From positions 2,854,001 to 2,918,000 of the forward strand of contig JASTWF010000033.1 in NCBI GenBank assembly GCA_030390025.1: a stretch of DNA of 64,000 nt. Reading direction: 5' to 3'. This stretch comes from Squalus acanthias. Its lineage: Eukaryota. Within the stretch, counting starts at the first letter, position 1; each line of letters opens with the position of its first letter. Made by a program: the position numbers and the translations under genes. The notes beneath the pieces were generated by a model. The model was not told the DNA's origin. It did not search any database and saw only the letters and a list, made by a program, of their open reading frames with translations. Positions 1 through 64,000 of this stretch are shown here, in pieces.

Positions 1-713
1 GGGTATGACATAAGCCAGATAAAATGAACCCGTCCATTCTCGGGGCAATAAGGGATAGGCCCTATGACCGCACACGAAATGAGTCCCGTTGTAGGGGGTA
101 TACTTATTTACCTCTGGGGGGTCCCATTGTACTGAGAAGTCACCGCTTCTGTTTAGTGATGGGAGTTTCAACTACCCGTCTCACCAGGCAAGGCAATGTT
201 ATATGTGCAGTTACTGTAGCCCACAATAGGATCTGTCGGTCGTCCCCTCTTTACGAGATATAGTCCCCCCCCTTGTCCGTTCTTACTCTTTGTTCTCAGG
301 AACGGTGGTAGATAGGAATCGTTATATGTTGACCGTGTCCACCCACTACCATATTCTGGGTTGTACCCATGACCTTGCAGCTTTGCTATAGCTCTGCCGT
401 CTGTCTTTGCTTCATAACAGCTCACAGTTGTGCATCCTGCTCTAACTCCAAACATCCAACTGACCGTCTCATCATCACTAAGTGGGAATAGTTGTAGGGG
501 GACTCCTTCCTCCAAGTGCGTGGGGACATGGGCGCAGACCCAACAGCTGGCAACATCAACTCTCTTGGCATATGTGTATGACATATATAAAAAGGTGCTC
601 ACCCGTAACCCTAGTTTGGCCCTTTGGGGTACTCTGGCCTGAGTCCTCCCGAGGCTACATATTATGTTTATACAAATTAGGAAACTACACCTGATATTGC
701 GTAACACGTTCAT
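1..713 (-). pseudogene. env: Retroviral env, SU N-terminal part (gamma-type, CXXC), frameshifted
   Basis: Signal-peptide-like start (FLICINIICSLG), then STFLYMSYTYAKRVDVASCWVCAHVP..GVPL. A shifted frame near 1-102 reads YNGTHFVCGHRAYPLLPREWTGSFYLAYVIP. Acceptor-like ttcttttcacccccacag at ~792 upstream. Confidence 0.88.
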
Positions 714-817
714 CTTATCACTTTATGTTAACAATGTCCCAAAGGCTATATCGCCAACCGAACCACTTTGTTGCTTGAAGATTGTATTTTCCTGTGGGGG
801 TGAAAAGAATACTGTCA

Positions 818-1045
818 TTATGCTGGTTCCTCGATAATAATCATTTGGATTCCCTCCTCCTGCTCGACCGGTTGGAGTCGCTGGGATCGTTCCCATACAT
901 GCTTCACGATGCATCCCATAGTGTATCCCATTATGACAATGCATATTGTCCATACCATCGACCGTACTAGCGCCCATTCCCATTCTTTGAATTTTCTAAC
1001 GTATTCTTCACTTCCCACAAAAGGTACATGCTCTCTTGTAGCCAT
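818..1045 (-). CDS. Small 75-aa ORF between integrase and env, with one predicted transmembrane helix
   Basis: ATG lies 2 nt after the integrase TAA in AAAATGG context; hydrophobic segment ALVRSMVWTICIVIMGYTMGCIV; no stops. Confidence 0.5.
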   Translation of the reverse strand: MATREHVPFVGSEEYVRKFKEWEWALVRSMVWTICIVIMGYTMGCIVKHVWERSQRLQPVEQEEGIQMIIIEEPA

Positions 1046-1047
1046 TT

Positions 1048-2410
1048 TTAAGCTGGCGAAGGGTCATAGACTTTTAGCTGTGTCCAGTGATTCCATCGTC
1101 CCATGCCCTTCATATCAATGCAAGCACACGTATCTCCACTAATTAGAATCTGATATGGTCCTGACCATTTTGGGGTAAACCCGGGTTTTCCTGGTAAACC
1201 TTTAACCTTTACCTTATTCCCGGCTGGAGGGATATATGGGAAAGCGATCGATTCTAAATCCTTATCCTTTTCTTCCTGTCTGTCCCGCGTTTGCTGCCTC
1301 ATTTCCTTTAATTGACTGCTTAATTCGAGGACATACCTTCGGAGCTTATCCTTTACAGGACCCACATCCTCTCCTCCTGTTATTATGCAATGGGGGAGTT
1401 GCATTGCCCTCCCCGTCATTAGCTCATATGGTGATAAGCCCGTTGTTCGGTTTGGGGTGGCTCTTAGTTTCATTAAGACTTGTAGTAACACATCAACCCA
1501 CTGTTGATGTTTGTCCCCTGAAGCCTTGGCTCAGGCTGTTTTCAAGGTTCGGTTCATTCGTTCCACCATTCCAGAACTTTGGGGATGGTACGGAATGTGG
1601 AATTTCTGTTTTATGCCCATCCACTTGCATACATTCTTCACTACTGCTCCCGTAAAGTGAGTTCCCTGATCTGAGTCAATTTGGATCGGTATTCCCCACC
1701 TGGGAATTATTTTCTCCGCCATTATTCGTGCCACGGTGGTGGCAGTACAGTACAGGGAATGCCTCAACCGACCTAGTAAACTGATCTATTATTACCAGGC
1801 AATACCTCTTACCCCTTGACCTGGGGAGGGGTCCGGTGAAGTCTATTTGTATATTTTCCCATGGGCCGCTCGGCCGTGGTTGGTGGGCCATCCGTATCTT
1901 AACGAGTCATCCTGGGTTGTGCTGGGCACACGCGATACACCGCTGGCAATGTTTTTCCACCTCTCTTCCTAACCCAGGCCACCGCCATTCTTTACTTATT
2001 AGGTCAATGATCGGCCTTCTTTCTGTATGGGCGTCTGCATGGTGTAGTTCTAAGAGCATTTGTCTGATACATGCGGGGGCTATCACCATCCCGTTTTTCC
2101 GCCATATAGCTTCCTTGTCTGATCCACCTCCTGTGCGGTACCATTCCTGTTTCTCCCCTTCTTGGGTCTCTTTGTGTAATTTCCTAATAGCTATTTCTTC
2201 CACCTGTGCACTGGCTATGTTTTCTTCAACCACTTCTTGTTCAAGAGCTTGCTGTGCTGCTAAATCAGCGGCATGGTTCCTTTTTGTTCCTGATTTTGTA
2301 TTTTCTGGTGCGCCTTTATTTTTATTACTGCTGCGAGTGTTGGGGCCTTTGCGGCTTCCAAGAAGGCCTCTATCCGCTGCTGGTGTTTTATATGATCCCA
2401 TCTTTAGCAA
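1048..2410 (-). pseudogene. pol: pol remnant: C-terminal half of RNase H plus integrase, with frameshifts and stops
   Basis: HIKHQQRIEAFLEAAKAP..VIKIKAHQK and NHAADLAA (RNase H); HHADAH..WRWP..CQRCIAC (Zn finger); QIDFTGPLP, IDSDQGTHF, HPQSSGMVER (DDE core); SPYELMTGR; GPYQI. Confidence 0.93.
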
Positions 2411-3524
2411 CTATGTGACACGCCCACTGAACCACCGCATCATATGTATTCGCCGCCACTATTCACATTTTTAATATCGCTTGGTGGGATTGGGACAACC
2501 CGTCCTTAAACATTTGAATAAAGGGCTGGTCTGTCATCTGGGGATCTGCTTGTCCCGATGATTCCTGGTATACGACGAACAATCGTTCGCCATAATCACT
2601 ACTGCTGCCCACTTTCCGCTGTTTTATCATTATTATACGTCCCCCATTTGGTGAGGATCCTCCTAAGGCCGCCTGGACCGCTGTTTTAAAGGGTTTGTGG
2701 GCCGCGAGTTGGGCCACCTTGTCCGCAATTAAGGCGATACGGCCGGTCCAGCCACCGTCTTGGTGGCCGTTTTGTTTATCCACCTCCCTCCATTTCTCAG
2801 CCAGGCATTTAGCCCGTACTAGCTGGTGGATGTCCCGAGGATGGAGGTCGTGTATATCCCACATCTCCTCGAGATTTCTCCAAAATTCCCCATTTGTGCT
2901 ACGGGGCTTCAATGTTCCCAAATCTTTCAATATTGTTTGTTTTTCTAAGGGTCTAAGAGCTTGGTACTTGGCTGTGGGATTTTGTACTGTTCCCCCTCTT
3001 TTTAAAGGGGCTGCCTTGACTGCGTTTGGGTTCTTTTTCTCTTTCTCTAAGTTTTCGTCATCACTGTCTTCCATGGAAGGTGCTGATGCCTCTGGGGCGT
3101 AAGGAGGTGGCATCTCGTCCTCATTTTCGGAGCCCTGGACTTTTACCCAGGCGCACAAATGTGCCCGCCTTTCGTTCCATAGTTCCGTTTTGTCCAGCCG
3201 GTACCCATCAAGGACCGTCTGGCCTCATTTGTATAATACTAACTCTTGTTCTAATTCCAGAATTCTTTCACTTTTACTTGCAAGTCTAGTGTGGAGTCGC
3301 GGCACCTTGTTAGTTAATGCGACTAATTGGTTTCCTAGTATCAACCCCGCCTTTTTTGTCTTTTTCTGTTTTTGACCCTCCCACCACTCTCTTTGTACTT
3401 TCGGATTCTGGAGCGGGTCCCACCCCTCCTTCGTCATCTTATCAACTAAAAACTTCCGGTCGTCTGCATAGAAGCTAGTAAGGGACCCCATTGGTCCCCA
3501 TTCTATTTCTTTCCCCGACGCCAT
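2411..3524 (-). pseudogene. gag: gag, with in-frame TGA stops at 3225-3227 and 2463-2465 and no nucleocapsid part
   Basis: ORFs 3225-3524 and 2463-3158 share one frame; PPPY late motif (EMPPPYAP); MHR-like KQRKVGSSSDYGERL; first long ORF downstream of the PBS. Confidence 0.85.
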
Positions 3525-3994
3525 TTGTAGTCCAACTTACAGTCTTACCAAATGCTGAGTTCCTCTACTCGGGCTTGTTCTTGATACTTTAAAGACCTTC
3601 AAGCGGTTAATCAGTAACAACACACATATATATTTGCTGACTTCAAGATCCCAGGGTGTTTTGGAGCTTCTACGCCTACTTGATCCTGGCCATCACGTGG
3701 GACTATGTCCTCTTAATTCAGACTCAGTCTAGGTGTTAGAGACAGGCAACCTCCTTGTCCGAGTCGTTCTGTCACTCACTCATTCCTTTGCGACATTTAT
3801 CGCTACACAGTGTTCCCTTTAGTACTTGCGATCCGCACTCTCACAACTGTGTTCTCCTAACTCTCGCAGACTTTACTTGATTCGTGATGCTACGGCACTG
3901 TCCCTCCACCTTTCCAGGTGACTCAATTTCTGGAAGGTCAAAATTGACTTCTCGTCCGGGTTCACCGGTGCAGGTGGTCTTTCAGTTCCAGAGC

Positions 3995-4012
3995 ATCCTG
4001 CCGACTATGCCA
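3995..4012 (-). promoter_or_regulatory. Primer-binding site, tRNA-Ser
   Basis: Plus strand atcctgccgactatgcca matches the vertebrate tRNA-Ser 3' end ATCCTGCCGACTACGCCA at 17/18 positions, 2 nt from the LTR end. Confidence 0.9.
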
Positions 4013-4014
4013 AT

Positions 4015-4494
4015 TGTTGGTGAAAAATTAATTCACTCGAGTCTGTCTCAAAGCAGAAGATCACAGTTTATTAAACAGAGTGCACTGGGAGAAGAGCCAT
4101 AGACCCCACGGTCTAGTAAATTCACTTCTCGATCTTACAGTCATATTGGAATTTCTTTTATACATTATAGGGTCGGCTAGGCAATTCATTACATGCAAAT
4201 GTCTTCACCCAATCACGTTCCCCCAGCAACAGACTTCTAATTATAAACTGCACTTTAAGCTGAAAAATGTTACTTCCCTATCGAATCTATAAACATCGAA
4301 ATGTTGTGTCAGCTTTGTCTAGTCGGACTGGCTGGTCATGCGGTGATTGGTTCTCAAGTGTAACCGTTGTACCTTGCACAAACGTTTGTTGACCACAGAC
4401 ATTACTCATCGCACTGTGTCAGCGAAACCATTCTGTATTTACGAATTTACTTTTTATATTACATTCTTTAAGCCCTATAATTTTTACTCCAACA
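4015..4494 (-). repeat. 5' LTR of ERV-A (480 bp)
   Basis: Imperfect inverted termini tgttggtgaaaaatta / taatttttactccaaca; minus-strand TATAAA at 4157-4162 and AATAAA at 4067-4072; abuts CR1 sequence at 4495. Confidence 0.9.
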
Positions 4495-5658
4495 GTGTCC
4501 TCTTCCTTGAAGACAGAACCAAAGTCTTTGTTTAATTGGTCAGCCATTTCCTTGTTCCGCATTATAACTTTTCCCGTTTCAGACTGTAAGGGCCGTACAT
4601 TTGTCTTCACTAATCTTTTTCTTTTTAGATGCTTGTAGAAGCTTTTGCAGTCCACTCTTATATTGCTTCTTAATCAATCTCTTGGTTCTTTTTTCTCAAC
4701 TCTAAACTGCTCCCAATCTGCAGGCTTGCTATTTTTTCTGTCAACTTGATATGATTCCTCTTTGGATCTAATACTATCCTTAATTTTTTTGTTTGCTATG
4801 GTTATACTGGTTTTCCTTTTGCGTTTTTGCGCCAGAAAGAAATGTATACCAGCTGCAATTCATGCATTCGTTCATTAAATGTTAGCCATTGCCTATCCAC
4901 CATCATGCATTTTAATGAAGCTCCCCAATCTATCATAGCCAACTCACTCCTCAACCTTCGTAGTTTCCTTTGTTTAGAGTTAGGACCCTAGTTACGGATT
5001 GGAATTCTTCACTTTCCATCTTAATGAAGAATTCTATTATGCTATGGTCACTCTTCCCTAAAGGAATCTGCACAACAAGATTATTAATTAATCGCTTCGC
5101 ATTGCACATTACCCAATCTAGGATAGCCTGTTCCCTAGTTGGCTCCTCAACGTACTGGTCTAAAAACCCATCTCGGACACACTCCAGGAATTCATCCTCC
5201 ACAGTATTATTGCTAATTTGGTTTGGCCAGTCTATATGTAGATTAAACTCACCCACGATTACTGTCGTACTCTTGTTACATGCATCTCTAATTTCCTGTT
5301 TGATGCCATTCCCTTAATTACCACTACTGTTTGGAGGCCTACAGACAACTCCCACCGATGTTCTCTGCCCCTTGGTGCTGCTTAGCTCCACCTCGAGAAG
5401 TTCTACATCTTGATTTTCTGGGCCAATATCCTTTCTCACTATTGCTCTGATTTCATCCTTTACTAACAACGCTACCCACCACCTTTTCCTTTTTGCCTAT
5501 CCTTCCTACATATCGAATATCCTTGGATATTCAGCTTCCAGCCTTGGTCACCCTGCAGCCATGTCTCCGTAATCTCAATTAAATCATATCCGTTTACATC
5601 GATTTGCGCTGTTAATTCGTTTACCTTTTTATGAATGTTTCCTTGCATTCAGATACAG
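4495..5658 (-). mobile_element. CR1-clade LINE fragment (ORF2 endonuclease/linker), interrupted by ERV-A
   Basis: MGEFNLHIDW..FLDQYVEEPTREQAILDWV..LGKSDH; KSFYKHLKRKR..FGSVFKEED. Confidence 0.9.
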
Positions 5659-6062
5659 TCAAAGAGCAGCGGAGAATCTGAAGCTGGAAATGCAAGTTAG
5701 AACAGTGAATTCAATAACAAATCAGGCACAGGAAGCGAAATAAAGAGAGGAAAAGAAAGATTAGATCAAGAGAGAGAAAAGAAACAGAATAAAGTAAAAT
5801 TATTTTTATTATTTAAAAATCTAAAACAAATGAATTCTGAATGAATGAGTCTCCACACGTATAAAAGTGAATTTTCAGTGCCAGAGAGGTTATTTGGCTG
5901 TAATTAAGACTCACTAAGACCGTTGAAAATGGGACTTAGACTGAAATGGACGGGGTTGTTGCGGTGTGTGAAATATTGTTGAGATCTATGGTTAATAATC
6001 GAGGCGATGCTATGGGATCCTTTAAAGTTCGGTGGCAATTCAAACAGCCCGAAAACGCACTG

Positions 6063-6135
6063 TTCCCTGACCGGGAAGCGAACCCCGGCCGGGACAAGGA
6101 AGAACGCCGAATCCTAACCACTAGACCACCAGGTA
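6063..6135 (-). pseudogene. tRNA-Glu(CTC)-derived pseudogene
   Basis: TACCTGGTGGTCTAGTGGTTAGGATTCGGCG...GGTTCGCTTCCCGGTCAGGGAA matches tRNA-Glu; anticodon arm is scrambled; TTTT terminator at 6052-6055. Confidence 0.88.
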
Positions 6136-6713
6136 AGCTGCAGCAAGCGCCGTGCCAGAAAGCACAGCAACACAGTCTTTCCTGCGTGCTCCTTTGAAAT
6201 TCAGATACTTTCGCGCCAGGCAAACTGTTCGTACAAAATGACATTTTTTTAGTTGAGAACACAAAAGACGTGTTCGCGAAAGCACGGCACCATGTGCGGG
6301 CAGCAATCCACTTGAAATCGATTTCCTTCTGTGCTTTTCTCTGGATGTTGTCTCTCTCGGGGCCGGGCGATCATTTCATTTATGCTTTTACTCCTGAACT
6401 GAAGCCTTTTGCCCCTCTCGCGGGGTCAGAGCCGCTCTGTCTGTCTCTTCCTGCTTGTGACCATTAACGGGAACAGGCCGCCAATTCAACGTTCATCAGC
6501 AAACCCAGAAACACAAATAAACAGAAAGATGAGTCTCTCCGCCTCGGTGGCAAAGGTGGCTGTCATTTTACAGAAGGCAAGGAAGTTTATTTTGGATTGC
6601 TGCACCGAATGATGCGCTGCTGACTGTTGCGGCAGTAGCAGCGGTGCAGCAAGTTGAAAGCTTGATCAGGGTGCTTTGATTGGTGGCAGTGCAAACAGTC
6701 ACAAAAGGCAATG

Positions 6714-6745
6714 TTTCCTTACCGAGAATCGAATCCGGGCCGTAG
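6714..6745 (-). pseudogene. 3' half of a second tRNA-Glu-like relic
   Basis: GGCCCGGATTCGATTCTCGGTAAGGAAA resembles the tRNA-Glu T-arm and acceptor end and is followed by a T run; the 5' half is absent. Confidence 0.55.
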
Positions 6746-7558
6746 CTTTTCCTCAGAGCCAGAAAGAAACACAGAGGCACACAGACAGAGAGAAGCCGTC
6801 GGGAAATTGAACACTGATCACTTTACTATCAAGGACCTGGTAGAGGAAGTAGTTATGCAGTGCTTGAGGCAAAGATTCAAACACTCACACAGACATGTGT
6901 GTGTGCTCTCTTTGTGTATGTATGTCTCAGATATCAGCCTTGCAAATTTTTCCTATTCAAGAGTTTATCCAATTCCCTTTTGAAAGTTCCTATTGAATCT
7001 GCTTCCACCGCCCTTTCAGGCAGTGCAATCCGGAACACACTCCCTGAGTCACTGGGCTTATCCACTTGTTTGCTGCCGCTGTTTTTTCTCAGTGCAATAT
7101 TTAGTTTTGAGCTTCTGGCAATAATTGGCCACTAATCGATCAAAGGGGAAAGTGACTGAGAAATAAACAGTGTCTGTGGCTGCATGAAACAGACATACTT
7201 TTTCCACTGATATGTCAATTTATTTATCAGCATCAAATCAGAAATTGAGCAGCTAAAATGATATTACAGTTCAATACAGAGCAGAGTGAATAAATTAATA
7301 TACCTCAGGACGGGGATGGAGCCTCGGCCCTTCCCACAGACGATCTAAATTATATGATTGATTATTGATGTTGACCGATTTATTTCGACACTTTAGAATT
7401 CTGGAGAACCTGCTTCATTAGTTGTAGAACAAGCTGAGCCGACAGCTCCCTCCCTGTAACAACAGATAAGGGGAAGCCAGCAATAGTTCTGGCTGGTTTA
7501 CCCGGTACACTCTGAGACTCTTAACTTACAGGGAGGTTCGGTCGAGCCCCACATTGGG

Positions 7559-8115
7559 GTGAATGCCTGGTATCCTGGCAGCAGTCATGATGCCTTCATC
7601 CTGCACCAGTCTGGTGTGCCAGCAATCTTCCAGCCACCATGTCAAACCAAAGGGTGGCTGCTCGGAGACAAGGGCTTTCCGCTATGCACCTGGCTGATGA
7701 CACCTCACCAATAACCCACCAGTCAGGGCCAGCAATCATATAATGAGAGCCATGCTGCCACGAGGTACCTCATCGCGCAGACTATCGGGGCGTTAAAGCA
7801 ATGGTCCCTCAGCCTTGACCGCTCATGAGGAGCTCTCAGTAAACACTGGAGGCCCATTTAGTGGTGATCTGCTGCATGCGCCACAACGTGGCCATCTTGA
7901 GGTCGAAGTGATTGCCACCACGGGTTCTGGGACCACCTCAGGAGGAGGAGGAAGTGGAGGAAGAGGAGGAGGAGGAAGAGCAGGAGGCGGAATAGGTAGA
8001 AATGGAAGAGCAGGAGAACGAAGAAGAGGAGGATGGTGAAGGGAGGAGGCAGGCAGTAGATCCTTGTTCTGGACAGGCTGTCCGTGAGCGCCGCATCAGA
8101 TTCCAGTTCCAGTGA
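7559..8115 (+). pseudogene. Harbinger transposase C-terminal part (DDE_Tnp_4 / HARBI1-like)
   Basis: YPGSSHDAFIL..GWLLGDKGFPLCTWLMTP..YNESHAATR..IGALKQ..CCMRHN and an acidic tail; internal stops and frameshifts. Confidence 0.88.
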
Positions 8116-8409
8116 ATGAAACTCCACATGCCTGTTGCTCACCAGTTCCCCATCTTGCCATCCCTCTGTCACAGAACATCACAGCGTCCTCCTGGTCACA
8201 AAGCTGAAATGAGAGCCACCACAAAACAAACATTCCAAACATAATGTATAAGTTTAGCAAATCACAATCAGAATAACAAAGTCAACTCTAATCACCCTTG
8301 TGCTTTCCCTCAGTGTCTGTCTTTCTTTCGTGTTGCTTCTCCTACTCTCGTGCTCCTACGAAGTGCTCCCCCAGTGGCTACAGAATGGCTGATGGAAGGC
8401 TGCTGACTT

Positions 8410-9709
8410 TCAATGGGGAGACTGCAGATGGCCTTGCAGGAAGACCTCGAGCAGCTCTGGGCCTTGAATGCCCGGCTGTAGACTGCACCAACTCGGCATG
8501 GACGGCAGCAGCCTGAGTTGGCTGGATGACAGGCAGCAGCAAGGGCACTGCCAGAGTTGCAGTGGTGGGAGTATGAATGCTGTCATCCTGAGAGAGGACT
8601 GCAGGTTCTTGCTCTGTGGAGCCACTGCCACGTTCCAGGGTGGCGCCTCTGCAATTCTAGCCTTCTATTTGGTGAAAGATTGCCGGAGTGCTGTGAGACC
8701 CCGCACTTCATACTCGTAAATACAGCCACGATGGCAGCAATGTGAGCTTCCACTGCAGTACTGAGACGTTGGGTCGCTTCCGCCTGTGCTGCAATGGAAG
8801 CTGTGACATCACCCATCACACACTGCATCATGGCTGGGTCTACTAGGTCTCTCATGGAGTTGCCCATCATTTCCATCCTGGAAATCACGGGCTCCAAGCT
8901 CCGTGCAAATTCCTGTGCAATGTTGGAGCTGCACATCTCCATGCTCCTTGGCACTGACAAGAGGCCCTCTGGCAGGCTTGCCATTGCACCGGGCATTTCA
9001 GTGTGCATACCCATCACCCTTCTTCTGATGGCCGACCCATTGAGGTACTGATCTGATTCCTGTGCATCAGAACTCGTGCATGAACTCACCCACTGGGGAG
9101 CTGACACCCATCTATCCTTTCCCCCTGACCTGGCTGCAGCCCACTGGTGTCCAGTAACTCACCACCTGCAGAGCCTGCCTCTATACTACACTCTAAAATC
9201 CTCGCAGTGCCATTTTCTGAGCTGGTGCCTGTGAATATCAGATGCATTGACGGTGCTCCTGCATTGCTCTCCTTCAAAGATTCGGGGACAGGTTGGCGTA
9301 GTTGGAATTCGTGCGTATCTGAAAGGAGAAAGGCACAAGGGTCGAGATGTGGTGAGGGATGGGGGATAGCAAGATATCCATGCCTACACCATCAGTGTGT
9401 TGCATTGAGCAATGTGTGAGGTTTGTGGTGCAGATGGTGCGATATGGCATTTGATGATGCATTCACCCACCTTGACCACTCGTCTGAGGTCATTAAACTT
9501 TTTGCGGGACTACATCCAGGTCTTGGGGCTAACACTTGTCGCACTGACGGCTTCAGCGATCCCCTCCCGCAGCCTTCTGTTTTCCTTCCTTGAAAGCCGC
9601 TTGCCAACCTGAGATAGATGGCCTGACAGCGTCTTTGAAACTCGAGGACCAAGGCCTCCATTGCTGCATCTGAAAACCACCTCGTCCTTTCTCTTAGCTG
9701 TTGGAACAT
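8410..9709 (-). pseudogene. Harbinger Myb/SANT-like DNA-binding protein gene, multi-exon, decayed
   Basis: RTRWFSDAAMEALV, then in a shifted frame IAEAVSATSVSPKTW*SRKKFNDLRRVVK followed by donor gtgggt (~9470); acceptor-like ctcctttcag (~9320); coiled-coil-like downstream ORF 8583-9107. Confidence 0.72.
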
Positions 9710-10044
9710 GGTTTTCTCCACAATGACAATGAGGTGCTTCTGCAACAAGGCACTTCCTCTTTAATAGTGCAGCGAACCTATGCCAAACTTTATTGGCCAG
9801 TAGACTGCACAGGATATTGTCCCCCCCTGTTCAGCACTAAGCCAATCAGCAGCGGATTTAGCGCTGAGATCAGCATTGCAATCATTACAATAAGCAGGCA
9901 GCACGAATTGTGTGTAGAAAGGACTGGGGCAGATCGAGCTTTGCGCTGCCTGCGCCTGTTTTCAGGACTTGTACAATTTCTAGAGCTATATTCCAGATCA
10001 GAACAAATTGCCGAATTACAACAATGCTCCTGATATTCCTCCTG

Positions 10045-10240
10045 CATTTTTTTGTTGCAAATTATCCTAAATCTGTGTCCTTTGGTTATCGACCATCCTG
10101 CCAATGGAAACAGTTTCTCCCTATATACTCTATCAAACACTTCATGATTTTGATCGCCTCATTTAAATCTCCATTTAACCCTCTCTGCTATAAGAAGAAC
10201 AATCCCAGATTCTCTAGTCTCTCCACATAACTGAAGTCTC
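10045..10240 (-). mobile_element. Short CR1 3' fragment
   Basis: FDRVYREKLFPLAG..TKGHRFRI. Confidence 0.75.
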
Positions 10241-12595
10241 CGGTAATAATTTAGGGATTAGCTCTTTGTCTGATGGCGATCCCTGGACATGTGATTTATT
10301 TGCACTCTGCAACTGGAAGTGAGAAAATAAGTGTAAGGACTCCTGACAGTGAGTTCTTTGCAGGGGTTCTGTGGAATAGTTAGTATTTGCGAATGGGTTC
10401 CGAGGAATTGTGCCATAACTCCAGTAAGTTCCATGCAATTGTACATGTTTATTCAGGTACCAATGATTACATCACCATCTACAGGGTTGGGGCTCTTGGG
10501 ATCTTGTTATACCGGTTCCTGGAGGTTTATCAATATCCCACCAGTGTGAGTTGTCCTCTATGCTGTCAATTTCAATATCTATTCTCGAGTTGTCTTCCTC
10601 CAAAACATAAAAATGCTTTAGGGAGGAGTTCAGTCGCATCATGAGCTCACTATACCTTTAGACAACAGGGACATGTAGTATCCCAATTGTGCCACATAAT
10701 TGTGTAGCTCATACTTAAAAACGTGTTGGTTGATGGGACAGTTCCTGTTAGACCCATAAAGCATGGTAATTGCGGTAGTGGTGACACAGGAGGCACCACC
10801 AAAATCACCTCATACTGGATTCGTACTGGTTTTCCCCACGCTCTGTTACCTACAAAACACAATTATTGCAGTCACAGTTAAATTCAGTCTTACAATCATT
10901 TCAAGCGACATTACAATTTAACATCTAGTCAACAAATTATGGACTTAAAAAATTCTCCAGATCTCTCTTTTACTCATATCCATCTTGTGGATAATTCTTA
11001 CTAAACATAATTTCTCCTTAGCCCTCAATTGTCCCAATCCAGATTCCATGTAACTCTCCACTTCAACTTCAATTTCAATCCCTCTAACAGGTACCAGTGT
11101 GTTCAACTCTATTCACTAAGAAGTTTGGAAAATTCTCAATTGGTGGTGTAATTCTCCTGTTTCTATCTCACCCTCAATCACTTCCTTTCTCCATTTTACA
11201 CATCCTATTAATTACCATTCATATCTCATTCATGAGCCCTGGAGGAACTTTACTGCCCAGTACAATATTTAAGATTGAAAACATAGATCAAACATTCTCA
11301 CTTGGTCCAAGTTATTAACACTTTTTATTTATCATTATTTTAGAGGATCTTTTATTTTCCCAAAAGTAACCCAATATATAGTGCCTGAGTCCAATTTGTC
11401 ATTTCAAAATTATCCCGAAATCCAAACAGCAGTACTGTTGAACTGACAGGTTTTGTCAATAATCAATTTCATTTCTATAACTTAAACAGCTGTCCGTGGA
11501 AAGGGTTAACTCCTTTGCAGGTTTTTTTTTTAAGAAGGTGGAGCGAAACATTGTCAGACGCACGCAATTGCGTCATTTCACGTAACTGAACATGAACAGA
11601 TAAAACAAAACAAACAAGTACATGCTTGTAGAAAGCCATAAATTACATCATATTTCTTATTGTCCTTTCTTCAGATGCCTTTCCAAAATACTGCAAAAAC
11701 ATTGAATATAACTGGAGAAAAAATAGTTTTTCACATTTAAGCAAATCAAATCAAACTGCTTTGGAAGATTTCACAATAGCAACCGCGACTTCAAGGTTAA
11801 ATCTTAGACCGAAACTTAATCTTTTGTTAAACAAACTTTTTGTTCTTCTCAGTTTTACACAGCAGCTTAACTTAAATTGTAGTTCAAAGTTTTTTTTTCA
11901 ATTCTTGTGGCACAATCTATAGCAGCCAAACACCTCTTTAACTAACTGTTGAATCGGCTCTGCTTTCCCTGCAAAGTCTGATATAAAATTCCTGTCTATC
12001 CCTGACAGTAAAGGCGAATTTCCCCTGTGATTCCTCTGCCAATGGTATGGACCAGAACCCGTTCTATATCCAAGACTGTAAATATTTTAAAGTCTGGTTT
12101 CAGACCATTAAATATGTTATTCAATGTGGTCTACACAAATTTACACCAACCAGAATTTCACCGTGCACAATAAAAGTCTGGTTTTAATAGGTTAATTAAC
12201 CTCAATAACTCCAATTCAATCTCGATCAGTTTTTTTTTAAACAAACCAGTAGCGCTTGAAAAAACCACACTAACAAAGAAACAATAACCCATGCCTTGTA
12301 AACATTCAAATTCATTTTGTTCCAGGCACATTGGCAACTGTGACTTCAAGGCTGAAGCTTATCTTTTGTAAAACAATTAACAAACTTAAAACAACACACG
12401 CTTGTCCGTCATTCAAAACAAGTCTTCAAAGGGTTAAACAGCTTTTAGCTCTCTGTACAAAAGAGTGGGTGGAGCTAAAACATAAATGACAGACACTTTT
12501 TTAAAGACAGACTTTCAGACAAAAGAAATACTGCAACTCCTTAAACATTCACAGTCAGGAAAACTTTCACCCAAACTTAGATCCCAGCATTCCTT

Positions 12596-12885
12596 TTAAG
12601 ATTCCTTTACCCTAGATTCTAATTTCTTAATGTTGTGCTTGTCTTCGTTCCACTTTTTAGTGGAAGCGGCTACTTGTCCCATTAGTCCAGCTAATTGATG
12701 TAATAATAATACCCCTGCCTTTTTTGTTTTGTCTTTCTTTTCCCCATCTACCCACTTTCTCTGTTGTTCTAAGGTCTGGGAAACATCCCAGCCATCCTTT
12801 TGCATCTTCTTAATCAACGAGTGTCTGTCTTTCATATATTTATCAATAAGGGAATCCGCAGGTCCCCACTTAGTTTCCCCATCTG
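12596..12885 (-). pseudogene. gag: Truncated gag N-terminus of ERV-B
   Basis: DGETKWGPADSLIDKYMKDRHSLIKKMQKDGWD..QRKWVDGEKKDKTKKAGVLLLHQLAGL aligns by eye to ERV-A GKEIEWGPMGSL..DRKFLVDKMTKEGWD..QREWWEGQKQKKTKKAGLILGNQLVAL. Confidence 0.85.
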
Positions 12886-13412
12886 TCAGGCTTTTAAGCC
12901 CCCTCGTTGGGGTTTCTGTTTATGCTCACGGCCACGATTACCGTCTCAGCAACTTGTTTCCTCCACCGGAGTCCGGCTCTAGATCAGGGTGATCAGCTCC
13001 TTACCGCACCGCTTAAAACTACAGACAGTACACACTCGCGAATTCTTATACTTTATGTACCTCTCCGTTTGTTCGCCACTACAGAGTTTGATGCCGAATG
13101 GTCCTTACTACTTGTGCTTCACCATCCTAAGTTCCTTGGTGCCTCTACGCCCACTTTATGGTCCTGACCATCGCGTGGGGGATTTCCCCTCTTAACAACT
13201 GGTCTAAGGCTGCGCGTTTGAGACAGGCACTTCCTTGTCCTTAGTCGATCAGCACAAGCAATCAATTCCCGTTTCTATCCGATAGTCCCATAAATTCCCC
13301 TAATTTTTACCCGTTTTTAACTGCATTGTTGGCTCAGTCTGACTTCCGCAGTTCAATAGTCTCTACTCCAGTTCGCCGATCGAGGCCAACCGATCAACTC
13401 ACCAGTAGTGAG

Positions 13413-13430
13413 ACCCTGCTCGCAGCGCCA
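13413..13430 (-). promoter_or_regulatory. Primer-binding site, tRNA-Ser (TGA/CGA type)
   Basis: accctgctcgcagcgcca versus tRNA-Ser 3' end ACCCTGCTCGCTGCGCCA (17/18). Confidence 0.85.
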
Positions 13431-13433
13431 ATT

Positions 13434-14120
13434 TGTTGTGGGAAATCACCACTCGGAGTCAGACTTAAAGATTCAACATGCAGTTTATTGAACAAAGCTT
13501 TGGGAGAAGTGCTTGGCACTCCGCAGTGCACGCAGTCACCTTCTCAATTTTAAAATGGCTGTTGTGCTTCTTTTTATACATTCCACAAGCACAGCAGTCT
13601 TGGTTAGTTCCACTTTAGCCAATTATTCCCCCCTAGCAACAATGACCTCCAATTACATTCCTTTAAGAACAACCGTTATCTGGACCTTGGTGGTCTGGCT
13701 TTTGTCTGTTCTATAGTTTCATGCAATGACAGGATGTAGCTCAAGGTTAGTCAGCACATTTTAATGTCTTTTCACAGAGTCCATTTTGTTTAACAGAGAC
13801 CCTTTGTTCCACAGAGTCCATTTTGTTCCAGAGAGTCCATTTTGTTCAACAGAGTCCCTTTGTTCCACAGAGTCCACTTTGTTTAACAGAGACCCTTTGT
13901 TCCACAGAGTCCATTTTGTTCCACAGAGTCTATTTTGTTTCACAGAGTCCCTTTGTTCCACAGAGTCCATTTTGTTTCACAGAGTCCATTTTGTTCCACA
14001 GAGTCCATTTTGTTCCACAGAGTCCATTTTGTTCCACAGAGTCCATTTTGTTCCACAGAGTCCATTTTATTCCACAGAGTCCATTTTGTTTCAGGTAACC
14101 ATCTCACTTTTACTCCAACA
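13434..14120 (-). repeat. 5' LTR of ERV-B
   Basis: TGTTG...ttttactccaaca termini (same outer end as the ERV-A LTR); AATAAA at 13484-13489 and TATAAA at 13573-13578 on minus; abuts a CR1 at 14121. Confidence 0.82.
13772..14092. repeat. 18-19-bp minisatellite (cacagagtccattttgttc)n within the LTR U3
   Basis: About 17 directly visible tandem units. Confidence 0.95.
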
Positions 14121-15235
14121 TTGGCCAGTGGTGGGAAGTGGTGTTTCACAAGGATCGGTGCTGGCAACACTTTTGTTCACCATTTACTTCAACAATTAGG
14201 ACTCAGGAATCGGAAGTGCAATTTCAAACATTGTGGATGCCACCCAAATGGGGGTTTAGACTTAATATAGAGGAGGACTGCGACAAAATACAGGAGGACG
14301 TTAATAAACTTGCAGAATGGATGTGTAACTGGCAAATTAACCTCAATATAGAGAAATGCGAGGTAGTGCATTTTAATAGGAAGAATACGGAGGTCACAGA
14401 CTCCTTGGAGAATAAGTTCTAAACGGGGTTGAGGGACAGAGGGATGTGATGATACAGTTACATAAACCACTAAAAGTTGCAATGCAGGTTGATAAGGCCA
14501 TAAAAAAAAAAGCACTGGGGTTCATTTCTAGAGGGATAGAATTGTAAAGAATAGAAGTTATGCTAAACTTGTATGGAACCTTGGTTAGACCAAACTTGGT
14601 GTACTGCGAACATGGTCTCCATCTTATAAAAAGGACATAGAGGGACTGGTGAAGGTACAAACAGTATTAACTAGAATGATACCAGAACTGAGAGGTTATA
14701 CCTGTCAGGAAAGACTGAACAAGCTGGGGCTCTTTTCTTTAAGTAAGTGAAGACCGAGGGATGATCAGATAGAGTTCGTTTAGAATATGAAAGGGTTTCA
14801 TAGGGTAGATTAGAGAAGGTGTTTCCACTTTCAGGAGAGACTAGAACTCGGGGCCATAGATTTAAGATAGTCATTAATAAATCTAATAGGGAATTCAGGA
14901 GAAACCTTTTTACCAAATGAGTGGTCAGAATGTGGAACTCGCTACCACAAGGAGCAGTTGATGCGAATAGCACAGACACATTTAAAGGGGGAAAGGAATA
15001 GAATGATATTTTTACTGGGTTAGATGAAGGAGGGTGGGTGGAGGGTCGTGTGGAGCATGGACACCAACATGGACATTTTGAGTCGAATGGCCTGTCTCTG
15101 TCCTGTAAATACTTCATAAATTGTATTAAACATGTATAGGACCCGGGTCACGTCACAATTAGAGAACTGTGCAGAGTTATTGTCTCCATAATATAAAAAG
15201 GACATAGAAGAACTGGAGAAAGTGCAAAAAATACT
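14121..15235 (+). mobile_element. Old decayed CR1 RT/3' fragments
   Basis: SGVSQGSVL..LFTIYFN; DCDKIQEDVNKLAEW..KCEVVHF. Confidence 0.8.
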
Positions 15236-16030
15236 TGCAACAACAACGACAACTTGTATTTATATAGCGCCTTTAACATAGTAAAATGACCCAAGCGATT
15301 CACGGGAGCGATATTGAACAAAACCTGACCCTGAGCCACATAAGGAGATATTAGGAAAGATGACCAAAATCTTAGTCAAAGAGGTAAGTTTTAAGCAGCA
15401 TCTTAAAGGAGGAGGGAGATTTAGAGAAGCAGAGAGGTTTAGGGAGGGGATTCCTGAGCTTAGGGCCCAGGCAGCTTAAAGCACAGCCGCCAAAGGTGGA
15501 GCGGTTACAATCGGGGATATGAAAGAGGCCAGAATTAGAGGAACACAGAGATCTCGGGAGTGTTGAGGGGCTAGTGGAGCTTGCAGAGGTAGGGAGGGCG
15601 TGGCCATGTAGGGATTTGAAAGCAAGGATGATAATTTTAAAATGGAGGCATTGCCGGAACGGGAGTCACTGTAGGTCAGCGAGCACAGGGGTGGTGGTTT
15701 ACCGGGATTTGGTGTGGTTTAGGTTACGGGCAGCAGAGCTTTGGATGAGCTCAAGTTATGGAGGGTGGGAGATGGGAAGCCAGCCAGGAGAGAGTTGGTG
15801 TTATCAAGTCTAGAGCTAGCAAAGGCATGGATGATGGTTTGAGCAGCAGATGAGCTGAGGCAGGGGCGAATTTCGGCGATGTTACCGAGGTGGAAGTAAG
15901 GCGTCCTGGTGATGGAGTGAATATCCGGTCGGAAGATCATCCCGTGGTCAAATACGACACCAAGGTTGCAAACAGCATTTTTTGGTGCTAAGGAGAGGGA
16001 TGGAGTCGGTGTTTAGGCAACGGAGTTCGT
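15236..16030 (-). mobile_element. L2-clade LINE 3' fragment nested in CR1 sequence
   Basis: PYFHLGNIAEIRPCLSSSAAQTIIHAFASSRLD is an L2-type post-RT motif; 3' tail aggcgctatataaatacaagttgtcgttgttg. Confidence 0.8.
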
Positions 16031-16344
16031 GAAGTGGGCCAATAGCTTCGTTCTTACAAATAATTAGGTGGATGGCACCAGAACTGAAAGATAGCAGCTA
16101 TCGTGAAAGATTGAACAGGTTGGGCCTTTCTGCTATAGAAGAGAAAGGACTTTGCTGAGGCCTGATATAGATCTTGAAAATTATGAATGGGTTGGACAGG
16201 GTAGATGTGGAGAGAATGTTTACACTTGTGGGAGAATGCAACACTTGGGGGTCATAAATACAAGATAGTTACTAATAAATTCAATTGGGAAATAAGGAGC
16301 AATTTCTGTACTCAGCGTGGCTAGAATGTGGACCTCACTACATT

Positions 16345-17795
16345 CGATGGAATCTGGAACTGTACCCATGGATTGGAGGGTAGCTAATGCAGCCCCACTA
16401 TTCAAAAATGGTGATAGAGAGAAAGCGGGGAATTACAGACCGGTAAGCCTGACATCGGTATTAGGGAAAATGCTAGAGTCCATTATAAAGGATGTAATAG
16501 CTGAGCACTTGAAAAACAGTGACAGGATCGGACAAAGTCAACATGGATTTACAAAAGTTAAATCCCGCTTGACTAATCTACTGGGATTTTTTGAGGATGT
16601 AACTGGGAAAATAGATAGCGGAGAACCAGTAGAGGTGGTTTATTTGGACTTTCAAAAGCCTTTCGATAAGGTCCCGCATAAGAGATTAGCGTGTAAAGTT
16701 AAGGCACATGGGATTCGGGGCAAGGTATTGACTTGGATAGAGAACTGGTTGGCGGACAGAAAGCAGAGAGTAGGAATTAATGGGTCTTTTTTCCGAGTGG
16801 CAAGCAGTGACTAGTGGGGTACCGCAGGGATCGGTCCTTGGACCCCAGCTATTCATAATATACATTAATGATCTAGATAAGGGAACTAAATGTAATATGT
16901 CCAAGTTTGCAGATGACAAAAAGCTGGGTGGGAGCGTGTGCTGCGAGGAGGATACCGAGAAACTCCAGGATGATTTGGACAGGTTGGGTGAGTGGGCAGA
17001 AGCGTGGCAGATGCAATATAACGTGGATAAGTGCGAGGTTATCCACTTTGGTGTCAAAAACAGAAAGGCAGACTATTATCTGAATGGCAATAGATTGGGA
17101 GAAGGGGAAGTGCAACGAGACCTGGGTGTCCTTGTGCACCAGTCGCTGAAAGTAGGCATGCAGGTGCAGCAGGCGGTGAAGAAGGCAAATGGTATGTTGG
17201 CCTTCATAGCGAAAGGGTTTGAGTATAGGAACAGGGATGTCCTGCTGCAGTTGTACAGGGCCTTGGTGAGACCACACCTTGAGTACTGTGTGCAGTTTTG
17301 ATCTCCTTATCTGAGGAAGGATGTTGTTGCCATGGAAGAAGATTCACAAGGCTGAGACCTGGGATGGCAGGAATGACATATGAGGAGAGATTGGGTCGAT
17401 TGGGCTTATACTCGCTGGAGTATAGAAGAATGAGAGGGGATCTCATCGAAACATATAAAATTCTGACAGGTCTGGACAAACTAGATGCAGGAAGAATGTT
17501 CTCGATGGTCGGAGAGTCCAGAACCAGGGGTCATAATCTAAGGATAACGGGTAAGCCATTTAGGACAGAAATGAGGAGGAATTTCTTCACCCAGAGAGTG
17601 GTGAACCTGTGGAATTCTCTACCACAGAAGGTAGTTGAGGCCAAGTCATTAAATATATTCAAGAATGAGTTAGATATATTTCTTAAAGCTAAAGGTATCA
17701 AGGGATATGGGGAGAAGGCAGCCATGATCTCATCGAATGGCGGAGCAGGCTCGAGAGGCCGAATGGCCTACTCCTGCTCCTATCTTCTATGTTAC
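16345..17795 (+). mobile_element. 5'-truncated CR1 LINE (RT plus 3' end)
   Basis: NYRPVSLTS, YLDFQK.FDKVPH, SGVPQGSVLGP, KFADD, RRNFFTQRVV; 3' UTR ggcctactcctgctcctat. Confidence 0.93.
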
Positions 17796-18258
17796 TACCA
17801 CAGGAAGTGCTTGAGGAAAATAGTTTAGATTATTTCAGAATGAAACTAAACCAGTAAATGCAAGAAAGGGGAATAGAAAGATATTCTGAGAGACTGGGAT
17901 GAGGTAGATGCAATGAGAGGAGACTGATGTGGAGGATAAACAAAAGCACAGACTGATTGGACCGAATGGCCTGTTTGTGTGCTGTATATTCCAGGTAATA
18001 TAATCCTCTGAACTGCAGCTCAGCTCTGTCTGCCTACCTATTGACCAGGCTCTTACTCTGGAAGCAGCGAATGAATTGCTGCCCTCAATCGCTGAAGGGA
18101 CACTTTACAGAAGAGCTCAGAGTGAAAGCAGCAAACTACTGGTCCTGTCCCGAAAGACAATGTGGGATATGTCAGTCAGAAACAGCGCAGAGTCCTAAAC
18201 ACAGTGCTCGCCCCGCCGCTGGCTGTATCTTCAGATCTCCAGCGATTGCTGGTGTAAT

Positions 18259-19244
18259 TCAGTGGATGGCAGTCTGGGGCTGAATCTTACATTCCTGGGC
18301 TGGAAACACTGGGAGCCGCCTCTGGGCTGAGCTCAGTTGTTCCTGATTATTAATGAATTGAATAATTGAGGTAAGCGGATATTTCACCGCCCTCTTCACC
18401 TGCTCTCTGAACTTGGACTGGGTCACCCCATAAATAAATGTGTTTGTGCAGCAACTTAAATCCCGCAGCATAAATCCGAATTTTCCAAAGATATATAAAG
18501 AACCAGTGTAATAATTGGGATCTGTTCCTGTAATACTATAATATAAGAAATGTATAACATTCACCAGCCACAGCAGTATGAAGCTGCCGGATAAGGTGAA
18601 GAGTAAAATCACAGACTTCCTTCTGCTCTCCATCTCTGGGTCTCTACCATTCTCTCCCTTGCTCTCACCCCTCAATGCCTTACGGACCCGACTGGCCACT
18701 AAAATGTGTTTAACTGTCAGAGCGTTGAGCAACAGAATTAAACCGAATGGGAGCAATGGGGTTAAAACCGTGTCAAACCAATCAAATCCCACCCACCCGG
18801 GGTCAGTATAATAGCTCGGGATTGTGACACAGAACCACGGCACATTGTCGATTATCACCCAGGGTTGAAATGTAAAGTAGATGGGAACGTTTTTTAAACA
18901 GAGCAGAATGCCGGTTGTTGCCAGAACCACAGCCGCAGTTTTCCCGGTGCAATATTTAGTTTTCAGCTTTTGGCAACAAATGGCCACAAATCGATCAAAG
19001 GTGAAAGTGACGGTGAAACAGACAGAACAGCCTGTTGCTGCAGCGGCCAGGACAAAGATAACTCTACACACAGGGGTGATGTCCAGGAAAGACCATGGGA
19101 AATAATACCATCTGATGTGCCTCAGTATGACATCAGTGACAATGGTCAGGAAATCCGGCGCTGCCATGGCCACCAGGTAGCGAGTGGTGCAGGTGGAGAG
19201 CCCGCACTTTCCCCGGGACAGGATCACAATCGCCAGCAAATTCA
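18259..19244 (-). CDS. GPR139/GPR142-like rhodopsin-class GPCR, exon 2 (TM1 end to C-terminus), intact
   Basis: Successive hydrophobic TM segments; DRF in FTFDRFVAICC; NTFIY (NPxxY-like); acceptor cttttcccttctgtggtttacag at 19245-19246, phase 1. Confidence 0.92.
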
Positions 19245-19639
19245 CTGTAAACCACAGAAGGGAAAAGAGACTGGAAATTACTGATCACACATTCTCTGTG
19301 TCTGAGCCCAGACAGTAAGGGCTGGATTTTAACACCCCAAAAACCGGCGGGTTGGGGTCGGGTCAGAGGTGAAAATTGAACATTATCCTCCCGACCCCAA
19401 CCCGCCTCCAACCCGCCCGCTTCTGAGTTTAATGGAGACGGGACAGGGGAGCGGGCAGCGAACCGCTCCCAGGAGGCGGGTTGGCAAGTTAAATATTTTA
19501 ATGAGGCGGGCAGGCTCTGATTTAACTTGTTTTACTGGTTTAACTACGGCTGGCCGGGCTTCCTGGGCCTCCGGAATGATTTCGCCCCCCACCCCTCAAG
19601 CTCTACCCTTCGCCCGAAACCCCCCATGGATGGAAACCT

Positions 19640-20862
19640 GGGGTCCAGTGGATGTGGTGTATTTGGAATTTCAAAAGGCTTTTGATAAGGTCCCGCATAA
19701 GAGATTAGCGTGTAAAGTTAAGGCACGTGGGATTGGGGGCAAGGTATTTTCTTGGATAGAGAACTGGTTGGGGGACAGAAAGCAGAGAGTAGGAATTAAT
19801 GGGTCTTTTTTCCAAGTGGCAGGCAGTGACTAGTGGGGTGCCACAGGGATCGGTCCTTGGACCCCAGCTATTCACAATATACATTAATGATCTGGATAAC
19901 GGAACTAAATATAATATCTCCAAGTTTGCAGATGACACAAAGCTGGATGGGCGTGTGTGCTCCGAGGAGGATACTGAGAAACTCCAGGATGATTTGGATA
20001 GGTTGGGTGAGTGGGCAGAAGCGTGGAAGATGCAATATAACGTGGATAAATGCGAGGTTATCCACTTTGGTGTCAAAAACAGAAAGGCAGACTATTATCT
20101 GAATGGCAATAGATTGGAAGAAGGGGAAGTGCAACGAGGCCTGGGTGTCCTTGTGCACCAGTCGCTGAAAGTAAGCATGCAGGTGCAGCAGGCGGTGAAG
20201 AAGGCAGATGGTATGTTGGCCTTCATAGCGAAAGGGTTTGGGTATAGGAACAAGGATGTCCTGCTGCAGTTGTACAGGGCCTTGGTGAGACAACTAATTG
20301 AGTACTGTGTGCAGTTTGGTCGTCTTATCTAAGGAAGGATGTTATTGCCATGGAAGGAGTTCAGCGAAGACTCACAAGGCTGATACCTGGGATGGCAGGA
20401 ATGACATATGAGGAGAGATTGGGTCGATTGGGCTTATACTCGCTGGAGTATAGAAGAATGAGAGGGGATCTCATCGAAACATATAAAATTCTGATAGGTC
20501 TGGTCAAACTAGATGCAGGAAGAATGTTGCCGATGGTCGGAGAGTCCAGAACCAGGATTCATAATCTAAGGATAACGGGTAAGCCATTTAGGACAGAAAT
20601 GAGGAAGAATTTCTTCACCCAGAGAGGGGTGAACCTGTGGAATTCTTTACCACAGAAGGTAGTTGAGGCCAAGTCATTAAATATATTCAAGAATGAGTTA
20701 GGTATATTTCTTAAAGCTAAAGGTATCAAAGGATATGGGGAGAAGGCAGGTACAGGGTACTGAGCTTGGATGATCAGCCATGATCTCATCGAATGGCGGA
20801 GCAGGCTCGAGGGGCCGAATGGCCTACTCCTGCTCCTATCTTCTATGTTTCTATGTTTCTGT
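19640..20862 (+). mobile_element. 5'-truncated CR1 LINE
   Basis: RT motifs PQGSVLGP and KFADD; ORF2 end GYGEKAGTGY*; (ttctatgt)n tail. Confidence 0.93.
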
Positions 20863-20899
20863 GTCCGGATCAGACGTCTCCAAGACTGGGGATTGGACA

Positions 20900-23800
20900 C
20901 GAGACCGGTCAAACCCCCGGGACCGGTCAAACCCCCGGGACTGATCAAACCCCCGGGTGCGGCCACACAGCCCAGGACCGGTCAAAGACCCGGAACTGGA
21001 CAACCACCGGGGACCGGTCAAACCCCCTGGAGCGGTCAAACCCCCGGGACAGGTCACACCCTCAGGACTGGTCAATCTTCTGGGGCCGGTCAAACCCGTG
21101 GACTGGTCAAAACCCCGGGACTGGTCTAACCCCCAGGACGGGCCAAACCCCCGGAACCGGTCAAACCCCTGGGACTGTTCAAACCCCCGGGACTGTACAA
21201 ATCCCCAGGACTGGTCAATCCCCTGGGACCGGTCAAACCCAACAGGACCCGTCAAACCCCCGGGACTGGTCAAACCCCCGGGCTGGTCAAACCCCCGGGG
21301 CTGGTCACACGCCCCGGACTGGTCAAACCTCCGGGACTGGTCAAACCCCCGGGACAGGTCACAACCCCGGGACCGGTCAAACCCCGGGACTGGTCAAACC
21401 TCCGGGACCGGTTCAAACCCCCGGATTGGTAAAACCCCCGGGACCAGTCAAAACCCCCGGGACCGGTCAAACACCCGGGACTGGTCAAACCCCCCGGGAC
21501 TGGTCAAAACCCCGGGACCAGTCAAAACCCGGGACCGGTCAAACTCCCGGGACCGGTGAAACCCCGGGACTGTTCAAACCCCCGGGACTGTACAAATCCC
21601 CAGGACTGGTCAATCCCCTGGGACCGGTCAAACCCACCAGGACCCGTCAAACCCCCGGGACTGGTCAAACCCCCGGGACTGGTCAAACCCCCGGGGCTGG
21701 TCACACGCCCCGGGACTGGTCAAACCTCCGGGACTGGTCAAACCCCCGGGACCGGTCAAACCCCCGGGACCGGTCAAACCTCCGGGACTGTTCAAACCCC
21801 CGGGACTGTACAAATCCCCAGGACTGGTCAATCCCCTGGGACCGGTCAAACCCACCAGGACCCGTCAAACCCCCGGGACTGGTCAAACCCCCGGGACTGG
21901 TCAAACCCCCGGGGCTGGTCACACGCCCCGGGACTGGTCAAACCTCCGGGACTGGTCAAACCCCCGGGACCGGTCAAACACCCGGGACCGGTCAAACCTC
22001 CGGGACTGGTCAAACCCCCGGGACTGGTCAAACCTCCGGGACCGGTCAAACCCCCGGGATTGGTAAAACCCCCGGGACCAGTCAAAACCCCCGGGACCGG
22101 TCAAACACCCGGGACTGGTCAAACCCCCGGGACTGGTCAAAACCCCGGGACCAGTCAAAACCCCGGGACCGGTCAAACTCCCGGGACCGGTGAAACCCCC
22201 GGGACCGGTCAAACACCCGGAACTGGTCAAACCCCTGGGACTGGTCAATCCCCCGGGACAGGTCACAACCCCCGGGACTGGTCAAACCCCCCGGGACAGG
22301 TCAAACCCCCAGAACTGGTCAATCCCCCGGGACTGGTCAATCCCCGGGACCGGTCAAACCCCTGGGACCGGTCAAACCACCGGGACTGGTCACTCCCCCG
22401 GGATCGGTCAAATCCCCGGGACCGGTGAAACCCCCGGAACTGGTCAAACCCCCGGGACTGGTCAATCCCCCGGGACAGGTCACAACCCCTGGGACTGGTC
22501 AAACCCCCGGAACTGGTCAAACCCCCGGGACTGGTCAATCCCCCGGGACAGGTCACAACCCCTGGGACTGGTCAAACCCCCGGGACTGGTCAAACTCCCG
22601 GGAATGGTCAATCCCCCGGGAGTGGTCAAACCCCCGGGACCGGTCAAACCACCGGGACTGGTCACACACCCGGGACCGGTCAAACCCCCGGGACCGGTCA
22701 AACCACCGGGACTGGTCACACCCCCGGGACCGGTCAAAACCCCGGGACTGGTTATACCCCCGGGACCGGTCAAACCCCCGTGCCGGTCAATCCCCCGGGA
22801 CTGGTCAAAGCCCCGGGACCTGTCAAACTCCCGGGAATGGTCAAACCCCCGTGACCGGTCAAACCCCTGGGACCGATCAAACCCCCTGGACAGGTGAAAC
22901 CCCCGGGAGCGGTCAAACCCCCCGGGAGCGGTCAAACCCCCGGGACTGGTCAAACCCCCGGGATCGATCAAACACACGGGAGTGGTCAAATCCCCGGGAC
23001 CGGTCAAACCACCGGGACTGGTCACACACCCGGGACCGGTCAAACCCCCGGGACCGGTCAAACCACCGGGACTGGTCACACCCCCGGGATAAGTCAAACC
23101 CCCGGGACTGGTTATACCCCCGGGACCAGTCAAACCCCCGGGACCAGTTCAATCCCCCGGGACTGGTCAAACCCCCGGGACCTGTCAAACTCCCGGGAAT
23201 GGTCAATCCCCCGGGACTGGTCAAACCCCGGGACCTGTCAAACTCCCGGGACTGGTCAAACCCCAGGACCTGTCAAACTCCCGGGAATGGTCAAACCCCC
23301 GGGACCGGTCAAACCCCTGGGACCAATCAAACCCCCTGGACAGGTGAAACCCCCGGGAGCGGTCAAACCCCCCCGGGTCAGGTCAAACACCCCGGGACTG
23401 GTCAAACCCCCCGTGTCTGGTCAAACCCCCCGGGACTGGTCAAAACCCCCGGGTCTTGTCAAACCCCCGGGTCTGGTCAAATCCCGGGGACAAATCAAAC
23501 CCCCGGGACTGGTCAATCCCTCGGGACCGGTCAAACCCCCGGGACTGGTCAAACCCCCGGGACCGGTCAAACCCCCGGGACTGGTCAAATCCCCGGGACC
23601 GGTCACAGCCCCGGGACTGGTCAAACCCCCGGGACTGTTCAAACCCCGGTACTGGTCAAACCCCTGGGACCGGTGAAACCCCCAGGTCAGGTCGGAACCC
23701 CGGGACAGGTCAAACCCCCGGGACCGGTCACAACCCCAGGACCGGTCAAACCCCCGGGACTGGTCAAACCCCCGGGACAGGTCAAACCCCCAGGACCGGT

Positions 23801-24770
23801 CAAACTCCCGGGTCTGGTCAGAACCCCGGGACCGGTCACCCCACCGGGAACGGTCAAACCCCCGGGACCGGTCACACCTCCGGGACCAGTCAAACCCCCG
23901 GGACTGGTCAATCCCCTGGGACTGGTCAAACCCCTGGGACTGGTCAAACCCCCGGGACTGGTAAAATCCCCCGGGACCGGTCACAGCCCCGGGACCGGTC
24001 AAACCCTCGGGACTGGTCAAAGCCCAGGGACCGGTCAAACCCCCGGGACTGGTCAAACCCCCGGGACTGGTCACACTCCTGGCACTGGTCACACCCCAGG
24101 GACTGGTCAAACCCCCGTGACGGGTCAAACTCCCGGGACTGGTCAAACACCCGGGATCGTTCAAACCCCCGGGACTGGTCAAACCCCCGGGACTGGTCAC
24201 ACTCCTGGCACTGGTCACACCCCAGGGACTGGTCAAACCCCCGTGACGGGTCAAACTCCCGGGACCGGTCAAACACCCGGGATCGTTCAAACCCCCGGGA
24301 CTGGTCAAACCCCCGTGACGGATCAAACTCCCGGTACCAGTCAAACCCCCGGTACTGGTGAAACCCCCGGGACCGGTGAAACCCCCGGGAGCAGTCAAAC
24401 CCCCGGTACCGGTCAAACCCCCGGGACCGGTCACACCCCTGGGACCGGTCAAAACCCCGGGACCAGTCAACCACCCGGAACCAGTCAAACCCCAGGACAA
24501 GTGAAATCCCCGGGACCGGTCTCACCCCTGGGACCGGTCACGCCCCCGGGACCAGTCAAACCCCTGGGACCGGTCAAACCCCCGGGACCGGTCAAACCCC
24601 CGGGACTGGTCAACCACCCGGAACCAGTCAGACCCCGGGACCAGTCAAACCCCTGGGACCGGTCAAACTCCTGGGACCGGTCAATCCCCCGGGACCAGTC
24701 AAAGTCCCGGAACCGTTCAAACCCCCGGGGATCGGTCACACCCCCCGGGACAGGTCAAATCCCCTGGTCC
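20900..24770. repeat. GC-rich 18-bp satellite (gggacyggtcaaaccccc)n, ~215 units
   Basis: Directly visible; generates the spurious PGTGQT / RDWSNP / GLVKPP ORFs. Confidence 0.97.
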
Positions 24771-25106
24771 ATGATCGGACACATCGCGGGATCAGAATCC
24801 CCATCCAACCCAGTTTCATCCATCCGACCTACCTGGTCCTGACCCAGAGTCCCCCCACCCCGTCCGACTCGAAGCCCGACTGTCAATCAGGCTGACTTCC
24901 GGGGTGGGGAACCAGTCAAGGAGAAAGGACGTATGCTGTGGAGTTAAGACACCCCAACGTCCGGGAATAGCTGGACTTCCTGGTATCCTGTCTGATATTC
25001 CACATACACCCCGTACCCTCCGGCTATCGTACATAACCCGCCTCTCTTAATATCCAGGCGGAAGTATATGAGCAAATGCAAAATACGGAGACTGCTTTAA
25101 TTCTGA

Positions 25107-27120
25107 TAAGAACATAAGAACATAAGAAATAGGAGCAGGAGTAGGCCATTTGGCCCTTCGAGATTGCTTCGCCATTCAATGAGATCATGTCTGATCTTCT
25201 GCCTCAATTCCATTCACCGGCCGTATCACCATATCCCTTGATGCCCTTACTAGTCAGAAATCTATCGACCTGTTTTGAATATACCCAATGACTGAGCATC
25301 CACAGCCCTCTGGGGTAGAGAATTCGAAAGATTTACCACCCTCTGTGTGAAGAACTTTCTTCTTATCCTTGTCCTGAATGGCCTACCCTTTATCCAAAGG
25401 CAGTGGCCCCCGGTTCTAGACTCCCCAGCCAAGGGAAACAATCTCCCAGCACCCACCCTATCAAGCCCTGTAATAATTTTGTATGCTTCAATGAGAACCC
25501 CTCTGATTCTTCTGAATTCAAGAGAATACAGGCCTAGTTTACTCAATCTCTTCTCATACGACAGATCCGTCATCCCAGGAATAAATCTGGTGAACCTTCG
25601 TTGCACTCCCTCTATGGCAAGTATATCCTTCCTTATGTAAGGAGACCACAATTGTACACAGTACTCCAGGTGTGGTCTCACCAAGGCCCTATAGAATTGG
25701 AGGAAGACTTCTTTACTCCTGTACGCAAGTATCCTCTTGTAATGAAGGCCAGCATACCATTTGCCTTCCTTGCTGCACCTGCACATTCACTTTCAGTGAG
25801 TCATGTACAAGGACACCCAGGTACCTTTGAGCATCTGCATTCCCCAATCTTTCACCATTTAGGAAATATTCTGCCTTTCCGTTTTTTCGACCAAAGTGGA
25901 TAACTTCACATTTATCCTCATTATAATCCATCTGCTATGTTCTCGCCCACTCACTGAGCCTGTCGACATCCCCTTGAAGCCTCTTCAGATCTTCTTCGAA
26001 ACTGACACTGCCACCTAGCTTTGTGTCATCAGTAAATTTGGAAATGTTACATTTAGTCACATCATCCAAATCATTGATATAGATTGTGAATAGCTGGGGC
26101 CCAAGTACCGGTCCTTGCGGTACCCCACTAGTCACAGCCTGCCATCCTGAAAAAGACTAATTTATCCCTACTCTGTTTCCTGTCTGTTAACCAATTCTCA
26201 ATCCATGCTAGTATATTACCCCCAATTACAAGTGCCCTAATTGATTTCACCAACCTCTTGTGTGGTACCTTATCGAAGGCCTTCTGAAAATCCAAATGCA
26301 CCACATCTACCGTTTCCCCTTTGTCTACTCCACTAGTTACATCCTCAAAGAACTCCAATAGGTTTGTCAAAGAGGCCTTCCCTTTCATAAATCCATGTTG
26401 ACTCTGCCCAATCTTACTATTAGTTTCTAAGTGCCCAGTTATTGCATCCTTTATAATAGATTCCAGCATTTTCCGAACGACTGATGTGAGACCATCAGGT
26501 CTGTAGTTCCCTTTTCTCTCTCCCTCCTTTCTTAAAAAGCGGGGTTACATTTGCTGTCCTCCAATCTGCAGGAACCATTCCAGAATGTATAGAATTTTGG
26601 AAGATGACAACCAATGCGTCCACTATCCCAATGGCCACCTCTTACAACACCCGAGGATGTAGGTCATCCGGTCCTTGAGATTTATCGACATTTAGTCCCA
26701 TTAATTTTGCTCGTACTGTTTTTTTTACTAATAATAATTTCATTATGATCTTCATTCTCGCCACACCCTTGGTTTTCTTGTATTTCTGGGAGTTTTTTTG
26801 TGTCTTCCTCCGTGAAGACAGAAACAAAGTATTTATCTAATTTCTCGGACATTTCCTCATTCCCCATTATAAATGATCCTATCTCTGAGTGTAAAGGACC
26901 TACATTTACCTTCACCAGTCTTTTCCTTTTCACATACCTATAGAAGCTTTTACAATCCGGTTTTAGATTTTTCGCTAATTTGTGCTCATATTCCATTTTC
27001 CCTTTCTTTATCCATTTCTTGGTCCCCCTTTGCTGATTTCTAAAATATCCCAATCCTCAGGCTGACTGTGTTTTCTGGCAACTTTATAAGCTTCCTCCTT
27101 TTACTTAATACTAGCTTTAA
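25107..27120 (-). mobile_element. 5'-truncated CR1 LINE
   Basis: RT motifs on minus; tail (taagaaca)n at 25107-25130. Confidence 0.92.
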
Positions 27121-27129
27121 TTTATTAAA

Positions 27130-28515
27130 AAAGACAATGCTGAAAACACTCAGCGGGTCAGGCAGCATCTGTGCAGAGAGAAACAGAGTTAACATTTCAG
27201 GTCCGTGACCTTTCATCAGAACTGGACGATTCCAGATATTATCAGTATTAAAGCAATGATAGAGTCACAGAAAAGTGCTTTAGCATAAGGATAGAAAAAA
27301 TAGGAATCTCTGTGATTGGTTGGAGGGCAGGAGTGATTCAATGACTAAAGGGATGATGGTGCAAGGCGAATGGGAGAATTAAAGAAACAGAAGATGGGTC
27401 TAGAGGAGGTGTAAATGGTTACAGCAGAATAACAAGGGGGAGGGGTAGTAGGGCACATGTGGCAGAGAAAGTTGGGTATACCCCAGGTTTTTGGGCCAGC
27501 CTGCTGGCCGTGTACCGGGATCGCCACCCCAAGCCCCAGCCCAAACCTCCTCCACTCCCAGTGGCTCTGGTGGAGCCATCCTCCATTACCAGCACAAGTC
27601 GTCCGAGAAAACGGGAGCGGAGGTTATGATCTGAAGTTTTTAAACTTAGTGTTGAATCCGGCAGGCAATAAAATGCCGAACCGAAAAATAAGGTGCTGTT
27701 CCTCATTGAGTTTAAAATGGGAACAGTGCAGGAGGCCGAGAACAGAGAGTTCAGAGTGGGAGTGGGATGTAGAATTAAAGTGGGAAGTGACCTGAAGCTC
27801 TGGATCACATTTGTGGACTGAACGGAGGCGTTCAGCAAAGCAATCACCCAATCTGTGCTTAGTCCATCCAATGTACAGGAGACTGGATCGTGGGCAGCGA
27901 GTATGATATATTAAATTGGTGGAAGTAAAAGTAAATTAGTCTTTCACGTGGATGGAATGTCTGGGGCCTTGGCTGGTGGGATGGAAAGATGGGAAAGGGC
28001 AGCTGTTGCATCTCCTGCGCTTGCATAGGAAGGTGCCGGGGAAGGGGAGCAGATGTTAGTGGTGATGGAAGAGTGGACCAGGGTGTTGCGAGGGCCGGGG
28101 GGATTGGAGTGCAGGGGAAGATATGTTTGTTGTTGGCCTTAGCTGGACATGATGGAAATGGCAGAGGATGATCCGTTGAATGTGAAGGCTGGTGCAGTGG
28201 AATCTCAGGACAAGGGATGATGGGAGCAATGCAGTTTGACACAGTCGAGGGCCCTGTCAGTCACAATGGAGGTGAGTACTCGGCTGAGGAAATATGAAGA
28301 CATTTCGGAAGCACTGGTGTGAAAGGTAGCATTGTCAGAACATATGCAACGGTGGCGGAAAAACTCTGAGAATAGAATATAGCCCTTCAAGGAAGTCGGG
28401 TGGGAGGAAGTCTACTCAAGATTCCTGTGGGAGTTGGTGGGATTATAGTAGATATTGGTGGATGGCCTAGACCCTGAAATGAAGATAGAGAAGTCGAGGA
28501 AGGGAATGGAAGATC
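27130..28515 (-). mobile_element. Penelope-like element fragment (GIY-YIG end plus 3' tail)
   Basis: LYIG..KHRLGDCFAERLRSVHK.DP.LQV.SHFNS is a GIY-YIG-type motif; tail carries the hammerhead core CTGATGAAAGGTCACGGACCTGAAA (~27195-27219). Confidence 0.8.
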
Positions 28516-28524
28516 ACTGTGGTT

Positions 28525-30320
28525 CACCATTTAAATGTTATTCCTGTATTTAAAATGGAAGAAAGAACAATTCCATGGATCTACAGACCAGTTAGCATAA
28601 CGTCGATGGTAGGAAAGTTAATGGAATCCTTACTCAAAGATGTAATAGAAAAACATCTAGAAACACAAAATATAATAACGAGTAGTCAGCAGGTTTTCCA
28701 AAAGGAAATCATAGAATGGTTATAGCACAGAAGGAGGCCATTCGGCCTGTCGAGCCCGTGCTCACTCTCTGCACATGCACTGCAGCTAATCCCAATCCCT
28801 GCCCTTTCACCGCAGCCCTGCAATTCTTTTCCTTCAGGTACATCTCCCATTTCCTTTTGAAAGTCACGATTGAATCTGCATGCACCACCCTTTCAGGCAG
28901 TGCATTACAGATCATAACCCAACGCTGCCTTAAAAAGTTTTTCCTCATGTCACCTTTGGATCTTCAGCACATCACCTAAAACCTGTGCCCTCTGTTTCTT
29001 GACCGTTCTACCAATGGGAACAGCTTCTCTCTATCTACTCTGTCTAGAACCCTCATGATTTTGATCACCTCTATCAAATCTCCGTTCAATCTTCTCTGCT
29101 CTACTGAGAACAACCCCAGCTTCTCGAGTATATCTACATAACTGAAGTCCCTCATACCTGGAAACATTCTTGTGAATCTTTTCTGCACCCTCTCTAAAGC
29201 CTTCATGCCCCTTCCTAAAGTGCGGTGCCCAGAATTGGACACAATACTCCAGTTGTGGCCGAACCAATGTTTCATAAATGTTTATCATAACTTCTTTGCT
29301 TTTGTACTCTATGCCTCTATTTATAAAGCTAAGATTCCAGTAAGCATTTTTAACCGCTTTCTCAACTTGCCCTGCCACCTTCAACGATTTTTGTACATGT
29401 ACCCCCGGGTCCATCTGTTCCTGCACCCCCTTTGGAATGTCTTGCTTGAGCAACCTTAGTGAATTATTTGAATAAGTATCAGAAAGATTAGATAAGGGTT
29501 ATGCAGGAGATATATTTGATTTTTTTAAGCCATTCGATAAGATACCACATAGCAGACTGAATCACAGAGCAAGTGGAGTTAGGAGACAAGCAGCAGAATG
29601 GATAGCAAGATGGCTGCAAGAACAGAAAATAGGGAATAGTGGATAAAGCTATTTACTCAGATAGGTGGATGGTGAGAAGCGATGTTCCACAAGGATCGGC
29701 GCTGCAATCATTGTTGTTCACCATTTACATATATTGAATCGGGAAGCAGAAGAACAAATTCAAAATTTGCAGATGAATCCAAATTGGAAGTACAGTTAAT
29801 ACAGAGGAAGAATGCAACACAATACCGGCAGACATTAATACACTTGCAGAAAGGGCGTTTAAATGGCAAATTAATTTCAATGTAGCTAAGTGAGAGGTAC
29901 TGCATTTTGCTAGGAAGAATAAGTTTCCCAAATACTCCTTGGAAATCAGAGTGGGAATCGGGTAGAGGGGCACCGATTAACAAATCATTTAAAGTAGCAA
30001 CGCATGTTAACATGACCATAAACATGGAAACAAAGCACTGGGGTTCATTTCTAGAAGAATAGAATCGTAAAGCAAAGAGGTTAGCTTAAACTTATATCGA
30101 ACCTTGGTTATACCACACTGAGCGCACTGTGTGCAGTTCTGATCTCCATATTACATAAAGGATATTAAGGCTCAGGAGAAAGTGTAATATTTTTACAAGG
30201 ATGACACCAGAACTGAGACATTATAACCATCAGGAAAGATTGAACAGGCTGGGGCTCCTTTCTTTACAAAAGAGAAGGCTGAGGGGTGGCCTAATAGAGG
30301 CCTTTAAATTTTGAAGGGGT
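28525..30320 (+). mobile_element. Old CR1 fragment (plus) with a nested younger CR1 3' fragment (minus, ~28707-29435)
   Basis: YRPVSITSMVGKLMES is interrupted at ~28707 and resumes at ~29440; the insert reads ETLVRPQLEYCVQFW on minus. Confidence 0.8.
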
Positions 30321-30925
30321 AACATCAATTTATTAATGCTATTATTTACTGCCCTCGGGACTGATATGTGTATTATGAAAACCTGATATACATGTTCCTC
30401 AGTTATGCATGTCTCTCCTCGCAGGGACACACCTCACTGAGCTAAGGCCAGAGATTGTTATGGTTACCTGTGCAGAGACTCTGAATCAGAGGTAACAACT
30501 GGTTCGTCAAACCTTAATCAGTTACAGAAGTGGAATAATCAATAACCACAGCCCAATATTCATCCTGTCTAATGAGAGGGAGGAATTGAATGAAATCAAT
30601 TGTAGGGATATTGACGGGATTTAAGGCCGATAAATCCCCAAGGCCTGATAAACTACATCTTAGGGTACTTAAGGAAGTGGCCGTAGAAATAGTAAGAACA
30701 TAAGAACATAAGAAATAGGAGCAGGAGTAGGCCAATTAGCCCCTCGAGCCTGCTCCGCCATTCAATAAGATCATAGCTGATCTGATCCTAACCGCCAATG
30801 TACTATCACAGAACCATCTCCTGAACCTAACAGAATTGGACACACGAAATAGGAGCAGGATCAGGCTACACGGCCCCTGTGCCCGCTACGCTACCCACAG
30901 GGCCATGACCGATCCGAACCTAGAC

Positions 30926-33900
30926 TCATGTCCAAATTCCTGCCCGCTCCCCGTAACCCTTAATTCCCTTTACTTCTTGGAAACAGTCTATTTCTGTTTT
31001 AAATTTATGTAATGATGTAGCTTCTACAGCAATTGGGGGCAGCATATTCCATGGACCTACCACCCTCTGAGTGAAGTAGTTCCTTCTCATCGCAGTTTTG
31101 AAAGAGCAGCCCCTTATTCTAAGACTATGCCACCTAGTTCTAGTTTCACCCATCATCGGGAATATCCTCCCCGCATCCACCCGATCCAACCCCTTCACAA
31201 TCTTATATGTTTCAATAAGATCGCCTCTCATTCTTCTGAACTCCAATGAGTAGAGTCCCAATCTACCCAACCTCGCCGCATATGTCCATCCCCTCATCCC
31301 CGGGATTAACCAAGTGAACCTTCTTTGTACTGACTCGAGAGCAAGTATGTCTTTTCCTAAGTATGGACACCAAAACTGTATGCAGTACTCCAGGTGCGGT
31401 CTCACCAATACCTTGTACAAGTGCAGCAATACCTCCCTATTTTTATATTCTATCCCCTTAGCAATGAAAGCCAACATTCCATTGGCCTTCTTAATCACTT
31501 GCTGCACCTGCATATTAACCTTTTGAGTTTCGTGCACCAGGACCTCCAGATCCCTTTGTACTTCAGTACTTTCCAGTTTCTTGCCATTTAGATAATAACT
31601 TGCTCTACTATTTTTCCTGCCAAAGTGCATAACCTCACACTTTCCAGTATTGTATTCCATCTGCCAAATCTCTGCCCACTTACTTAGCCTGTCTATGTAT
31701 CCTTGTAGGTTTTTTATGTCCTCCTCACTTTCTACTTTCCCTCCCATCTTAGTATCATCTGAAAACTTTGATATGTTGCACTCGGTCCCCTCCTCCTAAT
31801 CGTTAATATAGATTGTAGAAGAGTTGGGGACCCAGCACTGACCCCTGCGGAACACCACTGGCTACTGGTTGCCAGTCCGAGAATGAACCATTTATCCCAA
31901 CTCTCTGCCTTCTGTTAGATAAAATTGAGAGGTCGCACAAAACCAGGTTATAGTCCAACAGTTTTATTTGAAATCACAAGCTTTCGGAGCTATCGATTGC
32001 CCCTTCCTCAGGTGAAGTAAATTAGATACTGTTAGATTCTGTTAGATAGCCAATCCTCTATCCATGCCAGAATATTTCCCCCAATCCAGTGATTTTTTAT
32101 CTTAAGCAATAATCTTTTGTGTGGCACCTTGTCAAATGCCTTTAGGAAGTCTAAATACACCACATCCACTGGTTCCCCTTTATCCAGCCTGTGTGTTACT
32201 TCCTCAAAGAACTCCAGCAAATTTGTCAAACATGACTTCCCCTTCATAAAACCACGCTGACTTTGTCCTATTAAATTATGATTATCCAAATGTCCCGTTA
32301 CTGTCTCCTTAATAAGGGACTCCAAAATTTTACCTACCAGAGATGTTAGGCTAACCGGTCTATAGTTTCCAGCCTTCTGTCTACTGCCCTTTTTAAATAA
32401 GGGTGTTACATTAGCAGTTTTCCAGTCTGCCGGGATCTTTGCTGAGTCCAGGGAGTTTTGTAAAATTATTACCAATGCATCCACAATCCCTACCGCCACT
32501 TCCCTCAAGACCCTAGGATGTGAGCCATCAGGTCCAGGTGATTTATCCGCCTTGAGTCCCATTATTTTACCGAGTACCACTTCCTTAGTGATTTTGATCG
32601 TGTTTAGCTCCTCCCCCCCCCTATAGCCCCCTGTTTGTCCATTGTTGGGATATTCTTAGTGTGCTCTACTGTAAAGACTGATACAAAATATTCATTCAGT
32701 GTATTTGCCATCTCCATATTTCTCAACATTAATTTCCCGGTCTCATCCTCTAAGAGACCAACATTTACTTTAGCCACCCTTTTTCTTTTTATATAACTAT
32801 AAAAACTCTTACTATCTGTTTTTATATTTTTTGCTAATTTACTTTCATAATCTATCTTCCCTTTCTTAATCAATCTTTTTGTTATTTTTTGCTGTCTTTT
32901 AAAGATTTCCCAATCCTCTATCCCTCCACTAGATATGGCGACATTATTATAAGTCCTTGTTTTTAGTCGAATACTATCCTTAATTTCTTTACTTAGCCAC
33001 AGATGATTGTCTTTTCTTTTACACCCTTTTCTTCTCAGTGGAATATATATTTTTTGAAAGTTGTAAAATAACTCCTTAAATGTACACCACTTATCATGTA
33101 TCGTCTTACCCTTTAATCTATTTTCCCAATCCACTCTACTCAATTCCGCTCGCATACCTTCATAGTCTCCTTTATTCAAGCTTAGCACGCTTGTTTGAGA
33201 TCCGACCTTCTCACCCTCTAATTTAATATGGAATTCAACAATGTTATGGTCACTCATTCCAAGGGGATCCTTTACTACGAAATTTTTAATTTATCCCGTC
33301 TCGTTACTCAGGACCAGATGTAAGGTTGCTTGCCACCTGGTCGGTTCAGTTACATACTGCTCAAGGAACCCATCCCTAATACACTCAATGAACTCATCCT
33401 CAAGGCAGCCCTGCCCAATTTGATTTGTCCAATTAATATGATAGTTAAAATCCCCCATAATTATAGATGTTCCCTTATTACAAGCCTCAACTATTTCCTG
33501 ATTGATACTCTGTCCAACAGAGTTGCAACTATTCGGAGGCCTATAGACTAGGCCCACTAGTGTCTTTTTCCCCTTATTATTCCGTATCTCCACTCAAACT
33601 GTTTCATTATCCTGATCTTTTGACCCAATATCTCTTCTCTGTATTACAGTGATTCCTTCCTTTATTAATATAGCCACCCCACCTCCCCTTGCTTCCTGCC
33701 TGTCCTTCCTGATCGTTAAATAACCTGGTATGTTTAATTCCCAGGCATTGTCACCCTACAGCCATGTTTCTGTAATGGCCACAAGATCATACCCATATGT
33801 AGTTATTTGTGCCATTAACTCGTCTATTTTGTTGCGAATGCTACGTGCATTCAGATAGAGAACTTTCAAATATGTTTTGTGACACTTAGTTCCTGCTTTT

Positions 33901-34010
33901 GCCCTTTTTATTACATTACCTTTTACTGCATACCTTCTGCCCCTTCCTGACACACTCTGGTTTTTAATTTCCCCACTGCTACCTAAGTCTATGACCTTCT
34001 CTGTTGTCAT
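30926..34010 (-). pseudogene. CR1 ORF2 (AP endonuclease + reverse transcriptase), disrupted
   Basis: LYLNARSIRNK..AITETWL; YRPPN..MGDFN; SDHN; NYRPVSLTS; YLDFLKAFDKVPH; several stops, frameshifts and a ~100-bp insertion. Confidence 0.93.
31922..32021 (-). mobile_element. ~100-bp Penelope-type mini-insertion containing a minimal hammerhead ribozyme
   Basis: tcac-CTGAGGA-a-ggggc..gctcc-GAAA-gc-tt-gtga at 31974-32015; flanked by duplicated ttctgttagata (31910-31921 and 32037-32048). Confidence 0.8.
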
Positions 34011-34201
34011 TTTTATTATTTGCTCTCTCGGAACCTCCCCCCACTAGTTAGTTTTAAAGCCCTCTCTACAGCCCTTTTTATATGATCCGCCAGGACTCTA
34101 GTCCCAGCACTGGCCAAGTGAAGCCCGTCCCAACGGAACAGCTCCCTCCTCCCCCAGTACTGGTGCCAGTGTCCCAGGAAGCAAAACCCATTTCTCCCAC
34201 A

Positions 34202-35002
34202 TCAGTCTTTGAGCCACTCATTTAAATCTCTAATTTTATTTGTCCTAGCCAAATTCGCTCGTGGCTCAGGTAATAATCCAGAGATTATTACCCTTGAGGT
34301 TCTGTTTTTTAATTTGACCCCTAGCTGCTCATACTCCTTTAAAAGAACCGGCTTCCTTGTCCTATCTACGTCGTTTGTACCAACATGGACCACGACAACT
34401 GGATCCACCCCCTCCCACTGCAAGTTTCTTTCCAGCCCAGAGGAGATGTCCTTAACCCTGGCACCGGGCAGGCAACACAGCCTACGGGACTCTCGCTCTC
34501 GGCTGCAGAGAACTCTATCTATCCCCCTAATAATACTATCCCCTACCACTACAACATTTCGATTTACTCCCCCCTCTTGAATGGCCCCCCGTTCCACGGT
34601 GCTGTGGCCAGGTAGCTCATCCTCCCTGCCGTCCCTGCTCCCGTCCCCACAGGGAGTAAGAACCTCGAACCTGTTGGACAAGAGCAAGGACTGCGGCTCC
34701 TCCAACACTACCTCCTGGATCCCCGTACCTGCCTCATTCGTAGTCACACCGTCCTGTCCATGACCATGGGCTACATCTGAATGAATTAACTTCATAGGTG
34801 TGACCACCTCCTGAAACACAAAGTCCATGTACTTCTCCCCCTCCCTGATGTGTCGCAGTGTCTGAAGGTCAGATTCCAGCTCATCAACACGGAGCTGGAG
34901 TTCCTGTAGCAGCAGACACTTGTCACAGATGTAATCACCGTGAGCCTCAATGGGGTCCACCGGCTCCCACATCTTGCAACAGTAACACATCACCTGCTCC
35001 AT
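34202..35002 (-). pseudogene. CR1 ORF1 (Zn-finger/coiled coil + SGNH esterase-like domain), premature stop
   Basis: CYCCKMWE..ICDKC..LQLRVDELE; VVVGDSIIRG; CLPGARV; VVHVGTND. Confidence 0.9.
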
Positions 35003-35562
35003 TCTAAGTAATTAATTATTTTTTTATTCTTAGTTAAAGACACTCTCTGCCCCATTATAGCTGCTAGTATCCCCTCTAATTAATTGGATTTAATTAAATC
35101 AATCCCTCTAAATTACACCAGTTAAATGGTTTACCAACAGTCACTCTGCACCAGAAAGGCCTTATTAACTACAACCCAGAGTTAAAGTTTGAAAAGAGCA
35201 CCCTTCACCCCACTCACCCGAACTCACACTTACCCAAACTCAGCACTCTCTGCTGACTTGCACTCAGTGCTTGCTCTCACTAGCACTGGTCTTTTTCTAC
35301 TGTTTGTTTGTTTACAGCCAAATGAGTCACCCCTGCTGATTGATTAGAAAATTGGTTTCCACTGCCTGCTGTGCCAATTTACTCCTACCGCAGTGTAACC
35401 TTGTTTTACTCTTCTTAAACCAACAGAATCCCAAATAGTTAACTTTTCCCCTTCACTTAAACTGCTTAAGTACTCTTATCAAGAATGATTTAAAGAGAAC
35501 TAACAATTAAAGAACTACTCACACTTACCCAAACTCAGCACTCTCTGCTGACTTGCACTCAG

Positions 35563-37082
35563 CAGATGCATTGCTGGTCATCTTTCAAAATTCTATTGAT
35601 TCTGCAACAGTTCCCATGGATTGGAGCGTAGCAAATGTAACCCCACTATTTAAAAAAGGTGGTAGAGAAAAAACGGGGAACTATAGACCGGTAAGACTGA
35701 CATCGGTAGTGGGCAAAATGCTTGAGTCCATTATAAAAGATATAATAGCAGAGCACTTGGAAAACAGTGACAGGATCGGACAAAGTCAACATGGATTTAC
35801 AAAAGGGAAATCATGCCTGACTAATCTACTGGAATTTTTTGAGGATGTAACTGGTAGAATAGATAAGGGAGAAATAGTGGATATGGTGTATTCGGACTTT
35901 CAGAAGGCTTTCGATAAGGTCCCGCATAAGAGATTAGCGTGCAAAGTTAAAGCACATGGGATTGGGGATAAGTTACTGATTTGGATAGAAAACTGGTTGA
36001 CAGACAGGAAGCAAAGAGTTGGAATAAACGGGTCTTTTTCCGAGTGGTAGGCAGTGACTAGTGGGGTACCACAGGGATCGGTGCTAGGACCCCAGCTATT
36101 CACAATATATATTAATGATCTAGACGAGGGAACTAGATGTAATATCTCTAAGTTTGCAGACGACACAAAGCTGGGTGAGCCTGTGTGCTGTGAGGAGGAT
36201 GCAGATAAACTCCAGTATGATTTGGACAGGTTGGGTGATTGGGCAGCTGCATGGCAGATGCTGTATAACGTGGATAAATGCGAGGTTACCCACTTTGGTT
36301 GCAAAAACAGGAAGACAGATTATTATCTGAACGGCAATAGATTGGGAAAAGGGGAAGTGCAACGTTATCTGGGAGTCCTTGTGCACCAGTCGCTGATGGT
36401 AAGCATGCAGGTGCAGCAGGCGGATAAGAAGGCAAATGGTATGTTGGCCTTCATAGCGAGAGCACTCGAGTACAGGAGCAAGGATGTCTTGCTGCAGTTG
36501 TACAAGTTGGTGAGTCACACCTTGAGTATTGTGTGCAGTTTTGGTCGCTTTATCTGAGGAAGGATGTTCTTGCCATGGAGGGAGTGCAGCGAAGATTTAC
36601 CAGACTGATACCTGGGATGGCAGGAATGAAGTATGAAGAGAAATTGGGTCGATTAGGCTTATATTCGCTAGAGTTTCGAAGAATGAGAGGGGATCTCATT
36701 GAAACTTATAAAATTCTAACAGGACTAGACAGTCTAGATGCAGGAAGGATGTTCCCGATGGCGGGGGAGTCCAGACCAAGGGTCACAGTCTAAGCATATG
36801 GGGTAAGCCATTTAGAACTGAGATGAGGAGGAATTTCTTCACCCAGAGAGTGGTTAACATATGGAATTCTCTACCACATAAGGCAATTGAGGCCAATTCT
36901 TCAAACATATTCAAGAAGGAGTTAGATATATTTCTTAAGGCTAAAGGGATCAAGGGATATGGGGAGAAAGCAGGGACAGGGTACTAAATTTGGATGATCA
37001 GCCATGATCTCATTAAATGGCAGCGCAGGCTCGAGGGGCCGATTGGCCTACTCCTGCTCCTATCTTCGATGCTTCTATGTAA
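35563..37082 (+). mobile_element. CR1 LINE (host copy; its 5' part lies at ~30575-30692)
   Basis: LRVLKEVAVEI (to 30692) joins ADALLVIFQNS (from 35563); RT motifs and 3' tail. Confidence 0.9.
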
Positions 37083-37334
37083 CATAATGAAATTCAGTGC
37101 TCATGAACCACAGATTCTCAGGGCGGTGTTGGGGGAAGGTGATTAATCAGCACCAAAATAATTAAAGTATTTACAATAACTCTACTTAGAGTAAGAATAA
37201 GTCAATATAGAGAGGATTTGAATACTGTAACACTGCTGTCCTGCTGTTTACCTGTCAGTAATTAGTTAACATCTGTTTCTGTTGGTGCAGTTCAGTAGGA
37301 AACAAAGCATTATCAATGCATTTCAACTTATATA

Positions 37335-38942
37335 TGAACATAAGAACATAAGAAATAGGAGCAGGAGTAGCCCATTCGGCCCCTCGAACCAGCTCCGCCA
37401 TTCAATAAAATCATGGCTGATCATCGACCTCAATAGCCGTTTCCAGCCACTGGGATAGAAACATAGAAAATAGGAGCAGGAGTAGGCCATTCGGCCCCTC
37501 GAGCCTGCTCCGCAATTCAATGCGATCATGGCTGATCATCCAAATTCAGTACCCTGTCCCTGCTTTCTCCCCATATCCCTTGATCACCTTAGCCTTAAGA
37601 AATATAACTAACTCCTTCTTGAATATATTTAATTAATTGGAATCAACTGTCTTCTGTGGTAGAGAATTCCACAGGTTCACCACTCTCTTGGTGAAGAAAT
37701 TCCTCCTCATCTCAAAACTAAATGGCTTACCCCTTATCCTTAGATTGTGACCCCTGGCTCTGGACACTCCCACCATCGGGAACATCCTTCCTGCATCTAG
37801 TCTGTCTAGTCCTGTTAGAATTTTATAAGTTTCAATGAGATCCCCTCTCATTCTTCTAAACTCTAGCGAATACAAGCTCAATCGACCCAATCTCTCTTCA
37901 TACGTCATTCCTGCCATCCCAGGTATCAGCCTGGTGAATCTTCGCTGCACTCTCTCCATGGCAAGAACATCCTTGCTTTGGTAAGGCGACCAAAACTGCA
38001 CACAATATTCAATGTGTGGTCTCACCAAGACCTGTACAACTGCAGCAAGACATCCTTGCTCCTGTACTCGAATCCTCTCGCTATGAAGGCCAACATACCA
38101 TTTGCCTTCTTAACCGCCTGCTGCACCTGCATGCTTACCTTCAGCGACTTGTGCACAAGGACACCCAGGTCTCGTTGCACTTCGCCTTTTCCCAATCTAT
38201 TGCCATTCAGATAATAATCTGCCTTCCTGTTTTTGCCACCAAAGTGGATAACCTCGCATTTATCCACATTATACTGCATCTGCCGTGCATCTGTCCAATC
38301 ACCCAACCTGTCCAAATGATATTGGAGTTTCTCAGCATCCTCCTCACAGCAGACACGCCCACCCAGTTGTGTGTCATCTTCAAACTTAGAGATATTACAT
38401 CTAGTTCCCTCGTCTAGATCATTAATATATATTATGAATAACTGGGGTTCTAGCACGATCCCTTCGGTACCCCACTAGTCACTGCCTGCCACTCGGAAAA
38501 AGTCCCGTTTATTTCAACTCTCTGCTTCCTGTCTGCCAATCAGTTTTCTATCCAAGATAGTACCTTAGCCCCAATCCCGTGTGCTTCAACTTTGCACGCT
38601 AATCTCTTATGCGGGACCTTATCGAAAGCCTTCTGAAATTCCAAATACACTACATCCACTGGTTCTCCCTAATCTATTCTACCAGTTACATCCTCAAAAA
38701 ATTCCAGTAGATTAGTCAAGCATGATTTAACATTTGTAAATCCATGTTGACTTTGTCTGATCCTGTCACTCTTTTCCAAGTGCTCTGCTATTACATCATT
38801 TATTATGGACTCTAGCATTTTGCCCACTACCGATGTCAGGCTTACCGGTCTATAATTCCCCATTTTCTCTCTACCACCTTTTTATAATAGTGGGTTTACA
38901 TTAGCTACCCTCCAATCCATGGGAGCTGTTCCAGAGTCTATA
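37335..38942 (-). mobile_element. 5'-truncated CR1 LINE with doubled 3' UTR/tail
   Basis: RT motifs on minus; two successive aaataggagcaggagtag modules at ~37351 and ~37468. Confidence 0.92.
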
Positions 38943-39170
38943 GGTGTTCCACTCCGGTTAGTGACCTACACTCAGTGCAATTCTACTGTGACAGATACTC
39001 CCAGTAATACAAGGCCACTGGGTTCAGGTGTTCCACTCTGGTTAGTGACCCACACTCAGTAATTCTACAGTGACAGATACTCCCAGTAATACATGGCCAC
39101 TGGGGTCAGGTGTTCCACTCCGGTTAGTGACCCACACTCAGTTCATTTCTACAGTGAGACACCCTTCCAC
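38943..39170. repeat. ~83-bp tandem repeat, ~2.6 copies (mirrored at ~60610-60835)
   Basis: ggtgttccactcyggttagtgacc starts at 38943, 39027 and 39109. Confidence 0.85.
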
Positions 39171-39479
39171 TAATACCTTCTCTCAGAGAGTTCCTTACAC
39201 TGAGGTCTGATTCAACAGTACACAATATTACACGAAAGTCAATAACTACATAACACAGCGAGCCCGTGAGTTACAAACAGAGTTTTACTTTCAGTTGATG
39301 CAATGGAATAAAACCTCAGAAATAATTCAGGTCATTTTTCTAAACGAAATGCTATCACTGATCGGGTAGCTGTATAACGGTGACCACTGGATCAGGATGT
39401 AACATTATCAGTCACAGAGTAAAACCAGAGACCACCTCACACACAGATTTACACAAATTCAATGGTGATAATCACTTAC

Positions 39480-39546
39480 CAGGAACACCAATGGCGGCAA
39501 TGATCATGTAGCACATTTGCTGTGCATGTTCAATTGGCTGAAGCAT
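39480..39546 (-). CDS. GPR139-like GPCR exon 1 (MLQPIEHAQQMCYMIIAAIGVP), predicted to splice to 19244
   Basis: ATG plus 67 nt ending CCTG|gtaagt; the phase-1 join gives ..IGVP-V-NLLAIVILS, restoring TM1. Confidence 0.85.
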
Positions 39547-39610
39547 ATTCTGTGTGAAGCGATGTGTCCCTTCGTGCTGCAGGCAATATCTCTGAATTAT
39601 ACTCTGAGGC

Positions 39611-39638
39611 GGGACATTCCCAGAGCCTTTCATTTATA
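39611..39638 (-). promoter_or_regulatory. Candidate core promoter: TATAAA (39633-39638) and GGGAATGTCCC motif (39611-39621)
   Basis: About 90 bp upstream of the ATG; identical in the paralog (60137-60164). Confidence 0.55.
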
Positions 39639-40066
39639 CCCTGCGGGATATCCACGGGGAGATTGAAGTTGCAACATCGCTGAAAATATTATTTAAAAAA
39701 ACATTTGAACAAACAGATGATGACAGCCGAGTTAATTCCCTGCTGTGATGGAATATATTTAGTGCTGAGATTGAGATTGAAAACCCCAAAGACCGGAGAA
39801 TTCTGGTCACATGAATTAACTAATGACAATTGCCAGCTGTATTCTCCCAGCAATGGGGTTGTTGTTTCAAACACCACCAGGCCCATCTCTAGACCTCATA
39901 TTGTTTCGGTGATGTCCTTCACTCTGCTGTGGCCATTCTGTAATTAAATTCCAAAAGTTAGAGTGTCCTCTCAGGGCTGCTCTGCTGCGCTCTGGGAAGG
40001 GGCTGTCCGCCTTAACTGTGGCCATTTAGTTAAACAAGTAAGTGGTGAATTTGTGTCGATGGATCC

Positions 40067-40810
40067 TCAAACTAATGCAGCCCATCATCTAATACAGTAC
40101 CTCAAACCAATACAGTACATCAAACTAATACAGTACCTGAAACTAATACAGTACCTGAAACTAATACAGCCCCTCAAACAAATGCAGCCCCTCATCTAAT
40201 ACAGTACCTCAAACAAATACAGTACATCAAACTAATACAGTACCTGTAACTAATACAGTACCTGAAACTAATACAGCCCCTCAAACTAATACAGTTCCTC
40301 AAACTAATACAGTTCATCAAACTAATACAGTACCTGAAACTAATACAGTACCTGAAACGAATACAGCCCCTCAAACTAATACAGACCCTCAAACTAATAC
40401 AATACCTCAAACTAATACAGTTCCTCAAACTAATACAGTACCTGAAACTAATACAGTACCTCAAACTAATACAGCTCCTCAAACTAATACAGCCCCTCAA
40501 ACTAATACAGACCCTCAAACTAATACAATACCTCAAACTAATACAGTTCCTCAACCTAATACAGTACATCAAACTAATACAGGACCTGAAACTAATACAG
40601 TACCTGAAACTAATACAGTACCTCAAACTAATACAGCTCCTCAAACTAATACAGCCCCTCAAACTAATGCAGCCCCTCAAACTAATACAGCTCCTCAAAC
40701 TAATACAGCTCCTCAAACTAATACAGCATATCAAACTATTACAAACCATCAAACTAATACAATACCTCAAACTAATACAGCTCCTCAAACTAATACAGTT
40801 CCTTTAACTA
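40067..40810. repeat. 18-bp satellite (ctcaaactaatacagnnc)n, ~41 units
   Basis: Directly visible. Confidence 0.96.
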
Positions 40811-41040
40811 GTAGAAAGACCCACCCACCACCTTTCTGGTGCAAAGTCCTGTAATCTCCTGTTCCCACAAAGTCACAGTGCATGGGATATCACTTGCCAG
40901 ACACCATGAGGTCGTTACCAGGCTAACCGCAACTCATTGTACAGATTATTTGAACAGTTTAACAATGCGAATTCTAAAAATAAATTTAAAAGTCTTGTGT
41001 TTATTTCTGTTAAGTTAGTAATGGTCTATTAAATAAAGGC

Positions 41041-41912
41041 ATGGCAGGGCACCTCATTCCCGTGGAATACACATCTTGTGCCATGTGGGAACTCCAGTCC
41101 ACTTCCCGTGTCCTGGACAATCACATGTGCAGGAAGTGTCGTCAGCTGGAGGAGCTCGAACTCCGGGTTTAGGAGCTTGAACAGCAACTGGCGTCACTGC
41201 GGTGGATCGGTGATACTGAGAACTGCGTGGATCGCATGTTTCAGGAGATGGTTACCCCGCAACCTAAGAATATGCAGGCAGAGAGGGAATGGGTGACCGC
41301 CAGACAGACAAGGTGGACCAGGCAGGTAGTGCAGTAGTCTCCTGAGTGCATCTCACTCTCTAACCGGTATTCAGTGGTACATACTGGAGAGGGAGTTGGT
41401 TCCTCTGGCGAGTACAGCCAGAGCCAAGTCCAGAGCACCAAGGGTGGATCAGCTCTACAGTGGGGGGTGGGGGGGGGGGGGGGGGCGGGGGAGGAGAAAG
41501 ATCAGGAAAGCAATAGTGATCGGGGATTCAATAGTTAGGGGAATAGACAATCGTTTCTGCGGCCGCAGACGTGACTCCATGATAGTATGTTTCCTCCCTG
41601 GTGCCAGGGTCAAGGACTGAAGAACATTCTGAGGGGGGAGGTTAAACAGCCAGAAGTCGTGGTCCATATCGGTACCAATGACATATGTAGAAAGAGGGAT
41701 GACGACCTGCAGGCAGATTTTAGGGAGCTGGGAAAGCGATTAAAATCAGGACCTCAAAGGTAGTAATCTCCGGATTACTCCCAGTGCCTGTGCTGTGAGT
41801 ATAGAAATAGGAGGATAGAGCAGATGAATGAGTGGCTGGAGAGATGGTGCATTAGGGAGTGCTTTAGATTCCTGGGACATTGGGACCGGTTCTCGGGGAG
41901 GTGGGGCCTGTA
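41041..41912 (+). mobile_element. CR1 ORF1 fragment truncated by the satellite
   Basis: SCAMWEL..HMCRKC..LELRV*ELEQQL; AIVIGDSIVRG; FLPGARV; HIGTND. Confidence 0.88.
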
Positions 41913-44900
41913 CAGACTCCGAAAGTTCATTTCACAGATCCAGACAGCTCCATTCACAGACACAGACAGATCCATTCACAGACTCAGACAGCTCCATTCA
42001 CAGACCCAGACAGCAGAATTCACAGACACAGACAGCTCCATTCACTAACCCAGACAGCTCAATTTACAGACTCTCGCAGCTCCATTCACAGAAATAGACA
42101 GCTCCATTCACAGACCCAGACAGCTTCTTTCACAGATCCAGACAGCTCCATTCACAAACCCAGACAGCACCATTTACAGACTCTGGCAGCTCCATTCACA
42201 GACTCAGACAGCTCCAGTCACAGACCCAGACAGCTCATTCACAGACACAGATAGCTCCATTCACAGACCCAGACAACTCCATACACAGACTGAGACAGCT
42301 CCATTTACAGACTCTGGCAACTTCACAATTCACAGACCCAGACAGCTCCATTCACAGACTCAGACAGCTCCATTCACAGACCGAGAAAGCTCCATTCACA
42401 GACCCAGAAAGCTGCATTCACAGACCCAGACAGTGCCATTCACAGACCCAGAAACATAATTTCACAGACCCAGACAGCTCTATACACAGACTCAGAAAGC
42501 TCCATTCTCAGAATCAGACAGCTCCATTCACAGACTCAGACAGCTCCATTCACAGACCCAGACAACTCCATTTTCAGACCCAGACAGCACATTTCACAGA
42601 CCAAGACAGCTCATTCACAGACACAGACAGTTCCATTCACAGATCCGGACAGCTCCATTCACTGACCCAGACAGCTCATTCACCGACACAGATAGCTCCA
42701 TTCACAGACCCAAACAGCACCATTCTCAGACTCAGACATCACCATTCACAGACTCAGACAGCTCCATTCACAGACCCAGAAAGCTCCATTCACAGACCCA
42801 GACAGCTCCATTCACAGACCCAGACAGCTCCATTCACAGACTCTAGCAGCTCCATTCACAGACCCAGACAGCTCGATTCACCGACCCAGACAACTCCATT
42901 CACAGACTCAGACAGCACCATTTACAGACCCAGACAGCTCCATTCAGAGACCCAGACAACTCAATTTTCAGACACAGTCAGCACATTTCACAGACCCAGA
43001 CAGCTCATTCACAGACACAGACAGTTCCATTCACAGACCCAAACAGCACCATTCTCAGACTCAGACAGCTTCATTCACAGACTCAGACAGCTGATTCACA
43101 GACACAGATAGCTCCATTCACAGACCCAAACAGCACCATTCACAGACTCAGACAGCTCCATTCACAGACCCAGACAGCTCCATTTACAGACCCAGACAGC
43201 TCCATTCACAGACACAGACATCTCAATTCACAGACCCAGACAGCTCCATTTACAGACCCAGACAGCTCCATTCACAGATCCAGACAGCTCCATTCACAGA
43301 CTCATTCAGCTTCATTCACGGACCCAAACAGCTCCATTCACAGACCCAGACAGCACATTTCACAAATCCAGACAGCTCCATTCAAAGACACAGACAGCTC
43401 ATTTCATCGACCAACACAGCTCCATTCACAGACCCAGATAGCTCCATTGACGAGAGGTCTTCGACCTGAAACGTTAACTCTGTTTCTCTCTCCACGGATT
43501 GTGCCTGGCCTGCAGAGTTTTCCAGCGTTTTCTGTTGTTAGATTAATTCACAGATTCAGACAGCTCCATTCACAAACTCAGAAAGTTCATTGCAGAGACC
43601 TAGATAGCACCATTCACAGACACAGACAGTTCCATTCACAGACCCAGACAGCTCCATTCACAGACTCCGAAAGTTCATTTCACAGACCCAGACAACTCCA
43701 TTCACAGACCCACACAGCTCCATTTACAGACTCTCTCAGCTCCATTCACAGACATAGACAGCTCCATTCACAGACCCAGACAGCTTCTTTCACAGACCCA
43801 GACAGCTCCATTCACAGACCGAGTCTGCTCCATTTACAGACTCTGGCAGCTCCATTCACAGACCCAGACAACTCCATTCACAGACCCAGAAAGCTGCATT
43901 CACAGACCCAGACAGTGCCATTCACAGACCCAGAATGCTAATTTCACAGACCCAGACAGCTCTATACACAGACTCAGAAAGCACCATTTTCAGAATCAGA
44001 CAGCTCCATTCACAAACTCAGACAGCACCATTTACAGATCCAGACAGCACCATTCACAGACCCCGACAGCTACATACACAGAACCAGACAGCTCCATTCA
44101 CAGACCCAGACACTTCCATTCACAGACTCAGACAGTTCCATTCACAGACCCAGACAGCTCATTCACAGACACAGATAGCTCCATTCACAGACTCAGACAG
44201 CTCTATTCACAGACCCAGACAACTCCATTCACAAACCCAGGCAGCTCCATTCAAAGATTCAGAAAGCTAATTTCACAGACCGAGACAGCTCCATTTAGAG
44301 ACTCAGACAGCTCCATTCACAGACTCAGACAGCTTCATTTAGAGACTCAGACAGCTCCATTCACAGACCCAGACAGCTCCATTTACAGACCCAGACAGCT
44401 CCATTCACAGACACAGACATCTCCATTCACAGACCCAGACAGCTCCATTTACAGACCCAGACAGCTCCATTGACGAGAGTTCTTCGACCTGAAACGTTAA
44501 CTCTGTTTCTCTCTCCACGGATTGTGCCTGGCCTGCAGAGTTTTCCAGCGTTTTCTGTTGTTAGATTCATTCACAGATTCAGATAGCTCCATTCACAGAC
44601 TCAGAAGGTTCATTTCAGAGACCTAGATAGCACCATTCACAGACACAGACAGTTCCATTCACAGACCCAGACTGGCTCCATTTACAGACCCAGACAGCTC
44701 CATTTACAGACTCTGATAGCTCAATTTACAGACCCATGCAGCTCCATTCACAGACCCAGACAACTCATTGCACAGACTCAGTCAGCTCAATTCACAGACC
44801 TTGACATCACAATTCACAGACCCAGACAGCTCCATTCACAGACTCAGACAGCTCCATTCACAGACTGAGAAAGCTCCATTCACAGACCCAGAAAGCTGCA

Positions 44901-47900
44901 TTCACAGACCCAGACAGTGCCATTCACAGACCCAGAAACATAATTTCACAGACCCAGACAGCTCTATACACAGACTCTAAAAGCTCCATTCTCAGAATCA
45001 GACAGCTCCATTCACAGACTGAGACAGCTCCATTTACAGATCCAGACAGCTCCATTCACAGACTCAGACAGCACCATTCACAGACTCAGACAGCTCCATT
45101 CACAGACCCAGACAACTCCATTTTCAGACCCAGACAGCACATTTCACAGACCCAGACAGCTGATTCACAGACACAGACAGTTCCATTCACAGATCCGGAC
45201 AGCTCCATTTACAGACTCAGACAGCTCCATTCACAGACCCAGACAGCTCCATTCACAGACCCAGACAGCTCCATTCACAGACCCAGACAGCTCATTCACC
45301 GACACAGATAGCTCCATTCACAGACCCAAACAGCATCATTCTCAGACTCAGACATCACCATTCACAGACTCAGACAGCTCCATTCACAGACCCAGAAAGC
45401 TCCATTCACAGACCCAGATAGCTCCATTCACAGAACCAGACAGCTCCATTCACAGACCCAGACAGCTCGATTCACCGACACAGACAACTCCATTCACAGA
45501 CTCAGACAGCACCATTCACAGACCCAGACAGCTCCATTCAGAGACCCAGACAACTCCATTTTCAGACACAGACAGCACATTTCACAGACCCAGACAGCTC
45601 ATTCACAGACACAGACAGTTCCATTCACAGACCCAAACAGCACCATTCTCAGACTCAGACAGCTCCATTCACAGACTCAGACAGCTGATTCACAGACACA
45701 GATAGCTCCATTCACAGACCCAAACAGCACCATTCACAGACTCAGACAGCTCCATTCACAGACCCAGACAGCTCCATTTACAGACCCAGACAGCTCCATT
45801 CACAGACACAGACATCTCCATTCACAGACCCAGACAGCTCCATTTACAGACCCAGACAGCTCCATTCACAGACCCAGACAGCTCCATTCACAGACCCAGA
45901 CAGCACATTTCAAAAATCCAGACAGCTCCATTCAAATACACAGACAGCTCATTTCATCGACCAAGACAGTTCCATTCACAGACCAAGATAGCTCCATTGA
46001 AGATAGTTCTTCGACCTGAAACGTTAACTCTGTTTCTCTCTCCACGGATTGTGCCTGGCCTGCAGAGTTTTCCAGCGTTTTCTGTTGTTAGATTAATTCA
46101 CAGATTCAGACAGCTCCATTCACAGACTCAGAAAGTTCATTGCAGAGACCTAGATAGCTCCATTCACAGACACAGACAGTTCCATTCACAGACCCAGACA
46201 GCTCCATTTACAGACCCAGACAGCTCCATTTACAGACTCTGATAGCTCAATTTACAGACCCATGCAGCTCCATTCACAGACCCAGACAACTCACTGCACA
46301 GACTCAGTCAGCTCAATTCACAGACCCTGACATCACAATTCACAGACTCAGACAGCTCCATTCACAGACTCAGACAGCTACATTCTCAGACCGAGAAAGC
46401 TCCATTCACAGACCCAGAAAGCTGCATTCACAGACCCAGACAGTGCCATTCACAGACCCAGAAACATAATTTCACAGACCCAGACAGCTCTATGCACAGA
46501 CTCTAAAAGCTCCATTCTCAGAATCAGACAGCTCCATTCACAGACTCAGACAGCTCCATTTACAGATCCAGACAGCTCCATTCACAGACTCAGACAGCAC
46601 CATTCACATACTCAGACAGCTCCATTCACAGATCCAGACAACTCCATTTTCAGACCCAGACAGCACATTTCACAGACCCAGACAGCTCATTCACAGACAC
46701 AGACAGTTCCATTCACAGATCCGGACAGCTCCATTTACAGACTCAGACAGCTCCATTCACAGACCCAGACAGCTCCATTCACAGACCCAGACAGCTCCAT
46801 TCACAGACCCAGACAGCTCATTCACCGACACAGATAGCTCCATTCACAGACCCAAACAGCACCATTCTCAGACTCAGACATCACCATTCACAGACTCAGA
46901 CAGCTCCATTCACAGACCCAGAAAGCTCCATTCACAGACCCAGATAGCTCCATTCACAGAACCAGACAGCTCCATTCACAGACCCAGACAGCTCCATTCA
47001 CAGACTCTAGCAGCTCCATTCACAGACCCAGACAGCTCCATTCACCGACCCAGACAACTCCATTCACAGACTCAGACAGCACCATTCACAGAACCAGACA
47101 GCTCCATTCAGAGACCCAGACAACTCCATTTTCAGACACAGACAGCACATTTCACAGACCCAGACAGCTCATTCACAGACACAGACAGTTCCATTCACAG
47201 ACCCAAACAGCACCAGTCTCAGACTCAGACAGATCCATTCACAGACTCAGACAGCTGATTCACAGACACAGATAGCTCCATTCACAGACCCAAACAGCAC
47301 CATTCACAGACTCAGACAGCTCCATTCACAGACCCAGACAGCTCCATTTACAGACTCAGACAGTTCCATTCACAGACTCAGACAGCTCTATTCACAGACC
47401 CAGACAACTCCATTCACAAACCCAGGCAGCTCCATGAAAAGATTCAGAAAGCTCATTTCACAGACCGAGACGGCTCCATTTAGAGACTCAGACAGCTCCA
47501 TTCACAGACTCAGACAGCTTCATTTAGAGACTCAGACAGCTCCATTCACAGACCCAGACAGCTCCATTTACAGACCCAGACAGCTCCATTCACAGACACA
47601 GACATCTCCATTCACTGACCCAGACAGCTCCATTTACAGACCCAGACAGCTCCATTCACAGACCCAGACAGCTCCACTCACAGACTCAGTCAGCTTCATT
47701 CACGGACCCAAACAGCTCCATTCACAGACCCAGTCAGCACGTTTCACAAATCCAGACTGCTCCATTCAAAGACACAGACAGCTCATTTCATCGACCAAGA
47801 CAGCTCCATTTACAGACCCAGACAGCTCCATTGACGAGAGTTCTTCGACCTGAAACGTTAACTCTGTTTCTCTCTCCACGGATTGTGCCTGGCCTGCAGA

Positions 47901-50900
47901 GTTTTCCAGCGTTTTCTGTTGTTAGATTCATTCACAGATTCAGACAGCTCCATTCACAGACTCAGAAAGTTCATTTCAGAGACCTAGATAGCACCATTCA
48001 CAGACACAGACAGTTCCATTCACAGACCCAGACAGCTCCATTCACAGACTCTAGCAGCTCCATTCACAGACCCAGACAGCTCGATTCACCGACCCAGACA
48101 ACTCCATTCACAGACTCAGACAGCACCATTCACAGAACCAGACAGCTCCATTCAGAGACCCAGACAACTCCATTTTCAGACACAGACAGCACATTTCACA
48201 GACCCAGACAGCTCATTCACAGACACAGACAGTTCCATTCACAGACCCAAACAGCACCAGTCTCAGACTCAGACAGCTCCATTCACAGACTCAGACAGCT
48301 GATTCACAGACACAGATAGCTCCATTCACAGACCCAAACAGCACCATTCACAGACTCAGACAGCTCCATTCACAGACCCAGACAGCTCCATTTACAGACT
48401 CAGACAGTTCCATTCACAGACTCAGACAGCTCTATTCACAGACCCAGACAACTCCATTCACAAACCCAGGCAGCTCCATGAAAAGATTCAGAAAGCTCAT
48501 TTCACAGACCGAGACGGCTCCATTTAGAGACTCAGACAGCTCCATTCACAGACTCAGACAGCTTCATTTAGAGACTCAGACAGCTCCATTCACAGACCCA
48601 GACAGCTCCATTTACAGACCCAGACAGCTCCATTCACAGACACAGACATCTCCATTCACTGACCCAGACAGCTCCATTTACAGACCCAGACAGCTCCATT
48701 CACAGACCCAGACAGCTCCACTCACAGACTCAGTCAGCTTCATTCACGGACCCAAACAGCTCCATTCACAGACCCAGTCAGCACGTTTCACAAATCCAGA
48801 CTGCTCCATTCAAAGACACAGACAGCTCATTTCATCGACCAAGACAGCTCCGTTTACAGACCCAGACAGCTCCATTGACGAGAGTTCTTCGACCTGAAAC
48901 GTTAACTCTGTTTCTCTCTCCACGGATTGTGCCTGGCCTGCAGAGTTTTCCAGCGTTTTCTGTTGTTAGATTCATTCACAGATTCAGACAGCTCCATTCA
49001 CAGACTCAGAAAGTTCATTTCAGAGACCTAGATAGCACCATTCACAGACACAGACAGTTCCATTCACAGACCCAGACAGCTCCATTCACAGACTCCGAAA
49101 GTTCATTTCACAGACCCAGACAACTCCATTCACAAACACAGACAGCTCCATTTCCAGACCCAGACAGCTGCATTTACAGACTCAGACAGCTCAATTCACA
49201 GACACAGACAGCTCCAATCACCGACCCAGATAGCTACATTCACAAACCTTGACAGCACCATGCAAAGACCCAGACAACTCCATACACAGACTGAGACAGC
49301 TCCATTTACAGACTCTGGCAGCTCCATTCAGGACATAGACAGCTCCATTCACAGACCCAGACAGCTTCTTTCACAAACCCAGACAGCTCCATTCACAGAC
49401 CGAGTCAGCTCCATTTGCAGACTCTGGCAGCTCCATTCACAGACTCAGACAGTTCCATTCACAGACCCAGTCAGCTCATTCACAGACACAGATAGCTACA
49501 TTCAAAGACTCAGACAGCTCTATTCACAGACCCAGAGAGGTCCATTCATAGACCCAGACAACTCCATACAAAGACTGAGACAGCTCCATTTACAGACTCT
49601 GGCAGCTCCATTCACAGACACAGACAGCTCCATCACAGACTCAAACAGCTCCATTTACAGACCCTAACAGCTCCATTTACAGACCCAAATGGCTCCATTT
49701 ACAGACTCTGACAGCTCAATTCACAGACCCATGCAGCTCCATTCGCAGACACAGATAGCTCCATTCACAGACACAGACAACTCCATACACAGACCCAAAC
49801 AGCTCCATTCACAGACCCAGACAGCTCCATTTACAGACTCTGACAGCTCAATTCACAGACACATGCAGCTCCATTCACAGACCCAGACAACTCATTGCAC
49901 AGACTCAGTCAGCTCAATTCACAGACCCTGACATCGCAATTCACCGACCCAGACAGCTTCATTCACAGACTCAGACAGCTCCATTCACAGACCCAGACAG
50001 CTCCATTCACAGACCCCGAAAGCTGCATTCACAGACCCAGACAGTGCCATTCACAGACCCAGAAAGCTAATTTCACAGACCCAGACAGCTCTATACACAG
50101 ACTCAGAAAGCTCCATTCTCAGAATCAGACAGCTCCATTCACAAACTCAGACAGCACCATTTACAGATCCAGACAGCTCCATTCATAGGCTCAGACAGCA
50201 CCATTTACAGATCCAGACAGCACCATTCACAGACCCCGACAGCTCCATACACAGACCCAGACAGCTCAATTCACAGACACAGACACTTCCATTCACAGAC
50301 TCAGACAGTTCCATTCACAGACCCAGACAGCTCATTCACAGACACAGATAGCTCCAGTCACAGACTCAGACAGCTCTATTCACAGACCCAGACAGCTCCA
50401 TTCACAGATCCAGACAACTCCAGACACAGACTGAGACAGCTCCATTTACAGACTCTGGCAGCTCCATTCACAGACTCAGACAGCTCCATCACAGACTCAA
50501 ACAGCTCCATTTACAGACCCTAACAGCTCCATTTACAGACCCAAATGGCTCCATTTACAGACTCTGACAGCTCAATTCACAGACCCATGCAGCTCCATTC
50601 GCAGACACAGATAGCTCCATTCACAGACACAGACAACTCCATACACAGACCCAAACAGCTCCATTCACAGACCCAGACAGCTCCATTTACAGACTCTGAC
50701 AGCTCAATTCACAGACACATGCAGCTCCATTCACAGACCCAGACAACTCATTGCACAGACTCAGTCAGCTCAATTCACAGACCCTGACATCGCAATTCAC
50801 CGACCCAGACAGCTTCATTCACAGACTCAGACAGCTCCATTCACAGACTCAGACAGCTCCATTCACAGACCCCGAAAGCTGCATTCACAGACCCAGACAG

Positions 50901-53900
50901 TGCCATTCACAGACCCAGAAAGCTAATTTCACAGACCCAGACAGCTCTATACACAGACTCAGAAAGCTCCATTCTCAGAATCAGACAGCTCCATTCACAA
51001 ACTCAGACAGCACCATTTACAGATCCAGACAGCTCCATTCATAGGCTCAGACAGCACCATTTACAGATCCAGACAGCACCATTCACAGACCCCGACAGCT
51101 CCATACACAGACCCAGACAGCTCAATTCACAGACACAGACACTTCCATTCACAGACTCAGACAGTTCCATTCACAGACCCAGACAGCTCATTCACAGACA
51201 CAGATAGCTCCAGTCACAGACTCAGACAGCTCTATTCACAGACCCAGACAGATCCATTCACAGATCCAGACAACTCCAGACACAGACTGAGACAGCTCCA
51301 TTTACAGACTCTGGCAGCTCCATTCACAGACTCAGACAGCTCCATCACAGACTCAAACTGCTCCATTTACAGACCCAGACAGCTCCATTCACAGGCCCAG
51401 ACAGCTCCAGTCACAGACCCAGACAGTTCAATTCACAAACCCAAACATCTCCATTCACAGACTCAGACAGCTCCATTCACAGACCCAGACAGCTCCATTC
51501 ACAGACTCAGACAGCTCCATTCACAGACTCAGACAGCTCCATTCACAGACACAGACAGCTCCATTCACAGACCCAAACAGCACCAGTCACAGACACAGTC
51601 AGATCCATTCAGAGACTCAAACAGCTCCATTCACAGACCCAGACAGCTCATTCACAGACACAGATGGCTCCATTCACAAACCCAAACAGCTCCATTCACA
51701 GACTCAGACAGCTCCATTCACAGACCCAGAAAGCTCCATTCACAGACTCAGACAAATCCATTCACAGACCCAAACAGCTCAATTTACAGACCCTGTCAGC
51801 TCCATTTACAGACTCAGACTGCTCCATTCACATACTCAGACAGCTCCATTCACAGACCCAGACAACTCCATTTTCAGACCCAGACAGCACATTTCACAGA
51901 CCCAGACAGCTCATTCACAGACACAGACAGTTCCATTCACAGATCCGGACAGCTCCATTTACAGACTCAGACAGCTCCATTCACAGACCCAGACAGCTCC
52001 ATTCACAGACCCAGACAGCTCCATTCACAGACCCAGACAGCTCATTCACCGACACAGATAGCTCCATTCACAGACCCAAACAGCACCATTCTCAGACTCA
52101 GACATCACCATTCACAGACTCAGACAGCTCCATTCACAGACCCAGAAAGCTACATTCACAGACCCAGATAGCTCCATTCACAGAACCAGACAGCTCCATT
52201 CACAGACCCAGACAGCTCCATTCACAGACTCTAGCAGCTCCATTCACAGACCCAGACAGCTCGATTCACCGACCCAGACAACTCCATTCACAGACTCAGA
52301 CAGCACCATTCACAGAACCAGACAGCTCCATTCAGAGACCCAGACAACTCCATTTTCAGACACAGACAGCACATTTCACAGACCCAGACAGCTCATTCAC
52401 AGACACAGACAGTTCCATTCACAGACCCAAACAGCACCAGTCTCAGACTCAGACAGCTCCATTCACAGACTCAGACAGCTGATTCACAGACACAGATAGC
52501 TCCATTCACAGACCCAAACAGCACCATTCACAGACTCAGACAGCTCCATTCACAGACCCAGACAGCTCCATTTACAGACTCAGACAGTTCCATTCACAGA
52601 CTCAGACAGCTCTATTCACAGACCCAGACAACTCCATTCACAAACCCAGGCAGCTCCATGAAAAGATTCAGAAAGCTCATTTCACAGACCGAGACGGCTC
52701 CATTTAGAGACTCAGACAGCTCCATTCACAGACTCAGACAGCTTCATTTAGAGACTCAGACAGCTCCATTCACAGACCCAGACAGCTCCATTCACAGACC
52801 CAGACAGCTCCATTTACAGACCCAGACAGCTCCATTCACAGACACAGACATCTCCATTCACTGACCCAGACAGCTCCATTTACAGACCCAGACAGCTCCA
52901 TTCACAGACCCAGACAGCTCCACTCACAGACTCAGTCAGCTTCATTCACGGACCCAAACAGCTCCATTCACAGACCCAGTCAGCACGTTTCACAAATCCA
53001 GACTGCTCCATTCAAAGACACAGACAGCTCATTTCATCGACCAAGACAGCTCCATTTACAGACCCAGACAGCTCCATTGACGAGAGTTCTTCGACCTGAA
53101 ACGTTAACTCTGTTTCTCTCTCCACGGATTGTGCCTGGCCTGCAGAGTTTTCCAGCGTTTTCTGTTGTTAGATTCATTCACAGATTCAGACAGCTCCATT
53201 CACAGACTCAGAAAGTTCATTTCAGAGACCTAGATAGCACCATTCACAGACACAGACAGTTCCATTCACAGACCCAGACAGCTCCATTCACAGACTCCGA
53301 AAGTTCATTTCACAGACCCAGACAACTCCATTCACAAACACAGACAGCTCCATTTCCAGACCCAGACAGCTGCATTTACAGACTCAGACAGCTCAATTCA
53401 CAGACACAGACAGCTCCAATCACCGACCCAGATAGCTCCATTCACAGACTCAGACATTTCCATTCACAGACCCAGTCAGCTCATTCACAGACACAGATAG
53501 CTACATTCACAGACCCAGACAGCACCATGCAAAGACCCAGACAACTCCATACACAGACTGAGACAGCTCCATTTACAGACTCTGGCAGCTCCATTCATAG
53601 ACATAGACAGCTCCATTCACAGACCCAGACAGCTTCTTTCACAAACCCAGACAGCTCCATTCACAGACCGAGTCAGCTCCATTTACAGACTCTGGGTGCT
53701 CCATTCACAGACTCAGACAGTTCCTTTCACAGACCCAGTCAGCTCATTCACAGACACAGATAGCTACATTCACAGACTCAGACAGCTCTATTCACAGACC
53801 CAGAGAGGTCCATTCATAGACCCAGACAACTCCATACAAAGACTGAGACAGCTCCATTTACAGACTCTGGCAGCTCCATTCACAGACACAGACAGCTCCA

Positions 53901-54116
53901 TCACAGACTCAAACAGCTCCATTTACAGACCCTAACAGCTCCATTTACAGACCCAAATGGCTCCATTTACAGACTCTGACAGCTCAATTCACAGACCCAT
54001 GCAGCTCCATTCGCAGACACAGATAGCTCCATTCACAGACACAGACAACTCCATACACAGACCCAAACAGCTCCATTCACAGACCCAGACAGCTCCATTT
54101 ACAGACTCTGACAGCT
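41910..54116. repeat. 22-bp satellite (cagacagctccattcacagacy)n, >12 kb, with higher-order blocks
   Basis: Directly visible; block duplications with periods of 1044 bp (47434/48478) and 856 bp (49689/50545). Confidence 0.97.
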
Positions 54117-54616
54117 NNNNNNNNNNNNNNNNNNNNNNNNNNNNNNNNNNNNNNNNNNNNNNNNNNNNNNNNNNNNNNNNNNNNNNNNNNNNNNNNNNNN
54201 NNNNNNNNNNNNNNNNNNNNNNNNNNNNNNNNNNNNNNNNNNNNNNNNNNNNNNNNNNNNNNNNNNNNNNNNNNNNNNNNNNNNNNNNNNNNNNNNNNNN
54301 NNNNNNNNNNNNNNNNNNNNNNNNNNNNNNNNNNNNNNNNNNNNNNNNNNNNNNNNNNNNNNNNNNNNNNNNNNNNNNNNNNNNNNNNNNNNNNNNNNNN
54401 NNNNNNNNNNNNNNNNNNNNNNNNNNNNNNNNNNNNNNNNNNNNNNNNNNNNNNNNNNNNNNNNNNNNNNNNNNNNNNNNNNNNNNNNNNNNNNNNNNNN
54501 NNNNNNNNNNNNNNNNNNNNNNNNNNNNNNNNNNNNNNNNNNNNNNNNNNNNNNNNNNNNNNNNNNNNNNNNNNNNNNNNNNNNNNNNNNNNNNNNNNNN
54601 NNNNNNNNNNNNNNNN
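54117..54616. other. Assembly gap (500 N)
   Basis: Run of N between two different satellites. Confidence 1.
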
Positions 54617-57600
54617 TTTGAGGGCTGTATTAGTTTGAGGGGCTGTATTAGTTTGAGGGGCTGTATTAGTTTGATGGGCTGTATTGGTTTGAGGAGCTGT
54701 ATTAGTTTGAGGGTCTGTATTAGTTTGAGGCGCTGTATTAGTTTGAGGTACTGTATTAGCTTGAGGTAGTGTATTAGTTTGAGGGGCTGTATTAGTTTGA
54801 GGGGCTGTATTAGTTTGATGGGCTGTATTGGTTTGAGGAGCTGTATTAGTTTGAGGGTCTGTATTAGTTTGAGGTACTGTATTAGTTTGAGGTACTGTAT
54901 TAGCTTGAGGTAGTGTATTAGTTTGAGGGTCTGTATTTGTTTGAGGTGCTGTATTAGTTTGAGTAGATATAATAGTTTGAGGGTCTGTATTATATTTAGG
55001 TACTGTATTAGTTTGAGGGGCTGTATTAGTTTGAGGGGCTGTATTAGTTTGAGGGGCTGTATTAGTTTGAGGAATTGTATTAGTTTGAGGTTCTGTATTA
55101 TTTTGAGTTACTTTATTAGTTTGAGATACTGTATTAGATTGAGGGGCTGTATTAGATGGAGGGGCTGTATTAGATTGAGGGGCTGTGTTAGTTTCAGTGG
55201 CTGTATTAGTTTGAGGAGCTGTATTAGTTTGAGTGGCTGTATTAGTTTGAGGGGCTGTATTAGTTTGTGAGGCTGTATTAGTTTGAGGGGCTGTATTAGT
55301 TTCAGGTATTGTATTCGTTTGAGGAGCTGTATTAGTTTGAGGGTCTGTATTAGTTTGAGGGGCTGTGTTATTTTGAGAGCTGTATTAGTTTGAGGGGCTG
55401 TATTAGTTTGAGGTACTGTATTAGTTTGAGTAGTTATAATAGTTTGAGGGTCTGTATTATATTTAGGTACTGTATTAGTTTGAGGGGCTGTATTAGTTTG
55501 AGGGGCTGTATTAGATTGAGGGGCTGTATTAGATGGAGGGGCTGTATTAGATTGAGGGGCTGTGTTAGTTTCAGTGGCTGTATTAGTTTGAGGTGCTGTA
55601 TTAGTTTGAGGGGCTGTATTGGTTTTAGGTACTGTATTAGTTTGAGGAGCTGTATTAGTTTGAGGTGCTGTATTAGTTTGAGGGGCTGTATTGGTTTGAC
55701 GTACTGTATTCGTTTGAGGAGCTGTATTAGTTTGAGGGGCTGTATTAGTTTGAGGAGCTGTATTAGTTTGAGGTACTGTATTAGTTTGAGGAGCTGTATT
55801 AGTTTGAGGTACTGTATTAGTTTGAGGAGCTGTATTAGTTTTGGAGGCTTTATTATTTTGAGGGGCTTTATTAGTTTGAGGTACTGTATTAGTTTGAGGT
55901 ACTGTATTAGTTTGAGGTGCTGTATTATTTTGATTTGCTGTATTAGTTTGAGGTGCTGTATTAGTTTGAGGAGCTGTATTAGTTTGAGGGGCTGTAATAG
56001 TTTGAGGGGCTGTATTGGTTTGAGGAGCTGTATTAGTTTGAGGGTCTGTATTAGTTTGAGGGTCTGTATTAGTTTGAGGCGCTGTATTAGTTTGAGGTCC
56101 TGTATTAGTTTGAGGTGCTGTATTAGTTTGAGGTGCTCTATTATTTTGAGGTACTGTATTAGTTTGAGGTGCTGTATTAGTTTGAGGGGCTGTATTAGTT
56201 TGAGGTACTGTATTAGTTTGAGGTACTGTATTAGTTTGAGGTGCTGTATTAGTTAGTGGGTCTGTATTAGTTTGAGGGTCTGAATTAGTTTGAGGGACTG
56301 TATTAGTTTGAGGGTCTGTATTAGTTTGAGGGAGTGTATTAGTTTGAGGTACTGTATTAGTTTGAGGGTCTGTATTCGTTTCAAGTACTGTATTAGTTTG
56401 AGGGGCTGTATTATTTTGAGAGCTGTATTCGTTTGAGTGGCTGTATTACTTAGAGGTACTGTATTAGTTTGAGGTACTGTATTAGTTTGTGAGGCTGTAT
56501 TAGTTTGAGGGGCTGTATTAGTTTGAGGGGCTGTATTATTTTGTGGGGCTGTATTAGTTTGAGGGTCTCTATTAGTTTGAGGGTCTGTATTAGTTTGAGG
56601 AGCTGTATTAGTTTGAGGTACTGTATTAGTTTGAGGTGCTGTATTAGTTTTAGGAGCTGCATTAGTTTGAGGTACTGTTTTAGCTTGAGGTACTGTATTA
56701 GTTTGAGGGTCTGAATTTTTTTGAGGTGCAGTATTAATTTGAGGTACTGTATTAGCTTGAGGTGCTGTATTTGTTTGAGGGTCTGTATTAGTTTGAGGGG
56801 CTGTATTCGTATGAGGTACTGTATTAGTTTGAGGTACTGTATTAGTTTGAGGTGCTGTATTAGTTTGAGGTACTGTATTAGCTTGAGATACTGTATTAGC
56901 TTCAGGTAGTGTATTAGTTTGAGGGTCTGTATTTGTTTGAGGTGCTGTATTAGTTTGAGGGGCTGTATTAGTTTGAGGAGCTGTATTAGTTTGAGGAGCT
57001 GTATTTGTTTGAGCGGCTGTATTAGTTTGAGGGGCTGTATTAGTTTGAGGGGCTGTATTAGTTTGAGGGGCTGTATTAGTTTGAGGAATTGTATTAGTTT
57101 GAGGTTCTGTATTATTTTGAGTTACTTTATTAGTTTGAGATACTGTATTAGATTGAGGGGCTGTATTAGATGGAGGGGCTGTATTAGATTGAGGGGCTGT
57201 GTTAGTTTCAGTGGCTGTATTAGTTTGAGGGGCTGTATTAGTTTGTGAGGCTGTATTAGTTTGAGGGGCTGTATTAGTTTCAGGTATTGTATTAGTTTGA
57301 GGAGCTGTATTAGTTTGAGGGTCTGTATTAGTTTGAGGGGCTGTGTTATTTTGAGAGCTGTATTAGTTTGAGGGTCTGTATTAGTTTGAGGGTCTGTATT
57401 AGTTTGAGGGGCTGTATTAGTTTGAGGGTCTGTATTAGTTTGAGAGCTGTATTAGTTTGAGTGGCTGTATTAGTTTGAGGGGCTGTATTAGTTTGTGAGG
57501 CTGTATTAGTTTGAGGGGCTGTATTAGTTTCAGGTATTGTATTAGTTGGAGGAGCTGTATTAGTCTGAGGGGCTGTATTAGTTTGAGGGGCTGTATTAGT

Positions 57601-59712
57601 TTGAGGGGCTGTATTAGTTTGATGGGCTGCATTGGTTTGAGGAGCTGTATTAGTTTGAGGGTCTGTATTAGTTTGAGGCGCTGTATTAGTTTGAGGTCCT
57701 GTATTAGTTTGAGGTGCTGTATTAGTTTGAGGTGCTGTATTAGTTTGAGGTACTGTATTAGTTTGAGGTACTGTATTAGCTTGAGATACTGTATTAGCTT
57801 CAGGTAGTGTATTAGTTTGAGGGTCTGTATTTGTTTGAGGTGCTGTATTAGTTTGAGGGGCTGTATTAGTTTGAGGGGCTGTATTAGTTTGAGGTACTGT
57901 ATTAGTTTGAGTAGTTATAATAGTTTGAGGGTCTGTATTATATTTAGGTACTGTATTAGTTTGAGGGGCTGTATTAGTTTGAGGGGCTGTATTAGTTTGA
58001 GGGGCTGTATTAGTTTGAGGAATTGTATTAGTTTGAGGTTCTGTATTATTTTGAGGTACTTTATTAGTTTGATATACTGTATTAGATTGAGGGGCTGTAT
58101 TAGATGGAGGGGCTGTATTAGATTGAGGGGCTGTGTTAGTTTCAGTGGCTGTATTAGTTTGAGGTGCTGTATTAGTTTGAGGGGCTGTATTGGTTTTAGG
58201 TACTGTATTAGTTTGAGGAGCTGTATTAGTTTGAGTTGCTGTATTAGTTTGAGGGGCTGTATTGGTTTGACGTACTGTATTCGTTTGAGGAGCTGTATTA
58301 GTTTGAGGGGCTGTATTAGTTTGAGGAGCTGTATTAGTTTGAGGTACTGTATTAGTTTGAGGAGCTGTATTAGTTTGAGGTACTGTATTAGTTTGAGGAG
58401 CTGTATTAGTTTTGGAGGCTTTATTATTTTGAGGGGCTTTATTAGTTTGAGGTACTGTATTAGTTTTAGGCACTGTATTAGTCTGAGGTACTGTATTTGT
58501 TTGAGGGGCTGTATTAGTTTGAGAGGCTCTATTAGTTTGAGGTACTGTATTAGTTTGAGGTGCTTTATTAGTTTGAGGGGCTGTATTAGTTTGAGGTGCT
58601 GAATTATTTTGAGGTACTGTATTAGTTTGAGGTGCTGTATTAGTTTGAGGGGCTGTATTAGTTTGAGGTACTGTATTAGTTTGAGGTACTGTATTAGTTT
58701 GAGGTGCTGTATTAGTTAGTGGGTCTGTATTAGTTTGAGGGTCTGAATTAGTTTGAGGGACTGTATTAGTTTGAGGGTCTGTATTAGTTTGAGGGAGTGT
58801 ATTAGTTTGAGGTACTGTATTAGTTTGAGGGTCTGTATTAGTTTCAGGTACTGTATTAGTTTGAGGGGCTGTATTATTTTGAGAGCTGTATTAGTTTGAG
58901 TGGCTGTATTAGTTTGAGGTACTTTATTAGTTTGAGGTACTGTATTAGTTTGTGAGGCTGTATTAGTTTGAGGGGCTGTATTAGTTTGAGGGGCTGTATT
59001 ATTTTGTGGGGCTGTATTAGTTTGAGGGTCTGTATTAGTTTGAGGGTCTGTATTAGTTTGAGGAGCTGTATTAGTTTGAGGTACTGTATTAGTTTGAGGT
59101 GCTGTATTAGTTTTAGGAGCTGCATTAGTTTGAGGTACTGTATTAGCTTGAGGTACTGTATTAGTTTGAGGGTCTGAATTTTTTTGAGGTGCAGTATTAA
59201 TTTGAGGTACTGTATTAGCTTGAGGTGCTGTATTTGTTTGAGGGTCTGTATTAGTTTGAGGGGCTGTATTCGTATGAGGTACTGTATTAGTTTGAGGTAC
59301 TGTATTAGTTTGAGGTGCTGTATTAGTTTGTGGGTCTGTATTAGTTTGAGGGGCTGTATTAGTTTGAGGGACTGTATTAGTTTGAGGTACTGTATTAGTT
59401 TGAGCTTCTGTATTAGTTTGAGGGTCTGTATTAGTTTTATGTGTTATATTAGTTTGAGAGCCTGTATTAGTTTGAGGGGCTGTATTAGTTTGAGGGGCTG
59501 GATTAGTTTCAGGTACTGTATTAGTTTCAGTTACTGTATTAGTTTGATGTACTGTATTAGTTTCAGGTACTGTATTAGTATGATGTAATGTATTAGTTTG
59601 AGGGGCTGTATTAGTTTCAGGTACTGTATTAGTTTCAGGTACTGTATTAGTTTGATGTACTGTATTAGTTTCAGGTACTGTATTAGATGAGGGGCTGCAT
59701 TAGTTTGAGGAT
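54617..59712. repeat. 18-bp satellite (gnnctgtattagtttgag)n, ~280 units; reverse complement of the 40067-40810 family
   Basis: Directly visible. Confidence 0.97.
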
Positions 59713-60228
59713 CCATCGAGACAAATTCACCACTTTCATTGCTTAACTAAATGGCCTCAGTTAAGGCGGACAGCCCCATCCCAGAGTGGAGCAGAGCAGC
59801 CCTGAGAGGACACTCTAACTTTTGGAATTTAATTAATGAATGGCCACAGCAGAGCATAGGACTTCACCGAAACAATATGAGTTCTGCAGATGGGTCTGGT
59901 GGTGTTTGCAACAACAACCCCATTGCTGGGAGAATACAGCTGGCAATTGTCATTAGTTAATTCATGTGGCCAGAATTCTCCGGTCTTTGGGGTTTTCAAT
60001 TTCAATCTCAGCACGAAATATATTCCATCACAACAGGGAATTAACTCGCCTGTCGTCATCTGTTTGTTCAAATGTTTTTTTAAATAATATTTTCAGCGAT
60101 GTTGCAATTCAATCTCCCCGTGGATATCCCGCAGGGTATAAATGAAAGGCTCTGGGAATGTCCCGCCTCAGAGTATAATTCAGATTGATTGCCTGCAGCA
60201 CGAAGGGACTCATCGCTTCACACAGAAA

Positions 60229-60295
60229 ATGCATCAGCCAATTGAGGGTATCATGAAAATATGTTTTGTGATCATTGCCGTCATTGGTGTTCCTG
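60229..60295 (+). CDS. Exon 1 of a paralogous GPR139-like GPCR (MHQPIEGIMKICFVIIAVIGVP); exon 2 is not in the window
   Basis: ATG, 67 nt, CCTG|gtaagt donor; TATAAA at 60137-60142. Confidence 0.8.
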
Positions 60296-60834
60296 GTAAG
60301 TGATTATAACCATTGAAGTTGTGTAAATCTGTTTGTGAGCTGGTCTCTGGTTTTGCTCTGTGACTGATAATGTTGCATCCTGATCTATTGGTCACCGTTA
60401 TACAGACACCCGATCAGTGATAACATTTCGTTTAGACAAATGTCCTGAATTATTTCTGAGGTTTTATTCCATTGCCTCAACTGAAAGTAAAACTCTGTTT
60501 GTAACTCACGGGCTCGCTGTGTTATGTAGTTATTGACTTTCGTGTAATATTGTGTACTGTTGAATCAGACCTCAGTGTAAGGAACTCTCTGAGAGAAGGT
60601 ATTGGTGGAAGGGTCTCTCACTGCAGAACTACTGAGTGTGGGTCACTAACCAGAGTGGACAACAGCTGACCCCAGTGGCCATGTATTACTGGGAGTATCT
60701 GTCACTGTAGAATTACTGAGTGTGGGTCACTAACCGGAGTGGGACACCTGACCCCAGTGGCCATGTATTACTGGGAGCATCTGTCACTGTAGAATTGCAC
60801 TGAGTGTAGGTCACTAACTGGAGTGGAACACCTA

Positions 60835-62445
60835 TAGACTCTGGAACAGCTCCCATGGATTGGAGGCTAGCTGATGTAACCCCACTATTATAAAAAGTTG
60901 GTAGAGAGGAAATGGGGAATTAGAGACCGGTAAGCCTGACATCTGTAGTGGGGAAAATGCTAGAGTCCATTATAAAAGATGTAATAGCAGAGCACTTGGA
61001 AAACAGTGACAGGATCAGACAAAGTCAACATGGATTTACAAAAGTTAAATCATGCTTGACTGATCTACTGGAATTTTTTGAAGATGTAACTGGTAGAATA
61101 GATTAGGGAGAACCAGTGGGTGTAGTGTATTTGGAATTTCAGAAGGCTTTCGATAAGGTCCCGCATAAGAGATTAGCGTGCAAAGTTAAAGCACACGGGA
61201 TTGGGGGTAAGGTACTGTCTTGGCTAGAAAACTGATTGGCAGACAGGAAGCAGAGAGATGAAATAAACGGGACTTTTTCCGAGTGGCAGGCAGTGACTGG
61301 TGGGGTACCGCAGGGATCGGTGCTAGAACCCCAGTTATTCACAATATATTTTAATGATCTAGACGAGGGAACTAGATGTAATATCTCTAAGTTTGAAGAT
61401 GACACACAACTGGGTGGGCGTGTGTGCTGTGAGGAGGATGCAGATAAACTCCAGTATGATTTGGACAGGTTGGGTGATTGGACAGATGCACGGCAGATGC
61501 AGTATAATGTGGATAAATGCGAGGTTATCCACTTTGGTGGCAAAAACAGGAAGGCAGATTATTGACTGAATGGAAATAGATTGGGAAAAGGCGAGTGCAA
61601 CGAGACCTGGGTATCCTTGTGCACAAGTCGCTGAAGGTAAGCATGCAGGGGCAGCAGGCGGTTAAGAAGGGAAATGGTATGTTGGCCTTCATAGCGAGAG
61701 GATTCGAGTACAGGAGCAAGGATGTCTTGCTGCAGTTGTACAGGGCCTTGGTGAGACCACACATTGAATATTGTGTGCAGTTTTGGTCGCCTTATCAAAG
61801 GAAGGATGTTCTTGCCATGGAGAGAGTGCAGCGAAAATTCACCAGACTGATAACTGAGATGGCAGGAATGACGTATGAAGAGAGATTGGGTCGATTGAGC
61901 TTGTATTCGCTAGAATTTAGAAGCATGAGAGGGGATCTCATTGAAACTTATAACATTCTAACTGGACTAGACAGACTAGATGCAGGAAGGATGTTCCCGA
62001 TGGTGGGGGAGTCCAGAACCAGGGGTCACAATCTAAGGATAAGGGGTAAGCCATTTAGGTTTGAGATGAGGAGGAATTTCTTCACCCAGAGAGTGGTGAA
62101 CCTGTGGAATTCTCTACCACAGAAGACAGTTGATACCAATTCATTAAATATATTCAAGAAGGAGTTAGTTATATTTCTTAAGGCTAAGGTGATCAAGGGA
62201 TATGGGGAGAAAGCAGGGACAGGGTACTGAATTTGGATGATCAGCCATGATCGCATTGAATGGCGGAGCAGGCTCGAGGGGCCGAATGCCTACTCCTGCT
62301 CCTATTTTCTATGTTTCTATCCCAGTGGCAGGAAACGGCTATTGAGGTCGATGATCAGCCATGATTTTATTGAATGGCGGAGCTGGTTCGAGGGGCCGAA
62401 TGGGCTACTCCTGCTCCTATTTCTTATGTTCTTATGTTCATATAT
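60835..62445 (+). mobile_element. CR1 LINE (duplicate of 37335-38942)
   Basis: RT motifs and the same doubled 3' tail. Confidence 0.92.
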
Positions 62446-62694
62446 AAGTTGAAATGCATTGATAATGCTTTGTTTCCCACTGAACTGCAATAACAGAAAC
62501 AGATGTTAACTAATTACTGACAAGTAAACTGCAGGACAGCAGTGTTACAGTATTCAAATCCTCTCTATATTGACTTATTCTTACTCTAAGTAGAGTTATT
62601 GTAAATACTTTAATTGTTTTGGTGCTGATTAATCACCTTCCCCCAACACCGCACTTAGAATCTGTGGTTCATGAGCACTGAAATTCATTATGTT

Positions 62695-64000
62695 ACATAG
62701 AAGTATCGAAGATAGGAGCAGGAGTAGGCCAATCGGCCTCTCGAGCCTGCGCTGCCATTTAATGAGATCATGGCTGATCATCCAAATTTAGTACCCTGAC
62801 CCTGCTTTCTCCCCATATCCCTTGATCCCTTAGCCTTAAGAAATATATCTATCTCCTTCTTGAATATATTTGAAGAATTGGCCTCAATTGCCTTATGTGG
62901 TAGAGAATTCCATAGGTTCACCACTCTCTGGGTGAAGAAATTCCTCCTCATCTCAGTTCTAAATGGCTTACCCCTTATGCTTAGACGGTGACCCCTGGTT
63001 CTGGACTCCCCCGCCATCGGGAACATCCTTCCTGCATCTAGACAGTCTAGTCCTGTTAGAATTTTATAAGTTTCAATGAGATCCCCTCTCATTCTTCGAA
63101 ACTCTAGCGAATATAAGCCTAATCGACCCAATTTCTCTTCATACTTCATTCCTGCCATCCCAGGTATCAGTCTGGTAAATCTTCGCTGCACTCGCTCCAT
63201 GGCAAGAACATTCTTCCTCATATAAGGCGACCATAACTGCACACAACACTCAAGGTGTGACTCACCAACTTGTACAACTGCAGCAAGACATCCGTGCTCC
63301 TGTCCTCGAATGCTCTCGCTATGAAAGCCAACATACCATTTGCCTTCTTATCCGCCTGCTGCACCTGCATGCTTACCTTCAGCGACTGGTGCACAAGGAC
63401 TCCCAGATAACGTTGCACTTCCCCTTTTCCCAATCTATTGCCGTTCAGATAATAATCTGTCTTCCTGTTTTTGCAACCAAAGTGGATAACCTCGCATTTA
63501 TCCACGTTAAACAGCATTTGCCATGCATCTGCCTAATCACCCAAACTGTCCAAAACATACTGGAGTTTCTCTGCATCCTCCTCACAGCACACACGCCCTC
63601 CCAGCTTTGTGTCGTCTGCAAACTTAGAGATATTACATCTAGTTCCCTCGTCTAGATCATTAATATATACTGTGAATAGCTGGGGTCCTAGCACCGATCC
63701 CTGTGGTACTCCACTAGTCTCTGCCTGCCACTCGGCAAAAGACCTGTTTATTCCAACTCTTTGCTTCCTGTCTGTCAACCAGTTCTCTATCCAAATCAGT
63801 ACCTTACCCCCAATCGCATGTGCTTTAACTTTGCACGCTAATCTCTTATGCGGGACCTTATCGAAAGCCTTCTGAAAGTCCAAGTAAACCACATCCTGCA
63901 TTTCTCCATTATCTATTCTACCAGTTACATCCTCAAAAAATTCCAGTAGATTAGTCAGGCATGATTTTCCTTTTGTAAATCCATGTTGACTTTGTCCGAT
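62695..64000 (-). mobile_element. CR1 LINE (duplicate of 35774-37082)
   Basis: RT motifs; shares the LQLYKLVSHTL deletion signature. Confidence 0.92.

Follow-up and report, generated by a model that had tools for sequence, protein, structure and literature searches.

A short divergent patch in the first coding exon of two shark receptor gene copies and its possible origin by gene conversion

We identified two copies, A and B, of the first coding exon of a G-protein coupled receptor (GPCR) gene that carry a short patch far more divergent than the duplicated DNA around it. Judging by the sequences compared here, we lean towards a short gene conversion into one of the two copies after their duplication, with a putative third paralog as donor, together with selection for new specificities. 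The window, i.e. the whole 64,000-nt stretch of DNA that was analysed, is repeat-rich vertebrate DNA, and shark proteins are the closest named relatives of its receptor.

Two receptor gene copies in an inverted duplicate

The following features of the receptor genes were recognized in the window:

39480..39546, minus strand: first coding exon of copy A (22 codons plus 1 nt, phase-1 donor), from alignment and from annotated relatives with the same 22–23-residue start and junction
18259..19244, minus strand: exon 2 of copy A, which spliced to exon 1 gives an open 350-residue class A GPCR (Pfam 7tm_1)
19245..39479, minus strand: intron of copy A, 20.2 kb, full of LINE-type pieces and satellites (self-comparison, repeats)
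60229..60295, plus strand: first coding exon of copy B, frame open and donor intact
60142..60228, plus strand: in-frame open extension of 29 codons before the main ATG, putatively coding as judged from the reading frame (also open in A, 39633–39547)
60133..60134, plus strand: candidate splice acceptor AG before the coding exon (counterpart in A, 39642–39641), where contigs of two possibly-RNA runs depart from the genome
7084..7184, minus strand: decayed 100-nt piece of another exon 2 of the family (83% identity to exon 2 of A)

The junction between exons 1 and 2 of copy A was taken from relatives, not from RNA. Copy A matched Pfam 7tm_1 with 65.5 bits (cut-off 30.5), which places it in class A (rhodopsin-like). 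Copy A and the family have kept the class A motifs at positions that we take to be N1.50, D2.50, DR, the C3.25/ECL2 cysteines, P5.50 and W6.48; the usual prolines at 6.50 and 7.50 are missing. Given an intron as long as that of A, exon 2 of copy B would fall ~16 kb past the end of the window. The 29-codon extension starts with an in-frame ATG (60142) in A and B alike; the copies differ there at 5 of 87 nt, and similar text was present in 7 of 405 retrieved proteins.

Self-comparison of the window with blastn placed both first exons in an inverted duplicate (35775–40798 against 64000–58958; 94% identity, 5049 columns). Both arms are made up of an 18-bp satellite array, ~520 nt of unique upstream DNA, the 67-nt coding exon and the LINE-filled start of the intron. 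They differ at 189 of 4305 aligned nt (4.4%), evenly spread at ~4% across 4.3 kb and without more long identical runs than expected. Between the arms lie 12 kb of a 22-bp satellite and a gap of 500 N, so that the adjacency of A and B and their head-to-head orientation are unproven. The parts of the duplicate are:

35775..40798, no strand assigned: left arm of the inverted duplicate (blastn)
58958..64000, no strand assigned: right arm of the inverted duplicate, extending past the end of the window (blastn)
40089..40799, no strand assigned: 18-bp satellite array upstream of A, ~40 copies (TRF)
54617..59710, no strand assigned: 18-bp satellite upstream of B, ~283 copies, mirrored with respect to the A array and bounded by the gap (TRF and blastn)
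54117..54616, no strand assigned: assembly gap of 500 N between A and B (sequence)

A divergent patch at the top of TM1

Sixteen of the 67 exon nt and 9 of 22 residues are different between A and B, as the preliminary description had counted; for the nucleotides this is a strong excess over the background of 4.1% (binomial P = 9e-9). Up to 14 mismatches fall within 30 nt, while the maximum for such a window across 10,000 permutations was 10. The divergent patch lies at:

39507..39529, minus strand: patch in A (exon nt 18–40, codons 6–14), 14 of 23 nt different from B
60246..60268, plus strand: patch in B, 11 of its 14 patch letters common to a contig of sequencing run X13 (hand count; see below)

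There is no indel between the two patches. Their edges are sharp without a significant shoulder (5' flank 29/517 against intron 143/3700, P = 0.07); being conserved among sharks, the upstream flank does not serve as a neutral yardstick, for which the intron is better suited. Several details given earlier were reproduced: the donor GTAAGT is identical in A and B, 14 of the first 300 intron nt differ (4.7%), and the identical stretch of intron exists as a run of 127 nt. This run was rejected as a conversion tract, being at chance level (129 nt on average for the longest run of a permutation).

The clustering of changes in codons 6–14 also held, and their assignment to the extracellular N-terminus and the top of TM1 was narrowed: the codons fall at the top of TM1 (positions 1.32–1.40, counted from N1.50), and the N-terminus comprises only ~5 residues before it. 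Positions 1.35–1.39 adjoin the minor pocket in peptide receptors. In the predicted model of a relative, which is of low confidence (mean pLDDT 56), residues 2–31 form a helix.

Related patches in contigs from other sequencing runs

Contigs from other sequencing runs were compared over positions 59930–60600, covering 4 of 24 runs and 40 of 227 recorded differences, with all differences of two contigs included. None of the 24 is registered as an RNA run; X13 and X20 are guessed to be RNA and may contain DNA. Among the differences covered, two sets are complete, those of the X20 contig (18) and of one X13 contig (7). Counted by hand, 3 of the 67 exon sites, each of them non-synonymous (0 synonymous), and 4 of 77 sites upstream separate the X13 contig from B. 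Between the X20 contig and B there are 13 differences in 67 exon sites, and between it and A there are 10 in 67 (9 non-synonymous, 1 synonymous); it has the letter of A at 8 of 14 patch sites, likewise counted by hand. Seven patch sites, two of them synonymous, group A and X20 against B and X13, compared with 0 informative sites among the 77 upstream (Fisher P = 1e-5). At the flank sites 59970, 60125, 60536 and 60541, A and B have a letter common to both that is in the minority or absent among the contigs of runs X1 and X2, and the flanks therefore group A with B. That the flanks join A to B while the patch parts them argues for a mosaic and not for an assembly error. None of the X1 and X2 contigs has the B letter at 60266, and these two runs therefore do not contain copy B itself.

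The summed depth of the X1 and X2 contigs falls over 60229–60274, with stretches of high depth on either side; the fall fits family-wide variability, depth being a weak measure in which other dips occur. The X13 and X20 contigs both depart from the genomic sequence just before the AG at 60133–60134, and their upstream sequences are related to each other; the X20 contig departs at the donor too, into sequence unlike any exon 2 of the family. Should X13 and X20 be RNA, some transcripts would have the 'first' exon in an internal position. A search of the window for the putative upstream exon gave 3 weak matches against 3.9 expected, and one unrelated short-motif match. No contig of X1, X2, X13 or X20 was shown joined to an exon 2 of the family, and all three matches of a metagenome pattern scan with the exon end were unrelated.

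Synonymous and non-synonymous changes in the pair

By the Nei–Gojobori method, exons 1 of A and B differ at 4 of 14 synonymous sites (P = 0.002 for the excess) and at 12 of 49 non-synonymous sites (P = 5e-7), which corresponds to a dN/dS of ~0.8. All four synonymous differences fall within codons 6–14, which hold only ~4.3 synonymous sites. Two codons (6 and 12) differ purely synonymously, exactly as had been noted, yet silent change is undercounted when expressed in this way. The 'synonymous' difference of codon 6 may represent two separate changes from a third codon, whose letter is commoner in X1 and X2; with this codon discounted, 3 of 14 synonymous sites differ (P = 0.018). The preliminary description had proposed diversifying selection, and this could not be sustained from the pair alone, given the pairwise ratio of 0.8 and synonymous sites that are raised too. 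Under selection on point mutations, silent sites would be expected to stay near 4%, yet 4 of 14 differ, and on this sequence evidence the patch looks older than its flanks.

About 6 non-synonymous changes are private to copy A (P = 0.0007 when compared with half the background), which suggests that selection acted as well. On a tree of four sequences, 17 of 49 non-synonymous sites compare with 4 of 14 synonymous sites (ratio 1.2, P = 0.76).

A large receptor family in sharks and rays

Of the 6114 candidates from a search with exon 2, 2517 clusters reached an E value of 1e-20 or better, and the 119 matches with a name among the best 120 are all from sharks and rays. The expanded orphan receptor family that had been postulated from the two copies is borne out: it is a large GPCR family of sharks and rays whose members carry the label 'probable GPR139'. 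Its 'probable G-protein coupled receptor 139' models stem from automatic annotation (RefSeq/UniRef), e.g. Pristiophorus japonicus P0005–P0014 and Heterodontus francisci P0016, and are mostly 70–79% identical to exon 2 of A. These shark and ray models, which are known as annotations alone, have the same first coding exon of 22–23 residues and the same junction as A. In a 27-row tree composed without GPR139 and GPR142, gene A is nested in the elasmobranch 'probable GPR139' clade (support 100/99). More distant relatives with 110–175 bits (10 of 150 rows looked up) derive from coelacanth, salamanders and teleosts, and were placed outside the elasmobranch clade.

The best match of the family profile among solved structures was human GPR139 (PDB 7VUG/9M42) with 57.9 bits, compared with 43.6 bits for the ghrelin receptor; gene A alone matched human GPR139 with 27.6 bits. 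Because these matches are weak, the label 'probable GPR139' does not denote orthology. In addition to the low similarity, positions E3.32, F3.33, R6.51 and N7x38, at which orthologs of GPR139 would have kept the pocket residues, are among the fastest of the family. The pocket positions described for human GPR139 in sections of PMC8807744 align with positions of the shark family, which has many copies, and are variable there. Table 1 of PMC5207463 lists an 'Orphan 139-like' group, there without detail or sequences, and according to a section of PMC8557429 the sister group of GPR139/142 is made up of protostome receptors whose peptide ligands end in aromatic amides. A literature search, within which few subscription papers were reachable, returned no paper on the shark and ray expansion or its variability, and the passages of PMC12294341 that were retrieved make no mention of the family.

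Variability on the extracellular face and possible exchange among paralogs

Site rates were calculated for proteins with a recognisable first exon, i.e. 102 of 176 in one set and 148 of 245 plus gene A (149) in a larger one; both sets were chosen by similarity and consist of automatic gene models. Of the 40 fastest sites in the larger set, 38 belong to the extracellular half, seven of them being in exon 1 (2, 3, 4, 6, 7, 9 and 14). Mean amino-acid rates are 1.68 for codons 6–14, 0.45 for codons 15–22, 1.24 for other extracellular positions and 0.40 for the intracellular half. Eight of the 14 helix positions that match the GPR139 agonist pocket as given in PMC8807744 are fast, compared with 16 of 185 other helix positions (P = 3e-5), or P = 0.018 when compared with the extracellular halves only; at a stricter cut in the larger set, six of the 14 are within the top 40. 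TM1 is not part of the pocket list in that section of PMC8807744. With a longer, provisional pocket list of 28 positions, 11 of 28 are fast as opposed to 13 of 171. A fold search with the low-confidence model (mean pLDDT 56) gave generic peptide-receptor matches only, and the pocket mapping is therefore based on sequence numbering and HMM alignment.

Amino-acid rates as such do not separate selection from relaxed constraint; the arrangement of fast sites along the pocket face of a near-invariant scaffold would favour selection. Hypervariable pocket-facing residues on a conserved scaffold were indeed found, as in chemosensory families. The idea of chemosensory or immune-recognition receptors put forward earlier accordingly stands as far as the pattern of variability is concerned, which is like that of such receptors, while a sensory or immune function would follow from this pattern only. 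Both peptides have family-typical residues at most sites, and B has some that are rare among the 102 proteins (G7 in none, M9 in two, F13 in two).

Among 28 independent close protein pairs, codons 6–14 differ at 19 of 252 residues versus 207 of 8260 in exon 2, and in none of these pairs was a significant patch detected. Seven differences among the nine residues of codons 6–14 have a rough P of 0.001–0.01 even at three times the family rate, and are typical only of paralogs that are 20–30% apart in exon 2. Neighbouring sites proved more compatible than in 500 simulations without recombination, for 28, 39 and 19 sequences, respectively; the observed value was reached by 4 (Pristiophorus), 0 (Heterodontus) and 2 (Mobula) simulations, in a home-made test whose signal coevolving neighbours could mimic. 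An earlier normalised version of the test had given one of six values below 0.05. These results suggest that exchange among paralogs occurs; they do not single out exon 1, whose discordance is not clearly above that of exon 2 blocks (fractions 0.05, 0.21 and 0.71).

Two further candidates were set aside. Shuffling of exon 1 against exon 2 is hinted at by Pristiophorus pairs with 0–1 differences in exon 1 alongside 16–21% in exon 2, and is not clearly stronger than shuffling within exon 2. Template switching from a 14-nt inverted repeat that overlaps the B patch was rejected, as the repeat is rich in AT, lies 158 nt away and consists mostly of family-typical sequence.

Origin of the patch

Between the two causes named in the preliminary description, patchwise conversion is the likelier one for A and B, based on the raised silent sites, the discordance of patch and flanks and the recombination signals in three genera. 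A and B would be young duplicates of one receptor gene, ~4% apart, of which one was then overwritten by gene conversion along ~23–35 nt (codons 6–14) from a more distant paralog of the family. This single step would have swapped the top two turns of TM1, silent sites included. As in MHC genes, conversion among many paralogs would provide ready-made variants; the clustered tract, the raised synonymous divergence and the discordant grouping of A and B are what short-tract conversion of the MHC type would leave. That the family evolves fastest at its extracellular face and ligand pocket most likely reflects selection for new ligand specificities, and the ligands of the receptors are most likely external or non-self small molecules or peptides of diverse kinds, as far as can be told from the pattern.

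We think it unlikely that A and B are older than they look, with flanks homogenised by mutual conversion and a patch kept apart by selection. Such an opsin-type peak predicts raised synonymous divergence in the patch and patch types common to other organisms (X13, X20) as well, and an inverted pair favours conversion; speaking against it are the sharp edges with no significant shoulder, the even divergence of 4% over 4.3 kb that lacks an excess of long identical runs, and an adjacency of A and B that spans an assembly gap. The model itself is described in a section of PMC3924837. A shade less plausible still is episodic positive selection on point mutations since the duplication, in which the silent changes would be due to chance, multi-nucleotide mutations or hitch-hiking. 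The 12 of 49 changed non-synonymous sites agree with it, as do the comparisons of B with X13 (3 non-synonymous, 0 synonymous) and of A with X20 (9 and 1) and the rank of codons 6, 7 and 9 among the fastest sites of the family, but it is at odds with the dN/dS of 0.8, the change at 4 of ~4.3 synonymous sites in codons 6–14, the slow family sites 11 and 13 that changed too, and the 28 close pairs without a like patch.

It is quite improbable that the patch has no bearing on new function, either because A and B represent a single locus whose two haplotypes were set side by side or because B is a fragment without exon 2 that carries a neutral conversion tract. The gap between the copies, the position of a B exon 2 beyond the window, the rare residues G7, M9 and F13 and the contigs, none shown spliced to a family exon 2, would all allow for this; however, frame and donor of B are intact and a B-like exon occurs under another organism label. 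For alleles, a difference of 4.4% across 4.3 kb, most of it LINE DNA, would moreover be high. An error of assembly or base calling, for which one could cite the satellite-rich surroundings next to a gap and the letter at 60266 that X1 and X2 lack, is very improbable, since independent contigs match B at 11 and A at 8 of the 14 patch letters (hand count), no indel is present and both peptides are mostly family-typical. Conversion from a further paralog, accompanied by selection, is the reading favoured here.

Comparison with known systems

For multigene families, both the conversion of short tracts and peaks of divergence have been described (sections of PMC3924837, PMC12431779 and bioRxiv 10.1101/2020.08.04.234435). 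The patch itself would be an instance of a known process, and most of the interest lies in the family-wide pattern. Gene conversion in MHC and immunoglobulin genes, as treated in parts of PMC3924837 and PMC12431779, resembles our case in its short, clustered tract that includes silent sites, its many paralogs and its recognition surface, and differs from it in that the shark genes encode a class A GPCR and the donor is putative. The divergence peak over exon 5 of the red and green opsins (in PMC3924837) and the ATP1A1 paralogs of Leptodactylus (in bioRxiv 10.1101/2020.08.04.234435) are alike in that an exon is more divergent than the flanking non-coding DNA in a pair of close duplicates. Compared with what is reported of both in these sections, the A/B peak is only 23 nt long and sharp-edged, and its flanks are 4% apart instead of near-identical.

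A section of the whale shark genome paper (PMC8455134) describes cartilaginous fishes as relatively poor in GPCRs, with few olfactory receptors, and PMC11979771 counts two canonical and six OR-like genes in the catshark; 'GPR' is missing from the main text of the latter except for 'GPCR'. Against this published view of GPCR-poor cartilaginous fishes stand 2517 clusters with variation on the ligand face. We tentatively consider it possible, though doubtful, that sharks and rays possess, in the 'probable GPR139' genes, a very large and so far unrecognised repertoire for smell, taste or immune recognition, diversified by selection and by MHC-like exchange of short patches, of which A and B would display a fresh swap. 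If true, this would revise the view of cartilaginous fishes as poor in GPCRs and odorant-type receptors. Vertebrate odorant receptors form a large class A family that has expanded within lineages, and in which the intracellular face is conserved and the pocket face varies. The shark family is like them in these two faces and in its large expansion, and unlike them in being closer to the GPR139/FMRFamide-receptor-like group and in having a coding intron.

Exon 1 boundaries of the two copies

The reading frame of the first coding exon continues upstream of the main ATG in both paralogous GPCR genes (copies A and B), and a candidate splice acceptor is located 95 nt 5′ of this ATG.

60142–60228 (+) in B and 39633–39547 (−) in A: 29-codon in-frame extension, open in both copies
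60133–60135 (+) in B and 39642–39640 (−) in A: candidate splice acceptor, from contigs of two sequencing runs that are possibly RNA

One Mustelus gene model begins at the same methionine as the extension, whose identity to a Heterodontus model is 85% across 27 residues. The contigs that use the candidate acceptor at 60133–60135 have related upstream sequences. Because this acceptor sits just before a TATA-like word, the word may be inside an exon in some transcripts. At the exon 1 donor of copy B (60295–60297), the contig from X20, a possible RNA run, departs from the genomic sequence; the sequence that it enters is not a family exon 2 and is perhaps a cryptic exon.

Satellites and mobile elements

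An 18-bp satellite lies directly 5′ of both A (40089–40799) and B (54617–59710), in the same orientation relative to the gene. Three large satellites are open over long stretches in several phases; this is most likely a by-product of the satellite sequence. A domain search covered a region of broken frames.

20903–24764: large 18-bp satellite
41931–54116: large 22-bp satellite
13773–14090: large 19-bp satellite
171–3224 (−): broken open frames, LTR retroelement-like

One of these broken frames encodes an integrase zinc-binding domain; the remaining ones had no Pfam matches. Each arm of the inverted duplicate carries two LINE pieces (35590–38943; 60832–64000), in opposite orientation and ~90% alike. 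A second cluster of mismatches between the arms (63875–63908 versus the left arm, eight in 30 nt) falls within LINE sequence, is weaker than the first, and is not beyond the permutation range.

Gene A and its relatives

Exon 2 of gene A (19244–18259, −) encodes G at TM3 residue 94, which is D in 94 of 103 family rows, and C at TM3 residue 98, which is W in 99 of 103. Its C-terminal tail is ~25 residues longer than in most relatives. The window holds one further piece of the family.

7084–7184 (−): decayed, isolated family exon 2 fragment

The label 'probable GPR139' is also carried by coelacanth, salamander, and teleost proteins (P0286, P0287, P0292, P0314). Since these score higher against the shark and ray family than human GPR139 does (110–175 versus 58 bits), sequence similarity suggests an old vertebrate lineage that expanded in elasmobranchs.
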